A stretch of DNA of 62,599 nucleotides, counting the filler, from Hausera hauseri (taxonomy: Eukaryota), in NCBI GenBank assembly GCA_046269625.1. It is 13 parts of 13 records of this genome, joined end to end, with 100 filler letters (N's around TTAATTAATTAA, not from the genome) between each part and the next. Parts side by side here need not be neighbours in the genome. Positions count along the whole stretch, not along the records: positions 48,480 to 52,926 come from JBJURY010577005.1; 12 more parts are not named here. One strand, given 5' to 3'. Numbering within the stretch: the first letter of the stretch is position 1; the number at the start of each line of letters is the position of its first letter. The notes under the pieces are model-generated. The model was not told where the DNA came from. It worked only from the letters and a program-made list of their open reading frames with translations, and ran no database searches. The position numbers were made by a program, and so were the translations under genes. Below, one piece after another: positions 1 to 62,599 of the stretch.

Positions 1-1915
1 TATTAATTTTTCTAAGATTGACCTCCGCGTCCCGGTCGATTGCGACGTAGTCGAAATGCTATTGACATGCCCAGAAATGTCGCCAGTGTGCCGTTCCTCA
101 AACATCGCTGACTTCAGTCAACCAATAAATTATAATGTGATAGAAAATCGGATCCCAACATTGTCGTCTAAACGTTAGCGACTGTGAACGTCCAGTGGAA
201 AGGTGAAAGAAATTTTGGTAAGATGAAAGATAATTTATCCATGCCAGAAATGTGCAGCGGTTGGCCTTAAGTAGTGTATAAGAGCTTAATTCTGAATGGA
301 GAATTTTGTACAGGAAAGGTTTATGGTAATAAAGAAATCGCTGCACCTGTATCGATGAGAAAATCAACAAATTGCGTTGTAGGAGCGGTGATTGCTGCCT
401 ATAAAGTAAAGACAGCAAAAGAGACGTGTCGGCGTTCAGAAAGTGAAGTAGTGCCTTTGCCAGAGTTTGCCGTCATTTCTGGCGGCGAACTTAGTTTTTT
501 TAAAAGGGTAAACTAGGACGACTATTAGAAGGAAAGATAGCACGTCTATTGTTCGTATCTGATTTGAAAGTGCAGCCTGGAATGCAATTACGAGCTTAAT
601 TTTTGAACCTTGCGTGATAGATGCAAACAACGGTGTCCGAGGAAAATCTCCTGTTATAAAATTCGCACCCCAGGCAGCACTTCTGAGCATTAATGTTAAA
701 TCTGCTGTGGTAATAGCAGATCGACGAAGGCGCAGGCGATGGTGAGCAATTTCTAGACGCAGAACGAACGCATTCAGCGACAAAATCCCCTCGGCGTGAC
801 AAAGAAAGGTCGTTTAATTTATTATTAATATTGTTGATTGTTGCGTGTAGTGCAATATTTTCAGCACGTAGCTGATTAAGCTGTTGTTCTATTGATATGT
901 TATTGGTTTGAGTATCGTTAGCTGCAACTGCTGCCGAAACAACTGGTAGGGAATTTACGTGTAGAACGTCGTGTGTCCTATCGGCTAATTCGGCCAATTT
1001 CTCAAGAGCCGTGGAGTCCTCCACCACGGTAAGTAGGACCCGGATTTGCATAGGTAACGCATTTAGGAAATAGTGTAGCAGTAGGTCTGGATTGTGTTTT
1101 TTAGTGACGCCGATGGTATGTAGATGTGCCAAAGAGATGCGTAGGAATTCTGATGGTAGTTGCGTGCCTATAGCATTGTTGTGGAAGAATCGTTGTATGA
1201 TCGTGTCCATGGAGTGTTCTGTGATCTTAAGAACGGCGTTGAAGAGTTGGGGATATGGGTCAGGAAGTTCAAAGATTTCGATGATGTTGTGAATTCGCGT
1301 TTTGATGTTGTTAGGGAGTAAGAAGAGAAGATTATGTGACTTGGTTAATGAATCAGTAATATTAATTGCCTGCAGCCATAGTTGATGGAATTGCAACCAA
1401 GTTTTGCTGGAGCCTTGCTTGTCAATAAAGAATTGGGTGCAGGGAGAAAGAGGAGCGGAAGAGGTAATAGGTGTGAGGTTGCTAGCAGGGGTACGAGTGG
1501 GTTTTTGAAGCAATATAACAGGTTTTGGTTTCGTGGTAGTTTTATGCGTGGTGTCTATGGTTGGCGATGAGTTCATGCCACCACGGGTACGGAAATGTAT
1601 GTGGAGATTAGTGTGGGTTGAAAAAGATGGTAGGGTTCCGGTGAGGGGTATTATAAAACCGTTAAATGTAAGATAGAAATAGGAAGAGTTGAGTAAGAAA
1701 GAAACGAAGCTATGAAGGGTTGCAATATGTAAATGTGATGTAATGAGTGTGTATATGTGTTCATTATTTAGGAAAAGGAAAATAGAGAGGGGGAAAGTAG
1801 TGTGCCTGGGGGTGTCTTGTGGGGATGACGCGAAAGGCGCCGTTTGATTGACCGGTGCAGGGTTGACGGCCGGGACCCCAGCCACGTCGCGGCGGGCCCC
1901 AAATTGCGGGGTGAC
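1..1915 (-). mobile_element. Decayed Ty3/Gypsy LTR retrotransposon: gag and aspartic protease
   Basis: ORF 596-2008 has Gypsy gag-like text (WLQFHQLWLQAINITDSLTK...LEKLAELADR...CYYHSRF...CC.GC). Protease site FLIDTGAAISL at about 330-362 (minus) and PR end MLGSDFLSHYNLLVD at about 125-165. A degenerate tRNA-Trp-like PBS (CGGTCACCCCG on minus) lies near 1907-1917. Confidence 0.8.
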
Positions 1916-1949
1916 CGAATTTCCCCTCAAAAGTGCGTCCATTGCTACT

Positions 1950-2963
1950 TGGCCTTTCTGAATTGCCATAATGACATTTGTAGGCTTGACTGCTCCGCGA
2001 TATTTCATAACAATCGATATGAATTTCCCTTTATTTAAGTCGGTTTAAGTCATTTGGTGATCTTTTGAGGAGACACGTCTTATAATTTGTTCGACCGATG
2101 GACTGGCATACTTAATTCGTGTTTCGTGCGGGATTGGAGAATGTTTCATTAATGCGTGGTGTATCCTTGGATACGGTATTAAATTTGTATGCATTTCTTT
2201 CAAACCAGACATCATCGTTGTTTCAAATCGCGCTGATGCTGTAGATGAGCTAATCATTAGAGATATTATTCGATTGAGATTAGGATAATTAGGTGAATTC
2301 ACAAATAATAGATATTTACAAACATCATAAATAGCTTCATTATTAAAAGGTGTAGGCAAATTACACGTATCTAGTGTTGTATGACTATGGAATAAGCTAT
2401 TGTATGGTTCAACAATCGCCGTAGGCATTATCGAGCTGGGAAACAATGCCAATTGTATTCGGTTTGTTTTGAGATAATCAACGGCTATTTGCTGCATTAT
2501 CAACGCACCAACTCTAGGCCCAGTACCACCACTCATACTGTTAATGACGATAAATGCATCAAAATTATTCGTAATTTCAGCTAGTTTAAATAGCTGTGGT
2601 AAAAAACAATCTTATTAGTTGTACACCAGAATTGAGGCTTCCTCGCGCACAACTGTTAACGGAATCTTCACAGTCAGTAATCATTGATTTTCCACTAAAA
2701 ATATTTCGATATGCACCAGTCTTAATATCATTTATGCATGTGGGCTATGAATCGACAAGTATCGTTTCTGGATTCAACTTACAGTGGTTTACTGGTAGGA
2801 ATAATACTGTCGTTCGGTCAGGTTCGTCAGCTAAATTATTATCTGTTAATGTTTTTAATCCATCTGGATCAATAGTGTGTTCAAGACATAATAATTCCCA
2901 CAGTGCACTGGCACACTGCACACCAAACTGACCAATATGTATAAAAGCGACTTCAGACGGCAT
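1950..2963 (-). pseudogene. Highly divergent alpha-tubulin-like pseudogene, 3'-truncated
   Basis: MPSEVAFIHIGQFGVQCASALWELLCLEHTIDPDG; SMSGGTG; IVEPYNSLFHSHT; FNNEAIYDVC; PNYPNLNRIIS; TNLIPYPRIH; YRGAVKP. It has an in-frame stop at 2745 and frameshifts, with no obvious introns. Confidence 0.85.
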
Positions 2964-3007
2964 GCAATTATATAGCAATGGTTTTGTAATGGCAGTTGAA
3001 AAAAATG

Positions 3008-3430
3008 TTACTGGCACCAATTGTAAATTCCAAAAGAAATATCCGCAATTGTTGAGTTCTGCCACGCACCGTCATCCAGTAGAGTATCCGACATGACATC
3101 AACTTTCACTAGTGACGTTTTTACTGACGTAATAGCGTCTTTTTTCTGAACGAATTCTTCTGCATTATCCAATAAGGCAATATTCGAGATAGTGTCTTGT
3201 TGTAACCATTGCAACGACTGTAAATTCGCGTATAATGGAATATTACAAGAATTGCAATTAGCTTTCGGTAAAGATTTGACATTCATGGGTTTCATGTTAT
3301 GAATATTACCGAATTTATTGTTTAATATAATTGCAGAACCGTTTTTTTTGTTATTGTCCATATTTACAATCATCATTATACGAGCACGATATGGAAGATT
3401 GTATAAACACTGACTGATTTCTGACACCAA
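3008..3430 (-). CDS. Unknown ORF or gene fragment between the structured terminus and the tubulin-like sequence
   Basis: 140-aa open frame, same orientation as the tubulin-like sequence; no recognised domain. Confidence 0.3.
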   Translation of the reverse strand: MVSEISQCLYNLPYRARIMMIVNMDNNKKNGSAIILNNKFGNIHNMKPMNVKSLPKANCNSCNIPLYANLQSLQWLQQDTISNIALLDNAEEFVQKKDAITSVKTSLVKVDVMSDTLLDDGAWQNSTIADISFGIYNWCQ

Positions 3431-3589
3431 TTTGTTGTTGAACTGGCCGATAAATATCCGGATATATAAAATATAAATTCCAAACGATAAGATTTAAAAA
3501 TTTAAAAAGCAACATGGTTGAATTGATTTATTTGACTTACTTTTCTTTTCTTGTCAAGTCAATTCACATATTTAAACAAATTAACATCT

Positions 3590-3763
3590 GTTCACAGGTT
3601 TTGCTTTAACAGCCTTTTACCGTAAAAATTTTGAGTAGGATAGGAATTGTGAAATTTCGAAGCGGAGAATCGGGCCCAATTGTGGGCCAGACGCGGCGGC
3701 AACTGACGCCCGGCCGTGCCTAACCAAATGGGCCAAAGGGCACCGTCCGCTGTAGGCACTACA
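3590..3763 (-). repeat. Structured ~175-bp element terminus, copy 1 (starts TGTAGTGCC on minus)
   Basis: Clearly alignable to 47916-48092; GC-rich multi-hairpin with compensatory changes. Confidence 0.85.
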
Positions 3764-4730
3764 CTTACCTTCATTTCTTCAATACTTTGTCTGTTCCTTT
3801 CAATATTTGGGAGTCTTTGGAGTTGTTTAATGTAATGCCGCGATTAGCTCCACTTCTGTCAAGGCTTTGCCTTTTGGGTTTGTCGACTCTGTGATAGATT
3901 CTGCATAGTTCTCAACAATATTTGCAACGTATGCGTGCCTGCTGTTCACCCTCTCTCCATATCTTTTCTGACCATACCCCGTCCTTTTGAAATTGTCGGT
4001 ATACGTATTTTGTACTCTTCTGCTCTTATCCAATTTTGTATAGCACTCTTCTTCCCTGTGCCCTCTGTTGTGACATCTATTGCATTTTATGATTATGCAA
4101 TTTCGCCTTATGTGTCCTTGCTGGCCACACTCATAGCATATTATGGGTTTCCTTCCCGGGCAATTCCTGTTAATGTGCCCTTCTTTCTCGCAACCAAAAC
4201 ATCTTGGTACATATTGGAGGTTGCATGTTCTGCTTGTGTGCCAGTCTTTTTGGCACGACCAGCATTTCATCGTGCTCTTTGCTGCGTATTGTGCAGTTTG
4301 AAGTCCTTTCTTTCCTGTCTTGGTTTGTCAAATTTGTTCACCGCCACATCCCGGTAACTCCGTCGACCCTCCCTAGTGTATTCTCTCATTGTGTTTATCT
4401 CTTCCGTCTTTGTTGCTACTTCGTGGACTTTCCGTATTATTTCTTTCATTTGTTCGACACTTTTTTCGTCACTGCAGTAAATTTCCTTTCTCAACTCTGG
4501 ATTGTCGCAACAGTGGATCATTAATTCCTCTGTTAGAGCTTCCAGTGTTACTTTGTGGCTAAGAATTCTCTTCGCCAGTTGTTCAATTTTGTTGAAATAG
4601 GCGTCCGATTCTGCTCCCCCCCCCTCATTCTGTAGTTCAAGGCCTCATGCATATCTCTGCAGAGCGTTGTGGGTTTTGAAAATGCTTTTCTCAACCGGTT
4701 TTGGTACCTTTTCACCTTTTGATTCACCAG
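3764..4730 (-). mobile_element. Ty3/Gypsy-type gag with four CCHC zinc knuckles (frameshifted)
   Basis: CWSCQKDWHTSRTC, CFGCEKEGHINRNC, CYECGQQGHIRRNC, CNRCHNRGHREEEC; interrupted at 3763 by the structured terminus. Confidence 0.8.
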
Positions 4731-4830
4731 NNNNNNNNNNNNNNNNNNNNNNNNNNNNNNNNNNNNNNNNNNNNTTAATTAATTAANNNNNNNNNNNNNN
4801 NNNNNNNNNNNNNNNNNNNNNNNNNNNNNN
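4731..4830. other. Artificial contig linker (N-run + TTAATTAATTAA + N-run); also at 9991, 14465, 21789, 27127, 31486, 35575, 40023, 44163, 48380, 52927, 57254
   Basis: Identical 100-nt spacer with stops in all six frames at every gap. Confidence 0.97.
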
Positions 4831-4859
4831 ATGATTTTATAGTATAATTCATTATAGAA

Positions 4860-5560
4860 AGTATATAATATACATTATGCAGTTCAAATAATACGTTGAA
4901 GGTGCAGGTTAATCAAGAATTAACCAGACCACCACACGAACCCACCCGGAAAAAGTTACACCAGCGCAACTTCCATAAGAAATGTTAAATATCCAAAACA
5001 CTTACATCAAATGCCAGACAGCAGAAACTGCTATAAATGGTTTCAGGCTAACTGGGTTATATGCAATGAATCATGGAGTATTTTCAGATTCAGAATTCAT
5101 AGCTGCTCAAGATGCCGAAAATCAATACATCCTTGATGATACATCTCTGATTTCTACCACCGAACGTGAAACCTATATTTTTCAGGAGCCTTCAACTTCT
5201 GGATCGCCAAAAAATCATCAACGACCTTCTACATCTCATGACATTAGTCCATTTGATATCGCTCTAGTTCCTGAGAAGAGGAGGAAGATATCAAACACAG
5301 GATGTAAAGCTTCTCAATCAAGAGTCATTACTGCATCACCGCGCACAGCAGAATTACTTGCTGCCATGGAGAAAAGGAAAGAGAGAAGGCAGAATAGGTC
5401 GCTACTCTGAGGCAACTCAAAAATAACCCTCGCAGTCAGAAGGGCACAGAGCTAAATCAAATCCTAGGAGAAAACTGAAATTCTCAAAAAACAATGATTG
5501 TTTATCATCAGATAAAGATTTCGTTGCGAATACACCTACAAATGATGGTGCAAAATGGTT
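4860..5560 (+). mobile_element. pogo/Tigger-like (DDE_1) transposase C-terminal remnant
   Basis: AETAINGFRLTGLYAMNHGVFSDSEFIAA followed by ISPFDIALVP...SRVITASP, typical of pogo-type transposase C-termini. Confidence 0.6.
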
Positions 5561-5829
5561 CCGTGTATTGAATTTAATATATTCGATTTCAAAATATTTT
5601 GACTGACTTTTTGGGTGGTTTGAAGTATTTTTTGAATCTATGCAAGAATATGTATTTATATATCGATTCTGTAGCACCAGCTATCCAAAATGTTCAATTT
5701 TTACTTCTTTGGAACTAAATGTCGGGACTACGTTTAATACACTAGTGTAATAAATTGAATGAACAACGATAAGGTTCATTTTTGTCAGAGTTATACAGTT
5801 CAATACAGAGTTATAAGGTTCAAGTGCAA

Positions 5830-6165
5830 ATACCAGTTCGAGATTTGGTGGGGGAGACCTGGAAAAATAAAAAATCTGAGCTGTTGTGTACTAGGAACTT
5901 GCAAATAGATTCAAATTGAAGAACACTACTGTCTCTCAAATTATTCAACGATTTAAGTTGCAGGTTCAGTGTCAGATTAGTCCGGACGGGTCGAAATCAA
6001 TTTTTAACGGTTCGAGGAAAACGTATGGTTTTCTAAGAAATGACGAAAACTTCATTTACAAGTTCCAGCAAGCTTGACGAAATGGTTCAAATAGATTTCC
6101 AGAAAAAAGGTCCCCAAGAAATATCCGAAAAGTACTCAACCAAGCTGAACTATGAGGATGCACAG
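5830..6165 (+). mobile_element. Tc1-like transposase N-terminal HTH remnant
   Basis: ELANRFKLKNTTVSQIIQRFKL..GSV..RTGR(GRP-like)..RNIRKVLNQAEL, read across frameshifts. Confidence 0.55.
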
Positions 6166-8750
6166 TAGGCTGGGACAAAAATATATGAAGTAAACTATTA
6201 CTATCAAAACATGGTACTACCAAAGGCTAACTTGCAAGACTTCAGTGAATTTGGGTTATTTTAAAGGTCCACAACTTTTGTTTAAAAATCCCGCTTTCAT
6301 AAATAATGCATAATGAGCAGTGTTGAACAGGAATCTCTTGTTTAAATCTCTTACTGACGTAGATGGCTACAGTAAGTCAGTTAAATGACACTCAACTAAA
6401 AGGCGGTAAAAGGTAGACTATAATATAATGGCATATAAATATGTTTTACAGTCCACAACAGTGAAGACTTGCCAGCATCATAATAGGCCTATTGGTGTGA
6501 ATGTCATTACACAAGTGAATGCTTGGCTTCCAACTGGGATTTCTTCATACATGATCTCTCGGCTGAAACCAGCATCCAACGTAGTGAATAGTGACCAAAC
6601 ACCTTCGTTGAAACCANNNNNNNNNNCCATGGTAAAGTCCTTTACAACACATTCAACGGTTTGGGTGTAGAAGGCAGTCTTGGTATTCTAACTGGTCCAA
6701 TTTCTGTAGCTGCTGAGAGCTTCTCATCTGATATTGAGGGCAGCATTGATGGTGGCGTGATGGGACAAAATTTCCAGTCAATGAGGTCATAACACGACGT
6801 TACTGAAAAGTTAAATTTTATACTTGACTTAGAAAATTTGTGCACACTTTGTCACCATCAACGTTCTTTCATGCGAACACTATTTTCCCAACAGTATATC
6901 TTCGCTCAACAAAAAAGCCATTTATAGCAGCTATCAGAATATTCTCTGGGTTTGCAAAATGACTTTCTTGAAATCGTGTTTTGAACGCATTCGCACATCT
7001 GATCATCATTCAGTTTACGACACAATCGAACGAGAAAGAACAAGTTCATTGCACCGTCGCAGGAATGTGGATGTGTCTTGATTTGGAACCATTAGGGAGC
7101 ATAAACCGCAACAATGAAAGAAACAAGCTTCTGAAGCTCAATGGATGGCTTCACTGTGCCTATATAAAACCGCAATGTTATATTTGCACGAATTAGTCAT
7201 CTTGCATGTCAAAAAGCACCAAGTTAAGTAGTTTTCTGGTACTCAATATCTCTAGGTTTGTATCCTTGTGATCACATTGCACAGCAAGACATGCCTTCAT
7301 GGGATGTTCCTGGTCTTTACCCAAATCCTTCATTATGTCATCATCAATGTTATTGACATTATTAATAACTGTAACGAACGAAATTATTGACAATTTAGAT
7401 GGATCAAAGTCAAGCTGGCTTCGTACTGGCCTTTGAATTCCTCTGGCCTAGATATTTTACCATCAATAAGTTTTAAGAACGGCAACTCATTGAGAGGTAG
7501 CATACAGACTAGCCACTGAAAAAGACGATTCAGTGAAAGTTCCAGTTGTCTGTTAACTCCACTGTGCTCTCCTGTGTTTATGTTTGTGTTGTCACATGTT
7601 ATGGCACACAGGCTGTTAGATGAATGAGTGTCGTGGGTCACAAACAGTAGTTCTGCACTAGTGCCACATGAGCTCCCATTCTGCGGAGCGACGTGGTCAA
7701 CATATTGTTCATGTGAAAAAGAAACACTTCCATGTTGATCTTCTTTTCTTGTTCTTGTTGCTCTTCTGCCGTCCAGAAGTCTAGTATCATTAATACGACC
7801 AACAAATCCGATGAATACCAATCTTTGCCATGTCTGTGAATGTTGTGCAACTTCCCTCTTCTTCCAGTAATTTCTCTGACGCCTGCGCTTACTTGCTTCC
7901 AGCAAATTCCCAGACTGATCAAGACTCATATCATTTAAGCATGCATTAATTATTGTACATGGATCACGATTATTCAATCCTGTCCTTTACATAATTTCAC
8001 ATAAGTTAGGATACTCGCATCTGTTTTATTCATATCCGTTAATATCATAATCGTCGTCACTTGGATTAGTTACCTCATCTTCACTATCACTGCTTTTATC
8101 ACTTGATTCAGGTGATGTGCTGCTACTTCTGTCCTCTTCTTAGGTTAAAATATTGCTGCACTTGCTGAAGCTGCCAAATTTTGCCTGCAACCTTCGATTT
8201 CTTGCCTTTCACACCTTCTTTGTAGCACTGCTGTAGTCTTTTCATCCACATGTCCTATTGCTATCTTTCTCTGTGACTTTCTTAACACCAAAAGTCCCAT
8301 TCAATGACAGGAACTTTGATAGCACATCAACATTGACCTTTTTGGCAGAACCCCTTATTTAAACACTTGCAAAAACAAATTTCAAAACGTTTCTTGAATT
8401 TAATTTATTCACATTGAAATAAATTTGAAGTTCTTTTTTCTTATGAATACTTCTGTAAATCCTCGCCCTTTTCAGTTAACTTTTCCAAGCTAGCAAGAAT
8501 ACTGCAATGTTTTATAACGGATATTGGTTTTATTCCATGTGCTTATCACATCATCTGCAACTGGCTTGATAATCTTTTTTGTATTGGCATTTTTCTCACA
8601 TTGCTCAAATAAAGTATTTCTGTGCCATAAGCAGCATTTGAAAACATTATCCTTAGTTGGAAGTTGACAACTGGGCAGCTGCTGAGGTTGACCAAATACT
8701 GAATGTTTTGTACTAAGTTGTCACTTTGAGCAGATGCTATTATTGGTATA
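6166..8750 (-). mobile_element. Decayed hAT-related DDE transposon (hATm/hATx-like)
   Basis: CDNTNINTG..SGVNRQLE..L.R.FQWLVCML..NELP..LIDGK...P..FKG; FANPENIL; DLIDW..PP; degenerate PCHTQAVE-like motif near 6650; candidate terminus TAGGCTG at 6166. Confidence 0.65.
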
Positions 8751-8753
8751 AAT

Positions 8754-9076
8754 CAGGGCTTCTTAAACTCTTTTCATTCACGACCCCATTTATGATTGCG
8801 AGTTTCTTGGCGACCCAATATAAATATAAAAGATAAAAAATAAAAAAGACTAAAATCTAGTTCACATTACAGTCAGTGTTATTGAATCATTACCTCGCTG
8901 CACGTGTACGAGCGCATTCCAACCTTTGTGTGCAATTGTGTGTGTGACTGCACAAATACACATCTAGATGTTATAAAATTGTGTATTTAAATATTTAACA
9001 TTAAAATCTCTCGCTACCCCACAATTTTGCTACGCGACCCCATTTGGGGTCGCGACCCATAGTTTAAGAAGGCCAG
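8754..9076. mobile_element. Non-autonomous hAT (Charlie-like) MITE
   Basis: Imperfect TIRs CAGGGCTTCTTAAACT ... AGTTTAAGAAGGCCAG and subterminal CGACCC repeats; TSD not preserved. Confidence 0.75.
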
Positions 9077-9082
9077 ATCTAT

Positions 9083-9990
9083 AGTTTAACTCATTTGTCC
9101 CGCCATTATTTACTAACCATTCTCTGACGTCCTTTACATATGTGGTTAACTCACATTCTTTTTCAACCATCTACTCGGATGATACTATTACTTTCATCGC
9201 TCTCTCAGGTTTACTCCTCAAGATTTTAGCGCATTTCTTTATCAAAAGTTTCGGCAATGTACCATGAACCGTATTCTCGCTAGATAATTTAGTTAAGGTT
9301 GAAATGAGTTGTCTCAACTTACCCTCAGTAATGTTTACATTAATTAGTTCGATTAAATCCTTTTCAGTTTGCGCTGAGTCTAGCAGAATCTCCACGTCGA
9401 ATCTCCTACTCTGCGGGACTGTTTCTATTTCATTTAGGTGGTCTGGAGTTATAGGATTTGCGGCCGTTATCGCCTCTAGGTACGTATCCAATTCCGGTTC
9501 ACTTCCAATATCTGGAAGTCCATAGCCTACTAAGGCTATATTCGTTCTTTGCACATTTTCTCGAATCTCTTAATCTTGGTTGTATTTCTTTTATCTGCGT
9601 AGTTCGGAATCCTATTCCGTTTCCACAGGCATGCTGAATCATTTTCGGTAATTCGCCTATTTCATTGGAATCGATGAATCCCTTTTGGTGATAATCGGTT
9701 AGTTCAATAATCACATCTCTGCCATCTTTGTACAAATTCTCGCTTATTTTTGATTTCTGATTCGGTAAAAGCGTATTTGTTCCAGTAGATCTCGAGCTCT
9801 TTTACTAATTCATTTAAACACATTGCTCTTTACTTGTTTTTATGCACGTTTCTTCAACCTGTCTTATTTTACGCAACAATTGCCTCATCCTTTCATCATT
9901 AATCTCTGCCATTTCTACTAATAGGAAGGCTAACTCGTACATCTCATTTATGACTTTTAAGTCGGGATCTATCGCATCAAGCAGCTACTC
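9083..9990 (-). mobile_element. Large Gypsy family: ORF1 fragment (coiled-coil to start of UBL domain)
   Basis: IIELTDYHQKGFI, ALVGYGLPDIG, DLIELINVNITE match 18422-19294 and 62014-62599. Confidence 0.85.
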
Positions 9991-10261
9991 NNNNNNNNNN
10001 NNNNNNNNNNNNNNNNNNNNNNNNNNNNNNNNNNTTAATTAATTAANNNNNNNNNNNNNNNNNNNNNNNNNNNNNNNNNNNNNNNNNNNNTATTATAATC
10101 ATTCAATCCATACCTGCTGCGGACTTTCATTTGGAGAAACGTATAGGATTCAATACGCAACAGGAAAAAGCGACCAGAGCTACAGAACATATTTCTCATA
10201 TCCCGGTACTACACATTATTTCCATCGACCATACTTTCTTATTTCATTCTATACTAAGGTC

Positions 10262-12715
10262 ATGAAGAATGGACCTTGTGTAACCGCGGAGCCAGATATC
10301 GTAATTACAGAGTATACGAAATTCAAGTATATAATATTTGATGGAAATAATAGTACACACTGTGAACCAAGCTATCAAAACCCTTATAAATGCTGTCCTA
10401 TCGTTTTTGATAAACTGTACACTATATATTATTGGACCACGTATAACGGCTATACATGGTCAAAAACAGCAGATGGTCCAGAGATAATAGTCAGATCTCC
10501 GGTAAAGGTAACTTCCACTTCGATAAAGAGAACAACTACCTCGGTAACACAATCAAGCATACCAACTAAATTACAAAAAACAGTAACTACTCCAATGATG
10601 GAATCCCAAAAGGATATTAAAGAATTGGATATAATTATCCAACCAACAAGTCATTCATTAGTTATTACAGTGCCCGACCTGAAGAATACAAACATGAAAT
10701 TTGAGTGTCATCTCAACCACAGAGTGATTAGTGAAGGAGTTTTAACTCCTGAGGAACCGACATCTGCCTGTATGTTTTTGAGAGCCGATACAAATTATAA
10801 AGTCGTCATAACAGAACTAGATGACGAAGGAGAAAAGTTACGAACAGTTTTCCGTACAGAAAAGACTTTAAAACAGATAATAACTACTCCTAGAATAATA
10901 CTAAAAACAACTACACAAAAACCAGAACAAACCTCGAATAAATATTTTTGGATAATCAGTTTATTATGTGTCTTTTTAATATTACTAGCTATACTTTTAC
11001 CTTTAGTAATTTGCTGTTCGACAATAAGACGACGACAAAGAAGAATAAGGGAAATGTTAGATCAATTAAGAATTTTAAGGGAAGACTCCCAGGTATCGTT
11101 ACAAGATATAAGCGCGCCCTTTTTAGAAAATCAACGGCAAGTTGAAAGACTTACCGATCAAGAGCGGCAAACCCGACCGTTGAAAGACACAACCGTATGT
11201 CTCTGTATACAAATCCAGGATCAGGCCGCAAAATTCCTAGCGACCTATATAAAAAACAGACAATCAAAATGTGATAATATTCCTTTTTCTAAAACCGCTT
11301 GGCTAATATTAATATCTTTATTTTTAGTCCAAGAAGGTGCTGAAAGAACCGAAAGACCCAACTCATTTTACAATCACATCCTATCTAATTTATGGGCTAC
11401 CTCCAATAGAGACTACTGCTACTACGGAAAAGCCGCCTTCATTCCCAACAACCTTAAAGGTTATTCAGTCCAGCAAAGAAGTAGCCTCATAATTAAAGTC
11501 CGACAGAGCTCAACTAATCTCTCTGACTTAATTGATACTTCCGGACGCACTTATGCCATATATATCTCCGTGGCCAAAGGAATTATTCAGCTCAAAAGCA
11601 AGTCGCATTCGAATGGAATTACAGACGTAATGGAGATCTTAACCCGTGTAACAGTTCGCTTGGACCCTCGATTGTACGCTAATGCTACGATCACCCTACG
11701 GACATGTCAAGAAATATTTCCAATAATTTACCTCGAGGTCATAAAGAAAGATTTAATACCACGTGTGGACTACCAGATCCCTAAATACATTACTCCCAAA
11801 CCGAAAGAAATTGATGTAGAACAAGGATTATCATTTGCGAGAAAGTCAATAACATCAAAAGAAGAAATGTTAATCATGGCCGTAAATTCTATATACCTAT
11901 TCACCCCTATCAGAAATACTGAAATGACCACGGTAGAAGTAACCTTGATGAATCTAGATGGCGGAATCGTTTTGGATGAAATTTTATGCCCTAGAGAAAA
12001 GATCGATAATTATAACAGCCACGTAACCGGACTGAAAGAAGATCATATTATTGGAAAAAAGGACTCGTACCACGAGGAACCCTTCATAAGGAAAATGATC
12101 GTCGGAAAAGTAATCATAGGCATTGATGTTTATCACATCCTTGCAACTACCTTCAGATATGATTACAATAATCTATTGGGAATTAGAGAATTGTTATACC
12201 ATGACAGTATCAATCCCCAAAGAGTATATACGGCCAAACAGATTCTTACCCAGTACAATGGTAACATATACCCTCAAAGAACAAGAGAGAAAGCGGCAAC
12301 AATATTAAAAATTTACAATTCTATTCCGGAGTACAAAAATGAACAATTCCAAGTCCCGATGGATATACAAGAATCTCCAGATACCCAATCAATTGCCACC
12401 TGCTCGACATCCACCCAATTTGCCGGTGATCAAGCATCGACTTTTATAAAAGACTGTTATATTAATCTAAACCCAATAACGGCAGCCAGTTCTACAGAAT
12501 CAATCGTCGTTGACCTAACCAAAGCTCCGAAAAAGAAAAAGAAAGTCCCGAAGACGGAGACAATCACCTTGAAGAAACAAATAAAAAAGAAAGGAAGACT
12601 ACTCCATATCAAGTCTGTCGATTATCAGGATTCTAATGGCGTTATTGAAGCCTATCCTCTGATGCTGCGGACAGCATCATCTAAGGAGGGAAATGTCCAA
12701 GCAGACCGGAAATGA
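10262..12715 (+). CDS. Retroelement 3' ORF (5'-incomplete): Cys/Thr-rich ectodomain with FN3-like stretch, TM helix, cytoplasmic region with REX4/ISG20-like exonuclease fold
   Basis: 817-aa open frame. TM YFWIISLLCVFLILLAILLPLVICC at about 10943-11017. VEVTLMNLDGGIVLDEILCPREKIDNYNSHVTGL...GKVIIGID at about 11861-12320 matches the DEDDh scaffold. The ORF ends across a PPT/TGT junction. Confidence 0.7.
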   Translation: MKNGPCVTAEPDIVITEYTKFKYIIFDGNNSTHCEPSYQNPYKCCPIVFDKLYTIYYWTTYNGYTWSKTADGPEIIVRSPVKVTSTSIKRTTTSVTQSSIPTKLQKTVTTPMMESQKDIKELDIIIQPTSHSLVITVPDLKNTNMKFECHLNHRVISEGVLTPEEPTSACMFLRADTNYKVVITELDDEGEKLRTVFRTEKTLKQIITTPRIILKTTTQKPEQTSNKYFWIISLLCVFLILLAILLPLVICCSTIRRRQRRIREMLDQLRILREDSQVSLQDISAPFLENQRQVERLTDQERQTRPLKDTTVCLCIQIQDQAAKFLATYIKNRQSKCDNIPFSKTAWLILISLFLVQEGAERTERPNSFYNHILSNLWATSNRDYCYYGKAAFIPNNLKGYSVQQRSSLIIKVRQSSTNLSDLIDTSGRTYAIYISVAKGIIQLKSKSHSNGITDVMEILTRVTVRLDPRLYANATITLRTCQEIFPIIYLEVIKKDLIPRVDYQIPKYITPKPKEIDVEQGLSFARKSITSKEEMLIMAVNSIYLFTPIRNTEMTTVEVTLMNLDGGIVLDEILCPREKIDNYNSHVTGLKEDHIIGKKDSYHEEPFIRKMIVGKVIIGIDVYHILATTFRYDYNNLLGIRELLYHDSINPQRVYTAKQILTQYNGNIYPQRTREKAATILKIYNSIPEYKNEQFQVPMDIQESPDTQSIATCSTSTQFAGDQASTFIKDCYINLNPITAASSTESIVVDLTKAPKKKKKVPKTETITLKKQIKKKGRLLHIKSVDYQDSNGVIEAYPLMLRTASSKEGNVQADRK

Positions 12716-14464
12716 ATCCGAGACTAAAAGAGAATTACAAAGCAAATAAAAGAAACAATTACCTAAATTTGATTTTTGACCCAAATGAATTGCAAAATAA
12801 ATAAAAACAAGTATCTCAGAACTTGATCTTTCATTTCCCCTGTAATCATAAAAATGATTTTTGTTTTTTTTTAAATTGTGCTAAATGATTTTTATTTATT
12901 ATGTAAACTTCCTCCGTTGAATAATGACTATATATACCGATGTGAATTGCATTGTAAAAACAACATTCTTTGACACGAATCCTTTGACCGATCCATTATG
13001 AGTATTGTCTATGATAATTGTGAGTATGTCATTTTATTACTTTGTTATCTATTTTGATTGTCATTCTTAAAGATTATAGTATTTATCCTTATTAAAAATT
13101 TCTTATTTTGATTGTTTTTATTTCGTTGATTTATATTAGTAGTTTAAATAAAATACCGTATATCAATAGTTAAAATTCTGATAAAATTACAAGCACCCTT
13201 TTGGTATACCTTCCTTTAATACAGGTCGGTTGTTAAAATTACTATAAATAAAGGGGAGTGACGTCGGTATACCTCCCGATCGAACTCACACACTAAGGGC
13301 AAGTAAATAAACCTGATTCTTTAACCTCGGCAGACCCATAGGCTGCCGAATACCTTGATTAATTAATTACAACTTGGGACAAGGAGAGGGCCCAAGTTGA
13401 GAAAAGATAGTATAAGTTTGAGGTCTTGAGACCAACTAACTCTTACACCTTTTAAACTTATCAAAATGAATTATTGCAAGTCAATTATCCATCAGATTTC
13501 TAAAATATTCAAGCCCATGAAATGCAACTTCGTCCGCATTGAAAGGTTAACCTTCGGATTCAAATCAGTCGAAGATTTTAATAAGGCAATATCTACTTAT
13601 TCGGAAACTGACAAACGAGCTTCATTCTAAACCACATTTGAGACCATTCCTCAACAAGATGTTGTTATTTGGGAAACTTTCAAATAATTTTGGGCTTAGT
13701 TTTTGTTACCTTCTTTGTACATTAATTTGAAATAAACCACTACAAATAAAGCATTAGGCAGTGCAGAACAATTACGCTGCGCCTACTTAGCTAAAAATAA
13801 TTAAATAATAAAATTGAATAATTCTTTCTTGTTTCGAGTATACATTTGTTATAAAAGGCCGAAAATCATAAGTGAATGTGCAAATTGTAAATAGAATCGA
13901 AGGTGAAATCAAATATCAAAATATTACTAGAAACTAAAAAAGAAAAATTATTATTAATTTTGGATGATTAATGGGCTTATGCCTACAATTTGAAATAATT
14001 GTATCTCCGAAAAATTGTTTACCAATACGCCCACAATTGTGAATAATTGGGCAGAAACCGAAAGAAATTGTTCGAAAATTATTTGTTAACCATTCGCCCC
14101 CAATTTTGCATACAACCATTTTAATATATAAGGCGGCTCAGAATTAGTTGAAAGAACGAGATTTTAAGTCTGAAAATTTCATTGATTGAGCCATCAGAGA
14201 AGCTCAAGGAGCTTTGAAAACTTGAATAGTGTTGATTTTGGACTCGCAACGCTCACAGTGAGCAATCAAATAAATCCAGTTTGGAAGTTGACGCATCCGA
14301 AAACTCGAAGCAATTATTTATTCTTTGACGACTGTATTTTAAAATCGTCTTTATAGTTGTTTGTTGCGCCCTTAGAGGGACTTGAGTAACATTCAGGATT
14401 AAAATGGAGAGTAAAATTTATAGTTAAGTCGAGACTTATTGAACATTTGCACAGGATTTTCACG
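12683..14464 (+). repeat. Polypurine tract (12683-12693) followed by TGT: putative 3' LTR start and long non-coding region
   Basis: AAGGAGGGAAA|TGTCCAAG at the end of the long ORF; LTR 3' boundary not determinable. Confidence 0.5.
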
Positions 14465-14564
14465 NNNNNNNNNNNNNNNNNNNNNNNNNNNNNNNNNNNN
14501 NNNNNNNNTTAATTAATTAANNNNNNNNNNNNNNNNNNNNNNNNNNNNNNNNNNNNNNNNNNNN

Positions 14565-17500
14565 GCACTCGACCAGACTGTACTCTTGGTAGTGTATTGT
14601 TGTTTATTATATTCGGATCTAATGTGTCCTTTGGTTCAAAGTATACTGGTGGATGGTCATCTTGCTGTATTTGGGCATAAATTATCATTTCTGTTCTTGA
14701 TGGAATGTTTTCGTCCACCGGTATCCATACCTCTCCAAATTTTCTTTCTGTGGCGTTTTTTATGCCTTTATTTAGTCCGATTTTATCAGCTTCCCCGTTT
14801 GTAAGTCAATCACTATATTCAGTAGTCTTTTCAGTAGATCACATCCTAAGACCATGTCGTCGGTTAATTGTTCCATAATTGCAAATTCATGATGAAAATT
14901 TTGTCCAACTATTTGGATTTCTAAGTTCCATTTAAACATAGGTTTCGAAATTTGACCAAAAACTACCGTGCTTCCCCGATCCTTTGTGGATGTCGGATAT
15001 AACTGTCCCCTTAACGAATGCGGTATCGATTCATTCTTAATGTAAGACATTTCGGATCCTGTATCGATTAAGGCAGAAACTTCCCAATCTTCAATGATGA
15101 TTTTGGGAGAGGGTCTTCCTTCTATTACTGTTCCGAAACAGTTTAACGCATCTTTTGAGCGTTTAGTGCTTGATATTTTATGTCCGTTGATTCGGATTTC
15201 GGGAGAGAATACTATATTTTCCGACAATCGTCTTAATTCTCGGTTTGATTGTTAGTGTGTAGTTCGGTGTTCTGAAAGGTTTTAAACCTTGGATTGTCCC
15301 AAACCGTTGATCTAGTTTCTATATTCCGAGGTTCTCTTGGAGAATACAACATCTTGAAACCATCTGTGGATTGTCGGTAACGCATTTTCCGTAGGATCCC
15401 GTAACGTTTCGTTCCTTCATAAGGGTCTTCTACATTAATTGTTCTTTTATTGATTTCCGTCTGATATGAACTCATTGATAGTTTGTCACAGTCTTTATAA
15501 ACTAGAGCAATAAAAGGTAGCATAGAAAATGGTGCTTTAATGACAGAATACGCTTTATGTCTGCTTATCCCTGAAAGTACTTATCCTCCTTCAGGATCGT
15601 CATCATTTGAATTATTTCTCCGTGTATTAGATTTTGTAAATTTCCGCTTTCGCAAGAATATAGGCCTTTCTTTTTGTTTATGATTATAGTAACCGACATG
15701 GCGTTCCACGTCCGATTTCCATCTATTTTCTTTGTATGCTTTTAAGAATTTTCCAAAGGGCGTTATGATTGCAGTCAGTATTTTACATGAAAATCCAGTC
15801 AATGTAAATATTTCATACCCATTAATTACTCCTTGGATGACCGCCTTAATTATTTGTATCAGAAATATATCGCTAAGTATCCGGATGCGGCTTGTCCAAA
15901 AATCAAAAATCTTCCCCAAATTTTATAAAGTATTTCTGTGGTTACTCGTTGATAATGGTTTACGTTGAGTAAAGATTCCCATTTAGCCTGATATCGTGTA
16001 TCGCCTACTACTGAGGCTATGGCTCGTTTTAATTCATGTGTTTGTTGTCGCGGGAAAGCGAGGAATTGTCCGAAAGCTTCAATTTCCTTAGGCCTGTATA
16101 TGCCTTTCGACAAGGTATTTTGAAATTTATCGTCCGTAATTCCTTTCGAAGGATTCATTATTGTTAATTTATTTGGGGCGGTTGTAATAACTCCATTTGG
16201 CAAACTAACCCAGTCTGTTTAAGTACGTCTAAACATGGGTTCTCCCAAGCTTGCCTTACAATATTTAAGAATGGTTGGTTGGATTAAATTATCCAATAAC
16301 ACGCTCGTCAACAGTGTAGCTAACCTTGGCGTATTCTGATAAATAACAGTAAGTTCCCGAATACAGCGTTTTTCTTCCACATTGATGGGTACATCTCTCT
16401 TTTCACATTCGTAAGTTAACAGTAATTCACCCGTGACTCGACCGAAAATTCCTTCTCTCATATGGATTATTGGAGAAGCCAACTCTGGGTTGGCATTTAT
16501 GAGGACCAATTTCTTCCTCATGACCTCGGTGTCTAATTTACAGTCACTCGTTATCAATTTGTGATATAATTCCGTTATTCCGATTGTCCTTTATAGTAAA
16601 ATTAATCGTCTCTGTTTTTCAAGTAGTCCTGAATCCGGATATACTGTGTTTCCAATTTATAGGTTTTCGCATTTATCTCGGTTTCGGCTATGAAGAACGC
16701 CTCATAGTTAGTAGCGAACATTACTACGTCACAACGGGAACTCATCTCCTTTTTAATAAAATTTAGTCCATGATGACCCGAGATTTATATAGTGGGTGTA
16801 GGTTGTTCCGATACGTCTTCATGTGTCCTTGAGTTGGTATCAGATTTATTCACCTATCGCTTTCCGGTAGTTTCATTAAACTTCAGTTCGTTAATTTTAA
16901 TAAAATTACAACTTCTTTTAGATTGAGGTTCCCACATTATAACAGAACTTCTAAAATCGCAGGTTCCATCTTGCAAATGACACTTTTGATTCTCGGTGTA
17001 TAACTTGGTGACACTATGAAACATTACTTTCTGTGACCGCATCTCCGATTCATAGAAATCCACGACTACCACGTTTGTTTGCAACCCTTTTCCGGTGTCG
17101 TATTCCGCTCCGTAACAATGTCCGCTATGCATATCCAATATTCCGACCACTACTTTGTATGTTCTAATTATCTTTCCTAGTTGCATTTCTAATTGCATAC
17201 TGTCCCATTGTATCCTCCCAGTCTCCTTGGCTTGTTTGCAGTGTTGGCGTTCTAAATTCATTGGAATTAGAGGAATTGTTGGTTTGATTATAGAGGAACG
17301 TCCGTGTACCAACCCACAATGAAAAATGCTACGAGATCGCCTCAGCATACATTCCATTCCATTTAACGATATCAATTCTTGTTGTTGATACAGGAGGTAA
17401 TTTTTCTCTCTTGTCTCCAACTTGTGCGGTCTGGCATCTTCGCACACTTCCAAATCCATTAAGGAATATCTCTGCCCTAGTTTAAACTTATCGCAGTCGT

Positions 17501-19950
17501 AAACGGTAACAGCGCTAATGTGCTTTATTAGCATCATCAAGGTGAGTAGGCTGATTAACCAGTTTGATTCATTTTTCCGGTAGCCAATATCCGCCGTTGT
17601 CAAATTACGTAACATATCGTCGAGTTTATTACTGGTTCGTCTGTCTTCTTCCTTGTCAAATAGTCTTGAGCAATTTACGTCGCAGAACAATCTTCTTCCG
17701 TGTCAAATAGTCTTGAGCAATTTACTTTGCATGGCAATCTTCTCGCCGCTTTTCGTGCCAAGCTTATAGCTCTATTGATTCAATTCTCTCGATTAGGGTT
17801 TATTTTAATAGCTAAGTATAGTAATACTTTTCTCAATTCCTCATTGGTGTTCTCTACCATGACCTTTTCGATTACCGATTCATCGGTTAAGTTACTTTTC
17901 GATAGTTTAAAACGTGAACTTCTCACGATTCTAACTGCATTGAATATACCTTCTCTTTATCATCTAGTGTGTCATCTCGAAGTCTCAAATAATTTACAAT
18001 TCGTATTAAATTCTTCATAAACTCGCTTAATTCTTCATTATCTGCGCTGAAAGTCGGAATTGACATTTGTCTCAATTCTCTTATCATCTCTCCATTATAA
18101 TAGACTTCTTCTCGCGTCTTCTTTGGCCTACCGACTGGATGTTTCTGTTTTGGAACATTAACTATCGTTTCACTTAGTGGTACTAAATTCTTGTCGTATT
18201 GCTCCCTGTCTTCATCCATTTGTAAATACTCGAAATACATTGCGGCGTCTCGGACTCCCATGATTTGTCCTACGCATTGTTCTGCATTAGCCCTACGCGT
18301 GGCTTCTTTTCTAGTTCGTTCATTGGCTATTATTACTACTACCCGATTTGTTTCGTCTGGAATAATTCCGACGTCTATTAACTGTTCTAAATCGTCTAGT
18401 ATTCTACCTCTAAAATAAAGTCTAATTTAGCTCGTTTGTTCCGCCATTATTATTTAACCATTCTCTTACGTCCCTTACATAAAAATAGATAGTTAACTCA
18501 CATTCATTTTCGTCCATCCACTCGAATGATATCATTACTTTCATCGTTACTTCAGGTCTAGCCCCCAAAATTTTCGCGTATTTCTTTATCAAAAGTTTCG
18601 GCACCGTACTATAAATTGTACTTTCACTATATAATTTAGTTAAGGTCGGAATAAGTTGTCTTAACTTACTTTCAGTAATGTTTACGTTAATTAGCTCAAT
18701 TAAATCCCTTTCAGTTAGCACTGAATCCAAGAGCATCTCCACATTGAATCAACTGTTCTGCGGACATGTTTCAATCTCATTTAATTGCACTGTAGTCACG
18801 GGTTTTTCGGCAATTACCGCATCTAAGTATGCATACCATTCCGGTTCATCTCCAACATCTTGAAGTCCATAGCCTATTAAGGCCGTATTCGTTTTTTGTA
18901 AATTTTCGCGAATTTCTTCCAATCTTGGTTGTATTTCCTTCATCTGCGTAATTCGGAAACTTATTCCATTTCCACAGACATACTGAATCATTTTCAGTAA
19001 TTTACCTAATTCACTAGAATTGATAAATCCCTTTTGGTGATAATCAGTTAGTTCGATAATTACATTTCTTTTCCATCTTTGTACAAACTCTCGCTTGCTT
19101 TTAATTTCTGATTCGATAAAAGCATACTTGTTTCGGTAAATTTCGAGTTCTTTCGCTAGTTCATCTAACCTTGTTGCCTTTTGCTTTGTTCTGATGCATG
19201 TTTCTTCTACTTTCTGTAACTTGGGCATCAATAGCCTCGTCTTCTGATCATTAATTTCCTCCATTTCTACCAATAAGTAACCTAACCCATACATCTCATT
19301 TATGACTTCTTAGTCGGGATCCATTGCATCTAACAATTTCTTTGCGAACTTAGATTCCTGAAAACTAAGATATTGCTCATCTCTTATGTTTGTCAACTCG
19401 GTATGGAAATTCTGATCCGATCCGGCCTTCCACTCTTGTGATTTATGCAAGAATTTTATTGCGTCCGTTAAAGCGACTCGATGTTCCGGACAAATGTCTA
19501 TGGTTGCAATATCTTGGACAGAGATCTCATCGATAGGTCTATCTGTTTAATGCTGAATTCCTTCTAGTCGGACATTTCTTAATCTTGGGTAAAACGTACA
19601 AGTCATATTTCGCTTTTCTGTAAAATTCGTCTCTTCGATCATTTTATAGATCTCCTCCAGTATCGTTGCTTCTTGTTTCTTTTTCATAAAATTTAGCCGT
19701 CGTAATGCTTCAAATTGAATTCGGATATCTATTTCTGCCTTTATTTTGTCTAAATTACGTGCGCTTCCTTCTAAGTGTTTCTTTATAGAGGGTCCACTCT
19801 CTGGAAATTCTTTCTTACGGTTTTCCACTAATTTACTTAATCGCGTTACTAATTCGGACCATTCCGATAATTGATTGACGATTAGTGGCTTTGCCATTAT
19901 AGCCTTATCTAGCATCTTATGTGTATCTTTTAACTCATCTTTGATCTAAT
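14565..19950 (-). mobile_element. Large Gypsy family copy: ORF1 (coiled-coil, UBL) - chuvirus-like glycoprotein - aspartic protease
   Basis: Collinear broken ORFs from 19915 to 14565; protease ALIDTGSEMSY and MVLGCDLL in ORF 14772-15227. Confidence 0.85.
15740..17565 (-). pseudogene. Chuvirus-type (class III-like) envelope glycoprotein, disrupted
   Basis: Signal WLISLLTLMMLIKHISA|VTVYDC..YSLMDLEVC; LLYQ..ECML.RSIFHCG; C.GAEY.....NVVV; C...DGTC; GRVTGE.LLTYEC; C..EL.V; GIY...F..FP; C-terminal hydrophobic anchor. Confidence 0.8.
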
Positions 19951-21029
19951 AGAGAATATATATCCATTTGGTAGATAACGAAGGAACAAAGAAATAACTG
20001 ATTGATTGTTTTTATTTTCTTTTAGCTAATTCAAACTATTAATCTATAATACAATCTTACAATAATCTATATACAATGTTATCTGTTCAAACAAAATGTC
20101 TCTTCATTAAACATCTTTCTGCTGTACTGAGACTGTTCATCAACGGCAATACCAAAAGAAGGAGCAGTGTCGGATAACTGGCCGAATAGATTTTGTACTT
20201 CAGGAGGAATCATTTGATTCGAATTTTCTATTCGGTTTGATGTGATAAATCGATTCAAACAATCGGGGAACGACGAGTAATAAGGACAGGGAAATTGAAC
20301 ATTGATGAGCAACTGTCCCGTAAAAAAGAAACCGAGTTTCTGAGCATTTCATTGTACTGCCATTATCTAAATTTTTGCATGAGATTCGATAGTATTCTTC
20401 TGACTGCTAGGAGACAACATTAAAAAAGTGTGAAATAATGTCATTTTTTATTAACAAAAATATAATTTGCTAGGTCACTCTGTCTGGTTGGAATACAAAT
20501 GACTGACGTCTGGCACGTCAAAATGTGATGGATCTGTTAATGGTGATGATATGTTGGAGATTTGGTTCATAATTGTGAGTAATGACTTTTTGATACGTAG
20601 GATCGCATGTCTGACATACGGACGTTGGTGCCAGCACTCCGGCGAGAAACCGAGCTGTGCCAGCGACCATGGCACCACATCACTGCCCCGTGTAGAAAAC
20701 AGACTATGTAAAAGTGAAACAGAATGATGAAGATAATATAGATGAGAGCAAGTGAGTTGTGAAAAAGGAGCAATGTTTGATGCCTATTCGGTTTTGGTAT
20801 GAGTTAAACGTTGTGTGCCATCAATAAACCTTTCTCTGCTGTATGTATTGAATGTCACTCTACGTACCTTTCTCGATGGATTAGCGCTGGGCTGTTGTGT
20901 AATATTTTGTGATGGGGGTGATAGCGAAGATGAGTCAAGCAAGAAAGGAGATGAAGGTTGTGAGCATGATGACGGAGAGTGAAGTGAAATGGATGGAGGA
21001 AATGATAATGATTGAGTGTAGTCGAGTAG

Positions 21030-21788
21030 TTATTGCTGCAATGGCGCAAAATCGTTTAGAAAGTCAGTAGAATTGCTAGCTGAGTCTGAATTAAGTGTAG
21101 AATTGTTATCTAGAATGTCGTCAATGAAAAAGACAGGCTTCAGATTCGAAATGTGGACGTTATAAGGTTTATCTTGCCGTAAGATTGTTGCCGCGTGAGA
21201 TGAAAGATTCAGCAGTTTGTATGGGCCAGCACATTGAGGTCTAAAACCAGAAGGAGATTGATCTTTTAAACACGTAAACTTGGCGGCGTATAAATCCTTT
21301 GGAATGTAGGATTTGTTGTTATTAAAGATGCGGCAGAATGAATCTGAGCTGACCTCGACGAAGTGAGATTGTGCCGCACGAATGTTTTCGTCTGCAGGAT
21401 TGTGGTCGAGATGCGAAAGCTCAAATAAGGCCAAAATTGAAGTCCCAAAGAGTGCTTCGGCTGGAGCGCAACCGGTAGTGGTCGAAGGTGTGTTTCGACA
21501 ACCTAGTAGAACAAATGGTAGAATGGACGTCCAATTACGATTAATATCAGCCAACATTTTTAATGAGACCTTCATTGTATGATGGAACCTTTCAAGAAGG
21601 CCGTTTGCTTGAGGATGATATGGTATTGTATGAAAATTGGATATCCCCAAGCGTTTGACAAGTGATTTGAAAAGCTCAGACTCAAATTGTGGACCCTGGT
21701 CCGTTATTATATAACGTGGGGAACCAAAGCGACTGATCCAGATTTTTATGAAGGCGTCAGCAACTGAATCAGTGTTTGTTGAACGAAG
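21030..21788 (-). mobile_element. Ty3/Gypsy integrase core remnant (different family)
   Basis: WISRFGSPRYIITDQGPQFES; TIPYHPQANGLLERFH; GPY motif. Confidence 0.85.
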
Positions 21789-23691
21789 NNNNNNNNNNNN
21801 NNNNNNNNNNNNNNNNNNNNNNNNNNNNNNNNTTAATTAATTAANNNNNNNNNNNNNNNNNNNNNNNNNNNNNNNNNNNNNNNNNNNNCCCAAAATTCCC
21901 AGGCCAGAAATTCCTAGGTTCTTCATTAATAATTCGGAGATACCTAACACACCAACGGTTCTATTGGATTCCAATTCTTTGTGCATAGAATCCGAGAATA
22001 ATTTGCCAATACTCCTTGCCGATAATGACATAACCTTATCCAACTGTACAGCGTTTTCTAACAGTCATAGGAAAAACAATTTACCCCATTTCAATTAATA
22101 TCAAATCCAATTCCATCACATCCGTAATCCGTCGGATAATGTTTCGTTGAATGAAAGTTTAAATGAGAATTTATCAATCAAATATTACTTACGGAATAGT
22201 TTAGAGAGTATGACAACATAAATTGCCAATTCAAATGACATTTGATTGTTTCAAGAAGGCAAAATGATAAATAATTACACACACTGTGCACTATCGATCA
22301 GTGTACCGCTAAGCATCGTTGTTAAGCACAATTTTGCACAATTCACAAATCGATCGCTGCACAGTACAGTATTGGTCGAATCGATTGTAGCAAAGTGCTA
22401 ATGGATAGTGCACATCAGTGCGCATCGACTAGTGCACAGTGCAGGTGTGCAGCACATGTGCAAGTGTGCAAAACTCAATAATATCTCATTTCCGATATTC
22501 CCAATATTGATTACTGTGGCACGGCACCGGGTGCAATCGGTAGCACACATAATGCACTGTGTGTATGCGAAGTTAGAATTTAAATATATTGATTGGTTTT
22601 CGAATATTTGCCAACTGGGACAGAACATATATAGGCCTTTCCGGTATAAATTGATAATCTATAATATCCATATGGCATATACACCGGCGAGTACAGAAGT
22701 TGATGTACTATTGATTAGTGCAATACTCGAGTGAGGTGTGCTCTTGGATACGGTTGCCAAGGCACTTTTTCACTTTTCACATTTTGGTCACTGTGCATCG
22801 TAGAATAAATGGAATCGATCGGAGTCAAGAACAGGTAGATAGAGCACATCGAGATGCATCTTGATATATACTGTTCAGTGCAAAAACACATGAAAGAGTG
22901 CAAAAATCAATAATATAGGATTTTCGATATTTCCCTTTTTGATAATTATGACATGTGACCGGCTAAATCGATCGAATAATATCAATCCAACGTGCAACTG
23001 GGACAGACATTCCATAGGTTTTTTAGGCCCTAAGGAAGCAAAATTCGATATAACATTGATCGAGGACATATAGGAAATCAACTATGGCGATCTCGATTCT
23101 GGAGTCGAATATACGAAATTCGGATATGTTTAGGCTCGAGTATCGAATATCGAACTATTCAAAAAATCTAACAGCAGCAATCGTTTCCTCATATACGAAA
23201 ACCCCTTCATGAATAAAAATTATTCCATGGAAATGTACTATATAGACAAAATCAATATTTCGAATTAAGGAAAATGTGCATTTAAAGACCAGTGAAGAGG
23301 AAATTAATAAATCTAATAGCGGGACTGATAGAAAGTCATGTATGTCGAATTGGAATATGACACTATGTATTCGAATTCGAGCTCACAAGTCGAATACTTA
23401 GCTATTTGTACTCGAAAATTCGGTCAAACATGCATTATTCGAAGGATCTAATGAGGCCATTCGATTTCCCGTGGTCGAAAACCTATTTGAATTTGGCGCC
23501 GCCTTCTAATTAATTTAACTGATGCATTAAAACAAAAGCGCATTAAAACCAATCAATAAGCAAGGCAGTGCATGGTGATATGGCAATATATTTCATTATT
23601 TCCAAAATCACTTCAACGAATGGTGAGATTTTTAATTGTGCTCCTCAAATAATTGGTTGATTTTTAGATGTGAAAACTTTACAGCGAATGT

Positions 23692-26600
23692 TTGGCTCAA
23701 ATCCACGAGCCGGAAAATTGCCACAATAATATGAAGAAGTACTTTGGCCATACGTACAACAGGGTTCAGTATTATATATGCCTTACATGTGAGGTAGTGT
23801 GCCAAATCAATTATGACGACTTTTACAATGTCTATGAACAGCAGTTGATTCTTCACCATGTCGAAAAACAAATATTCAGTACCAATATGCCAATAACGAC
23901 TTTCGTGCCGAAGGAAAATCGAGGGTGAAGTTCATATATTTATTGCACATGTGTAATACACAACCCTCAGAATTGCCACAATGCCATGAAGAGCTATTAT
24001 GAACTCAAATTCAATAGGATCATCTATTATATCTGCCCAGGATGTGAAGCTGTATGTGATGGAGAATACATACAATTTTATGAAGATCACAAACATTATT
24101 TGACTGACTTGGCATCAAAGTCAAAAAAGATCATCTTTAATGACAATAAGACAGTTGCAACACAGCCTGCACCACAACGGCTTGTAGTACCACAGCCTGT
24201 AGTACTACAGTCTGCAGTACCACAGCCTGCAGAACAGCCAGACGCAGGACTAAAACGCGCATCGGGCGCATCAGGCGCATCAGGCGCAGCGGCTCCATCA
24301 AATAGTCAAAGACAGCGGCTAGTTGATGCTGCAGCATTAATGAAAAAATGCCGCAAATATGTCATTGATGCAACTGGTCAAACAACCATAAAGGAGTCCC
24401 TGGAGTACACAGAGGAAGAAACAGAGGGGATTCTTTAGGACAACATAGCTGAGCTCAAGGCCATTAAGGCTAATATGAAACTTGAGTCCACATACGTCAA
24501 TGTTGATGGCAAAGAGTCCAAAAGGGCCTTTAAGACAAGACATAGACCCATTTTGAAGCCACCAATATAGTAGAATGGCTGCATGAAGAGCATGCAAAGC
24601 TGATCCGTGAATCCGATGAGAGTCAGTATAAGAAGAGCGGATGGACTCTGGCAACCATCAAGAGATTGCTTGTGTATGTTCACAAGTACTCTCTAATGCG
24701 GAGCAGTTCTTATATACATCTTCCGAAATGGATCGCTAATAAAATGCATGTGTCAATGTCCATAATAATGACAACAAGTGTTTCATATATGCCATTCTAT
24801 CAAAACTCGTACCGGATCAAAAATATGCAGAAGATCGAGTTTGGCTATATGATGATTTGAAGCACAACTATGACTTCCAGTGTATCACATTCCCTACATC
24901 CTTAGATGCAATTAAGAAGTTCTGCCGAATCAACAACATATCCATCAACACCATTGGATTCGATGAGGAGGACAAATTTTATCCCCTGCAGATATATGAT
25001 ACTGAATTGGAAGATCATAGGGATCTGCTCCTACTAGACGATGGAGAAAAGACACATTATGTTTGGATCAAGAATCTTGAGCGTCTAGTCAGATCCCAAA
25101 TTACGAAACATAAGGAAAGAATAGAAATATGTAAACGATGTCTGTCTCATTTCAGTGGTGATACAGCAATGGACAAGCTTGCAGAGCACAAAATGTACTG
25201 CAACAACAATTAATGTATCAGGTCAGAATTTCCTAAGGAGGACTATATTGAATTCAAGGAGTTGGAGAAGAAGATCAAGGTCCCAATAGTTATCTATTGC
25301 GACTTTGTAGCTATTCTCGGGCCAATTCACAGCTGCACTCCCAGTCCTCAACACAGCAGCACAGCGGCATAGCAGTATCATGAACTCTCATCGTATTGCA
25401 TGTATTCCAAAGGATTGGACAGTGAACCATTTCTATTCAGAGGTCCAGGCGCAGCAACACATTTCATGAAACGACTTGAAGATATGGCTCATAAGCTTGA
25501 AAATATGCTTCAGCAACATAAGGATAATATGAGCATATATAAGCAGCAAGACGAAGAATGGCGCAGGGAAACAATATGTTACTTGTGCTCCAAGTCATTC
25601 ACCAAGGAAAATCATAAAGTAAAGGATCATTGCCATTTTACAAGTGCATATCGGGGCGCAGCATTCAACTACTGCAATCTGCGTTGCAAAACATGTACAT
25701 ATGTGCCTGTAGTGTTCCACAATCTCAGTGGCTATGATTCCCATTTAATAGTCCGAGAATTAGGCGACATTGAAGGAAACATTGAGGTGATACCTAATAG
25801 TGAGGAGAAGTATATCACATTTACGAAGCATGTGGGCCGCATCAGACTTCGCTTCATTGATAGCTTCCGCTTCATGAGCTCGTCACTGGACAGTTTAGTA
25901 AAGAACCTCCCTGCAGAAGAACTCAAGGAGACGAAGCGGTTCTTCCCCACTACCTTTGACCTGGTTAAAAGGAAAGGCGTGTTTCCTTATGACTACATAA
26001 CCTCATGGGAAACACTGGATGAGACTTCATTGCCGGACAAGAAGGAATTTTACAATATCCTCTCTGATTGCGATATTAGCGATGCTGACTACCAGCATGG
26101 CCAGAAGTTCTGGCATGCATTCAATGCCGAACATTAGGAGAATACAGCGACATATACCTCAAGGCGGACGTGCTGTTGCTCACAGATGTCTTTGAAAGTT
26201 TCAGGGATGTTACAATGAAGAGCCATGCTTTGGATCCGGCTCATTTCTTTACGACTCCATGGATGAGCTAGACAGCTATGCTGAGATATACCGGCATAAG
26301 GCTGCAGATCATTAAGAATTACGACATGATCCTTATGATCGAGAGAGGCATTAGAGGTGGAATATGCCAGGCCATTCATCGGTATAGCGAGGCCAACAAC
26401 AGGTATATGACCCAGTATGATCCATCCAAGGAATCCTCATATATATCATACCTGGATGCCAACAACTTGTATAGCTATGCAATGAGCGCCTCATTGCCGT
26501 ATGATAACTTCAAATAGGTCGAACGCCCTTAAAACATTTCTATATTGGACCTGGATCCCACTGTAGATACGGGATACATACTAGAGGTGGATATGGAATA

Positions 26601-27126
26601 TCCTGCTTCCATCCACGCAAGGCATCAACAGCTGCCTTTCTTCCCTGAGAGCAGGCCTCTGCCCCATGAAAAGCATAAAAAGCTGATCTGTCATCTGCGT
26701 AACAGTGAGAGGTATGTAGTTCACTCCATCAATCTCCAGCAGACAGATAGACATGGACTTTGTATTACCAAGATCCATAGAGCCCTCCAGTTCAGCCAAT
26801 CCATGTGGCTGCAGCCCTACATAGATCTCAATACGAAGCTTCGGACAAATGCCAAAAACGATTTTGAGAAGGACCAGTTCAAGCTTTACAACAACTCGTT
26901 CTTTGGCAAGACCATGGAGAGTATTTGCAACAGGATCAACATCGAATTGGTACGTGACTGGAAGCGAGCAAAAAAGCTTATTTCCAAGCCTAACTTCCAT
27001 AGCAGCATCATATATGCTGAGAACTTGGTCAGCATTCATATGCTGAAAAATCCTTGGTATTCAACAAGCCCATATATGTGGGTATGGCAATCCTCGACCT
27101 GTCAAAGACCCTGATGTATCATTTCC
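23692..27126 (+). mobile_element. Decayed Polinton/Maverick/adintovirus-type protein-primed DNA polymerase B with EndoVII-like zinc module
   Basis: YCDF (ExoI); C..C...DHCHFT..YRGAA...CNL; VFHNLSGYDSHLI; FIDSFRFMSSSL; KGVFPYDY; YLKADVLLL; GIRGGI; YLDANNLY; KLYNNSFFGK; many stops and frameshifts. Confidence 0.9.
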
Positions 27127-27899
27127 NNNNNNNNNNNNNNNNNNNNNNNNNNNNNNNNNNNNNNNNNNNNTTAATTAATTAANNNNNNNNNNNNNNNNNN
27201 NNNNNNNNNNNNNNNNNNNNNNNNNNAGACTACCACCAAACAATCAATCTGTACAAATTAGCAATGGCCACTGCTGAATGTACGTATGAACCCGAACTGT
27301 TTCTTCCACTGAGACTGACATCGTTTCGCTCACTTTGTGTCAATGTGTTTAGCAGAGGAAAAATTGTTGTACTCGGTATTCGGACAGTGGACTATGAACT
27401 GATTATTAATCAAATTAAAAATCACATAAAATTTTTACTGAATTAAAATAATGTACATTGCACAACAACAACAAACTATAAATACCATTCCCATGCTCAT
27501 TACGACATTACTGCCATGTAAGACGATGACAAAACCATTCTAATCAATGATGATTAGAAAAACCGGGCGATTGTCGGGAAACGAAACAGAAACTTGCTCA
27601 GAAATCAGCAGCAGCAAAACCGACGTTAAAATAAAATCGAAGTGCAATAATTGGAATACGTAAACGTAAATCAAAACCGTCGGCGCGTCAAACACAGATA
27701 TTTTTACCGAAACAAATTTTTCGCAAGTATGAAATGTATTTTCTGCAAACGCCGGTACTGATTTCATTGAATGATCCCGTGTCTCTATGTGCACTCAAGT
27801 ACAACTATCGTGTAAAACGGCTTTTGGTTGAAAATTTGGATAATCTTTCTGATGCTCTACATTAATTAAATGTGGATTTAAACTTAAACAAAATGACCC

Positions 27900-30800
27900 T
27901 GCAACAGCAATCGGTCGATTTACCAGTAGTCCATCTGCCATCATTTGTCGGAGCAGTTCGTCTTGATTGATGTTTGCCAGCTCAAGAAAAAAGCTGCTAT
28001 GTCACCGGCAACGATACTGATCTCACAGCCGTCAAACATTTGCCGGTAACGTGCAAAGTCGCGATACTGGAGCTCGTACATTTGCAACTTGCTCAGATCC
28101 AATACCATTTGTCCGAAGTTACTTTGACGGTCCAGAATGACTTCTTCCCGGTTTAACAGCACAGCATCCAATCCATCGAAAATGTGCATTGACCACCGAA
28201 ACTTCACCTTACTTATGTACGTGACAAACTGCTTTTCGCTATATCATGGGCGTATATTGAGCTGTTTTTTCAGATTCTTCACTACTTTTCCGTATAGAGA
28301 ATTGTTTTTCAGCTTGTAGTAGTCCTTTCCGAACTTTGTGCAAGCTGTGGATCGTTTCTCTGAATTTCCATCTACGTACGCCTTGAAGATGGGAGCCTGA
28401 CCGAATCGCATTGCACGATGCAGCTGTGTGACGCGTACACCCAACTGTATGTAGAACTGTAGCACATGCCAATGGACCACGTAGTTCAGCTTCGGTTCAT
28501 GCGTCATGAGCAGTTTCTTCACTTTTGAGCCTGGTGGACATTGGTTAAATGGTGCGACCGCTAAATCGTCCAAAACGTCATGCAGCTCATCTGATACCAC
28601 GACATCGACCTCCATCAGGTATCCGACTGAGCTTGTCATGTCTGCTCGTGGTAACTTAAGCATTATGTCGTCCAGATTTTGCCTGTCGACTACCCATTCG
28701 AATGAACCGTACGGCAAGGATTGCGAAAGCGCCCAGTCGTACAGGTTATTAATATCAATATACAGCAGTGATGTGGTATCGACGGTAGTACTGACCTGAT
28801 GCTTGTTGACAAAAGTCATGCCACAGCGAATACCAACATCAAACAGCCGGTACATTTCCGTGTCTTGCAGCAACTCAATGTCTCGATCCAGTGACATTAG
28901 AGTTGACGCCCAACTCATTCTCGGTATGGAATAAAAGTTGAGTCGCTCCAGTTTATATTCCGCCAAGGCTTTCGCCCAAAACGCCTGGAACACGTTGGTT
29001 AATAAGTAGATGTCCAATTTAAGATACTGGAGCATGTACTCCAACATGTTTCTACAGCCGAGCTGGATCCAAGATTTTTGTGGTCTCCAATATTCAGCTT
29101 CTGTGATGCTTGTCCATCGCGATGATAATTCGTCTGCTGTCCGGAGTAGCTCATACGATGTTGCAAAGTCATATGGAAATATGCCTTTGCTGCGTGCGAT
29201 ATATGCGGGGAACTGCGTCAGTGCTATCGGCACATTTGGCAAGGCATTAACCAGTATTGCCAGAGATTCATTGAGAAATTGCAATGAATCAAGGAAACGT
29301 ACCTGGAACCCGTTTATACAAGCAGTGATGGATATTTCTCCATCGTAGTCAGAATTATGGATAGTTCCAAGTGCAGAAATTTATTTATTGCCCATTTCAG
29401 AATATGGTGACAATCATAACACCTGAAGCTATGAAATACCACCGGTAAGAATTGCCGCATACGCCTTGCAAAATTGCATGAATTACATGCTGCTCCGAGA
29501 TATCAACCAGTAAAATGATCGTGATCCGGTACGAGTCGTTCCAGTGCGTCAAACGGTGATATTCTGTGGCATAGGAAACATTCATCGGTCGCAGCGAATA
29601 TCAGAGGTACATATTCATCTGTGCATATCAACGGTTTAGTGGAATTATTACTATACCACGGTTCTACTTTTGTTTCCACTATCGTTTCCAAATGCTGCAA
29701 AAAAATCACGTATACAGGTCAAGCCGTGAAAGTGTAATACTGCGGCTCGCCGACCGCTTTTATTGGGACAACCAACATACGAACGGCGGCTGGAACATGT
29801 TTTTAATCATACTCGTTGTGCCGTTGTAGAATTCCTCCAATATCGGCATATACCACATATGCCGGACTGTCCGTTTTTGACCAGTCATTGAATCGGAGCT
29901 CCTTTTTGAGTGGCATGACGTACATGTTGTTCCCGTTGAATTCTGCTTGCACAGCGTCACATGTTTCTCCCATGTTGTTTTCGACCTGAAACCATGCAGA
30001 TATACAAGATACCACTTACATTGTAAACTCTTTTCGACAAACTGATGGTGATCTATGTTCAGCAGTCGGTCCAAATTGGTCACTGCCATGTAATAGAACT
30101 TTACTTTTTGCTCTAGCAGTAACAAATATATTGGGCGTCCACTTGCGTTCCGACTTCAATAAATTATGTCCACATAGGGGTTCTTATATATTTCTTCGTT
30201 TGCCGGTATTTCTATTATTGTACTGTACCGCAACACATTTATTGCCAGTATTGTATTACGCCGTTCAAAAGCCGGAGTGGTTTTCAGTTTCATCGGCATC
30301 CAGCATTCATCGAAATTTAATTCGATAAAGTACTGCCGATGCTGATTTGGACGATTTGCACTATGTCTGTCCAATTGGTTATATTTTATTACCGCCATGA
30401 TACTGTAAAGAACATAGTATTCGTCGTCAGTATTTTTTACATTCAATACTGCATGTGAATGCTGCAGGGCTGTTGGTGACGGTATGAGTGATCGCCCGGA
30501 CAGGTAAATTATGTCATTCGACTTTGTTACGACAAACCGAGAGTGACTATTTTTATAATTTGCCAGCCACCATCCTTTTCGCTGTAGTTGGTAATTTTTT
30601 CATTGAGCTTTCGCCTACATCGGCAATAAAATTATCGGAATACGGTTCGGCTGGATCCGACAGGTACCACTGTTTCCTGTCACCTTGCAAGTTTTCAAAT
30701 TTTGCAAGTAAGTGCATAATATTGCACTAAGTAATGGTCTTGATTTTGTTTGATTTTCTCCAATTCGGATTCCAACAGTTTGCGCACATTATGCGGAACA

Positions 30801-31354
30801 TATCTCAATTGCGTTGTTGTTGTCGCCGATATGTTGGCATTTATGTCCACGTACGATCTGTTTAAATCCTACTTGACAATAATAGGCGGTTCATGCTACT
30901 GATGGTGATGATAATGCCCTGTATTGCTGCTTTGCAGGTATTCGTCAAGACTTGTTGAGGGAATACTGCTTTTTTCTGCCTCCATTAATATTTTCTTTTT
31001 GGAACTATGAAACCGGTTACAGTGGTTCCGGTTCTCATTATAAAATTGTTCATAGTTAATTTTATGAACTACAGAACAACAAGCGGGACAACGGTAGGCC
31101 CGTTTACCGTGCACCGTTGTGGCGCCATAGTATTGCCTCATTGCACTATGGCAACCATCAACGTCGTGCACTGTACTTGTACAGTACCGTGAGTGCATGG
31201 GGCAATGCACTAGCATCATCTTCTTCGACCGTGTAAACAGTCCGAGATGATGCTTGTGCATCTTATAAAAATCGGGGTACAGACATTGGGCTGAAATATT
31301 ATTACACGTCTGACACAGATATGATTCCGGACCAATGCTGTAATGTTTCGCCAT
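27900..31354 (-). mobile_element. Second decayed Polinton/adintovirus-type pPolB
   Basis: VYADI; CFLC..DHDHFTG; KGIFPYD; YLKLDIYLL; GIRCGMTF; YIDINNLY; YKLKNNSLYGK; LDLSKLQMY. Confidence 0.88.
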
Positions 31355-31585
31355 CTGTTAATAGCACTGATCACCCTCCACATTTATGCGAGAGACGCAA
31401 TACATGGAATATTGCTTGCATTTCTAAATTTAAACAAATTAACATTTAAAATAGATTAAAATTATAAATAAACTAAATTAAAATANNNNNNNNNNNNNNN
31501 NNNNNNNNNNNNNNNNNNNNNNNNNNNNNTTAATTAATTAANNNNNNNNNNNNNNNNNNNNNNNNNNNNNNNNNNNNNNNNNNNN

Positions 31586-34500
31586 TATGAATAAATGGTT
31601 AGAATATATCAAGATTTTGACATAGAATTTAGATACAGACCTGGTAAGGATAATATGGAGGAAGATGCATTATCAAGGACGTATGATATAATTTCATTGA
31701 TAAATGAGGAAGAACATCTTTTTAATAAAATGCTGAAACAATATCGTGAAACAAATACGAATAATATAGCCAAAAAAGCAAATAGAAGACCAACAAACCA
31801 GCTATATTATCAATTATGTTAAGACTAGAAAGTTTCCACCTCATGAAAAATTGGCCAAATATCTCAAACGAGAAGGTGAGAAATTCATATTAGATGAGAA
31901 TGTGTTAAAATACAATAAAGATGGACAACTTTTAGTAGTCATACCAAAATGACTAAGAAACACCATACTCTGCCAAGAACACGACTGAAATCTAGCAGGT
32001 CATCCATCTTCACGAAAAACCAAAAACGAATAAACCAGAAATATTACTAGCCGACAATCGAACAGAATGTTAATGATTGGGTAGACGAATGCAAAATGTG
32101 TGCAACAATTAAAAATAAAGGAACACGATATAAACCAGAATTGAAATCACTACCAGAAGTAAGTAGTCCAATGGAACTATGTGCCATGGACTTTTCCGGA
32201 CCTTTCCCAACAACTCTAAGAAGGAATAAGTATATTTTATTATGTACAGATTATCTGACTAGCTACACTATCGTAATCTCGACAAAGGACTTGTTAGATG
32301 TCACAGTTGCAAAGAAATTTATTAGCAAAATTGTTTGCCAATTTAGTGCCCCACGCTATCTATTGACAGAGAGCACAAAATTTCCCAAGTAAATTATTGA
32401 GAGAAATAACGGATATATGTCAGACTAATAGATTATTAACAACAGCATACCATCCACAATGCAACGGTAAAGTAGAAAGATTAAACTATACTGTTCAGTG
32501 TATACTATCAGCTATGATAGACAAAACACAAAAAGATTGGGACATTCACTTAAAAGTTGTACAGTTCGCAATAGCGACTACACTACAATTCCATCAGGAT
32601 ATACGCGATTTGAATTAATGTATGGTAGGAAACCACTACTGCCAATGGACATCCAGCTATTACCAGAAAAGGAAATACCTGAAGATTAGTCTGATGAAGA
32701 TATACACAAAAACGTTGTAAATAGTTTAGAAAATTGTTGGAAAAAGCTAAGCAATCTATCAAGCAATACATACAAGACTATCAAGAGTACTATAATAAAA
32801 AAGCTAAACCCCATAAATTTCAACCAGGAGATAAAGTCATGATACATTATCCAGTAGCAAAACCAGGAAAATCACTAAAACTAACGCGCACAGGCAAAGG
32901 ACCTTACCTAGTAGCTAAGGTCATACCTGAAAATATATTTATTGAAAAACGCACTGGTAAAAAGACCAGAATCGAATGCGTATCAGCCCAACTAGTCACA
33001 AAGGACCAAAGGATCCAAAAGCTAAAGAAGAACCTCGGTATTCATTATAATCATCTAAACAACCAGCATGTAGTCTGGAACAATTATTTCTCTTAATCAT
33101 GATTTTTGGTCTAATACTATCATCTACGGCACAAACTTTGGTGACAAATCCTATAACCACAAATTTAGAATTACGAGTAAAATTAGAATTAGTAAATGAA
33201 TTATTCATAGGAGAATCAAAATTCATGGAAATCACTCAATTAATTTTATAACCAGAAGTAAACGACGCAATTTGGTTGTCAACTAAACGTTGTTCAACCC
33301 AACTTTTAAATGAAATCTGTTTTTATTGATCTTCATTTTTAACAACCGAAATGTTATTGAAACCAAAGCAGCAGGTCCTACCTACAGCAAGACAAGTATA
33401 TGTAGAAAAAATGGGCACTACCTTTTTCTTTACCTAGGAAAAAAATTATGAACCAAAACTAATAGATAAGGTTATAGTCAAAAGATCCGCGTTAACAAAT
33501 GATGTCGACTTGCAGACAACATTATTTCACGAGAATATTTAAACATAAGTCTGGTGAAAAGCCCTAAACTTCCATATCCATATGTCATTACTACAATTCT
33601 TCAAAATAAAACAAATAACAACACAAACCATAACAATGTTATCATCTATGAGTAATAAACCATTCACTGTCTCCAACCTGAATAAAATACCCGAATGTAT
33701 CATTATCGCGACAGACTTATGCATTGAGTTCAAAACCTTAGAGTTAGTAAATAATCCTATCTCCATGACCTGTGTAGGAAAATAGCATATTATATATGCC
33801 ATCATAAAACAGCATGAAAGGATGACCAGATGTAATGATCTCCAATCTGATGAGGAATACTTAATTGTTTTTACCCAAGACCAGGCATTAACTCGACATC
33901 AAACGGTTAGAACTCAGACAGGAACCAAAAGATATTTAATACCTGAAGAAATACCAGTCTACGCACAGACACGACTAGTAACTAACCCTAGCATTCAGAC
34001 AGATATGTTAAAAACTATAATACTATTCGTTGTAATAATACTCCTTCTACAGCTCATATCTGCACCATTTGTAGTCATAGAGATAGAGATGGTCCAAAAA
34101 GCGGACTATAATAAATAAAACCTTATTTCTCTAAACTGGATTAATATTCTCGGTAAATAGCAATACAGACAATGGTGTGGAGTGGATAGTCGACGTTGAT
34201 GGAGTTAAGAAAATTAAAAATCATCACATAACAACACACATGCAAACTTAACAAGTCATTAAAGCACACCTACAAATTAAAACTTACACACACCAATGTG
34301 TGAATACTCAAAAAGACCAATCAAAAATAACCAACGAAAACCTTGCAAGGTAACCACCTACCTTGCCAACAAGCATTTAAATACGACCCGCCATCATTAT
34401 ATTTCTTTTTTAAGTCAAATGAATTCTCTCAATACTCCAATATATAAAAATTTTAATCCGGACTTAGATGAATCAAGTAGTGAATCAGCATCAAATAGTT

Positions 34501-35574
34501 CAATTGAAACAGTAGTCCATAACCCTAAAAGAAGGGTTATACTAACTCCAAAACAATGTACAGATACATTCACATTCCAAAATCCAACTCAGGGATTTGG
34601 ACTAACGAGAGGAATCTTGAGTACTCCAGCAACATTTAAGAAAATGAAAACAACGAAGCCTCTAATAGAAATAAGAAAGAAAGCAATCAATATTGACGAT
34701 TTACCAGAAAATAAGAAATTAAAACTTCAATCTCAGATATTGGAAAATCTACAAAATAGCGAAAAATATCGATTGAAAAATAGATCTTGGCAGGAATTAT
34801 ATGGCAAATTCATCCTAATCTTTTATATTACGATTATCTGTATCCATCAAAATTTTATGCTCAATTGATCAAACAAACAGAAAATTCGACGGATATCTTG
34901 TATACCGATAGTAAATATATTGATATTGACTTAAAAAGTTCAACGATTAATGATAGGATGTTCCGAATCTTAAAAATAGAGGAGGCACGTTATAATATCA
35001 ATTTAATAGAGTTACTACACCTACAGCCACCTTTCGAAAAGGTCTTAATTCATTTAGCTCGTGGAGTAATACGATCTCGAGCACAATCTGATTGTTATGA
35101 AGCTCTTCACCCTCAAAATTCCATTTTGGAACCTAAGACGTCAATAAGGGTCAAATATTCCGCATTCCAAACGGAAATCTATTTCAATATATTACTACCT
35201 CCGGTAGTTATTGGAATAGAAATTTGCCAGTATATAGATGAAAACGTCGGTCTAGAAGAAACAATATTCTACAAAATACCGGGAAAAGGAGTCTGTAATT
35301 ATCAGCTAACAGAAGCTTGTAATTATAGATATCTGGCCGTCTCTTTGGCATATGCCTCGAATGGAGATCCATTACGGGTAGAAGTGATCATTGCAGGAGA
35401 AGACAAATTAATTATTTATCAAGCATATATAAATCCGAGAAGAAAAATATCAAATACAAATGAACATATACATGGATTACCTCTTTCAATAATACAGCAA
35501 GCTGAAGATGAAGAAGATGGACGAATTAAACTAATTAAATATTAGTGCTAACACCAGTACAATCATCAAAGCAC
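31586..35574 (+). mobile_element. Gypsy RNaseH end, integrase, signal/TM protein and exonuclease-fold domain (decayed)
   Basis: FDIEFRYRPGKDN..DALSR; AMDFSGPFP; TTAYHPQCNGKVER; GPY; hydrophobic LFLLIMIFGLILSSTA near 33085; TM IILFVVIILLLQLI near 34020; VEVII...IIYQAYINP..ISN.NEHIHGL at 35380-35480. Confidence 0.8.
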
Positions 35575-35674
35575 NNNNNNNNNNNNNNNNNNNNNNNNNN
35601 NNNNNNNNNNNNNNNNNNTTAATTAATTAANNNNNNNNNNNNNNNNNNNNNNNNNNNNNNNNNNNNNNNNNNNN

Positions 35675-38600
35675 ACAAATAATCTTCCTTACTACGGCTT
35701 CTGCCAGAGTTTCGGCCTTCTGGTCCATTAATGCTATAAGCTTGACAAAATGAGTTAATCGATTTACACATGCTAGAATATACTTATTATTTTTGTGAGT
35801 TGTAGGTAACAGTCTTACAATATTCATTGACATTGTTTGCATTGGTCTGTCCGGCACGTTTAGCGGCTTAAGTTGGGCGATGTAGCTCTTTACTTTTCTA
35901 TGTTTGGTTGCGCATACCTCGCAACCATTCGCCTAATTCTTTACGTCGATGTAAAGACTCGGCCAATAATACTTATTTAATATTCTCTCCAGTGTATTCT
36001 TCCATGACATGTGTCCGGCTCAGTAAGAGTCGTGTTCGGCCATTATTAATTCTTTACATAGTCTTTTTGGTATGACTACTAATTTTTGTCCTTTCCGTTT
36101 ATAATACAATACGTTTCCGCGGTTGGTGTCTCCTGTTGCGCAGTATTTATGAACAATCCTTTGCAAATGCTTTCGTAGTTGGTGACCCTTTGGCGTCATA
36201 TTGTTTCCAACAAATTCGATGATTTGTTGTATAATTTTGTCCTTATTTTTTCGGTAAAAATTTTAATTGCTTTAGCCATTGTTAGAATCCGCTGTCTATC
36301 CTCTAATTCCTCGAACTGAGCTTTTCCCATTACAGTAATCGCGCTTGTTTTGGTTTTGAGCTTTGATAACGCATCAGCATCGACATGTTTGCTTCCGGGT
36401 TTGTACTGAAATTCAATATTATATCGTGAGATCTCTTCGATCCATTTGTTGAGTCTACATGTCGGATTATTTGTTATGCCTTTTAAGATTGTAACCACTT
36501 TATGATCCGTAACAATTATAATCTTCTGTCCGTAGATGTATACGTTAAAATGTCGAAGAGCATCTTTTACATCTAACGTTTCTAATTCCGTAACAGAATA
36601 ATTCTTTTCAGCTTTCTTTAGTGATCGTCCTCCGTATGCGATCAGATGTTCTAATTCTCCATATTCTCGTTTTTGAGCTAACTCGTATCCAATGCCTTCT
36701 TTGCTTGCATCCGTTTTAATTATGAACGGTAGGTTAAAATCGGGGTATCTTAAAAAGGTTTCGCTAGTTAAGATTTTCTTTACTTCGTCGAAAGCCTTTT
36801 GTTCAACATCAGTCCATTTCGATTTAATCCCCTTTTTAAGTAAGCGATACAAGGGTGCATTGATTTTTGAATTGTCCGGTACAAAAGTGATGTATATATA
36901 TATCCGCACAAGCCTAACCAATGTCTTAACTCTTTCGAATTTTGAGGTTCCATACAATCTGATATCTTTTTTCAACAGTGATTTATCCGGTTTTGATCCT
37001 TCTTCTCCAACTATATGTTCGAGATAAGACACAGCGTTTTGAGCTTATTTACATTTCTTGAGATTCATTTTCAATCCGGCTTGTTCTATCCGCATGAGCA
37101 TGTCCTCAATGGCCTTTAGATGTTCTTCTTCCGTTTTGGACGCAACCATTACGTCGTCTAGATATGCGAACGCGTGTTCTAGTCCCATTAATACCTTATT
37201 CGTCATTCGGGTAAAAGTAGCTGGTCCCGTAGTTATTCCGAAGTGCATGACGTTGAATTCTTACACACCGTCGTGCATTTTGAACGCAGTTTTATAGGGG
37301 TCTTCTTCCTCTATATGCACTTGCCAATATCCAGATTGTAGATCATGTGTGGTGAACCATTTTGCTCTGGAAAGCCTATCTAGGGCCTTTTTTCCCAATG
37401 GTAGTGGAAATGAATCTTTAATCATAAGTGTGTTTAACGCTAGATAATCGATACAAAATCGGTGCTTCGTAGTACCTTTCTTCATAACCATGAGTATATG
37501 GGTGTACCACGATCGGTACCTCGGTCTAATAATGTCGGCCTTTAACATTCGTTCTACTTCTTTTGTTATCTCCGGTATTAAAGAGGATGGATGATGATAC
37601 CATTTCGGCATCTTTTGATCTTCTAAATCTATGTCCGCATTGGAACCAGGCTTTTTCTTCAGCGGAATTGTTAGCCTCAAGGCTTTGGCTCTGCCAGTGT
37701 ACTCTTCGTTTTTAGCAATAACTGAGCTATAATGGCAAAGTAATTCGTAAATTCGGCAGTATGACTCGGGCGAAAATTTAGTTTCTATGTGAGGTGGAAA
37801 TTTGGCACATTTGTAAGGTTTTTCTTCAATTATTATTGCTGACACTCTATAAGTGTTCCCCAAAATTGTGCTAGCATATAATCTAATCGGAATTGGTGCG
37901 TTTTAGCTATTCTAATGGTCACACGGCCCGTCGATACTCTTGTTAATACGTTATTGAGCAAAATGCTTGGATTCAACTATTCTCTTGGTTCGAAATACAC
38001 TGGTTGATCATCATCTTGACGTATCTGAGCATATATTAGTACTTCGGTTCTGGGTGGATTGTTTTTGTCTCTTGGGATCCAAACCTCTCCAAATTGCCTA
38101 TCTTTAGTGGTTTTGACTCCTTTTATCGGACCGAGTTCTATCAACTTCCCTGCATTGAAATTTATAGCTAAGTTAGGTAATTGTCTTAATAGATAGCATC
38201 CTAATACTACGTCATCCGTTAACTGCTCCATTACTGAAAATTCGTGATGAAAAGATTATCCCATTATTCGTATTATTTGTCTCCATCGGAATTTACTTTT
38301 CGACGACTGTCCGTAAGCTTCGACACTTCCTTGGTATGTTGCTGGAGGTGGGTAAAATTGCTTCCGTAAGAGCTGCGGTATTGAATCATACTTTATCAGG
38401 GATATCTCGGATGCTGTATCTATCAATCCGTAGACCTCCCAATCTTCCAACTGAATTTTTGAAAAAGGCCTACCTTCGATTATAGTACTATAGTAATTTG
38501 GTGCTATCTTTGAATGTCGTATAACTGACACCTTGTAGCCGTTGATGGTAACTTCAGTGGTTCTAACCGGCTGATCGATTAGTTGTCTTAACTCTCCAAT

Positions 38601-39826
38601 TGAGTATAGTTTATTATTCGTGTCATTTACATTTCCCGTTTCTTGACTTCTGACTGGTGGCTGTATTTCTTGGTTTTGACAATTCTGCACTTCATGATTT
38701 CTTGAGAATGTTGATCGCATTTCGTTTGGTCTGGGTACTCTAGATGAATAAATTATGCCGTGGTCGTCGACTGCTGAGCAACGATATGGGGCAGTCATCC
38801 GTTTCGTTTAGTGAATCTTATGTAATATGCCATAGTGCTTTGTTGCTTCATAAGGATCCTCAAGGTTGAACGGTTTTCGATAGATATCTGTTTGATATGA
38901 GTTCGCAGATTGTTTCTCACAGTCTTCGTATATGGGTGCATTTGGCGGTAATATTGGTAATGGTAGTTTTATAACAGAGTGGCTTTTGTGTCTATGTGTC
39001 CTTGAGACGGCGTCTCCTCCCTTAGGCTCGTCATCGTCGGAGATATTCCTCCGTGTTTTGGCATTTATGAATTTATGTTTGTAATTAAAGATGTGTCTCC
39101 ATTTTCATTTTCGATTATAATAGCCAACATGCAGTTCCACATCTGTTTTTCATCTACTTTCTTCATAAGCTTTTAAAAATTTGCCGAAAGGTGTGATGAT
39201 AGCCGTTAAAATTTTGCATGAGAATCTAGTCAGGGTGAATATCTCGTATCCGTTTTTAATCGCTTAAATTATAGCTTTAACTAGCTGAATTAAGAAATAG
39301 ATTGCTAAGAATCCTGATGCGGCTTGTACGAATATCAGAAATCGTCCCCAAATTTTATACAATATTTCTGTCGTTACTTTTTGATAGTAGTTTTCGCCAA
39401 GTAATGATTCTCGCTTTGCTTGGTAACGCGAGTCCTCCAGTATTGTTTGAATCGCTTGGTTTAATTCATGTGTGCGCTGGCAAGGGAAAGAGAGAAATTG
39501 TCTAAATGCCTCTACTTCTTTCAGTCCACAAGTACCTTTTGCGGCAATATCTTGAAACTTATCGTCGGTTATTCCCTTTATCAAATTTCTTCCCGTCAGT
39601 TTGGCGGGCGGTGCGATTACGCCACCGTTCGGTAAACTTACCCAATATGTTTCGCTTCGTTGAAACATTGGTTCGCCAAGACTGGTCTTGCAGTCTCTCA
39701 GAATTGTCGGCTGAGTAGAATTTGCCAACAATAATCTAGTAATTGATGTTACTAATTTTGGTACGTCTTGATATATCACTGGAAGCTGTTGTATAAACCT
39801 CTTCTGTTCCACATTAATGGGTGCAT
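35675..39826 (-). mobile_element. Large Gypsy family copy: glycoprotein C-half - PR - RT - RNaseH - IN
   Basis: Glycoprotein 39826-39150 matches 15740-16400; GLIDTASEIS; RFCIDY..LN; DLQSGYWQV; MHFGITTGPATF; AYLDDV; IKTDASKEGIG; NYSVTELE; ADALS; integrase zinc finger and core. Confidence 0.92.
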
Positions 39827-40022
39827 TGTAGTGCCACGGTCCAAGACATGGTCCTCCATTTCTGACAATAGACTCACCGTTTTGGCGCAGCTAGGCCGCA
39901 ACGATATTTTGTCCCGCTTCGTTACCGTTTGGTCTATATTTTATTTAGCAGACGAACAGCACACAGTAGTATCAAATAAAATCAACATTCGTACTTGGTT
40001 ACTTACCAGACTACTAATTATT
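39827..40022 (+). repeat. Possible diverged third structured terminus (starts TGTAGTGCC) inserted in the glycoprotein gene
   Basis: Glycoprotein homology stops exactly at TGTAGTGCC; shares CCATTT and CCGCTTCG with 3590-3763, but overall similarity is low. Confidence 0.35.
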
Positions 40023-41408
40023 NNNNNNNNNNNNNNNNNNNNNNNNNNNNNNNNNNNNNNNNNNNNTTAATTAATTAANNNNNNNNNNNNNNNNNNNNNN
40101 NNNNNNNNNNNNNNNNNNNNNNATTAACAAACGTCTGATGAAAGCCTACATTTATATGATTTAAAATTAGAAAACTTCGCGGACACATAAAGTCTTGGCT
40201 GAAGCTATTCTCCCATTTACAGATAATTGTTAGAAGTTCTCATTAATTACTTGAGAAGAAATAAATCAAGGTAGGAGAGTAGAATTTTATGTATAGAATA
40301 AAATTAAATACGAGACATATAGGTCCAAGAGTAACAAGGTAAGATTAGTTGTTTCGTGCTAAAACGAATGCCAAGTTACATTTCTAAATTCTCTCCAACC
40401 CCAGCCGCCCCGACCAGCTGAATCATCAGGCACTATACCATTTTTTCTTTGTCTCTATAATTATTACAGCCACTGAAGCCAGATGTAGGCCAAACTCATT
40501 GGGACAGCACCCTCCACATCATCGTGAGGTTATGAAAACATTGGCTGAACAGATTACAACTCTTCCCACGTACAACTGGTCAGATGACACATCATAACAT
40601 TGATACGAAGTCATCTCATTAGCACTATATCATTCGCCACGAGAGTTGACTGCCACCTACACAGTTGCAGACCTCAAGCCTTTGTTCACCGGTCGGCGTC
40701 CTGAAAAACACTATTTGTCACCAGACCAGAGGCGTATCTTCCTGTTTATGTACAGCGACCGATCTACACAAGTGGTGACAGCCACAGATAACAGTCATCG
40801 CTACCGACCAGACCAACGTACCAATATCATCCCAACCCCTCCACTTCAACCGGAAATTATGGGTCAACACAACGATCCGACCAGCTAGTGTTTATCCACC
40901 GTCATTCACATGTTACCTGTGACGTGGACATAGATACCTCCACAACCTCAACACCCACCGCTGCACATCAACACGTCAGCGATTACAGACCCCCCCTCAA
41001 TTAACACTGCAATTTCTCTCCACAGCGTCAGCACAAACAGATAGACATTCCAATCAAGTCCGAAGTCAACAAGTAGCCACAGAAGCACAAGAGAAAATCA
41101 AGACCAAGATATAATAGACATTTTTGTTTGTCATGTGTTTTTGTTTGTTGTCCAACATGCAAATGTAAAATGATTTTGTTGAAAAAAAAAACACTAAATA
41201 ATATGTTTGTAACCGTGTAAGACAGGATATTATTAGAGAAACACATTGACATATAAATATATATGACTTATATCTTAAAGACCGATGACATAATATGGGA
41301 CTGATATTTATTCTTAAAAAAATTATTTAATAATTTTTTTTCCCTGGACTGTGAAGGAATGATACAGAACAAAAACATAGACCAGCGGAAATGACCTAGG
41401 GTTAATTA

Positions 41409-41757
41409 GGCGGGGGAGTAGAACTGTTGACAGACAACTATTAGAGACGGGATAGTTGGGGTATGGTCTAACTAGTCATGTGACATTACCTAACAAGGGA
41501 CAAAGAATAGTGCTAGACCATTCATTCTGCTGCGGACTAGCGAGTGAGTCGGAAGACGTACGAGAGACAGAGTAGGATAGCGTTAGAGACAGAAGACTGG
41601 ACACGTGTATATATGTTAATAAACTATATATTATTCTGAACACTGTGTTATTCAAGTTCCTGAGTTGTCTCAGTATCTAAAATAATATAACTACCTAAAG
41701 TACACGTGGTGAACATAAAATTAATATAAACGCCACGTTACAATTTGGCGCACCAAC
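41409..41757 (+). repeat. LTR (about 41417-41742) preceded by a PPT and followed by a PBS
   Basis: GGCGGGGGAG purine tract, AATAAA at 41618, LTR end ...GTTACA, then TGGCGCACCAAC at 41746. Confidence 0.7.
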
Positions 41758-41984
41758 CAGTTAAACGACCCTGGAGTCTACAAAAGCCGGAGTCCAGTCA
41801 ATCATCATCAACCAGAGGTGAATCTACACCCTGACAAAGTCAACAAGGCGTCCACCTGTCTCACGTCGCATCAGTCAGAGGTGAATAAACACCCTGATTA
41901 AATCAAGCGGTTTCAGTTCCCGACTTAACCACCGTCGCACATTCAGCGTCAATCCAGAGAGGTAGATAATTCTGTCTACTACGT

Positions 41985-42175
41985 TCGCAGCTACCTGCTC
42001 TATCCAAACAGAGTGCCAGCCATATAAGCCTGCTACCTGTTCTACACAAAAACAGTGCCAGCCACATCTGCCTGCTGCCTGCTCTACCCAAAGAGAGTGC
42101 CTGCCGTGTACGCCTGCTGCCTGCTGTACTCAGAGTCTGTCGACCACATACCCCTACTGCCAGCCCTACCCAAAC
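41985..42175 (+). repeat. Imperfect ~36-42 bp tandem repeats in the LTR-element leader
   Basis: Recurrent CCTGCT(A/G)CCTGCTCTA...AGAGTGCCAGCC units, about 4-5 copies. Confidence 0.7.
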
Positions 42176-42536
42176 GCTGCACAGTGAAAACAGCTGAAAC
42201 CTGGTCTTTCCAGTGGCTACGCATCAATAGGAAACTTTAATAAGATAAGTAGTAACTTGGCTATCGTTATTTATGTTGTTTCTGTGTTTTCTAAGTTGAT
42301 TAACTTCACTTTTCTTTTTGCACACTGTTCACTTGTGTTGTGATCTATGTATTTTTTAAATTATTATTTATGTTTGTTAGCTTAACTAGTTTACACGCTT
42401 AGATCACACGATTTTAGCCCGATAGCCTCGTTAGGGGATATTACACGTAATTAGTTTAAAGGTAAGTCCCCACTTTCCTGCGTCAGCCCAGACCACGGTG
42501 TTTATTTGTCAACCATTGACAAATCATAGTTAAGTT

Positions 42537-43340
42537 GTGCCCATCATGGAAGAATTTCCTCCAATATTTTCCATGTCACCAAATTGGCATTATTTTATTT
42601 ATATGGCCAAACGAAGTGGTATACCTGACAAAGAAGGCCAAATAGAATGGGCAGACAAATACTGGGAAATGGCCGTTGATCTACACATTTTAGAGCGGAC
42701 ACATTTGAAGAAAGAATTAGAATTACGGGAAAATAAAACCCAAGAAAAATGTGACTCTAATAAAGTCAGAGTCGAATCTGTGGCACCAAAGTGCACAGAT
42801 AACACGGGTGACAAACTCACCGGGTGTCAATCAGGGCCTACACAAATTGTAGCGCCACTACAAAATGAAAGCCGTGATGAAACAGTCACGGGGGAAAAAG
42901 CTGCTGTCATAAAACAGAGCTTAAGAAAAACACATAGACTCGCTACCGAGGGCTATGGTGTTAAACATGGTAACAAATACCAGAAGAATGGTCGGCTTCA
43001 TAAAGCCCCTAAAAAAATTGTTAAGCCCCTTAGAAAAAATCTGAAGGTGGCATCAAATCAAAGATTTCGACAAGCAGGTCGAAGTACAACAAGGCCTTAT
43101 GGTCATAGACAGGCTTATCATTATGACCATAAGCATGCTAGCTATTGTGATCACAGAAAGGCTTATCATTGTGATCATAATTGGCCTAAATTCGGTTGCA
43201 CAAACTGGTGTGTACCTCGGGTTGTAATACTTTACAAGAGAACCAATACAACCTCCTGTAAATATGGGTTTAACAAATGTACTGTTAGGGACCTAAACAG
43301 TCGGCGTCCTCAAATGCACGCATTCATTAACAGTATATAA
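42537..43340 (+). CDS. Gag-like or unknown ORF of the LTR element
   Basis: 267-aa ORF downstream of the PBS; basic region and 7-aa repeats (YHYDH/YCDH/YHCDH); no pol. Confidence 0.4.
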   Translation: MPIMEEFPPIFSMSPNWHYFIYMAKRSGIPDKEGQIEWADKYWEMAVDLHILERTHLKKELELRENKTQEKCDSNKVRVESVAPKCTDNTGDKLTGCQSGPTQIVAPLQNESRDETVTGEKAAVIKQSLRKTHRLATEGYGVKHGNKYQKNGRLHKAPKKIVKPLRKNLKVASNQRFRQAGRSTTRPYGHRQAYHYDHKHASYCDHRKAYHCDHNWPKFGCTNWCVPRVVILYKRTNTTSCKYGFNKCTVRDLNSRRPQMHAFINSI

Positions 43341-45816
43341 ACCATGTGTATCATTTTTCTTATATATATTGTAACTCAATAAGTTACATGTTTTACTATA
43401 TTATGGGAACCATTATACTCCCTAAACAACGAATATTCCATAAATATTCTATGTTTCATTTCAATAATTTATTTGCTATTTTTTGGCATTAACAAACGTC
43501 TGATGATAGCCTACATTTATTTGATCTGTACTCTTCAGTCGTACTATTTACTTTGTTTATGCTCTTCTTCACTAGATTTCTAACAACAAACATTTGTCAC
43601 AAACACCTTTTGATAAATTACACGTTTAAACTGGTCAAACAAGTAGGCTGAGCAACCTGTAAATTAAATAGAAAGGATCATTTTCATTTGCGGACATAGA
43701 ACAATGATCAAAGACTTTATCAACAAAATGCTGCCATGAAGTGAGCGCTTTGTCTAGTTTTTGCTGATAAAAAATTAAAAAAGCATTTGCCATAACGTGA
43801 CACAGCAACAATGTAAGGCACAGAACATGTTCTTTTTGAAATATTCTTGAGCACTAATGCTTTTTGACTTGTTTGAGGAGGAGGATGCGCTCTAGTTTTC
43901 AGAACGATGAGAGATTTGTGAGGCTTGAACAGCTGGAATAGATGGTGCAGCTGATTTGCTCTCCTGTTTATCAGCTGAGGACAAGCCTTGCTCTTATTGC
44001 CTGCTGATGGTAGGAAGGGCTCCTCTCAGCATGCATCAGATGTGATTCATTAAGTACCGTCCTTCAAGTTTTGAGAAATAAAAATCATCTGATGCAAGAA
44101 GAGGAGCACAAGTGACCCATGAAACTCAAGCATGACACATGTATGGGTTGTATCAGGCCTACNNNNNNNNNNNNNNNNNNNNNNNNNNNNNNNNNNNNNN
44201 NNNNNNTTAATTAATTAANNNNNNNNNNNNNNNNNNNNNNNNNNNNNNNNNNNNNNNNNNNNTGCAAACAAGTCTGTTTCTGCGAATTCCAAAAATTTTA
44301 AAATTCTAATTAATTGTGTTTGAAGACGATGAAGGCGAACTGGAAGGACAAAATGAGGGAAATTTCTTGGAGATGGTCCAATCGTGAGAGAATATATGTC
44401 ACCAGAAATATAAAACGAGTTCATTGTATCGTTAGGAGATAGAGATAGAAATAAAATTATATATCAAGTGAAACAAGCCCAATATTTTTCGATTATCTTC
44501 GACAGCACACTTGACATTTGAAGAATGGATCAAACTTCTCAAGTTTTACGTTATGTTGTCATGGACATTGACAAAGTACAAGTTCAGGCGTCCTTCATCA
44601 ACTTCATTGACACCAAGGATAAGCACACCACTGAAATAGCTGAAATGATTTTGGAAAAGCTACGTTCGGACGGTTTAGACGTAATGAACTGCAGAGGTCA
44701 AGGCTATGACAATGCTTCAGTCATGAAGGGTCAACACTCCGACGTTCAAAATCACATTCTTGAAGTCAACCCCAAAGCGCAGTTCATCGCCTGCTCTAAT
44801 TATTTACTGAATTTGGTTGGTATTCGAGCTGCCAAAGCGGAGGTTAATTCCGTGACATTTTTTGGTACACTGGACTGTTTATACACTTTTTTCTCAGATT
44901 CAACACACCGATGGTAGTCCTTATAAAAGCAACCGGAATTGGCCCGAAGCTCTTGGTTGATACTCGTTGGAGCACCAGAGGACAAACCGTTAAGATAGTC
45001 AAGAATCAATTTTCAAAAATTAAAGATACCCTGGAGACGCTGATAGGCACTGGCAAAAATCCTATGACTAAATCTGAAGCAGTGGGATTATTATTAGCTA
45101 TACAGTCCTTCACGTTTCTCATCTATCTTGGGTTTTGGGCACCGGTTTTAATCGAAGTGAACTATGCACAAACTTACCTTCAAAAACAAGAATTGTCTAT
45201 TCGAGACTGTGCACTTAAGCTGAAAGCTTTAATGACGCTCTTAACTAGCAGCCGGGGTGACATCACTGAAGGCACTATAACATTTGCCGAAAGCATGTGC
45301 TCAGAGTTGGGGATTAGTACAAAACCCGAAAGACGCCTTCGACGCAAGAAGATGATGCCTGGCGAAATATGCGTAGATACTGGATTAGCGTACAAGAACG
45401 AACTAAGTAGGAGCATTTATTCTTCCTTGGAGCGGTTTGTTCAGGTGATAACAACTAGATTTGAGCAGCTTTATGATGTGGCAGATAAATACGATTTTTG
45501 TCGCCTTCGCAACTTTTGGACCCAGAGATTCAGATAAATCTTGACTATGCTCCTTACGACATTAACAAGGACGAATTTTGACTGGAGAGAAAGCGGATTC
45601 AACGGTTTGTCGGAGTTTCGGAAGAAGCCTCTGACCTTTCGAAGCAAGGACCTGTCGAACTCTTAAGTTTCATCAGAAAGTATCGACTGAATGATTCAGT
45701 GCCAAACATCATAATCTTAATTCGCATCTTTCTGACAACTTCAGTAAGTGTAGCAACATGTGAGCGAAGTTTTTCGACGCTCAAATTGATAAAAAGCTAT
45801 TTGCGATCAACGATGA

Positions 45817-46905
45817 TCAACTTCTGACTCTCTTATTGTTCCTTCTAATTCGATAAGCCGAATCCAGAGATGACCTTATTCTTCCAAACGTTACATTTGT
45901 ATATCCATTTCGATCGTCAGTAGATTTTATGTTGCAGATTTTGTCTAAAAGCTGGGAAATTATATCATGAAGCATTAAGGTTTTGTCTCCGGGAAGTTTC
46001 GTACAAATCTTGATGATTTTTTTAACGTAGACATTTATACTATAGTTCAAATGGAACATACTCAATGACATCGTATTTTTTAACTCAATAAGTTCCTTTT
46101 GCATCTGAAACTAGAAAGAGTCAAATTCCGATTCATCATTTCTGATTGCGTCTTTCAATTTAAAATTTCTGGTTTCCATTAAGTCTCGATCTTCATTTAA
46201 CTTATCTACATCACCTTTGATTTGGACGACATTTTTCTGAATTTCTAAATTTCTGTTAAACCCAGATTTAGATGTTTCTCGTTCGAGAATATTACGTTGC
46301 TTAAGATTCTTTTCAACTTTCGATTTGATAGAATCAAATTTAGCATTTTGTGATACCATTTCAGTACTTTCTATCAGTGGGTATCGTACCTGAAGTTCGT
46401 GGTACAATCCGTCTACCTCATTACAATCGTATTTAAGCTGTACCAATTCTTCCTTGAAAGAGTCGATTTGCGTGCGCACCTCGATATGTCGATATAGTGC
46501 GTATTCATGGTCCTCTCGGTCTTTCATGATAGTTTCCGAATCTGATTGTAAACTTTCTGCGAGTTTAACACTTGAATCAGATTTTTCGTTAACAGCTGTC
46601 ATATTTGAGTAAATTCCCCTCGCTGTAGCAACCGTGGCTGATGTAGTAAAACTTGTACCAGGTATATTTGGATAGAGAGTACTAGGAACAATGTTAGAAT
46701 TAGAAACTGGTATCCTCCTCAGAAAATCCAAAAAACAAATAACCATTGTTCGTGGTGATAATACAGTCGGAGTCACCAGCTGTGAACGAATTACCGCTCC
46801 TGGATATTGCACTGCACTAAGTAAATTTGGTACTTTTACTTTAGGAGCTAAATTTCTCATAATCCTTGTAAAGTAATCTTGTACAGATGTAAAAAAATAT
46901 TTCAA
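45817..46905 (-). pseudogene. Captured coiled-coil protein gene fragment
   Basis: ORFs 46111-46905 and 45817-46104, heptad-rich, inside the hAT-splitting insert. Confidence 0.5.
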
Positions 46906-47314
46906 ACAAATTCTTTTAAAAAAATAATTTAAAATTTAAATTGGCAGGATATTTTTGTATTATTTAAACAACTCTTTTCTACAAGTTTCCGATTATAGAC
47001 TTCAAAAATCATACAACGCAATGAAAGATGAACATAGAAAAATCAAAACAAGAATCTATACATTTTACAACTTAGGCAAACTTTAACAACCGTCAAGCCG
47101 TGCGTTATTTACAATCAACTACTGCTGACGCATACATAAATAAATAATGACAACGTAATGCCAGCATTTACAACATGAAGTATCAAAATTATACCCATCC
47201 AAAGAGGTATTACATCCGACAAAATAATATTAGCAGCCGAAAGAACCAAAATAAGTAAATCCAGTTTACCAAAAATGCACGATACTATAATATTTTCAAT
47301 GTTTTATTTAAAAT

Positions 47315-47503
47315 TTAAATGGCTTCTGTTGAGTTGGCAAAACTCCGAACCGCTTGTGCATTGATACGTTGTTCGGAGTATTTATCTTCAGGTGAATATT
47401 TAGCCGGATGGGCACAAATTGTTGGTTTCATTGATTGATCAAATGCTTTTAACGTATAAACTCGTTTGCCATTTTCACCCAAATAATAGCGCAGATTAAA
47501 CAT
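47315..47503 (-). pseudogene. NOP10: H/ACA snoRNP subunit NOP10 copy, intronless, frameshifted near C-terminus
   Basis: [20 protein letters not shown]...[19 protein letters not shown] is the NOP10 signature. Confidence 0.9.
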
Positions 47504-47529
47504 TTTCCAAATTCACAATATGGTGGCGA

Positions 47530-47649
47530 TGGAAAGATGAATATCCATTCTTGAATTAAACAATTCTTTAAACTACTGAACTGTTGCATTGTTTGAAACT
47601 GAAAATTCATGTGTTGGCCATCCAGAGTCTTTACTTTCACGTCAAACAT
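47530..47649 (-). pseudogene. Truncated ubiquitin-like N-terminal fragment (BAG6-like)
   Basis: MFDVKVKTLDGQ...; after a frameshift ..ATVQ*FKE.. Confidence 0.55.
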
Positions 47650-47915
47650 AATTTGCTATTGATGAATTCAACAAATAAGTTAATTTTGTTGTTCAGTTCA
47701 CGGAGCGATGTAGAGATTTTCGCACCTTTCGATACAAATGACTCAGTTTCGCTGAGAGTAATTGTTTTAGACAACTGGTGACTTTCCATTGCCGCAATCT
47801 CTGATTGAGTCAACGGCTTCGGGTGAATGACTTCGTTTTTTCAGTTTGTTTATCCGTCTGAAAAATCGTACGTCTGCTTAGTAGAATATTTCGATCTGTT
47901 TGGGTCGTGGTCTAA

Positions 47916-48092
47916 GTTCACAGGTTTTTTGCTTTAAAAGCCTTTTACCGTGAAATTTTTTGAGTAGGATAGGAATTGTGAAATTTCGATGCGGAGAATC
48001 GGGCCCGACTGTGGACCCAATGCGGCGGCGACGGACGCCCGGCCGCGCCCGACCAAATGGGCCAAAGGGCACCAGCCGCTGCGGGCACCACA
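47916..48092 (-). repeat. Structured ~175-bp element terminus, copy 2 (starts TGTGGTGCC on minus)
   Basis: Alignable with 3590-3763; forms the exact right boundary of the insert in the hAT gene. Confidence 0.88.
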
Positions 48093-48479
48093 TCTCTAAT
48101 GTTGCAATTCTGTCCACTGAAAAAGAGCTGGGGCAGAAAACTGACTTCGACATTATCATTGACTATTTTGCCAGAAAGAAAGCTAGTAAAATTGAATCGT
48201 AATCACTTTTAATGTTATCTCCTTCGTTACGCAACAAATGATTTTATGGAAACAAACTTGAGTTTCTTTGTTTTGTTTCGTTTTTTGGAGGGTATCAAAA
48301 GCATCTCCGCACAGGACTGCATATACCCTAGCTATGCAACTGTAGGTAACATAATGATTTTAATTTTTCAATTGACAAANNNNNNNNNNNNNNNNNNNNN
48401 NNNNNNNNNNNNNNNNNNNNNNNTTAATTAATTAANNNNNNNNNNNNNNNNNNNNNNNNNNNNNNNNNNNNNNNNNNNN

Positions 48480-51400
48480 CTTTTGTTTTTGTCAAACCCT
48501 TGATTGACGGGTTTCATTTTTATTGTACTGATTCAATGTACATAATTGTACCCACGGCCGGCTGACGGAACGGAATGGTTGAATGATGACCTGACATATA
48601 AACTCCATTAGCAAATACATTGTAGAGTCACAAATAAAAGGAAATTGAATTTGAAAAATAAAATTGCAGGCATAGGGAAACAATAATAAATCATGTTTGA
48701 CAGGAAATTGAATTCCAAAAACACAAATTCAATTTTAGAAAATAGGAAATGAGTATCAGAAAAACAGAATTAAAATCAGGAAACCGAATTTGGTAAATTG
48801 AAAAACACCGATAAAATTTGCTATAAAAAGAGAAGCAAATACAAAACCACACACAATTTTTTCTACGACAAAATTTTGATCTAAGAGTTAAAAAGATAAT
48901 TTTGAAACCTTTGGTAGGTTAATTGTTGATCCAGACTAGAAATTAATCTGAATTTAAATAGCTATCCATCTAAGTTCAGTGTCTACGATTATTCAAAGAA
49001 AAGAAGCAATTCCAACTGATATCCTTACATCGAGATTCCCGACTGAATTATAATCTATTTATCTATTTTGCACTTCAATAAAATAAAGAAATGGCCCAAA
49101 GACAAGCATCCGACTCTACGAATTCATTACATGATAATGGTAAATATTTAATTGTTTCGTATCCGTTAGCCGATTGTTTAAATAATTTTGTATGATTTGA
49201 TTTCAATAAATATTTTGTATCTAAAATTGACGGTAAATTGTATTTTTACATATTGGTTGCGAATATGTCTTACTCGTTTAAAAGAATGGGAGTCTAACGA
49301 ACAAAAGACTCAAACATATCCTAAAAAAGTAGAAAGTATCCAGCTGAATGACATTTGCTCAGTGAATTACTTGGCTGACTTAAAGCCGATGCAAACAATT
49401 AATTCAATGGTACATCACACTCTACCGTGCTACGATGTGGTGGTTACAGCAGAATTGTCCTGATTGGCAAGACTCACAGTACACAGTAACCGATGAGTCG
49501 GGCGTTTTTCCCTTGAGGATATGCTCTAAAGGAAAGTATCGATTGAGTAACAACAATTAGCGTCAGCCAGTGTGTACGATAAGCAAGAATGCAGCCTGCT
49601 CCTCCGGACATGTATCGGGATACAGTTTATTGTGTGAGAGTACAAAAGCCTGCTGGTTACTAATAAATTATGAATTATTTAAAGAAAGAAACCTGATCGT
49701 TTTAATTACGATTTAATTCAATGTAGTGTATAAATTCATTGTAAATAATTTATCATTTTTAAATTATTATGAATGTCCATTTTGATACCACCAGTTTATA
49801 GTATGTATGCGTTTGACTTTAATTCCGTTGTAGATAATTGTCATTTAGATGTAGTTATAATAATATTTTATGAATAATCTACCATCTCTCTAAATTGTCC
49901 GGAAGGCTTATTTGGACACAATACGTCCACATTATGTATTTACATGGGTATATCTAGCTCTGATTCTATCGTAAACAACCCATTGTTTTATACATAAAAT
50001 TCGAATAAATATGGGGATAAATAATGTGGTTTAGTATAAATAGGAGTTATTAAACTACAATAAGTTACGATATAATATTAAGTTTATCTGAAGATACGTC
50101 AAATTGCTCGGTTGCATTTATTGAAATATTTGATTTCAAAATTCTTAATTGGTGTAGAATATAATTACATTGATTTATAGCTTGGAATATATGTAGAAGG
50201 TATCCATAAAATTATGGATATAAAACATTATGTCGCGCGAAATATCGCATAAAAATAAAATCCATTAGGATCATTTATTAAGATATCTTATTTACTCTCA
50301 CACGCATTCAGGGTATTTTACATGCTAACATAGAAAATCCGATTTTACAGATGATAGCTCGATTTATTGTTTTAAATATTGTTGTTTAAAATTTAAAAGA
50401 ATTTTATATTTTTAATTAATTTCGCATCAAAGGTTCTATCTTAAATTTTCATTATTATGTATAAAATTTCGCGGATGTTTTAGTGAATGCACACCGAGAA
50501 ATGAGAAATATAAATGTTCAGTTATTAAAGTTAGAGGTGGTTGAAACATTTAAATATCTTTTAATTGACTTGGTAGGATTGTACCTGTATAAATTCCACC
50601 TATATATAGATCATAAACGTATGATAAGGTCAATGGAATAAGTATCAATCATAGAGTCTGATTTTGTGTGACGAATTCATCGAGAGAAATTCTAGTGAAC
50701 AGTAAGATAGATCCCGAATCGTGGATATATAGAAGATTTAGAATGGAAAGTCGTAAATGAGTTAATGGTGGTCTCAATCATACTATATCATAATTATGAA
50801 TGCCCAAATGGGGATTATCCAACCTAGCATTGTGATTGTTTGAACGACTAATTTTAAAAGACAAAGTTATACGAACGAGATTACTAGAATACGGTAATAC
50901 ATTGGGATTACATAATTGTTCAAATGAATAAACCACAAACATGCTATGATCATCAGACCATCGTTTTATTCTATGAACATTAAATATATTTAAACGGAAC
51001 TAAATCACTTGCCACGACGAACTATGATGTGATGGAGATAGACAATACCATTTCTATGCTTACGGGTTTAAAGTAGTCGATATAAGAAGACAACATCGAA
51101 GAAATCAGAGATGAATTAAGAAGGATTAATAGGGCAACTTAAAGTAACCAGCCATATTTCTAAATATGATTTCCAGAAATAGTTACGAGTACAATAATAG
51201 TTCAATGACTTATAATACCATGAATATTGAAATAATTGATTTTATTGAAGAATAACGTAGATTATTAAAGTAGCTACAAGTTGGAATAATATAATAGATA
51301 AAACCCTACAGTTATGTTACGATTCATATAACTATTTTATCCCGGGTTTGATGAAAATTATCGTATGAAACGTACAGATAATGGATAACGCTGAAGATTC

Positions 51401-52926
51401 AAATAATCCTTCTTTGGGTATTAACTGATTAAGTGGATGATCGAAATCATAACCGAAGTATTGAATAGTTAGAAAATAAGAAGGATCAGAGGCAAAACTA
51501 TAGAGGAGGACTCACAAACCGAATAACATTCAGACTATTTATATGTTGGAGTACTATTAAGGTTGTGTACTTACATGGTATATAACCCCTACTTCTAACA
51601 AAGTAAACATTATGAACACCTGAGTTCTTTATAACACATTGGGTATTATTGATGCCTGGATGAAGTAAACAGTCGTATTGCCGTTTATTAGGATCTTTTT
51701 TAGTATCTTCCCAGGGTATTAATTGTATACCTATCAAGTACTCCGGGGGTAATTGTCTGGATATAGTCCAGATCATGCTTTTCTGGCCTTGACTTGAATA
51801 TGTCATATGATACTGCAAACTTTTAATAAGCATATCTTCTGTTATTGCTATTGCGTGTCTTACTTTTGCTTGTTCATTTTCTTGGTTAGTCATTTGTCCT
51901 ATCACTCCGGGGAATAATAGGATGATGAACAATGGTAGGATCTTCTTTATCTGCAGTTTATTTACTGGCCTTATCTGGTTTACTTCCTCCTCAATGCTTC
52001 GTACAAACTCTTTTTCATCTTTTCTTAGTTCGCTGTCCTTGGCAGCGGGCTTATATCTATTAACGTGGACCTTCAAGGAGGTGTTATTTTTCTTCAAACA
52101 AATATTCGGTAAATCCATTTTGTCCACTTCATAGGGTCCTTTAAATGGCCTATCTAATTTAGAGGTTTTACCTATTTTAATTGATGGTGAGTATAACATT
52201 ACTTGGTCCCCTATATTAATTTTTGGCTGTTTGGTCTTTTTGTCATAATACTTTTTATATTTCAATTTATAATCTTTTTGACTGGTTCCAATGGTTTTAT
52301 ACGCTAACTGTAAGCGTTTTTGCATTAATTGTTTATAGTCTTCTATCTCCATCAAGTGTGATACTGGCTTCACATTAAAATCCAAGTCGATGGGTAATCT
52401 CGAATCTCTGAAGTACATTAAGTAAAAAGGGGTTTCTTTAGTAGCTTCATGGACCGAAGCCCGATCTACAAAAACACATGCATTAATATATTCATCCCAA
52501 TCGTCTTGCCTAGTATTTACTACCGTTTGTAGTTTCCCTTTTAAATCTCCGATATATCTCTCAACCATCCCATTATTTTATGGGTGTCCAGGCGTGGATC
52601 TCAGTTTCAGTATCTTCAAAATGTTATATATAGATTGCATTACCGTTCCCGTCAGATTTGATGCTTGGTCCGTTAAGAGGATTCTTGGAGCTCCATAATT
52701 AAATACTATGTTTTCCACGAATTTCTCGGCTACTGTATCAGCCTTCATATCAGCCATTGGCAGGGCGACGACCCATCGAGTGAAATAGTCAATGAAAACG
52801 AGGATATATCTATTTCCATTTCGTGTTAGCGGCAATGGTTCGGTTATGTCCATTGCGGTAAACTCAAATGGTGCTGGGGGTTATCCCATACTTTAAGCGA
52901 TGCTTTGTATTTTAACCCCGTGAGAT
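48480..52926 (-). mobile_element. Gypsy integrase read through into a signal peptide and ectodomain; heavily decayed downstream ORF
   Basis: AMDITEPLP; LTDQASNL; STPGHP..GMVER; GPY; then in frame KKILPLFIILLFPGVIG|Q and a Cys-containing ectodomain (ORF 51498-52568). Confidence 0.8.
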
Positions 52927-53026
52927 NNNNNNNNNNNNNNNNNNNNNNNNNNNNNNNNNNNNNNNNNNNNTTAATTAATTAANNNNNNNNNNNNNNNNNN
53001 NNNNNNNNNNNNNNNNNNNNNNNNNN

Positions 53027-53101
53027 AAAATAAAATAAAATAAAATAAAATAAAATAAAATAAAATAAAATAAAATAAAATAAAATAAAATAAAATAAAA
53101 T
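53027..53101. repeat. (AAAAT)n microsatellite
   Basis: About 15 perfect units at the contig start. Confidence 0.95.
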
Positions 53102-54960
53102 ATACATTTAGGCACCATTTCAAACAGATAATTAATTTTCGCTCGAGAAAACAGAAAATTTATTTAAATTTTAAGACTAAATTAAAAACCCTAATCCCTC
53201 CACCACTCATAATTTGGTAACAGTTTGTAGTCATATTTTTTCTTAGCTCTCTGGCATATCCCCTACATTAAAAATGTAAATATCTGTCTTAAAAAGTTAG
53301 CCTGTTTGATAAACTCGCATGTATTTTCCTAGAACTAGCATATCTGTCTTTTAGGAAATGCAAATTGCTGATGTATGTGACAGGGAGGCCTCTCAGCTAC
53401 TACCACGCTAAATTTTAGCTCAACATTAAAAAAAATTATAATTTTAGTGTTGGTTTATGTGACTATCTTGGTTTTTCAGTTGTCAGCCCACATGTTCATG
53501 TTGCTATGTTCATTCAGATATTTTGCTAACAGACAGACAAAGAAACACGAATACATGATTGCTCACCTTTCACTGCATCAAAGACATTTAAAGGCGTTTT
53601 AAAAAGTATATTTACACTCATCACATGTTTATCCATTCTTTTTAGGAAAAGAGGTGGAGCCATCAACAGCAAACAGCTCACCTTCTTCTGGCAAATGCCT
53701 CAGGAACACATCAGTAAAAGCTTTGATGTTTTACAATGAAAGAACACATAAAGGCTCCTTCTGCCCAGCTGCCAAATCTTATCACAGAAATGTTAAAAAA
53801 ACGTTGGTTTTCTTCTCTTTTTAACATTTTTTTTGTCTTTAATTGTCATTCTTTGGCATGTTTGCTTCATTTTCATGGGTTACGGTGAACAAATGTAGAG
53901 GAATGAGGAAAAAAAAGAAAAGAACTGAATGAGATATTAAATAGAACATATCTGTTTGTTAATGATTTTTTGATGCAGACTGGTCCAAAACACTCCAAAA
54001 TTACAAAAACCTCAACATGTTTTAAAACTTTATGTAAAAAGTGACTACTTTAAGAATTTTTTACCAGAAAAAAAGTGCCCAAAGCAATAAGAGCAAATGT
54101 TGACTCTATTATTAACCATAGCTACACTGATTTTGAAATAATTGATTTTTTTGCTGTCTAAGTCACGTTGTCTGAAACTTATTGGAATTTTTGCACCTGT
54201 TTTGTTTTCCTGAATGACCCAAGAGCACATTTCTGTTTGTCAGTTCATTTAACAAAAACTGCTGTTTTGCTGATGCACTTTCATGATTATGTAGTTTGTG
54301 TGTGAATATTTGATCAGAAAATATTTATCTTTCAATAATTTTCTGAAAAAACAAATGAGAAAATACAAAGTAAAAAACTGAAGTTTAAAAGAAACAGACT
54401 TAGTGAAGGTTAAAGAGAGGAATAATGTGGATGCATGTGTTTGTGTTTTTGTGTAGCTTGTAGTCTTTAGATTTTGTTGAACTGACATGAGTTGAAGCTT
54501 TTATGTAATAAAACTAAAGGGGAAACAGAAAAAGGGCTGTATATGTATGTAAAAATGTAAATTTTGCATTGTTTAATTAAACATTTGTCTATATGTCTGT
54601 ACTTTATAAGCTGTTTGCCACTTATATTTTGAACGTTTCATTACTGGTTATTATTTAAAGCTAATATAAAGCTACGTTCCTATAAATAAACATAAAACAT
54701 TATAATTTAAAGATATACAGATTCAGTATTTAGCAGTATTTTACAACTGTAGTGTTTCCCTCCTAACAACAGGGGGCGCAGTTCATCTCCCTACGAGCAT
54801 GCTAGTTTGGTGTCAGCTACTTCCGCTAACTCGATAGACTTGTGTCGCAGATTCGACAGAAAACGGTGTTTTTGTAGAGTAAAAAACTTAAAATATCTGT
54901 TCGGTTAGTGTGTAATGCACGCAAATTAAAATTTTTGTTTCTTTTCATACGTGGGGGAAA

Positions 54961-56882
54961 ATGGACGGAAAACGTACAGGTACGAGTTTTGGCTCATTTT
55001 AACTCGAATATGTTGATCGTTACCTCATTTATCTCAAACTTTAAACAAACTAGCATTTCTGGAAACTACTAAAAACATCTTTAGCCACGAATTCTTGTCA
55101 TTTTAGTCTTGTGTAAAAGATGTAAACGCTAATGTCAAAAATTTGTATTTGAATTAGAAAATGATTGCAGAGACCACAGACTGTAAATTAAATATTTATC
55201 TGTGTATGGTGCAGACAGACAATTTGGTTTTAATCGGCATCTTGTTATAATTTTAACTGGCTGTTATAAAACTGAATAAAAGTCACTAAACGAACTAAGA
55301 ATGAGACAGGCAGTTGTGGTTCTTTTAATGATAATTAGCTGTACAGTACAAATGTGGATTTGTTTATTCATCTTCTATGCTTTTTTGGTTTGTTTGTTTT
55401 TGTCTTTGCAGCTGGTTGTTTGTTTATGTGTCAACTGTGCAAACTCTTCACTCCCAGTAACTCTCAACTATTGGTTCATTGCTCCCATCTGCATCCCCAT
55501 CATGAATCTCCAGAAGATATTATGATTGCACTACAGCCTCTTATATCAGAGAGTGTGGAGACACTGGCAGGTAGAACTGACACAATATTCTAAAGGGTTT
55601 TTGTCACAAAATTGGTTCTATTTCACAGCCAGCATCAATTCACCACAGGACTGAAATACGTTTAATTTCAGATGAATAGTAGGGATGAACTCAAACTCCA
55701 TCAAATGTATAATTCATAGTTGTGTAGAAGATCCTTAAGTTGAAATATGAATGCAAAAGGAGAAAACAAATCTTTGCTAACGTTATAAATAATAATAAAA
55801 TAGATGCTACATCTTTGTTCTTCTCATTTATCTCAGAGGGTCCAGCGAAGCGAAAAGGAGGACGACCAAAAGTCTCCAAAAAGAAGGTTGGCATGGACTT
55901 GACAGAGGACAGGAGTGCTGCTGGTCATTCTGCAGAGGATGATTTGAAAAGAGACCAAGAGACGAGCAAGGAGGAAGACCCAGAGGGTAGTTCAGTCAGT
56001 GGCAATTCTGTTTATATTTTTATATACCTCTTATTTCATTTTATTTCATCTGCTGATAGATTTATTTGTATCTGGTTAGTTCTTTGTTTTTTAATCTGAG
56101 AACTCAAATGAGCCACATTTGATTGGTTAGACATTGGATTAAGGGAACCAAAAAGACATTTCATAACTGTTAGTTAAATGTTGTGCAGACTTTTAGCCCA
56201 GAACCACAAGTGTTTTTATTTTCTTTGTTTGGTAAATTATTTTCTTTTACTAAAATATGACAAAGTGTTGGAATGCAGGCGCTGCCATCGCTCATTTGGA
56301 AACAAGCGACAGATCCTTAAACACATCTGCCTGAAAGGAGAGGATAAAGAGGAGGGTGACTACGAGAATGGTGAGGAGAACAGTGGCAGACACAACATTA
56401 TTCAGTGCTTTTCTGATGAACTAATGGGGTCATTTTCAGAGAGTGTCTGTGGTGGAGAAGAAGAAGGAGGCTCTGAAAAGGAAAAGTCTGCAAGATTCTC
56501 AAAAGAAAATAGCAAGTTTAAGATTTTGCTGCAGTCTTCTAAATTAATTAGTACTATAGCAAACGTTTTGTTTTAAATATAAACGTTTGTTTATGTTTTA
56601 GATGTGAGCAGCTTAAAACTCTCCAAAGACAACATCTCAAATAAAGAAGGTCCAACAACTGGGCAGAAAAAGTCTGTTATCGGTGTTGTCCTGACAGAGG
56701 CTGAATTACTTCAAGGTCCTTCCAAAACAAGGGTTTGTCTTTTTTACATTTTAGGCAGAAGTTGATATTTGGAATGAAAGAAATGTATTAATTTTAAATT
56801 CCACAGGATTTGCAAAATGGTTCCGGTTGAGGGAATTTCAGCAGAAACGGAAAAATCCGAAACAAAAACGATAGATGAACAG
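54961..56882 (+). CDS. zfat: Zinc finger and AT-hook protein, 5' exons (vertebrate, fish-like): 54961-54979, 55412-55570, 55837-55986, 56266-56370, then about 56440-56512, 56602-56731, 56807-56882
   Basis: Phase-consistent GT-AG exons give MDGKRT-AGCLFMCQLCKLFTPSNSQLLVHC..H..EDIMIALQPL; KRKGGRPK (AT-hook-like); LECRRCHRSFGNKRQILKHIC, matching the ZFAT N-terminus. Introns are CpG-poor. Confidence 0.8.
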
Positions 56883-56888
56883 GTGCAA

Positions 56889-57253
56889 TGTGTAAATTAA
56901 CGCCATACTATTCCGCGGGCTCTACGGGGGTTTCAAGTGGAACGAAGGTCTCATTGCCCGGGATCCAGGGACGGAGCCCCCTGGTGGGGTGTCGGGGGCG
57001 AACTCCCCACGAAAAGTGCGGGTATTGTGTAATATGCATATATTATGTAATATTCGTGCATTATATAATATGCGGGTATTGCGTCAAAATAGTTTTTTAA
57101 AAGAAAAAAATTTTTTTTAATTTTCAAAAAAAAATTTTTGTTAGTAAACCATTTCGACTTAGAAAATTTTTTTAAAAATTTTAATTTGCTGATATTACAT
57201 ATTATGCGTATATTACATAATATGCGGCACATCGAAACCTGCAGGATATTCAG
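56889..57253 (+). mobile_element. Transposon-like terminus with GC hairpins and an internal inverted repeat
   Basis: Starts TGT; CCAGGG..CCCTGG and GGGG.CGAA.CCCC hairpins; imperfect IR 57016-57054 / 57191-57230. Confidence 0.45.
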
Positions 57254-57353
57254 NNNNNNNNNNNNNNNNNNNNNNNNNNNNNNNNNNNNNNNNNNNNTTA
57301 ATTAATTAANNNNNNNNNNNNNNNNNNNNNNNNNNNNNNNNNNNNNNNNNNNN

Positions 57354-59180
57354 GGAATTCTTCCGCCACCAATTACAGATCAAAAAATAGAAATTATGAG
57401 CAGAACTCAGCTTATTCCAGAAATCAGACGTAAAGGATTCAGTATAGAAAATCTTCCAAAAGAAAAAAGAATGAAGTTACAAAAGGAAATAGAACAAAAT
57501 TTCCAAGACAGCGAAACTCATCGGTTACAAAATAGATCATGGACTGATCTATTCGAAATTAATGGAATAAATATATTCGATCCAAAACGGAATCTTTATC
57601 CATCAAAATTCTACACGAGCCTAAGAGATAATGAACAATTCCAATGACTTACTCTATCCGGAGTGTAGACACCTCGATAATGCCTTAAAAACTCATTATC
57701 AGTAACCGTTCATTCAGAATAATACGAATCGATAAACCTCTGTATAATGCAAGCTTAACGAATCTTTTTCAAATAGAGGACACAACCAACAAAGTGTTAC
57801 TCCATTTGGCCGCAGGAAAAATTCAGTTACGAGCAGAATCAGATAATTATCAAGCGTTGCCAGGAAAGACAACAATATTATCGGCGAAAAATTCTATCAG
57901 AATTAAATCAAATACATTTCAAACCCAACTCTACTTTGGAATTTTACTCGCTCCTGCTATAATTGGGATAGAATCATGCTGCAAAATGGACAATTATGTG
58001 GGTCTTAAACCAGCCATATTCTATCAGCTTACGCCTAAAGATATCTGTAATTATAGGCTAACCACAGCCATTAATTATAGGTATCTTGCATGCTCTTTAG
58101 CGTACGCATCCAACGGTGATTGTCTGCCTATTGAGGTGATAGTAGCATACGAAAAGCAACTAATAATATATCAGTCATATTAATTCAAGAAGGATAGCAA
58201 ATTCTGGAGAACACATTCATGGATTCAACATACCAATAAATCAACAAGCGCCAGACGAAGAGGACGTCAGAAAAGAATTAGTCTCTTATCTTTTTGGGTA
58301 TATTGTGGTTAGTGCTAACACAAGCACTATTATTCAGGCATTGCGAATTCCTAAAGAATTCTTGTTTGGAACATTAGATCTTCTTGCCGCAAAAAATACA
58401 AAAAGAAGGTTCCAAGAGCAAGGATTAAAACTAAATCTTACCCAAATGCCATTAGTCTATGGTCTGAACCAAGAATTTCCAAAGACGGCTGAAGAGATCA
58501 TTCCCGTACTAATACAAGTACATAACAAGTTAGAATTAGATTGTACAAACGAAAAATGGGAATATGATTGGAAACCACCCATGAACAATCTAATCAGTTA
58601 TGAAGATTTTCCAAAACTATCCAAACATCATAATGAAAATTACAAATACGAAGTAATACATCAACAAAAACTTTCAGTCACTGATCAGCTAAAGGAGAAG
58701 GCCATCAATATGTTAAAAACCAGATCTTCCATACCATTCACAGAACTTTTTATTTTACTATACGGACAGATTGCTCAGTGTGTCAATGTTCGATATGAAA
58801 ATGAACCAACTTCAACAATCAATACAACGTTTAATACTTCCAGATGCAAATTACGGAAACATTGTAGGAATTGTGTACAAAAATCAGGTACACAATACCC
58901 TATATTTGGCACTCATCGGAGCGAATTTAAAACGTATCAAAATGTTAAATCATCAACCGATACTTATACAGCAGCCGATACCAATTCAGTTGGACCTAAT
59001 TCCACTCCCCAAACCAAGAGGAGGACGACCGTTAATGCTAAAAAATACGACCAAGGTAAAATTAAGGATGATACTATATGCTAAACAAGACATATACATC
59101 CTCGAGAACTTGTATCGGAAGAAAACAGCAGAGAAGATACCAGAAAATACAGAAACAGAAACAACTATCCAAATTTAAAA
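57354..59180 (+). mobile_element. Retroelement 3' ORF remnant with exonuclease-fold domain
   Basis: Homologous to 34600-35574 (LQNRSW, LYPSKFY, CNY.LT.A.NYRYLA.SLAYASNGD, EHIHG, SANTSTII). Confidence 0.8.
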
Positions 59181-59239
59181 ACTGTGCTTTTGGACTATAT
59201 GAATTTGGTTTTTCCTTACATTTCAATTATTTAACATTT

Positions 59240-62200
59240 CAGTATTTTACATGAAAATCCGGTTAGTGTAAATATTTCGTATCCATTTATTACTGCTTGG
59301 ACGACTGCCTTAATCATTTGTATCAGAAAATATATCGCTAAAAATTCTGATGCGCCTTGTTCAAAAATTAAAAATCTTCCCCAAATTTTGTAGAGTATTT
59401 CTATTGTTACTCTCTGATAGTGGTTTACGCCAAGTAACGATTACCATTTAGCCTGATATCGTGTATCATCTATTACGGACGCCATAGCTCGATTTAGCTC
59501 GTGTTTTCTTTGTCGTGGAAAGGCAAGGAATTGTCTGAAAGCCTCAATTTTCTTCGGCTTGTATATACCTTTTGACGAGATGTCTTGAAATTTATCGTCT
59601 GTCATTCCCTATGCGAGATTCGTCCCTGTCAGCTTGTTAGGAGCGGCAGTGATACCTTCATTAGGTAAACTAACCCAGTCTGTCTCGCTACGTCTAAATA
59701 TGGGTTCTCCCAAGCTTGCTTTGCAATCCTTAAGAATGGTTTGTTGTGTTGCGTTATCCAACAGCACTGTCGTCAATGGTGTAGCTAATCTTGGAGTATT
59801 CTGATAAATAACAGGAAGTTCTAGGATGCAACGTTTTTCTTCTACGTTGATGGGTACTTCTCTCTTTTCACATTCATAGGTTAGCAATACTTCGCCCGTA
59901 ACTCGACCGAAGATTCCTTCTCTCATGGGAATTATTGGAAAAGCTAATTCTGGGTTTGCATATATAAGAGCCATTTTAGTTCTCATAATTTCGGTATCCA
60001 ATTTACAATCATTCATTATCATTTTATGATATAATTCCGTTATTCCGACTAGTCCTTTATAGTAGAAGTAATCGTCTCTATTTTTCAGGTGGTCCTCAAT
60101 CCGAACATCCTGCGTTACCAATTTGTAGGTTTTTGCGTTTATTTCTGCTTCGGCTACGAAGAACGCTTCATAGTTTGTGGCCAACATTACTACATCGCAA
60201 CGAGTCATCATCGCTTTTTTAAAAATTTTAGTCCATGCGGATCTGAGATTAATATAGTAGGTGTAGGGTGTTCTGATACATCTTCGCGTGTCCTTGAGTT
60301 AGCTTCTGATTTATCCATATATCGTTTTCCGGTAGTTTCATTAAACTTTAGCTCCTTAATTTTGATGAAATTACAAATTCTTCCAGAGGGAGGCTCCCAT
60401 ATTATAACCAAACTTCTAAAAACATGTTCCGTCTTGTAAATGACATTTTTGATTCTCAGTGTATAACTTAGTGACGCTATGGAACATTACCTTCTGTGAT
60501 CGCATTTTTGATTCGTAGAAATCCACAACTACTACGTTTGGTTCTAATCCTTTTCCGGTATCGTATTCTGCTCCATTACAATGTCCGGTGTGCATATCCA
60601 GCCTTCCAGCCACTACTTTATATGCTCTAAATATCTTTCCTGGTTGCATCTCTAATTGCATACTGTCCCATTGTACCATTCTATTCTCTTTGGCTTGTTT
60701 GCAGTGCTAACGTTCTAAATTCATTGGAATTAACGAAGTAGTTGGCTTAATTATGGAGGAATGTCCGTGTATTAGGCCGCAGTGGAAGATACTACGTGAT
60801 CGTCTCAGCATGCACTCCATTCCGTCTAACGATATCAATTCTTGTTGTTGATATAGAAAGTGACTTTTCTCTCTCGTTTCCCGTTTGTGAGGTCTGGCAT
60901 CCTCGCATACTTCCAGATCCATTAAGGAATATCTCTGACCTAATTTAAACTTATCGCAATCATAGACGGTTACTGCGCTTATATGCTTTATTAGCATCAT
61001 TAGGGTAAGCAAGCTAATTAGCCAGTTCGATTCATTTTTCCGACCTCCAACGTCTGATGTTGTCAGACTACGCAACATATCGTCGAATTTATTATTGTTT
61101 CGTTTGTCTTCTTCCTTGTCAAATAGTCTTGCCCAATTTACTTCGCAAGGCACTCTTTTTGCTCCTCTCCGTACCAAGCTTATAGCCCGATTGATTTCAC
61201 TCTCTCGATTAGGATTTATTTTGATAGCTAAGTATAACAATACTTTTCTCAATTCTTCATTCGTGTTTTCCACCATGATATTTTCGATTACCGATTCATC
61301 AGTTAAGTTGCTTTTCGATAGTTTAAAACGCGAGCTTCGCATCATTTTGGCTGCATCGAAAATTATCTTTTCTTTATCAACCAACACATCTCGGAAACTA
61401 GAATAATTCACAATTCGTATTAAATTTTTCATTAACTCGCTTAATTCTTCATTATCTGTGCTAAGAGTTGGGATCGACATCTGTCTCAATTCTCTAATTA
61501 GCTCTCCATTGTAATCTACCTCTTCTCGCACTTTTCTGGGTTTGCCTACTGGGCGTTTCGGTCTTGGACCTTTAGTGGTTGCTTCGCTTAGTGGTACTAA
61601 ATTTATGTCGTATTGTTCTTTATCTTCGTCCGTTTGCAAATATTCAAAATATAGCGCAGCGTCTCAGACTCCCATAATTCGTCCTACGCATTGTTCTGTT
61701 TTGGCTTTACGTGTGGCTTCTTCTTTTGTCTGTTCATTAGCTATTACTACCACCATCCGATTTGTTTCGTCAGGAATAATCCCAACTTCTATTAATTGTC
61801 CTAATTCATCTAGTATTCTACCTCTAAAATAAAATCTGTAATTTAACTCGTTTGTTCCACCATTGTTTACTAGCCATTCTCTTACATCCTTTATGCAGGA
61901 ATATGTAGTCAACTCGCATTCTTTTTCGTCCATCCACTCGGATGACACCATTACTCTTATCGCCACTTCGGGTTTAGCCCTCAGGATTTTAGCGTACTTC
62001 CTTATCAAAAGTTTCAGCACCGTACTATAGATCGTGTTTTCGCTAGATAATTTAAAGTTGGAATACGTTGTCTTAATTTATTCTCAGTAATATTTACATT
62101 AATTAATTCAATCAAATCCCTTTCAGTTAGCGCTGAATCTAGTAGCATCTCCACGTTGAACCTCCTGTCCTGCGGACATGCTTCTATTTCGTTTAGTTGT

Positions 62201-62599
62201 ACCGGAGTCGTGGCTTTCCCGACAAGTATCTCATCGAAGTATGCATCCCATTCGGGTTCGTTTCCGACATCTGGAAGTCGGTAGTCCACCAAAGCCGTAT
62301 TGGCTATATGAATGTTTTCCTGAATTTCCTTTCATATGGGTTGTATTTGTTTCATTTGTGTAGTTCGGAAACCTACTCCATTTCCGCAGGCGTATTGAAT
62401 CATCTTCAATAATTCACCGAATTTGTTAGAGTCGATCAGTCCTTTTTAGTGATAATCTGTTAATTCAAGAATCACATCCTTTTGCCATCTTTGTACAAAT
62501 TCTCGTTTATTCTTAATCTCAAATTCGGTAAAAGCATATCTATTTCGATAAACTCCAAGCTCTTTTGTTATTTCTTCTAACCTTGTCTCTCTTTGTTTT
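59240..62599 (-). mobile_element. Large Gypsy family copy: ORF1 (UBL) and chuvirus-like glycoprotein
   Basis: Near-collinear with 15780-19200; ORF 60707-61639 runs uninterrupted from ORF1 through the signal peptide into VTVYDC. Confidence 0.88.

Follow-up and report, generated by a model that had tools for sequence, protein, structure and literature searches.

A high-copy mobile-element terminus in Hausera hauseri, most likely the 5' end of a CsRN1-clade Ty3/Gypsy long terminal repeat with a widely shared GC-rich head

The DNA analyzed here (the window) is a 62,599-nt stretch of Hausera hauseri composed of 13 unrelated contigs of 4 to 7 kb each with N linkers between them. It is eukaryotic and holds many decayed mobile elements, represented by fragments of retroviral-type protease, reverse transcriptase, RNase H, and integrase, together with env-like fusion proteins and protein-primed DNA polymerases. 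CpG dinucleotides are not depleted in it (observed/expected, 0.93), which, with the element types, suggests an invertebrate animal. A first-pass annotation had described two copies of a minus-strand feature, and blastn confirmed them at 3590-3763 and 47916-48092, with 87% identity over 177 columns. No third copy was found in the window by blastn, nhmmer, or a covariance model. Exact-pattern scans for further copies returned 0 viral contigs and 0 genome contigs, and the single metagenome contig matching the exact pattern was dismissed as a chance 21-mer in unrelated coding sequence. Public sequencing contigs from three runs (X1 and X2 among them; none was listed as RNA) were compared with both loci. 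The two copies and their heads are as follows.

3587..3763, minus strand: copy 1, the first 177 nt of the LTR family of copy 2, shortened by a likely nested insertion
3655-3763, minus strand: GC-rich head of copy 1, 109 nt
47657..48092, minus strand: copy 2, a likely full-length LTR of 436 nt, from TGTGGTG to ...TCAATA
47984..48092, minus strand: GC-rich head of copy 2, about 70% GC, the most widely shared part of the family

The feature had been placed at an element terminus, and the contigs bear this out, with a sharp end at TGTRG and about 150 to 245 varied flanks. At 3763, 149 X1 contigs run into varied flanks (agreement, 0.37). Among the contigs listed for copy 2, X1 contigs break off at 48092 (146 contigs), 48093 (32 contigs), and 48094 (67 contigs), and 11 X2 contigs break off at 48092. 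A sharp end starting with TG was thus seen at many insertion sites for both termini, as in an LTR. Among these listed X1 contigs, 67 of 245 match two further letters of the copy 2 flank, where about 10 would be expected (p ~1e-35). The majority line of those 67 (agreement, 0.56) shows, on the minus strand, a G-run and TGA directly before TGT; at 3763, the corresponding line opens likewise. The G-run and TGA upstream of TGT read as the polypurine tract that would precede a 3' LTR; it counts against the LTR reading that this tract is drawn from majority lines of modest agreement among the listed loose-end contigs.

Copy 2 is multi-copy (depth, about 50 to 240) down to about 47657, and the depth beyond is 7 to 8. 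A 175-nt mini-LTR running from TGT to ACA was rejected since copy 2 remains multi-copy to that point. No target-site duplication was found at copy 2, and the far end of copy 1 is absent; the search gave a 4/5 match at 3266, which is within chance. Neither AATAAA nor a TATA box occurs in copy 2 as an exact motif, and both may have decayed, because copy 2 differs from its paralogues at many sites. At 47640-47901, X2, which carries another organism code, contributes low-depth contigs aligned over 111 nt (5 differences) and 144 nt (6 differences), one of which covers the LTR end of copy 2 together with its flank. A close relative thus likely carries this same insertion.

Copies 1 and 2 cease to be similar at 3590 because a second LTR is likely nested in copy 1, whose surroundings hold the following.

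3433..3586, minus strand: likely second short LTR nested in copy 1, 154 nt, TGTTA...CAACAACA, with AATAAA at 3532
3419..3429, minus strand: primer-binding-site-like TGGTGTCAGAA of the Leu tRNA type, belonging to the nested element
3764..4300, minus strand: zinc-knuckle gag region (PF00098) of a different, very high-copy retrotransposon, interrupted by copy 1

The TGT of the nested LTR, at 3586, starts 3 nt after the similarity between copies 1 and 2 ends. A nested element is the reading because TGGTGTCAGAA sits behind a TGT...ACA unit and the depth peaks there (3385-3458, with multi-copy sequence on to about 3269). The TGGTGTCAGAA match is single in the window, and one 11-mer match with one mismatch is expected by chance. 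For the Steamer primer-binding site, the available part of PMC8905726 gives 12 nt, of which TGGTGTCAGAA reproduces the first 11 exactly; that paper describes a Leu-tRNA primer site for Steamer and related C-clade Gypsy elements and LTRs of 153 to 219 nt. Copy 1 is probably an LTR that was truncated and holds a nested insertion, and the 175-nt length of the shared feature is likely an accident of that insertion. On the other side of copy 1, contigs of all three runs continue past 3764/3770 with other letters. The gag region upstream was therefore rejected as the feature's own gene, because its contigs diverge at 3764/3770 and the gag family continues differently from there.

A second junction of the same kind lies elsewhere in the window.

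20680..20689, minus strand: comparison locus, a purine tract and TGA directly before an LTR that starts with TGTGGTGCC at 20679
21030-21650, minus strand: integrase ORF with a GPY motif, about 350 nt upstream of the LTR at 20679

This junction reads GGGGCAG-TGA-TGTGGTGCC and is an independent example of a purine tract and TGA before an LTR. The first 9 nt of the LTR, TGTGGTGCC, are the same as the first nine of copy 2; beyond them, its match to the covariance model was not significant (E = 6.2). No relative of the integrase was confirmed in scans that included DNA context. Within 20680-20720 (minus strand), the purine tract is closely preceded by a CTACA that could pair with the TGTGG opening the LTR. 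Such pairing would loop out the tract in a Sirevirus-like manner; the minimum free energy fold uses a different register. Another likely LTR start lies at 40987 (minus strand), where a G-run is followed by TGTAAT and a primer-site-like motif, TGGTGAC, occurs at 40723.

The terminal motifs were compared with those of known clades. Table 3 in the available part of PMC3601003 lists TGTGGYG as the 5' LTR integrase motif of the CsRN1 clade and MSYYAMA as the 3' motif; the 13 CsRN1 training LTRs there measure 146 to 409 nt, and integrase specificity is placed in the terminal 8 to 15 bp. CsRn1-like LTRs are described in the accessible portion of PMC2582038 as running TGT...ATA or AAA, with 4-bp duplications, a Trp primer site, and a CX2HX9CX3C gag. 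The sections available of PMC3630058 add the GPY motif as a clade feature, and those of PMC8220671 cover general LTR features only. Both copies carry a version of the 5' motif.

3757..3763, minus strand: likely integrase attachment motif of copy 1, TGTAGTG, 6/7 to TGTGGYG
48086-48092, minus strand: likely integrase attachment motif of copy 2, 7/7 to TGTGGYG

TGTGGYG is short, with 11 matches in the window. Copy 2 ends with ATA at 47657, where MSYYAMA is absent, and its length exceeds the range of the CsRN1 training LTRs. A CsRN1-type, DUF7041-like gag with the CX2HX9CX3C (CHCC) signature lies in the first contig, at 718, and belongs to another insertion; the GPY integrase of the window likewise sits in another element. 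No internal region (tRNA-Trp primer site, gag, or pol) is attached to either copy, and the clade assignment accordingly draws on the terminal motifs and the neighboring element. The identity of the feature as an LTR is well supported. Its placement in the CsRN1 clade, made from sequence motifs, is likely only, because the motifs fit but the duplication, MSYYAMA, and the internal region are absent.

Downstream of each LTR copy, and on its strand, lie fragments of host genes that lack introns, at 47315-47649 and about 1950-2963 (both minus strand). After copy 2, an ORF of ubiquitin-like appearance (no Pfam match) starts 8 nt past the LTR end and is followed by a frameshifted NOP10 (PF04135; E = 3.6e-16); downstream of NOP10 lies a 264-amino-acid ORF without a family match (46111-46905, minus strand). 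After copy 1 comes a divergent alpha-tubulin with stops, whose matches are mixed and 35 to 56% identical. LTR-mediated retrocopying of host genes is possible. Tubulin and NOP10 as cargo of the family was rejected as unshown, because depth drops to the single-copy level right beyond the repeats. At about 596-1949 (minus strand), the 3' part of the tubulin pseudogene holds the insertion of a CsRN1-type LTR that has a GC-rich head of its own and leads into a CHCC gag.

Remains of other elements are spread through the window. Broken ORFs matching the Monjiviricetes fusion glycoprotein PF24664, which are env-like genes, occur at 16854-17690, 59609-60211, and 60707-61639 (minus strand) and sit in several related retroelement fragments. 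Fragments of protein-primed DNA polymerase B at 24857-26137 (plus strand) and 28244-29284 (minus strand) are Polinton-like remnants, one of them with an endonuclease VII-like stretch. At 56889-57060, a GC-rich block (68%) is followed by short AT-rich tandem repeats.

The first-pass annotation had also seen in the feature a conserved multi-helix fold with covariation. On the minus strand, all five helices can be drawn as it wrote them, and the RNAalifold consensus of the two 109-nt heads includes each of them. The covariation itself was not confirmed. Between the heads, 17 of 109 positions differ, as do 8 of the 26 named pairs: one pair is compensatory (4-10, in head numbering), four are retained through G-U (3-11, 22-47, 57-63, and 78-89), and three are broken (18-98, 26-43, and 75-92). 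Pair shuffles equaled the observed values in 261 of 500 cases, a weak test with two sequences. When these 17 substitutions were placed randomly in 1,000 trials, the consensus energy was equal or better in 20% and 10.5% of them, and at least 23 of the 26 pairs were retained in 36% and 10%. Overall, the covariation nulls gave p values of 0.10 to 0.36, depending on the measure and the starting copy, for two full sequences only. Most stem differences were said to keep pairing through G-U on the minus strand only; 4 of 5 one-sided transitions do run that way, but the excess is not significant (binomial p = 0.19). A consensus fold with 2 double changes was obtained for the plus strand as well, and one plus-strand null gave a p value of 0.047.

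Folding of the individual copies was modest. For the full copies on the minus strand, z was -1.08 and -2.15; for the first 105 nt, it was -1.92 and -1.93 on the minus strand versus -1.47 and -0.24 on the plus strand. Neither copy by itself is predicted to form the entire fold. Alone, copy 1 forms inner hairpins one and three at a probability of at most 0.03, and copy 2 forms the terminal hairpin, the closing stem, and the first inner hairpin at 0.01 or less. The two copies favor different folds.

Variants in the contigs were then set against the named pairs. Forty of 127 variants were listed, none of them covering the first 41 nt. Among the X1 variants listed, the head holds 13, of which 8 are unpaired, 3 frequent ones (50%, 82%, and 85%) keep pairing, and 2 rarer ones (17% and 24%) disrupt pairs unless compensated. 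A 96% variant at 3721 restores pair 26-43. In one subfamily line, judged by eye, A-T replaces G-C at pair 77-90, but pair 80-87 is lost. Sense-strand C-to-T changes numbered 32 against 22 G-to-A changes (p = 0.30) in one count and 19 against 12 (p = 0.29) in the other, neither difference being significant. CpG decay as the cause of the transitions was rejected because the window is not depleted of CpG (0.93). The predicted RNA fold is plausible, without statistical support; the data favor a maintained fold slightly and do not establish it.

Searches for known RNA families were negative. Across the whole window, Rfam gave two chance matches (E = 0.51 and 0.65) and none below an E value of 0.5; at both loci it gave five (E = 1.2 to 7.5), of which nothing was credible. 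The best Rfam overlap was rmf, on the opposite strand of copy 1 only, with 17.3 bits against a gathering threshold of 45 (E = 1.2). ARAGORN predicted 0 tRNA or tmRNA genes. The hammerhead core motif CTGANGA was absent from both strands of both copies, and a Pol III B box was found in neither copy. The ribozyme and ncRNA-derived-head readings, also proposed at first pass, are left unsupported by these searches. That annotation had named a lack of significant covariation across many copies, or a strong hit to a known RNA or TE family, as what would tell against its structural reading; in part, both are what we found, since covariation was nonsignificant in the readable copies and the boundaries fit a Gypsy LTR, a known kind of transposable element, as judged from those boundaries and not from a TE-library match.

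Sharing across the family is far wider for the head than for the LTR body. Summed contig depth is 58,000 to 79,000 at head positions 22 to 57 (48036-48071 in copy 2), 14,000 at positions 58 to 75, 1,200 to 2,800 at positions 76 to 110, and about 100 to 500 in the LTR body; this summed depth is no copy number and shows only how much more widely the head is shared than the body. Several long X1 and X2 contigs stop at 47984, the head boundary of copy 2. The tail described as conserved is confined to a subfamily, as seen in the fall of depth from the head to the tail. In the portion of PMC3601003 at hand, U3 is described as the part of an LTR that is ordinarily conserved least. We found no description of a structured U3 head of about 110 nt for CsRN1 or Gypsy LTRs in a literature that covered few subscription journals.

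These data are best explained by a high-copy mobile element whose terminus this feature forms, very probably the 5' (U3) end of an LTR of the CsRN1-clade Ty3/Gypsy group. Copy 2 would be a solo-like LTR and copy 1 a truncated one. By analogy with LTR biology, the first 7 to 15 nt would be the integrase attachment site. In genomic RNA, the head would sit within the 3' LTR, immediately past the polypurine tract from which plus-strand DNA is primed, and these roughly 110 GC-rich nt would be passed on together with the LTR end. An origin as the head of a non-LTR element (a SINE, an ncRNA-derived repeat, a ribozyme-bearing retrozyme, a Penelope-type end, or the end of a DNA transposon or Helitron) is improbable. 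A structured, GC-rich head leading into an AT-rich body, with no target duplication or internal region seen, would suit such an element, but the purine tract and TGA lie upstream in many contigs, the TG start fits the LTR integrase motif, the far end of copy 2 has no inverted terminal repeat, and the searches above gave no Rfam or tRNA match, hammerhead core, or B box.

Given an LTR end, we consider the chance that the head does nothing beyond the attachment site to be about even; among additional roles, an RNA fold comes ahead of a double-stranded promoter block. The packaging or replication signal that had been suggested does not show significant covariation. A cis-acting RNA role may still apply, the fold being on the sense strand of the element. 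Beside the polypurine tract, such a fold would assist plus-strand priming or packaging, an idea that we favor weakly. A selected multi-helix signal, serving as a plus-strand priming aid or as a packaging or dimerization site, is accordingly a tentative reading. It is consistent with the sense-strand location, with z values near -1.9 for the head in both copies, with the 8 of 13 listed head variants that are unpaired and the 3 frequent paired ones that keep pairing, with the restored pair 26-43 and the A-T for G-C exchange at 77-90, and with a GGGCCC palindrome in both copies. A precedent exists in the inverted repeat around the Sirevirus purine tract, for which such a role is proposed in the available part of PMC2829016. 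Against it stand the nonsignificant covariation, the 17% and 24% variants that break pairs unless compensated, the loss of pair 80-87, the nonsignificant C-to-T excess, and the preference of the two copies for different folds.

A broader form of the same idea, that many CsRN1-type LTRs carry a selected RNA element at the U3 start that is retained family-wide while subfamilies exchange the remainder of the LTR, is somewhat more doubtful. That element would act beside the polypurine tract in plus-strand priming, packaging, or dimerization through GGGCCC. If real, it would be a 3'-end cis-element of which no description was found for animal Gypsy elements. To our knowledge, the 3' ends of animal Gypsy genomes are poorly mapped for RNA signals. 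The head might instead act as double-stranded DNA, as a CpG-island-like U3 enhancer with palindromic binding sites, its hairpins then being a side effect of the palindromes and the high GC content; we regard this as unlikely. The perfect palindromes CGGCCG and GGGCCC occur in both copies, and two other LTR starts in the window are GC-rich (54% and 62%) without significant folding (z = -1.14 and +0.78). As far as the sources were available, U3 normally holds promoter elements (PMC3601003) and Sirevirus LTRs carry palindromic CpG-rich boxes (PMC2829016). The palindromic sites here are not repeated, however, and a CpG-island contrast is not evident because the window shows no CpG depletion.

As it stands, the LTR end described here is an unannotated LTR family, of use to repeat annotation and little more. 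If its fold is selected, the importance would be modest, and the many diverged copies would make covariation directly testable.

Several known systems resemble parts of this locus. Retrozymes reportedly carry hammerhead ribozymes in their LTRs; the feature is like them in having a structured RNA motif in the LTR of a possibly nonautonomous element and unlike them in having neither a hammerhead core nor an Rfam ribozyme match. The nested insertion, and it only, resembles Steamer and the Mag C-clade of Gypsy elements in its 154-nt TGT-to-ACA LTR followed by a Leu-tRNA primer site, but it has no visible coding region and starts with TGTTAAT rather than TGTAACA. Sireviruses (Ty1/Copia), as described in the available part of PMC2829016, likewise start U3 with a conserved palindromic sequence that is GC-rich and lies beside the purine tract. 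There, one arm lies upstream of the tract, which is looped, whereas here the predicted helices all lie inside the LTR; Sireviruses also belong to a different superfamily and have plant hosts. The closest likeness is to the CsRN1 clade (CsRn1, Kabuki, Boudicca, PwRn1, and AgCR). Although copy 2, at 436 nt, exceeds the training range for that clade and the copies come without a linked internal region, a Trp primer site, or a 4-bp duplication, the LTR shares with it an exact TGTGGYG in copy 2, the ...ATA end (though not MSYYAMA), and a purine tract upstream in a subset of copies, and a CHCC gag and a GPY integrase occur in the same window.

Follow-up and report, generated by a model that had tools for sequence, protein, structure and literature searches.

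The planarian element Burro encodes gag, env and pol in a single frame, with a glycoprotein resembling those of mononegaviruses (PMC6431247); for the giant Gypsy elements Burro and GYPSM1 the same account cites Grohme 2018 and Jurka 2007. Burro exceeds 25 kb, carries BIR, ankyrin and MATH cargo, and has a dUTPase-like region between protease (PR) and reverse transcriptase (RT). Ty3/gypsy elements with a GAG-ENV-POL order and a gB-type Env are described from Nematoda, Bryozoa and Platyhelminthes in a survey that took in intact elements only and whose main text contains none of the terms Bcl, exonuclease, fibronectin, accessory and Burro (PMC13524379). A class III glycoprotein resembling that of chuviruses is also present in the LTR element Anakin, although on a BEL/Pao backbone and after the integrase (IN), unlike the copies described below, which have a Gypsy pol and place Env before PR (PMC7642597, PMC10084718). 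Bdelloid rotifer LTR elements with additional ORF3s likewise bear a DEDDy exonuclease and small transmembrane (TM) proteins as 3' cargo, but have a paramyxovirus F-like env, placed after pol (PMC5408684).

The window analyzed here, 62,599 nucleotides of Hausera hauseri DNA, consists of 14 short contigs of 4-7 kb joined by spacers. It very probably (probability about 0.88) holds the decayed remains of a Burro-like Ty3/Gypsy retrotransposon, the intact relatives of which encode Gag, cargo domains, a class III Env and PR-RT-RNase H (RH)-IN in a single frame, as a polyprotein that is likely threaded through the membrane of the endoplasmic reticulum (ER) and cleaved to give the components of an enveloped particle. 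The initial annotation proposed an unusual Gypsy lineage with an ORF1-env-pol order; the order is real, but it is already published (PMC6431247, PMC13524379), and the elements of the window join a known group from flatworms, roundworms and moss animals. They do not follow the plan of classical insect errantiviruses, in which a separate F-type env ORF lies after IN. The 'ancient errantiviruses' with HSV/gB-type Env share the order, the class III Env and the Ty3/gypsy pol (PMC13524379), and the non-canonical ERVs of nematodes (Sacco et al., J Gen Virol 2022, cited in PMC13524379) likewise place env before pol in a metavirus.

Four fragments of the lineage lie on the minus strand: copy 1 (14565-19945), copy 2 (35675-39827), copy 3 (59239-62599) and copy 4 (9078-9986). 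The three copies recognized initially are thus joined by a fourth, which is a spacer fragment only, with 80% nucleotide identity to copy 1. Copy 3 comprises spacer, signal and Env up to the TM segment, is truncated at its 3' end, and is 80% identical to copy 1 at the nucleotide level across 3.4 kb. Every copy is decayed and heavily broken, as with Burro, decayed fragments of which occur in related genomes (PMC6431247). Copy 1, 5' truncated near 19950, has about seven frame changes and at least eight in-frame stops; ahead of the Env signal its frame is shifted by a tandem duplication of 47 bp (17644..17737). The window copies are unable to make the protein, and no intact copy, nor one reaching from gag to IN, is present in the window. 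The contigs that hold them contain no capsid, LTR, primer-binding site, target-site duplication or element end; no LTR-sized repeat was found in three window contigs or in the relatives L001 and L002. The size implied by the label 'giant' therefore derives from relatives rather than from the window.

In the one sequencing run that carries the stretch, 3719 short contigs at ≥95% cover 30/30 bins, and summed depth falls near 19.9-20.3 kb; the source sample itself may have given this run, and depth does not measure copy number. No RNA run is listed as carrying the stretch. A pattern search of viral contigs returned one pattern match and no loci, and an integrase search only three matches, all distant.

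The Pfam search, which covered 35 ORF pieces of the window, identified PF24664 (Monjiviricetes_fusion) in copy 1 as four collinear pieces (17702-15581, E 5e-17 to 1e-5), in copy 2 (39890-39264, E 8e-14) and in copy 3, again as four collinear pieces (61663-59231). The broken ectodomain and TM anchor of copy 1 occupy 15824..17513 (minus strand). The N-terminal 308 residues of Env, modelled with AlphaFold (pLDDT 89, pTM 0.77), had herpes gB as all of their top PDB matches (E 1e-7), plus GP64, and in BFVD their top matches were the G proteins of chuviruses and xinmoviruses (E 2e-18, TM 0.6). The modelled residues, confined to this N-terminal part, display the domain I-II fold and conserved cysteines of class III proteins, and a hydropathy scan gave the class III layout of signal, ectodomain and C-terminal TM segment. 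By its predicted structure and nearest folds, Env is thus a class III, chuvirus-like glycoprotein, as initially annotated. Its signals are predicted from hydropathy and their cut site is taken from the alignment: in copy 1 the segment lies at 17502..17558 (minus strand, Kyte-Doolittle 1.9), and relatives have a hydrophobic segment at the same position, ahead of A-Y-D-C. In copy 3 (predicted signal at 61021-60965, minus strand) a single open frame of 318 codons (61663-60707) links the upstream ORF, across the hydrophobic LISLLTLMMLIKHISA, to VTVYDC, which bears out the initial report of a reading frame continuing through the signal into the glycoprotein. By eye, the Env pattern is nearest to the Schmidtea C1a rows of the survey (PMC13524379): six Schmidtea rows of the eLife supplement have the cysteine, TP and TNY pattern in common with it, whereas the ten nematode C1 rows do not share this pattern.

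Downstream of Env, on the same strand, copy 1 continues through a cytoplasmic tail and linker (15240..15823, 60% amino acid identity to copy 2) into a retropepsin and a following beta-rich region (14565..15239, ending at the contig end; RVP match 15251-14772, E 3e-7). Copy 2, which is 5' truncated, encodes the C-terminal part of Env, TM segment, tail and protease at 37977..39827 (minus strand) in one frame (39890-37977) interrupted only by six stop codons; at the four of these that could be aligned, copy 1 has sense codons. The protease D-T-G/A motif follows the Env TM segment after about 0.75 kb in copy 1 and 0.85 kb in copy 2, a retropepsin placement close to that first described for these two contigs. 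The RT and RH of copy 2, with a YLDD motif, follow at 36300..37902 (RVT_1; RT_RNaseH, E 1e-31), and the H2C2 domain and the start of the integrase core at 35675..36262 (Integrase_H2C2, E 1e-15), ending at the contig end; all are on the minus strand. This is the PR-RT-RH-IN order of Ty3/Gypsy (Metaviridae), with Gypsy-type domains (PF17917, PF17919, PF17921), as originally noted. No dUTPase-like region was matched in Pfam at E up to 1 after PR in these truncated, decayed copies. The RT of copy 2 forms a long branch outside the Env-bearing clade in both trees, and its grouping with that clade is not rejected by the AU test (p 0.47). All RT-RH matches are Gypsy-type pol, and an Env domain is listed in 0/31 of them, from a search restricted to proteins of up to 2000 aa.

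A HMMER search retrieved 70 relatives of Env, 11 of which exceed 900 aa; a word-indexed search with the spacer-Env piece gave no longer ones. A Pfam protease follows Env in eight of these 11, and RT, RH and IN as well in four. L001 is a single ORF of 3703 aa that spans capsid to IN and continues past it; the ORF of L002, 3426 aa long, is open at its 5' end. The order in intact relatives is Gag, ubiquitin-like domain, Bcl-2-like domain, signal, Env, TM, PR-RT-RH-IN, and capsid-encoding gag was found in L001, P0032, P0041, P0050 and P0101. The single polyprotein suggested initially is therefore borne out in natural relatives (L001, L002, P0036, P0038, P0048, P0050). With the open spacer-Env frame of copy 3 and the single Env-PR frame of copy 2, they show gag, env and pol following one another in a shared frame. 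One relative, P0092, has its Env behind DUF5641, a domain linked to BEL/Pao, and differs in this from the window copies. The nematode ERVs, too, reportedly have a continuous gag-env-pro-pol ORF, with a spacer cargo different from that of the elements here.

What had been called ORF1 is not Gag proper; it is the Gag-Env spacer that follows the nucleocapsid, gives no capsid match, and contains a ubiquitin-like and, probably, a degenerate Bcl-2-like domain. Its upstream part in copy 1 (18650..19945, minus strand) is helical, reads in a single frame with three stops, and is homologous to copies 3 and 4; Pfam returned only MLD (E 0.014) there, and a Gag profile built from relatives matched neither this region nor any other part of the window copies, all of which are 5' truncated. 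Next, at 18328..18706 (minus strand), comes a helical plus ubiquitin-like domain that a frame change divides in two, and a profile from four relatives matches it at 18706-18551 and 18435-18328; the corresponding domain of copy 3 lies at 62047-61745 (minus strand). This profile matches the window copies only. For alignment A7, all 60 of the PDB matches listed were ubiquitin, ISG15 and SUMO, with single-domain E-values of about 1e-3 to 0.1, and L001 weakly matches ubiquitin and PF11976. A ubiquitin/SUMO-like domain thus precedes env, at low scores and without confirmation by fold search.

The Bcl-2-like domain directly ahead of env is clear in relatives: the N-terminus of P0033 retrieves Bcl-2 family chains only (E 0.01), and Bcl-xL ranks first for profile A4 against the PDB, at an E of only 0.14. 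In the window copies it is weak and lacks the BH2 'GGW' motif, unlike in Burro. Probable domains lie at 17700..17960 in copy 1 and about 61366-61100 in copy 3 (both minus strand); a seven-member profile of relatives gives the only two window matches, at E 0.11-0.15 (17932-17771 in copy 1, E 0.11), and a five-member profile gives none. The hhalign score of 19 exceeds the maximum of 16.5 from 40 shuffles. A structure model of the spacer was poor (pLDDT 38); fold searches with it retrieved neither ubiquitin nor Bcl-2, Foldseek returned nothing under E 0.001, and a likeness to kinesin (best VIA-align Z 6.1) was dismissed as noise. Neither the copy 3 piece nor the spacer of P0032 had a usable match in the ESM Atlas. 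The truncated, decayed copies retain 1.5 kb of spacer, which also differs from Burro in having no Pfam match to BIR, ankyrin or MATH at E up to 1. Burro otherwise has the arrangement of the relatives, with ubiquitin/SUMO-like, BCL2-like and env parts in turn between gag and PR-RT-RH-IN of one polyprotein (PMC6431247). The spacer domains may have acted on apoptosis or ubiquitin pathways.

The relatives run past the integrase into a second protein with signal, ectodomain and TM segment, often followed by an exonuclease. A signal and TM segment after IN occur in 5/5 Env-bearing polyproteins that reach beyond IN (P0036, P0038, P0048, L001, L002) and in 0/31 control Gypsy proteins. Four other window contigs hold such 3' parts. 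The fragment of this lineage at 51498..52880 (minus strand) has an integrase, an in-frame signal-like segment and a short ectodomain; it is matched best by Env-bearing polyproteins (246, 228 and 178 bits vs 152 for the best other) and shows 43-45% identity to L001/L002. A decayed fragment of the same lineage at 31785..35545 (plus strand) contains integrase, signal, ectodomain, TM segment and an exonuclease-related region. The fragment at 10091..12715 (plus strand, 874 open codons) combines a two-cysteine beta ectodomain (profile match E 0.001), a TM segment and an ISG20/REXO-like exonuclease (ISG20 1wlj, E 5e-4); it matches the downstream ORFs of L001 and L002 (E 7e-18) and has no BLAST match to P0042. 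The exonuclease-related region at 57351..59084 (plus strand), tail to tail with copy 3, is homologous to 34281-35545 and to the L002 downstream ORF (E 2e-7). Pairwise phmmer among the five post-integrase regions was not significant (best E 0.009). Neither A9 nor the 320-aa ectodomain had a PDB match, which leaves an Fn3 fold of the post-integrase domain unconfirmed; its sole sign is Pfam Fn3_Dep-1 (E 9e-4, 28 residues). The available account of Burro is silent on a second membrane protein or exonuclease after IN (PMC6431247), and no second membrane protein appeared in the accessible literature on Burro and GAG-ENV-POL elements.

The post-integrase protein may be a separate attachment protein. 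A Burro-type polyprotein could then, tentatively, be a two-protein entry machine, with a fusogen before pol, a receptor-binding partner after integrase, and an ISG20-like cargo for counter-defence or RNA processing, a doubtful reading for which herpes- and paramyxoviruses, in which attachment is split from fusion, offer a parallel. The putative partner would be a type I membrane protein that changes rapidly; its small two-cysteine beta domains may be Fn3-like.

Arthropod genomes commonly contain glycoprotein inserts from Jingchuvirales with Gypsy and BEL fragments on either side (PMC10084718), the nearest Env folds are those of chuvirus G, and the contigs are mosaics of broken elements, all as expected if nested insertion or template switching had put an endogenous chuvirus glycoprotein gene beside Gypsy fragments without its belonging to the element. 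Such an origin is scarcely credible here. Copies 1 and 2 are similarly diverged in Env (60% amino acid identity), tail (60%) and PR (53-58%), with saturated dS, and share the same Env-tail-PR junction, so that env before PR was inherited, as the initial annotation held in arguing against a one-off nested insertion. Env is fused in frame on both sides, relatives are single ORFs, and the dN/dS of Env between copies 1 and 3 is 0.10 (511 codons, CI 0.07-0.14). The spacer of the same pair gives 0.15 (457 codons, CI 0.11-0.20) and that of copy 4 gives 0.25; values of 0.10-0.25 indicate past purifying selection although all copies are now decayed. A subfamily in which Pol was made apart from a Gag-Env ORF, by readthrough, frameshift or spliced RNA, is somewhat less implausible yet still improbable. 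Gypsy elements do not usually make as much Pol as Gag, and in copy 2 a tail stop at 38810 lies beside a gap of 27 nt in copy 1, whose own frame shifts within this Env-PR linker (n=2 copies); however, neither linker break is common to both copies, and Env to PR is unbroken in 8/11 long relatives, plus L001 and L002.

For the Burro-like element with a single polyprotein, Gag and spacer would be synthesized in the cytosol until the internal hydrophobic segment opens translocation, with signal peptidase cutting ahead of the conserved x-Y-D-C and the ectodomain folding in the lumen. The Env TM segment would stop transfer, leaving tail, protease, RT, RH and integrase cytosolic and tied to the membrane, from which the element's own protease would then release the Pol parts; processing by signal peptidase plus PR, as first proposed, would fit this topology. 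Equal quantities of Gag, Env and Pol would thereby reach a single budding site with no need of frameshifting, and the second signal would export the further type I membrane protein. Intact copies likely travelled as enveloped particles and may have entered cells in this form. Less likely, Env was a passenger retained for membrane anchoring or cell-to-cell movement within the host and never formed infectious particles: host-congruent trees suggest mostly vertical descent (PMC13524379), and the accessible literature on GAG-ENV-POL elements yielded no particle or entry data, but the entire ectodomain and its cysteines were kept under strong purifying selection, as expected if fusion was used.

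By itself, the finding adds little, namely one decayed family to a published group. It does join two literatures, that on the ubiquitin-like and Bcl-2-like cargo of Burro and that on the gB-type GAG-ENV-POL survey, and it shows this cargo to be common to many relatives. A host outside the flatworms would widen the range of Burro-type elements. Should the post-integrase protein be an attachment protein, these retrotransposons would enter cells by a two-part mechanism like that of viruses, and the fast change of this protein would point to an arms race between host and element, open to study in planarians.

The window's 14 spacer-joined contigs, each 4-7 kb long and of 33-41% GC, contain many broken transposons, and all copies of the Env-bearing Ty3/Gypsy element lie on the minus strand (copy 1, 14565-19945; copy 2, 35675-39827; copy 3, 59239-62599; copy 4, 9078-9986). 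In three contigs Pfam assigns collinear pieces to the class III glycoprotein family PF24664. It places a retropepsin downstream of these pieces in copy 1 and finds reverse transcriptase (RT), RNase H (RH) and H2C2 integrase (IN) in copy 2; the fourth copy comprises only the spacer between Gag nucleocapsid and Env. Copy 1 shares 80% identity with copy 3 across 3.4 kb and ∼68% with copy 2 in Env and protease (PR). The spacer-signal-Env junction is open over 318 codons in copy 3. In copy 2, Env, its tail and protease share one frame interrupted by six stops, and at the four of these that align copy 1 has sense codons. The Pfam pieces, the retropepsin of copy 1 and the single frame of copy 2 confirm the initial annotation's observation that Env precedes PR. 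Every window copy is decayed and dead; in copy 1 the frame changes about seven times, there are at least eight stops in frame, and 47 bp are duplicated; other elements cut this copy upstream, near 19950. Upstream of it lie a piggyBac-transposase-like fragment judged by eye, without a Pfam match (20100-20420, +), and an unrelated Gypsy integrase (21033-21788, -).

Elsewhere in the window, an intron-free, broken and very divergent alpha-tubulin-like sequence (2045-3493, -) is interrupted by a gag (DUF7041 at 596-2044, a weak match). The profile used shows no relation between the Env-bearing family and a second gag with several CCHC knuckles (3827-4644, -). Decayed Polinton-like protein-primed DNA polymerase B with endonuclease VII (24743-27114, +; 28244-30599, -) and a fragment of hAT-like transposase (DUF4371; 44522-45537, +) are also present.

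The dN/dS comparison, based on Nei-Gojobori counts over in-frame tblastx segments with frameshift neighbourhoods and stop codons excluded, gave 0.15 (spacer) and 0.10 (Env) between copies 1 and 3 and 0.25 between copies 1 and 4. These values indicate past purifying selection on the window copies. Synonymous sites have reached saturation between copies 1 and 2, yet 53-61% identity is retained across Env, tail and PR, so the joint travel of Env and PR predates the subfamily split. A one-off nested insertion of Env, already disfavored in the initial annotation, is thereby ruled out.

A model of the N-terminal 308 residues of Env from copy 1, in which three stops were read as X, was based on an alignment with 45 relatives and reached a pLDDT of 89. 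Among solved structures the model matches herpes gB (E 1e-7) and GP64; among predicted viral structures, chuvirus and xinmovirus glycoproteins lead (E 2e-18, TM 0.6, 13-20% identity). These fold matches uphold the initial annotation's class III assignment of the chuvirus-like Env.

A search of 1.84 billion representatives returned 70 Env matches, 19 of which were Pfam-scanned. Protease follows Env in 8 of the 11 relatives longer than 900 aa, and RT, RH and IN share the Env ORF in four; the sequences of P0032 and P0042 stop within or just past Env, and a protease motif terminates P0041. Capsid and CCHC occupy the N-terminus wherever it is kept. A metagenome pattern scan reduced 65 matches to two loci, L001 and L002, of similar layout. 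L001 encodes a single 3703-aa ORF running from capsid through two ubiquitin-like domains, a Bcl-2-like region, signal, Env, transmembrane anchor (TM), PR, RT-RH, IN, second signal and ectodomain to a second TM, with an exonuclease in a separate ORF after it. The suggested single polyprotein is thus demonstrated for natural relatives. Repeated (two or more) protease domains occur in the Env-bearing polyproteins P0035, P0036, P0040, P0044, P0101, L001 and L002, in P0036 with one after IN. At ORF residues 1585-1770, L002 has an additional signal-ectodomain-TM module between two protease domains, for a predicted total of six membrane crossings by this polyprotein. NCBI lists P0038, an Env-Pol polyprotein of this animal retroelement type, under a Flavobacteriaceae MAG, probably as a binning contaminant. 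The predicted protein P0056 joins mitochondrial ribosomal L47 to an Env N-terminus and may reflect either an insertion within a host gene or a join made in gene calling.

Four of the five best scores of copy 2 RT are to Env-bearing proteins. In trees it forms a long, unplaced branch, and the AU test does not reject its grouping with Env-bearing proteins (p 0.47). Env is absent from the domain listings of 31 RT-RH matches, in a search that covered proteins up to 2000 aa.

What the initial annotation called 'ORF1' proved to be the Gag-Env spacer rather than Gag proper; the copies are cut upstream, and a capsid profile has no match in them. A four-relative profile has matches in the window copies alone, and these fall in its ubiquitin-like domain (E 2e-4). 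An alignment (A7) recovers ubiquitin, ISG15 and SUMO. In relatives a Bcl-2-like domain immediately precedes the Env signal, and the window copies align with it weakly. A Bcl-2-like profile from five relatives found nothing in the window copies; one from seven gave weak matches (E 0.11-0.15) at the correct place in both copies, and hhalign scored 19 against at most 16.5 among 40 shuffles. The region lacks the BH2 GGW in the window copies, and the spacer structure model is too poor to support domain identities. Upstream of Env in P0042, P0048 and P0100, the spacer contains regions resembling DEDD exonucleases by eye, unconfirmed by Pfam, and the cargo at this site appears to vary.

Pieces of integrase, a second signal-ectodomain-TM protein and an ISG20/REXO-like exonuclease occur at 51498-52880 (-), 31785-35545 (+) and 57351-59084 (+). 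At 10091-12715 (+) the membrane protein and exonuclease form one open ORF of 874 codons. Its C-terminal ISG20-like exonuclease has relatives in the ORFs that lie downstream in L001 and L002, where the exonuclease is separate rather than fused. Corresponding parts lie in L001 at ORF residues 3304-3610 and at 12085-13470, and also in L002. These 3' parts are assigned to the Env-bearing element because relatives join both, no window contig linking them to Env; counting them, pieces of the lineage occur in 7 of the 14 contigs. Two window integrases outside copies 1-4 are closest to Env-bearing polyproteins, and a signal-like segment comes after each. A signal and a TM are present past IN in all three Env-bearing proteins that extend beyond it and in both loci; none of the 31 Gypsy proteins used as controls, many of which are shorter or cut, has such a segment. 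An ectodomain profile from L001 and L002 alone matches the window at 10682-10915 (E 0.001) and 33702-33881 (E 0.004), and also P0038. The domain has two invariant cysteines and no match in the PDB. The boldest reading, in which the post-IN membrane protein serves for attachment separately from the fusogen, is unlikely though conceivable.

The initial interpretation was correct in substance, as to a class III Env and its inherited linkage to PR; its novelty did not stand, the architecture having already been published. One survey reports GAG-ENV-POL elements with gB-type Env from Nematoda, Bryozoa and Platyhelminthes and points out the chuvirus likeness of these glycoproteins (PMC13524379). Among rows of its supplement compared by eye, six from Schmidtea carry the cysteine and motif pattern of the window Env, whereas ten from nematodes do not. 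Exonuclease and TM cargo is known from rotifer elements (PMC5408684), and other papers give further context (PMC10084718; PMC12440569; PMC7642597). The passages covered on Burro (planarian giant Gypsy elements) and GAG-ENV-POL elements yielded no description of this post-IN 3' part; figures and supplements may describe more.

Beyond the demonstrated domain order, Env fold, past selection and, in relatives, single ORF, an internal hydrophobic segment would start translocation and be cleaved before x-Y-D-C, and the Env ectodomain would enter the lumen. The Env TM would send the chain back to the cytosol, Pol staying tethered to the Env tail until released by protease. Gag, Env and Pol would gather in equal amounts at one membrane and then bud. 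The spacer domains likely influence host apoptosis and ubiquitin pathways.

What the first reader, a model, noticed from the sequence alone, without database searches (positions are those of the whole stretch)
45817..48092. One-ended gene-capturing element: structured TGT terminus followed by a co-oriented mosaic of cellular gene fragments
Seen: the hAT transposase stops at ...YLRSTM (about 45815) and resumes as (L)SNVAILS at 48093, so 2.28 kb was inserted with only about 4 codons lost. On the minus strand the insert starts precisely with a ~175-bp structured terminus. It is followed by an exon-like ORF, a truncated BAG6-like UBL, an intronless NOP10 with an AT-rich tail, a hydrophobic TM-like fragment and a coiled-coil gene fragment, all in the same sense. 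The far end has no TIR, LTR, poly(A) or Helitron CTRR end, only a short GATCAAC duplication. The same terminus at 3590-3763 heads different cargo (unknown ORF plus tubulin-like) and interrupts a Gypsy gag. Known: Helitrons start TC and end in hairpin-CTRR; Pack-type elements have two TIRs; LTR/Ginger integrases give TG ends. Inference: a possibly undescribed non-autonomous cargo-capture system, either RT template-jumping across mRNAs or one-ended read-through transposition.
Basis: partly seen in the sequence, partly recalled or inferred. Interest (0 to 1): 0.85.

Follow-up and report, generated by a model that had tools for sequence, protein, structure and literature searches.

The report
Retroposed gene mosaic with structured RNA head
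A 2.26-kb piece of foreign DNA sits inside a dead hAT transposase gene; it starts with a tightly folded RNA-like head, carries a broken NOP10 gene copy and an orphan coiled-coil gene, and is flanked by a short target duplication, so it is most likely an ordinary-type RNA-mediated insertion, not yet shown to be a new kind of element.

Summary
The insertion is real, but two parts of the description are wrong. The LS codons recur right of the insert, which gives a target-site duplication (TCTCT exact, or 7 of 8 for TCTCTAAT). The GATCAAC repeat is hAT coding sequence, not a junction feature.

The terminus is confirmed and better defined. On the minus strand, 48094-47912 is a 183-nt module. Its first 108 nt are 71% GC, against 34% for the rest of the insert. 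It comprises a 107-nt four-way junction, a 33-nt unpaired linker and a 38-nt 3' hairpin (z = -3.44, 0 of 200 shuffles). It matches no Rfam family, no tRNA, and has no TIR or LTR partner.

Of the "cargo", only two items are supported. One is NOP10 (Pfam 3.6e-16; complete, uninterrupted CDS, one frameshift). The other is one long orphan ORF (274 + 92 codons, one TAG) that stays open to the insert's last base. The UBL is weak, and the "exon-like" and "TM-like" ORFs are chance-level.

My best reading (about 0.4) is a retroposed transcript or cDNA made by target-primed reverse transcription and primed internally without poly(A). No other copy could be reached, so the family-level claims are untested. 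An HDV-like ribozyme fold is possible but weak.

The parts
44390..45833 (+). Left part of the decayed hAT transposase gene (DUF4371 tail plus hAT dimerisation region). It has 2 frameshifts (about 44917 and 45537) and several in-frame stops. It ends ...YLRSTM INF * LS.
   Evidence: Pfam; frame map; codons.
45829..45836 (.). Left copy of the target-site duplication: TCTCT (45829-33) exact, or TCTCTTAT as an 8-bp reading with one mismatch.
   Evidence: It is the hAT L-S codons that recur at 48092-48097.
45834..48092 (-). The insert: 2259 bp under the 5-bp TSD reading. The alternatives are 45837-48092 under the 8-bp reading, or up to 48094 if the GA belongs to the RNA head. Its sense strand is the window's minus strand.
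45835..46860 (-). Orphan ORF from ATG 46860: 249 codons, TAG at 46111-46113, then 92 more codons in the same frame, open to the insert's last base. Predicted as about 73 disordered residues followed by long helices (coiled coil).
   Evidence: AlphaFold single-sequence models. No homologue found.
46906..47307 (-). AT-rich spacer (down to 21% GC) between NOP10 and the long ORF. It has T-runs but no A-run longer than 7 on the sense strand. It includes the chance-level 44-aa 'TM-like' ORF.
47308..47503 (-). NOP10 copy, complete from Met1, with an uninterrupted CDS. One frameshift near 47353-47360. The C-terminal [15 protein letters not shown] is in the neighbouring frame. AATAAA overlaps the stop at 47308.
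   Evidence: Pfam Nop10p 3.6e-16; PDB NOP10 chains 5.5e-15 to 5.5e-12; frames.
47504..47544 (-). 41-nt leader directly upstream of the NOP10 ATG. It is a presumed 5' UTR, abutting the UBL-like codons.
   Evidence: inference.
47545..47649 (-). 35 codons resembling the start of a ubiquitin-like domain (MFDVKVKTLDGQ...). The support is weak.
   Evidence: Rad60-SLD E = 0.18; no PDB hit at E <= 10.
47650..47911 (-). Unassigned stretch containing the 58-aa 'exon-like' ORF. It has no family hit and its length is at chance level.
47912..48094 (-). Structured RNA-like head. It has a 7-bp closing stem (48094-88 with 47994-88) enclosing three hairpins, which form a four-way junction (48094-47988). A 33-nt unpaired AU-rich linker follows (47987-47955), then a 38-nt 3' hairpin (47954-47917). 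The first 108 nt are 71% GC with CpG o/e 1.09.
   Evidence: No Rfam hit at E <= 10; no tRNA.
48093..48100 (.). Right copy of the target-site duplication (TCTCT, or TCTCTAAT).
48092..48202 (+). Right part of the hAT transposase gene: (I)SNVAILSTEKELGQKTDFDIIIDYFARKKASKIES, then stop.

Best explanation
The insert is a retroposed (RNA-derived) sequence placed into a dead hAT copy by a non-LTR-type reverse transcriptase through target-primed reverse transcription.

Shown: the hAT coding sequence is intact across the site, with 5-8 bp duplicated. That means a staggered cut, not a deletion or a blunt break. The two insert ends are completely unlike each other, so a cut-and-paste transposase with two similar ends is unlikely.

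Inferred: the plus strand was nicked at CTCT^AAT. Its 3' end paired with an AGAGAG stretch inside a transcript (microhomology, no poly(A)). cDNA synthesis then ran to the 5' end of an RNA that begins with the 183-nt structured head. That is why the head end is exact, while the other end falls in the middle of an open reading frame.

The RNA either was one read-through transcript that started at the head (like a 3' transduction) or was pieced together by template jumps (like the U6-L1 or WEIRD-MGL chimeras). One copy cannot separate these two. The head itself is an unidentified structured RNA: a small-RNA-like unit or the leader of a retroelement.
For: TSD and no codon loss. The 5 of 6 identity at the one offset fixed by the hAT frame has a chance of about 0.005 by my own calculation. 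No TIR or direct terminal repeat was found, and the ends are 71% against about 35% GC. The head has a strand-specific, well-defined fold (MFE frequency 0.55; z = -2.54 for the junction and -3.44 for the whole module) and starts at the junction. NOP10 is complete from Met1 with a 41-nt leader, an uninterrupted CDS and AATAAA at its stop. The 342-codon ORF is also uninterrupted and is cut by the junction. The nick site is pyrimidine run / AA, resembling the L1-type endonuclease preference (my knowledge of the family, not a tool result). Precedent: LINE reverse transcriptases fuse a non-coding RNA of unknown function to other transcripts, flanked by direct repeats (PMC2104539); U6 chimeras are a second case (PMC4476161).
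Against: There is no poly(A), no recognisable LINE 3' tail and no structure at the far end. The piece contains no RT or endonuclease ORF. Intron loss cannot be shown because the parental genes are unreachable, and an intron-poor host would make 'uninterrupted' uninformative. NOP10, the spacer and the ORF look like a gene, an intergenic region and the next gene, so they could be one contiguous DNA segment. The TSD is short and is not significant if the boundaries are left free (P = 0.24-0.5); its weight rests on the hAT frame argument and on my recollection of the family motif STM-xxx-RLS-xLAxLS. Only one copy was seen.
Confidence: 0.4

Rival explanations
1. The structured head is an HDV-like self-cleaving ribozyme, as found at the 5' ends of R2, RTE, Baggins and L1Tc elements. 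It would cut itself out of a longer co-transcript 5' of G48094. The exact 5' end would then be made by RNA cleavage, and the element would be a ribozyme-headed, non-autonomous non-LTR retroposon.
For: My strict descriptor finds a fold with cleavage 5' of G48094. It has P1 of 6 bp with a G.U first pair, a P3 of GCG/CGC, an 8-nt L3 starting UCC as in HDV, and a P1.1 of CC/GG. Among 1000 dinucleotide shuffles, 19 gave any hit and 7 gave a hit at the boundary. Long structured J1/2 inserts and missing P4 are documented in real HDV-like ribozymes (PMC4908430, PMC3774820).
Against: I wrote the descriptor after seeing the fold. A looser descriptor gives 12 competing solutions in this GC-rich block. 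P2 is only 4 bp, whereas R2 ribozymes have at least 5 (PMC3774820). The nested four-way-junction fold is far more stable and uses the same 5' strand. Rfam's HDV-like families gave nothing at E <= 10.
Confidence: 0.12
2. DNA-level capture by a one-ended or rolling-circle type element (Helitron-like read-through). The head would be the only required end, and downstream host DNA would be carried along to an arbitrary stop.
For: One defined end and one arbitrary end. Gene pieces are co-oriented. NOP10, the spacer and the ORF look like contiguous genomic DNA. Helitrons can bypass their 3' terminator and capture flanking DNA (PMC4778049).
Against: A target duplication is present, and Helitrons make none. 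There is no 5'-TC at the head. The only A|TC...CTAA|T reading (45817-48099) would need a prior 19-nt loss and a frame shift of hAT exactly at the site, whereas the TSD reading restores hAT perfectly. There is no Rep/helicase ORF.
Confidence: 0.1
3. LTR-retroelement-derived chimeric cDNA, integrated by an integrase. The head would be an LTR or R-U5 leader starting with TG, and host mRNA pieces would be joined by template switching inside a virus-like particle (LTR-mediated retroposition).
For: The head starts with TGTGG. A 5-bp TSD is typical of integrases. An ACCACG about 185 nt in (47910-47905) mirrors the TGTGGT start. LTR-mediated retroposition of host mRNAs is documented in animals (PMC5131818).
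Against: There is no second LTR or any direct repeat of the head. No tRNA-type primer-binding site follows the head. With the 5-bp TSD the far end is ...AATA, not CA. The far end becomes CA only with an 8-bp TSD, which integrases do not make.
Confidence: 0.1
4. Not a mobile element. A 2.26-kb segment copied from elsewhere (DNA, or cDNA as filler) was patched into a staggered chromosome break during repair. The GC-rich block would simply be whatever lay at the end of the donor segment, for example a small-RNA gene next to NOP10.
For: The content looks like a small gene-dense stretch. There are no element hallmarks at the far end. Imperfect similarity between the insert's far end and the target extends beyond the TSD (about 11 of 14 positions with one gap, by eye from the sequences).
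Against: Break repair usually gives small deletions or shared microhomology, not a clean duplication with zero loss. The exact coincidence of the junction with the first base of a closed RNA fold would be accidental.
Confidence: 0.15

Closest known systems
LINE-made chimeric retrocopies (U6-L1 and U6-mRNA chimeras in mammals; WEIRD-MGL and WEIRD-Mg-SINE-MGL in Magnaporthe; PMC2104539, PMC4476161)
   Same: The 5' part is a complete structured non-coding RNA fused head-to-tail, in the same sense, to copies of other transcripts. The whole is flanked by short direct repeats. The same head can lead different 3' partners.
   Different: Known chimeras end in a LINE 3' part or an mRNA 3' end with poly(A). 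Here the 3' end lies inside an ORF with no poly(A). Here the downstream pieces keep their 5' ends (ATG plus leader), whereas known chimeras keep their 3' ends. The head matches no known RNA family.
3' transduction by L1 and SVA retroposons
   Same: A defined element 5' part is followed by variable, co-linear downstream host sequence. The result is one fixed end and variable cargo, with a TSD.
   Different: Transductions end at a downstream poly(A) site and carry a poly(A) tail. The transducing element is a full LINE or SVA, not a 183-nt head.
HDV-like ribozyme-headed non-LTR retrotransposons and their short derivatives (R2, RTE, L1Tc/NARTc; PMC3774820, PMC3185411, PMC4035085)
   Same: A GC-rich structured RNA at the exact 5' end of the inserted copy, with a 5' junction that may involve microhomology with the target.
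   Different: The double-pseudoknot fold here is incomplete (4-bp P2) and statistically weak. No RT ORF or element-specific 3' UTR follows it.
Helitrons and Pack-type TIR elements (PMC4778049, PMC8277862)
   Same: Mosaics of host gene fragments inside a non-autonomous element, often in one orientation.
   Different: Helitron features are absent: no TC...CTRR ends and no A^T target, and a TSD is present. Pack-element features are absent: no TIRs. The NOP10 copy is a full, uninterrupted CDS, not an exon-intron fragment.
LTR-mediated retroposition (PMC5131818)
   Same: Host mRNA copies are joined to retroelement leader sequence. The copy starts with TG and a 5-bp TSD is possible.
   Different: There is no LTR pair, no primer-binding site and no CA at the far end.

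Membership tests
Helitron | 5'-TC start, 3' hairpin plus CTRR end, insertion between host A and T without target duplication | tested here: not met
   The head starts TGTGG (or GATGTGG). The only A|TC...CTAA|T reading needs a 19-nt loss and a frame shift of hAT. A 5-8 bp duplication is present.
Helitron | Rep/helicase ORF in autonomous copies of the family | not testable with these tools
   No other copy or source genome could be reached.
Pack-type TIR DNA transposon (Pack-MULE, Pack-hAT) | Terminal inverted repeats at both ends | tested here: not met
   No inverted repeat joins the two ends. One end is 71% GC and the other about 35%. Only TGT...ACA (3 nt) is shared, and only under the 8-bp TSD reading.
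Pack-type TIR DNA transposon (Pack-MULE, Pack-hAT) | Fixed-length TSD (8 bp for hAT, 8-11 bp for Mutator) | tested here: inconclusive
   A 7 of 8 match (TCTCTTAT / TCTCTAAT) is possible, but a 5-bp exact TSD fits equally well.
LTR retrotransposon, solo LTR, or LTR-mediated retrocopy | Two LTRs (or one complete LTR) with TG...CA ends, a 4-6 bp TSD, and a primer-binding site after the 5' LTR | tested here: not met
   There is no direct repeat of the head. With a 5-bp TSD the far end is AATA. No TGG-type primer-binding site follows the head.
LINE-made chimeric retrocopy (U6 or WEIRD type) | Flanking target-site duplication | tested here: met
   TCTCT is duplicated at the offset fixed by the hAT reading frame, with no target loss. 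It is not significant with free boundaries.
LINE-made chimeric retrocopy (U6 or WEIRD type) | 3' end with poly(A) or a LINE 3' tail | tested here: not met
   No A-run longer than 7 on the sense strand. The far end is ORF sequence with no significant fold.
LINE-made chimeric retrocopy (U6 or WEIRD type) | 5' part is a full-length copy of an abundant cellular RNA | tested here: inconclusive
   The head is a discrete, strongly folded 183-nt unit.
LINE-made chimeric retrocopy (U6 or WEIRD type) | Cargo lacks the introns of the parental genes, and the parents are unlinked | not testable with these tools
The protein searches found no same-species proteins.
HDV-like self-cleaving ribozyme | Nested double pseudoknot: P1 starting at the cleavage site, P3 adjacent to P1', P1.1 between L3 and J1/4, P2 of at least 5 bp, and a catalytic C in J4/2 | tested here: inconclusive
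   P1, P3, L3 and P1.1 fit and place cleavage at G48094 (19 of 1000 shuffles gave any hit). However, P2 is 4 bp, the descriptor is post hoc, many alternative solutions exist, and Rfam gives no hit.
SINE | Pol III head (tRNA-, 5S- or 7SL-derived) with an A-rich or LINE-derived tail and its own TSD | tested here: not met
   ARAGORN found no tRNA and Rfam gave no hits. By my reading of the sequence, no TSD brackets the 183-nt unit alone.
NOP10 (H/ACA RNP subunit 3) | Match to Pfam Nop10p above the curated cut-off | tested here: met
   59.4 bits against a cut-off of 27.2, E = 3.6e-16. Human, yeast and other solved NOP10 chains match at 5.5e-15 to 5.5e-12. The copy is frameshifted after residue 48-49.
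hAT transposase (host of the insertion) | hAT C-terminal dimerisation domain | tested here: met
   Dimer_Tnp_hAT 33.5 bits against a cut-off of 21.4. DUF4371 scored 20.9 bits, below its cut-off of 32.1.

The most novel reading that the evidence does not exclude
The 183-nt head defines an undescribed family of retroposons whose only fixed part is a structured 5' leader RNA: a self-cleaving ribozyme or an snRNA-like unit of four-way junction, single-stranded linker and 3' hairpin. The family would repeatedly carry variable host transcripts or read-through sequence behind that leader, as a 5'-anchored gene-transducing system with internal, poly(A)-independent priming.
Probability: 0.12. Interest if true: 0.75.

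Novelty: new member of a known kind. Interest (0 to 1): 0.4.

Why it matters
If the head proves to be a recurrent leader that drags different host genes into new places, it would be a fresh route of RNA-based gene duplication and exon shuffling in this organism. It would also mark a new structured RNA, possibly a ribozyme, tied to mobility. As it stands, the locus is one well-delimited example of a chimeric or read-through retrocopy inside a dead transposon. Its main use is as a corrected annotation: a TSD is present, no target is lost, and only two cargo genes are real. It is also a concrete, cheap target for a genome-wide BLAST and a self-cleavage assay.

Tried and rejected
**Reaching other copies or the source genome (all failed)**
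- Ten exact window ORFs are not in the protein collection.
- Exact scans with pieces of the head found nothing in metagenome, viral or prokaryote-genome contigs.
- hAT pieces found no related loci.

**Homology searches for the cargo**
- The long ORF had no hit in the word-indexed search, the full HMMER scan of 1.84 billion representatives, the ESM Atlas or PDB.
- NOP10 and the hAT 208-aa piece found nothing in the word-indexed search.
- AlphaFold single-sequence models gave only helices at pLDDT about 65. I did not send them to a fold search.

**Element classes considered and rejected**
- Helitron in either orientation.
- A two-TIR element.
- A solo or paired LTR.
- A SINE with its own TSD.
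- A NOP10 processed pseudogene inserted separately: there is no poly(A) and no convincing TSD around it.
- hAT abortive gap repair with filler DNA: no hAT sequence is missing.
- A tRNA-like head.
- 5S, 7SL, U-snRNA, hammerhead or twister RNAs.
- A structured LINE-like 3' tail at the far end.

I did not hand the joined hAT protein (left piece plus right piece) to any tool, because it has no single reference and reads through a stop. That step was left out.
Full report
**Scope.** I worked only on the piece 44263-48379.

**The host sequence.**
- The plus strand carries a decayed hAT transposase gene. Pfam gives Dimer_Tnp_hAT at 3.7e-08, above the curated cut-off, and a sub-threshold DUF4371 tail.
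- The frame map shows two frameshifts, near 44917 and 45537, and several in-frame stops.
- The last conserved block before the insert reads ...CERSFSTLKLIKSYLRSTM.
- After the insert the frame resumes as (I)SNVAILSTEKELGQKTDFDIIIDYFARKKASKIES, then stop.

**The junctions: the main correction.**
- In fact the hAT frame simply continues: ATC AAC TTC TGA CTC TCT, which is I N F * L S (45816-45833).
- From my knowledge of this transposase family, the motif is STM-xxx-RLS-xLAxLS. INF-*-LS therefore supplies exactly the four 'missing' codons plus L-S, with the stop in the position of the conserved Arg (CGA to TGA).
- Right of the insert the sequence restarts at ATC TCT AAT GTT. The (L/I)-S codons are therefore present twice.
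- This is a target-site duplication. TCTCT is exact at 45829-33 and 48093-97. Read as 8 bp, TCTCTTAT matches TCTCTAAT at 7 of 8 positions.
- With completely free boundaries such a repeat is not significant (P = 0.24-0.5). Its weight comes from occurring at the single offset fixed by the hAT frame, where 5 of 6 identity has a chance of about 0.005 (my calculation).
- Consequences: the target was cut with a stagger, nothing was deleted, and the insert is 45834-48092 (2259 bp).
- Under the 8-bp reading the insert is 45837-48092, which gives TGT...ACA ends.
- Beyond the TSD the insert's far end still resembles the target (TATTGTT against TAATGTT; about 11 of 14 positions with one gap, by eye from the sequences). 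This could be chance or a trace of annealing.

**The head.**
- On the minus strand the insert begins with a block of 71% GC, against 34% for the rest of the insert. Its CpG observed/expected ratio is 1.09.
- Folded as RNA, 48094-47985 forms a seven-base-pair closing stem around three hairpins, that is, a four-way junction. The MFE structure makes up 55% of the ensemble, z = -2.54, and 1 of 200 shuffles folds as well.
- The complementary strand gives z = -0.57, so the fold is strand-specific.
- The closing stem uses the two bases (GA, 48094-93) that I otherwise count as TSD, so the 5' boundary is uncertain by 2 nt.
- A 33-nt unpaired AU-rich linker follows, then a 38-nt hairpin (47954-47917, z = -2.65).
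- The whole 183-nt module has z = -3.44, with 0 of 200 shuffles as stable.
The 'terminus' is therefore a discrete RNA-like unit with the layout of an Sm-class snRNA: a 5' multi-helix domain, a single-stranded stretch and a 3' hairpin.
- It matches none of Rfam's 4227 families, even at E <= 10 on 151 nt. ARAGORN finds no tRNA.
- No inverted or direct repeat links it to the other end.

**Is the head an HDV-like ribozyme?**
- Such ribozymes sit at the exact 5' ends of many non-LTR retrotransposons. They have few conserved bases, and they tolerate long structured J1/2 inserts and missing P4 (PMC3774820, PMC4908430, PMC4870747).
- A hand fold, followed by a strict descriptor, places cleavage 5' of G48094. 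The elements are P1 GAUGUG/CGCAUU with a G.U first pair, P3 GCG/CGC, L3 UCCGUCGC, and P1.1 CC/GG.
- Among 1000 shuffles, 19 give any such hit and 7 give one at the boundary.
- Against it:
  - I wrote the descriptor after seeing the fold.
  - P2 is only 4 bp.
  - A looser descriptor gives 12 rival solutions.
  - The nested fold is much more stable.
  - Rfam is silent.
- I keep this as a 0.12 side hypothesis that a self-cleavage assay would settle.
- One oddity: CCGCAU occurs twice (48025 and 47994), and both copies are complementary to the 5' end. Two alternative pairings of the first seven bases are therefore possible.

**The cargo.**
- NOP10 is solid: Pfam Nop10p at 3.6e-16 and solved NOP10 chains at 5.5e-15 to 5.5e-12.
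- It is complete from Met1, has a 41-nt leader and an uninterrupted CDS, and carries one frameshift near 47353-47360. After that point the true C-terminus ([15 protein letters not shown]) continues in the next frame. AATAAA overlaps its stop.
- The 264-aa and 95-aa ORFs share one frame and are separated by a single TAG. From ATG 46860 the frame has 249 + 92 codons and stays open to the last base of the insert.
- A 274-codon stop-free run never occurred in 500 shuffles, where the maximum was 139.
- AlphaFold single-sequence models show a disordered N-terminus followed by long helices.
- The ORF has no detectable homologue: not among 1.84 billion representative proteins, nor. 'Cellular gene fragment' is therefore an assumption.
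- The UBL claim rests on 35 codons, with Rad60-SLD E = 0.18 and no PDB hit.
- The 58-aa and 44-aa ORFs are chance-level. The median longest run in shuffles is 72 codons, and the plus strand has runs of 72, 69 and 66.
- The AT-rich stretch after NOP10 is T-rich on the sense strand, with no A-run above 7. There is no poly(A) remnant anywhere.
- The supported picture is therefore: head, about 270 nt unassigned, a possible UBL start, NOP10, a 400-nt AT-rich spacer, and a truncated orphan ORF.
- Two real genes on one strand is weak evidence for 'all co-oriented'.

**Mechanism.**
- A clean short duplication with zero loss points to a staggered enzymatic cut.
- Cut-and-paste transposases need similar ends, and these ends share at most TGT/ACA.
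- Helitrons make no TSD. The only TC...CTAA reading would require a 19-nt hAT loss and a frame shift exactly at the site.
- LTR or integrase models fail on four counts: a missing second LTR, a missing primer-binding site, the far end reading AATA under a 5-bp TSD, and the far end becoming CA only with an un-integrase-like 8-bp TSD.
- hAT gap repair with filler DNA would delete hAT sequence, and none is missing.
- What remains best is target-primed reverse transcription.
  - The plus strand is nicked at CTCT^AAT. This pyrimidine run / AA pattern is reminiscent of L1-type endonuclease sites (my knowledge).
  - The 3' end pairs with AGAGAG inside an RNA.
  - cDNA is made up to the RNA's 5' end.
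- This explains the exact head end, the arbitrary far end inside an ORF, the single sense strand and the TSD.
- Its weak points are the absent poly(A) or LINE tail and the lack of proof of intron loss.
- I cannot decide between two origins of the RNA. It may have been one read-through transcript from a head-bearing locus (3'-transduction-like), or it may have been stitched by template jumps, as in the WEIRD-MGL and U6 chimeras (PMC2104539, PMC4476161).
- The junction pattern is ambiguous:
  - The pieces keep their 5' ends.
  - There is no poly(A) between NOP10 and the ORF.
  - NOP10, the spacer and the ORF look like neighbouring genes.
- These features lean slightly toward a contiguous donor.

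**Limits.**
- The organism appears to be absent from the protein collections: NOP10 and the hAT pieces found nothing in the word-indexed search.
- Everything about a 'family' or 'system' is therefore untested.

**Verdict.**
- Novelty is most likely a new member of a known kind (a chimeric or read-through retrocopy with an unclassified structured RNA head).
- Interest is 0.4.
- There is a 0.12 chance of a genuinely new 5'-anchored transducing retroposon family, which would merit 0.75.

Noticed in passing
window 48025-48020 and 47994-47989 (minus strand): The hexamer CCGCAU occurs twice in the head, and both copies are complementary to the first seven bases (GAUGUGG, 48094-48088). The 5' end therefore has two alternative pairing partners: one gives the four-way-junction closing stem, and the other gives the P1 of the HDV-like fold.
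   Followed up: partly
window 45835-46860 (minus strand): A roughly 342-codon ORF (one internal TAG) with a disordered N-terminus and long predicted helices. It has no homologue at E <= 0.001 among 1.84 billion representative proteins, so it is an orphan gene or an element-encoded protein.
   Followed up: partly
window 45834-45842 versus 48098-48105: Beyond the TSD, the insert's far end (TATTGTTCC) still resembles the target that follows the right TSD copy (AATGTTGC). Together with the TSD this gives about 11 of 14 matches with one gap. It may be chance, or a trace of annealing between template and target.
   Followed up: partly
window 44515, 45579, 45825 (plus strand): Three of the four in-frame stops in the hAT frames that I checked are TGA. 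The one at 45825 sits where the family has a conserved Arg, consistent with CGA to TGA decay.
   Followed up: no
window 47303-47310 (minus strand): The only AATAAA on the insert's sense strand overlaps the NOP10 stop codon, yet no A-run follows within 100 nt. The NOP10 piece therefore does not look like a classic polyadenylated processed pseudogene.
   Followed up: partly
window 47985-48092: The GC block has a CpG observed/expected ratio of 1.09 inside a 34-39% GC context. There is no CpG depletion, although the surrounding repeat shows C-to-T type decay.
   Followed up: no

Follow-up and report, generated by a model that had tools for sequence, protein, structure and literature searches.

In the AT-rich eukaryote Hausera hauseri, a defunct Ty3/Gypsy copy carries an integrase whose reading frame stays open through a predicted signal peptide and a predicted ectodomain. 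The copy lies on one of the 13 contigs (4–7 kb each), joined by N-spacers, that make up the DNA analysed here (62,599 nt in all, hereafter the window), a stretch with many transposon remnants. A membrane-protein architecture after the integrase is well supported in two relatives recovered from metagenomes, the loci L001 and L004. On balance, it is probable that the H. hauseri copy belongs to the lineage of these two loci, in which a gB-class fusogen precedes pol and the integrase is followed by a second type-I membrane protein that would serve as an attachment protein.

The contig that holds this copy spans window positions 48480–52926 and has the following features:

52040..52925 (-): core and GPY/F domain of a Ty3/Gypsy integrase, truncated where the contig ends (rve match; 45–46% identity to L001/L004)
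51948..52039 (-): charged linker, open frame free of Met (reading-frame analysis)
51897..51947 (-): predicted internal signal peptide, in the register of the second signal of L001 (hydropathy and alignment)
51498..51896 (-): predicted ectodomain of 132 aa with 3 Cys, possibly FN3-like, terminated by the stop at 51500–51498
51248..51304 (-): candidate TM, uncertain, in a neighbouring frame (Kyte-Doolittle 2.76; 16/300 shuffles as high)

The minus-strand stop-to-stop frame 52577–51498 encodes 359 aa and runs from the integrase into the ectodomain uninterrupted, as a first-pass annotation of this DNA had reported in describing a frame open past the integrase GPY motif into a Cys-containing domain. 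Upstream, the integrase core is interrupted by three stops (52895, 52883 and 52580, minus strand), and the frame read with X at these positions matches Pfam rve (E 3e-12); with its GPY motif at 52139 (-), it is a DDE integrase with a GPY/F module, as in Ty3/Gypsy elements (Metaviridae). The signal-like stretch KKILPLFIILLFPGVIG (51947–51897, minus strand) is followed by 132 residues that include the 3 Cys and one N-glycosylation sequon. Because Met is absent between residue 154 of the frame and this stretch, the signal is most simply read as internal. No in-frame TM follows the ectodomain, the frame ending at 51498. Of the PR-RT-RH-IN order (protease, RT, RNase H, integrase), the contig holds the integrase alone, inside which it ends; G is not seen on it, and no LTR pair, PBS or PPT was identified for it. 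The 9 proteins matched by the ORF are ordinary Gypsy/chromovirus polyproteins, with a signal after the integrase in 0/9, and a PDB sequence search with the same ORF returned nothing significant. Two other candidates on this contig were discarded: an antisense gene at 50480–51500, where plus-strand stops number 27/40/28 against 30 expected and Pfam gives no match, and a semi-open 150-codon stretch downstream of the frame, which is within chance (60/200 shuffles). At the far end of the contig, a purine tract after an AT-rich stretch (49283–49297, plus strand) resembles a PPT that would belong to an unrelated element.

An open frame after an integrase could also arise by chance read-through or as an assembly chimera. 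The assembly is one of repeats and is fragmented, the integrase-ectodomain junction is spanned by none among the contig pieces of run X1 listed, and the hydrophobic core of the signal is modest, its hydrophobicity alone being reached by 163/5000 residue shuffles (p ~0.03). The depth of run X1 falls from thousands over the integrase to 60–160 over the ectodomain, a contig depth that is unable to rank the parts. Against an artefact, however, the chance of 132 open codons at the local composition is ~3–4e-5 and that of 170 codons ~2e-6, and the same layout recurs in three other elements (L001, L004 and a second window copy, on the contig that starts at 31586). Moreover, two positions of the ectodomain carry other letters in 10 and 16 contigs of run X1, and the ectodomain stretch therefore exists in several copies. 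Together these observations make an artefactual junction very improbable.

The two metagenome relatives came from a scan of metagenome contigs in which six aligned members of a cupin-exonuclease family (see below) served as the query. Its 175 candidate stretches yielded 4 loci, two of which (L002 and L003) are too short for context, so that the long loci number two. Both carry uninterrupted upstream frames, of 3012 aa in L001 and 3207 aa in L004, that are cut at the 5' end and encode, in order, a signal, a chuvirus-like (gB-class) G, a TM, proteases, RT, RNase H, integrase, a second signal, an ectodomain and a TM. The G matches Monjiviricetes_fusion at E 9e-84 in L001 and E 5e-94 in L004. Hydrophobic stretches in L001 lie at 517, 1087, 2614 and 2904 (signal, TM, signal, TM) and in L004 at 813, 1366, 1534, 2800 and 3110, plus a separate signal preceding G; the signal/TM pair after the integrase is 2614/2904 in L001 and 2800/3110 in L004, and weaker peaks (409 and 1120 in L001; 1242 and 2941 in L004) are left uninterpreted. 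Protease-like domains number three in L004 and two in L001, and L004 holds an extra signal-repeat-TM cassette between its proteases (L004:4090–4660). In both loci the polyprotein tails are short, and a cupin plus ISG20-like exonuclease is encoded by a separate ORF downstream of the polyprotein. Small coiled-coil-like ORFs with no significant Pfam match are neighbours of the nuclease gene, in L001 (9207–9875) ahead of it and in L004 (11571–12008) behind it. No Pfam or PDB match to Gag was obtained in the N-terminal regions searched (L001 and L004 are cut at the 5' end), and an LTR pair was not found in these 5'-open loci.

Since L001 and L004 were retrieved through the exonuclease and not through G or the integrase, their G-pol-signal layout independently confirms the earlier guess that the membrane cassette is linked to a chuvirus-like G: the two are parts of the same polyprotein in both intact relatives. 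G elements that end right after the integrase account for 0/2 of the long loci. The wider claim, of a type-I membrane cassette after the integrase, is borne out in frame in L001 and L004 and recurs in contig 31586, and fails for the frame under study in that its TM is missing.

Integrase comparisons place the H. hauseri copy beside these loci. One tblastn HSP (40%, E 6e-63) joins L001 2292–2634 to window 52874–51894 and ends at the signal end. The best window match of the L001/L004 integrases is the integrase under study (45–46% identity), compared with 34–36% for the copy on contig 31586 and 32–33% for a window family that bears G. In a 12-row integrase tree, the copy under study groups with L001 and L004 at 85/81, and adding the 31586 copy gives a group of four signal-bearing integrases at 72/87. 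For RT-RH, a tree of 10 rows unites the window G family with L001/L004 at 72/90. All branches joining window copies to L001/L004 have moderate support, none starred, in these trees of 10–12 rows. A single tree of the window integrases, as envisaged in the first-pass annotation, could take in the copy under study and the 31586 copy, and the G-family integrase was left out because its overlap is too short. Its portion at 36241–35675 is 34% identical to the integrase under study over only 58 columns, and the link between the finding and the G family is therefore drawn at the level of the lineage. A further Gypsy integrase end at window 21033–21788 has no signal after its GPY motif and falls outside the lineage in the tree.

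The remaining copies of this probable lineage in the window are as follows:

31788..32967 (+): second copy, frameshifted integrase with GPY at 32899 (homology to L001/L004, motif position)
33084..34070 (+): second copy, signal (33084–33131), ectodomain with stops, repeat (33693–33923) and TM from 34014
34844..35521 (+): second copy, cupin and start of ISG20-like domain, D-x-E lost (E 2e-13)
10091..12715 (+): third copy, an intact frame of 874 aa encoding ectodomain, TM, cupin and ISG20-like pseudo-nuclease
13250..13260 (+): polypurine tract (PPT proper 13250–13258) then TG, where the 3' LTR is predicted to begin
57354..59084 (+): fourth copy, a frameshifted cytoplasmic region with cupin and pseudo-nuclease (homology to the 31586 copy)
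35675..39890 (-): G-family copy, with G, protease, RT, RNase H and an integrase cut by the contig end
14566..19945 (-): G-family copy, with N-terminal region, signal, G and protease
59233..62599 (-): G-family copy broken off within the tail of G, tail to tail with the fourth copy

The layout first described for contig 31586 stands as to its integrase, signal and TM, the last followed by a long cytoplasmic region, and needs amending in that the signal is out of the integrase frame and the ectodomain has stops. ORF 10091–12715 had been described as an ectodomain, a TM and a cytoplasmic tail ending at a PPT. The ectodomain, with a family repeat at 10628–10867, and the TM (10946–11017) are upheld; the PPT lies ~535 nt past the stop rather than at the end of the tail, and the plain tail is actually a cupin plus ISG20-like domain (about 11342–12320), a module that had been missed. 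The cytoplasmic regions are homologous between contig 31586 and ORF 10091 (E 7e-8) and between contig 31586 and contig 57354 (E 4e-53). By frameshift-aware alignment, ORF 10091 shows no homology to the contig under study; neither ORF 10091 nor alignment A1 matched anything in word-indexed protein searches, and scans of viral_contigs found no relative.

The PR-RT-RH-IN order is present in L001, L004 and window contig 35675, and upstream of pol, L001, L004 and window contigs 14566 and 35675 carry a class III fusogen that has a signal and a TM. The N-terminal region of the G family, seen in three copies (9069–9990, 17700–19945 and 61100–62599) that are ~76–80% identical and have no Pfam match, is expected to hold Gag. 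The plus-strand cupin-pseudo-nuclease ORF of the fourth copy ends ~150 nt from the minus-strand G-family copy broken at ~59233, and this tail-to-tail pair (57354–62599) may be a rearrangement of one element or a chance adjacency. The window copies represent distinct families, probably of a single lineage, rather than pieces of one element.

Other contents of the window are of several kinds. A divergent tubulin fragment (2045–2611, minus strand; Pfam E 9e-14) lies immediately before a frame of 482 aa that weakly matches the gag-like DUF7041. Degraded DNA polymerase B-like regions, which we take to be Polinton-like, lie at 23689–27114 and 28160–31399 and are mutually related (E 5e-36), and degraded pieces of a hAT-like transposase were recognized by eye at 44522–45537. 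The contig at 53027–57253, with simple repeats and a zinc-finger-like fragment, is unlike the others and may derive from another organism.

L001 and L004 together contain five copies of a ~90-residue repeat. A profile built from these five units ranks contig 31586 first (E 9e-4) and ORF 10091 second (E 0.03) among all window frames; the two ranked units are membrane-proximal, and neither was included in the profile. The earlier statement that the three window ectodomains are not obviously alignable is accordingly correct for the ectodomain under study and incorrect for those of 10091 and 31586, which are homologous. The former reaches an hhalign probability of 0.1 against the family repeat and is not matched by the five-unit profile, and is either a very diverged repeat unit or a different captured domain. 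As to the identity of the repeat, a seven-unit profile searched against the PDB gave fibronectin or IGF1R in 14/22 matches (E 0.14–0.78), the top match being a kinase (E 0.025), and ORF 10091 matches Pfam Fn3_Dep-1_3rd at E 9e-4, below the cut-off. The ectodomain under study has no Pfam match, its ESM Atlas assignment (NDNF/fn3 at 0.77) is a lead only, and its single-sequence fold is uninformative (pLDDT 37); PDB sequence searches with one repeat unit and with A1 gave nothing significant. Although each of these indications is below significance or cut-off, their direction suggests that the family repeat is likely to be FN3.

These comparisons bear on whether the copy under study might represent a G-less sister family, or might have exchanged the repeat for a different captured host ectodomain, possibly with expression by way of a spliced message. 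Its ectodomain is unalignable to the family repeat, the nuclease module is absent downstream of its frame (the contig shows no cupin-exonuclease trace), and the window G-family integrase has just the short 34% match to its own. The closest integrases found, however, are those of the G-bearing L001 and L004, the signal keeps the L001 register, and no Met stands ahead of it, which together render such an origin improbable. It is likely that this exact copy belongs to a G-bearing element.

As for the cupin-exonuclease module, ORF 10091, searched against 1.84 billion representatives, gave 36 matches, all to residues ~420–810 and none to the ectodomain; Pfam RNase_T was scored by 20 of the 36. A model of the cytoplasmic region from the 36-row alignment (pLDDT 88.7) matched ISG20L2/ISG20 in Foldseek at E 3–5e-8 (ISG20L2 3e-8) and cupins at E ~1e-4, and the family profile matched ISG20L2 at E 6e-26, so that by both fold and profile the domain is a DEDDh exonuclease of ISG20/REX4-like type. 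Of its catalytic residues (D-x-E, D, H, D), the D-x-E is kept in 21 of the 32 aligned database rows (from the 36 matches) and all five sites in 18 of the 32. The D-x-E is lost in 3/3 window copies, and the window proteins are therefore predicted to be pseudo-nucleases. In the 10091 and 31586 copies the module lies on the cytoplasmic side of the TM, and in the intact 10091 copy it is an in-frame fusion. Two family members, P0010 and P0037, lack D-x-E and have a hydrophobic start (KD 2.29 and 2.83); they are possibly other TM-fused forms. An unnamed cupin-DEDDh protein family is thereby placed in these Gypsy elements, at no fewer than 2 loci.

How might such a polyprotein operate? Alternating signals and TMs would thread the chain through the ER, leaving G and the repeat ectodomain luminal and pol cytosolic, and signal peptidase together with the two or three protease domains of the element would release the parts. 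Both membrane proteins would enter particles, on which the repeated, fast-diverging, FN3-like ectodomain may bind a cell-surface partner, as gD, gH and gL do for herpes gB. The downstream cupin-DEDDh exonuclease has a gene of its own in L001/L004 and, in this genome, is fused behind the TM; this fusion and the loss of catalytic residues lead us to propose a membrane-tethered nucleic-acid binder. Tentatively, then, one polyprotein could give rise to two-glycoprotein particles, with a gB-class fusogen from before pol and a swappable FN3-type attachment protein from after the integrase; a cupin-ISG20-like RNA-handling protein would be a conserved accessory of the lineage, tethered to the membrane in some hosts.

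The same architecture could instead yield a second membrane protein that has no role in entry and remains on the host cell, where it would mimic a receptor, act as a decoy or block superinfection; the tethered pseudo-nuclease would then be its tail for signalling or RNA binding. FN3-like repeats, a TM and a cytoplasmic domain do recall a host receptor, the fusion behind the TM in ORF 10091 would suit a cell-resident protein, and L004 has two such cassettes. In-frame translation with G and pol, however, would fix its co-production with particle proteins, and L001/L004 have short tails and a separate nuclease gene; we consider this reading rather unlikely. With the architecture described here, a retrotransposon polyprotein is predicted to cross the membrane four to six times, much as some RNA-virus polyproteins cross it repeatedly. 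Annotation pipelines that stop at the integrase would overlook the whole arrangement.

Among known systems, separate fusion and attachment proteins are familiar from paramyxoviruses (F and HN), and polyproteins processed by signal peptidase from flaviviruses and alphaviruses. These serve as functional analogies, the former for how labour is divided and the latter for alternating signal/TM topology, and no homology is claimed.

The nearest relatives in design are the GAG-ENV-POL errantiviruses of Nematoda, Bryozoa and Platyhelminthes whose ENV is of HSV/gB type (Chary and Hayashi 2026, PMC13524379), which cites Sacco et al. 2022 for the nematode ones. Like L001 and L004, they have a gB-class fusogen ahead of a Ty3/Gypsy pol. 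For such gB-only elements the mechanism of entry is described as unknown because HSV needs gD, gH and gL as well (PMC13524379); a second surface protein that shares the frame of G and pol offers a testable candidate for this missing partner, which the two-glycoprotein reading, if true, would supply. The main text of that paper does not contain the words "fibronectin", "exonuclease" or "fused" and describes no membrane protein after the integrase, and its elements may carry a post-integrase cassette unnoticed.

Burro/GYPSM1, a giant planarian Gypsy element, likewise has Env in frame between gag and pol, a very large polyprotein and accessory domains (PMC6431247). Those domains are BIR, MATH, BCL2, ankyrin and dUTPase, however, and the portions of the paper drawn on here name no post-integrase signal-ectodomain-TM and no DEDDh gene. 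The Juno/Vesta LTR elements of rotifers likewise have an exonuclease gene or a TM gene behind pol (Rodriguez et al. 2017, PMC5408684); their exonuclease is RNase D-like (DEDDy) and, as far as the sections used here report, occupies separate ORFs, whereas the present one is an ISG20-like DEDDh domain joined to a cupin and fused to a TM in this genome. Capture of a chuvirus-like G by an LTR element has a precedent in Anakin (Dezordi et al. 2020, PMC7642597), which is a Bel-Pao element with one glycoprotein, while L001 and L004 are Gypsy elements with two. [quoted passage not shown]

Neither the post-integrase membrane cassette nor this nuclease is described in the literature searched, which lies outside Repbase, Sacco et al. 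2022 and the figures and most supplements of PMC13524379. Within that literature, Env between gag and pol is already published, in Burro (PMC6431247) and in the gB-type errantiviruses (PMC13524379), and what appears new is the second membrane protein after the integrase together with the cupin-ISG20-like nuclease.
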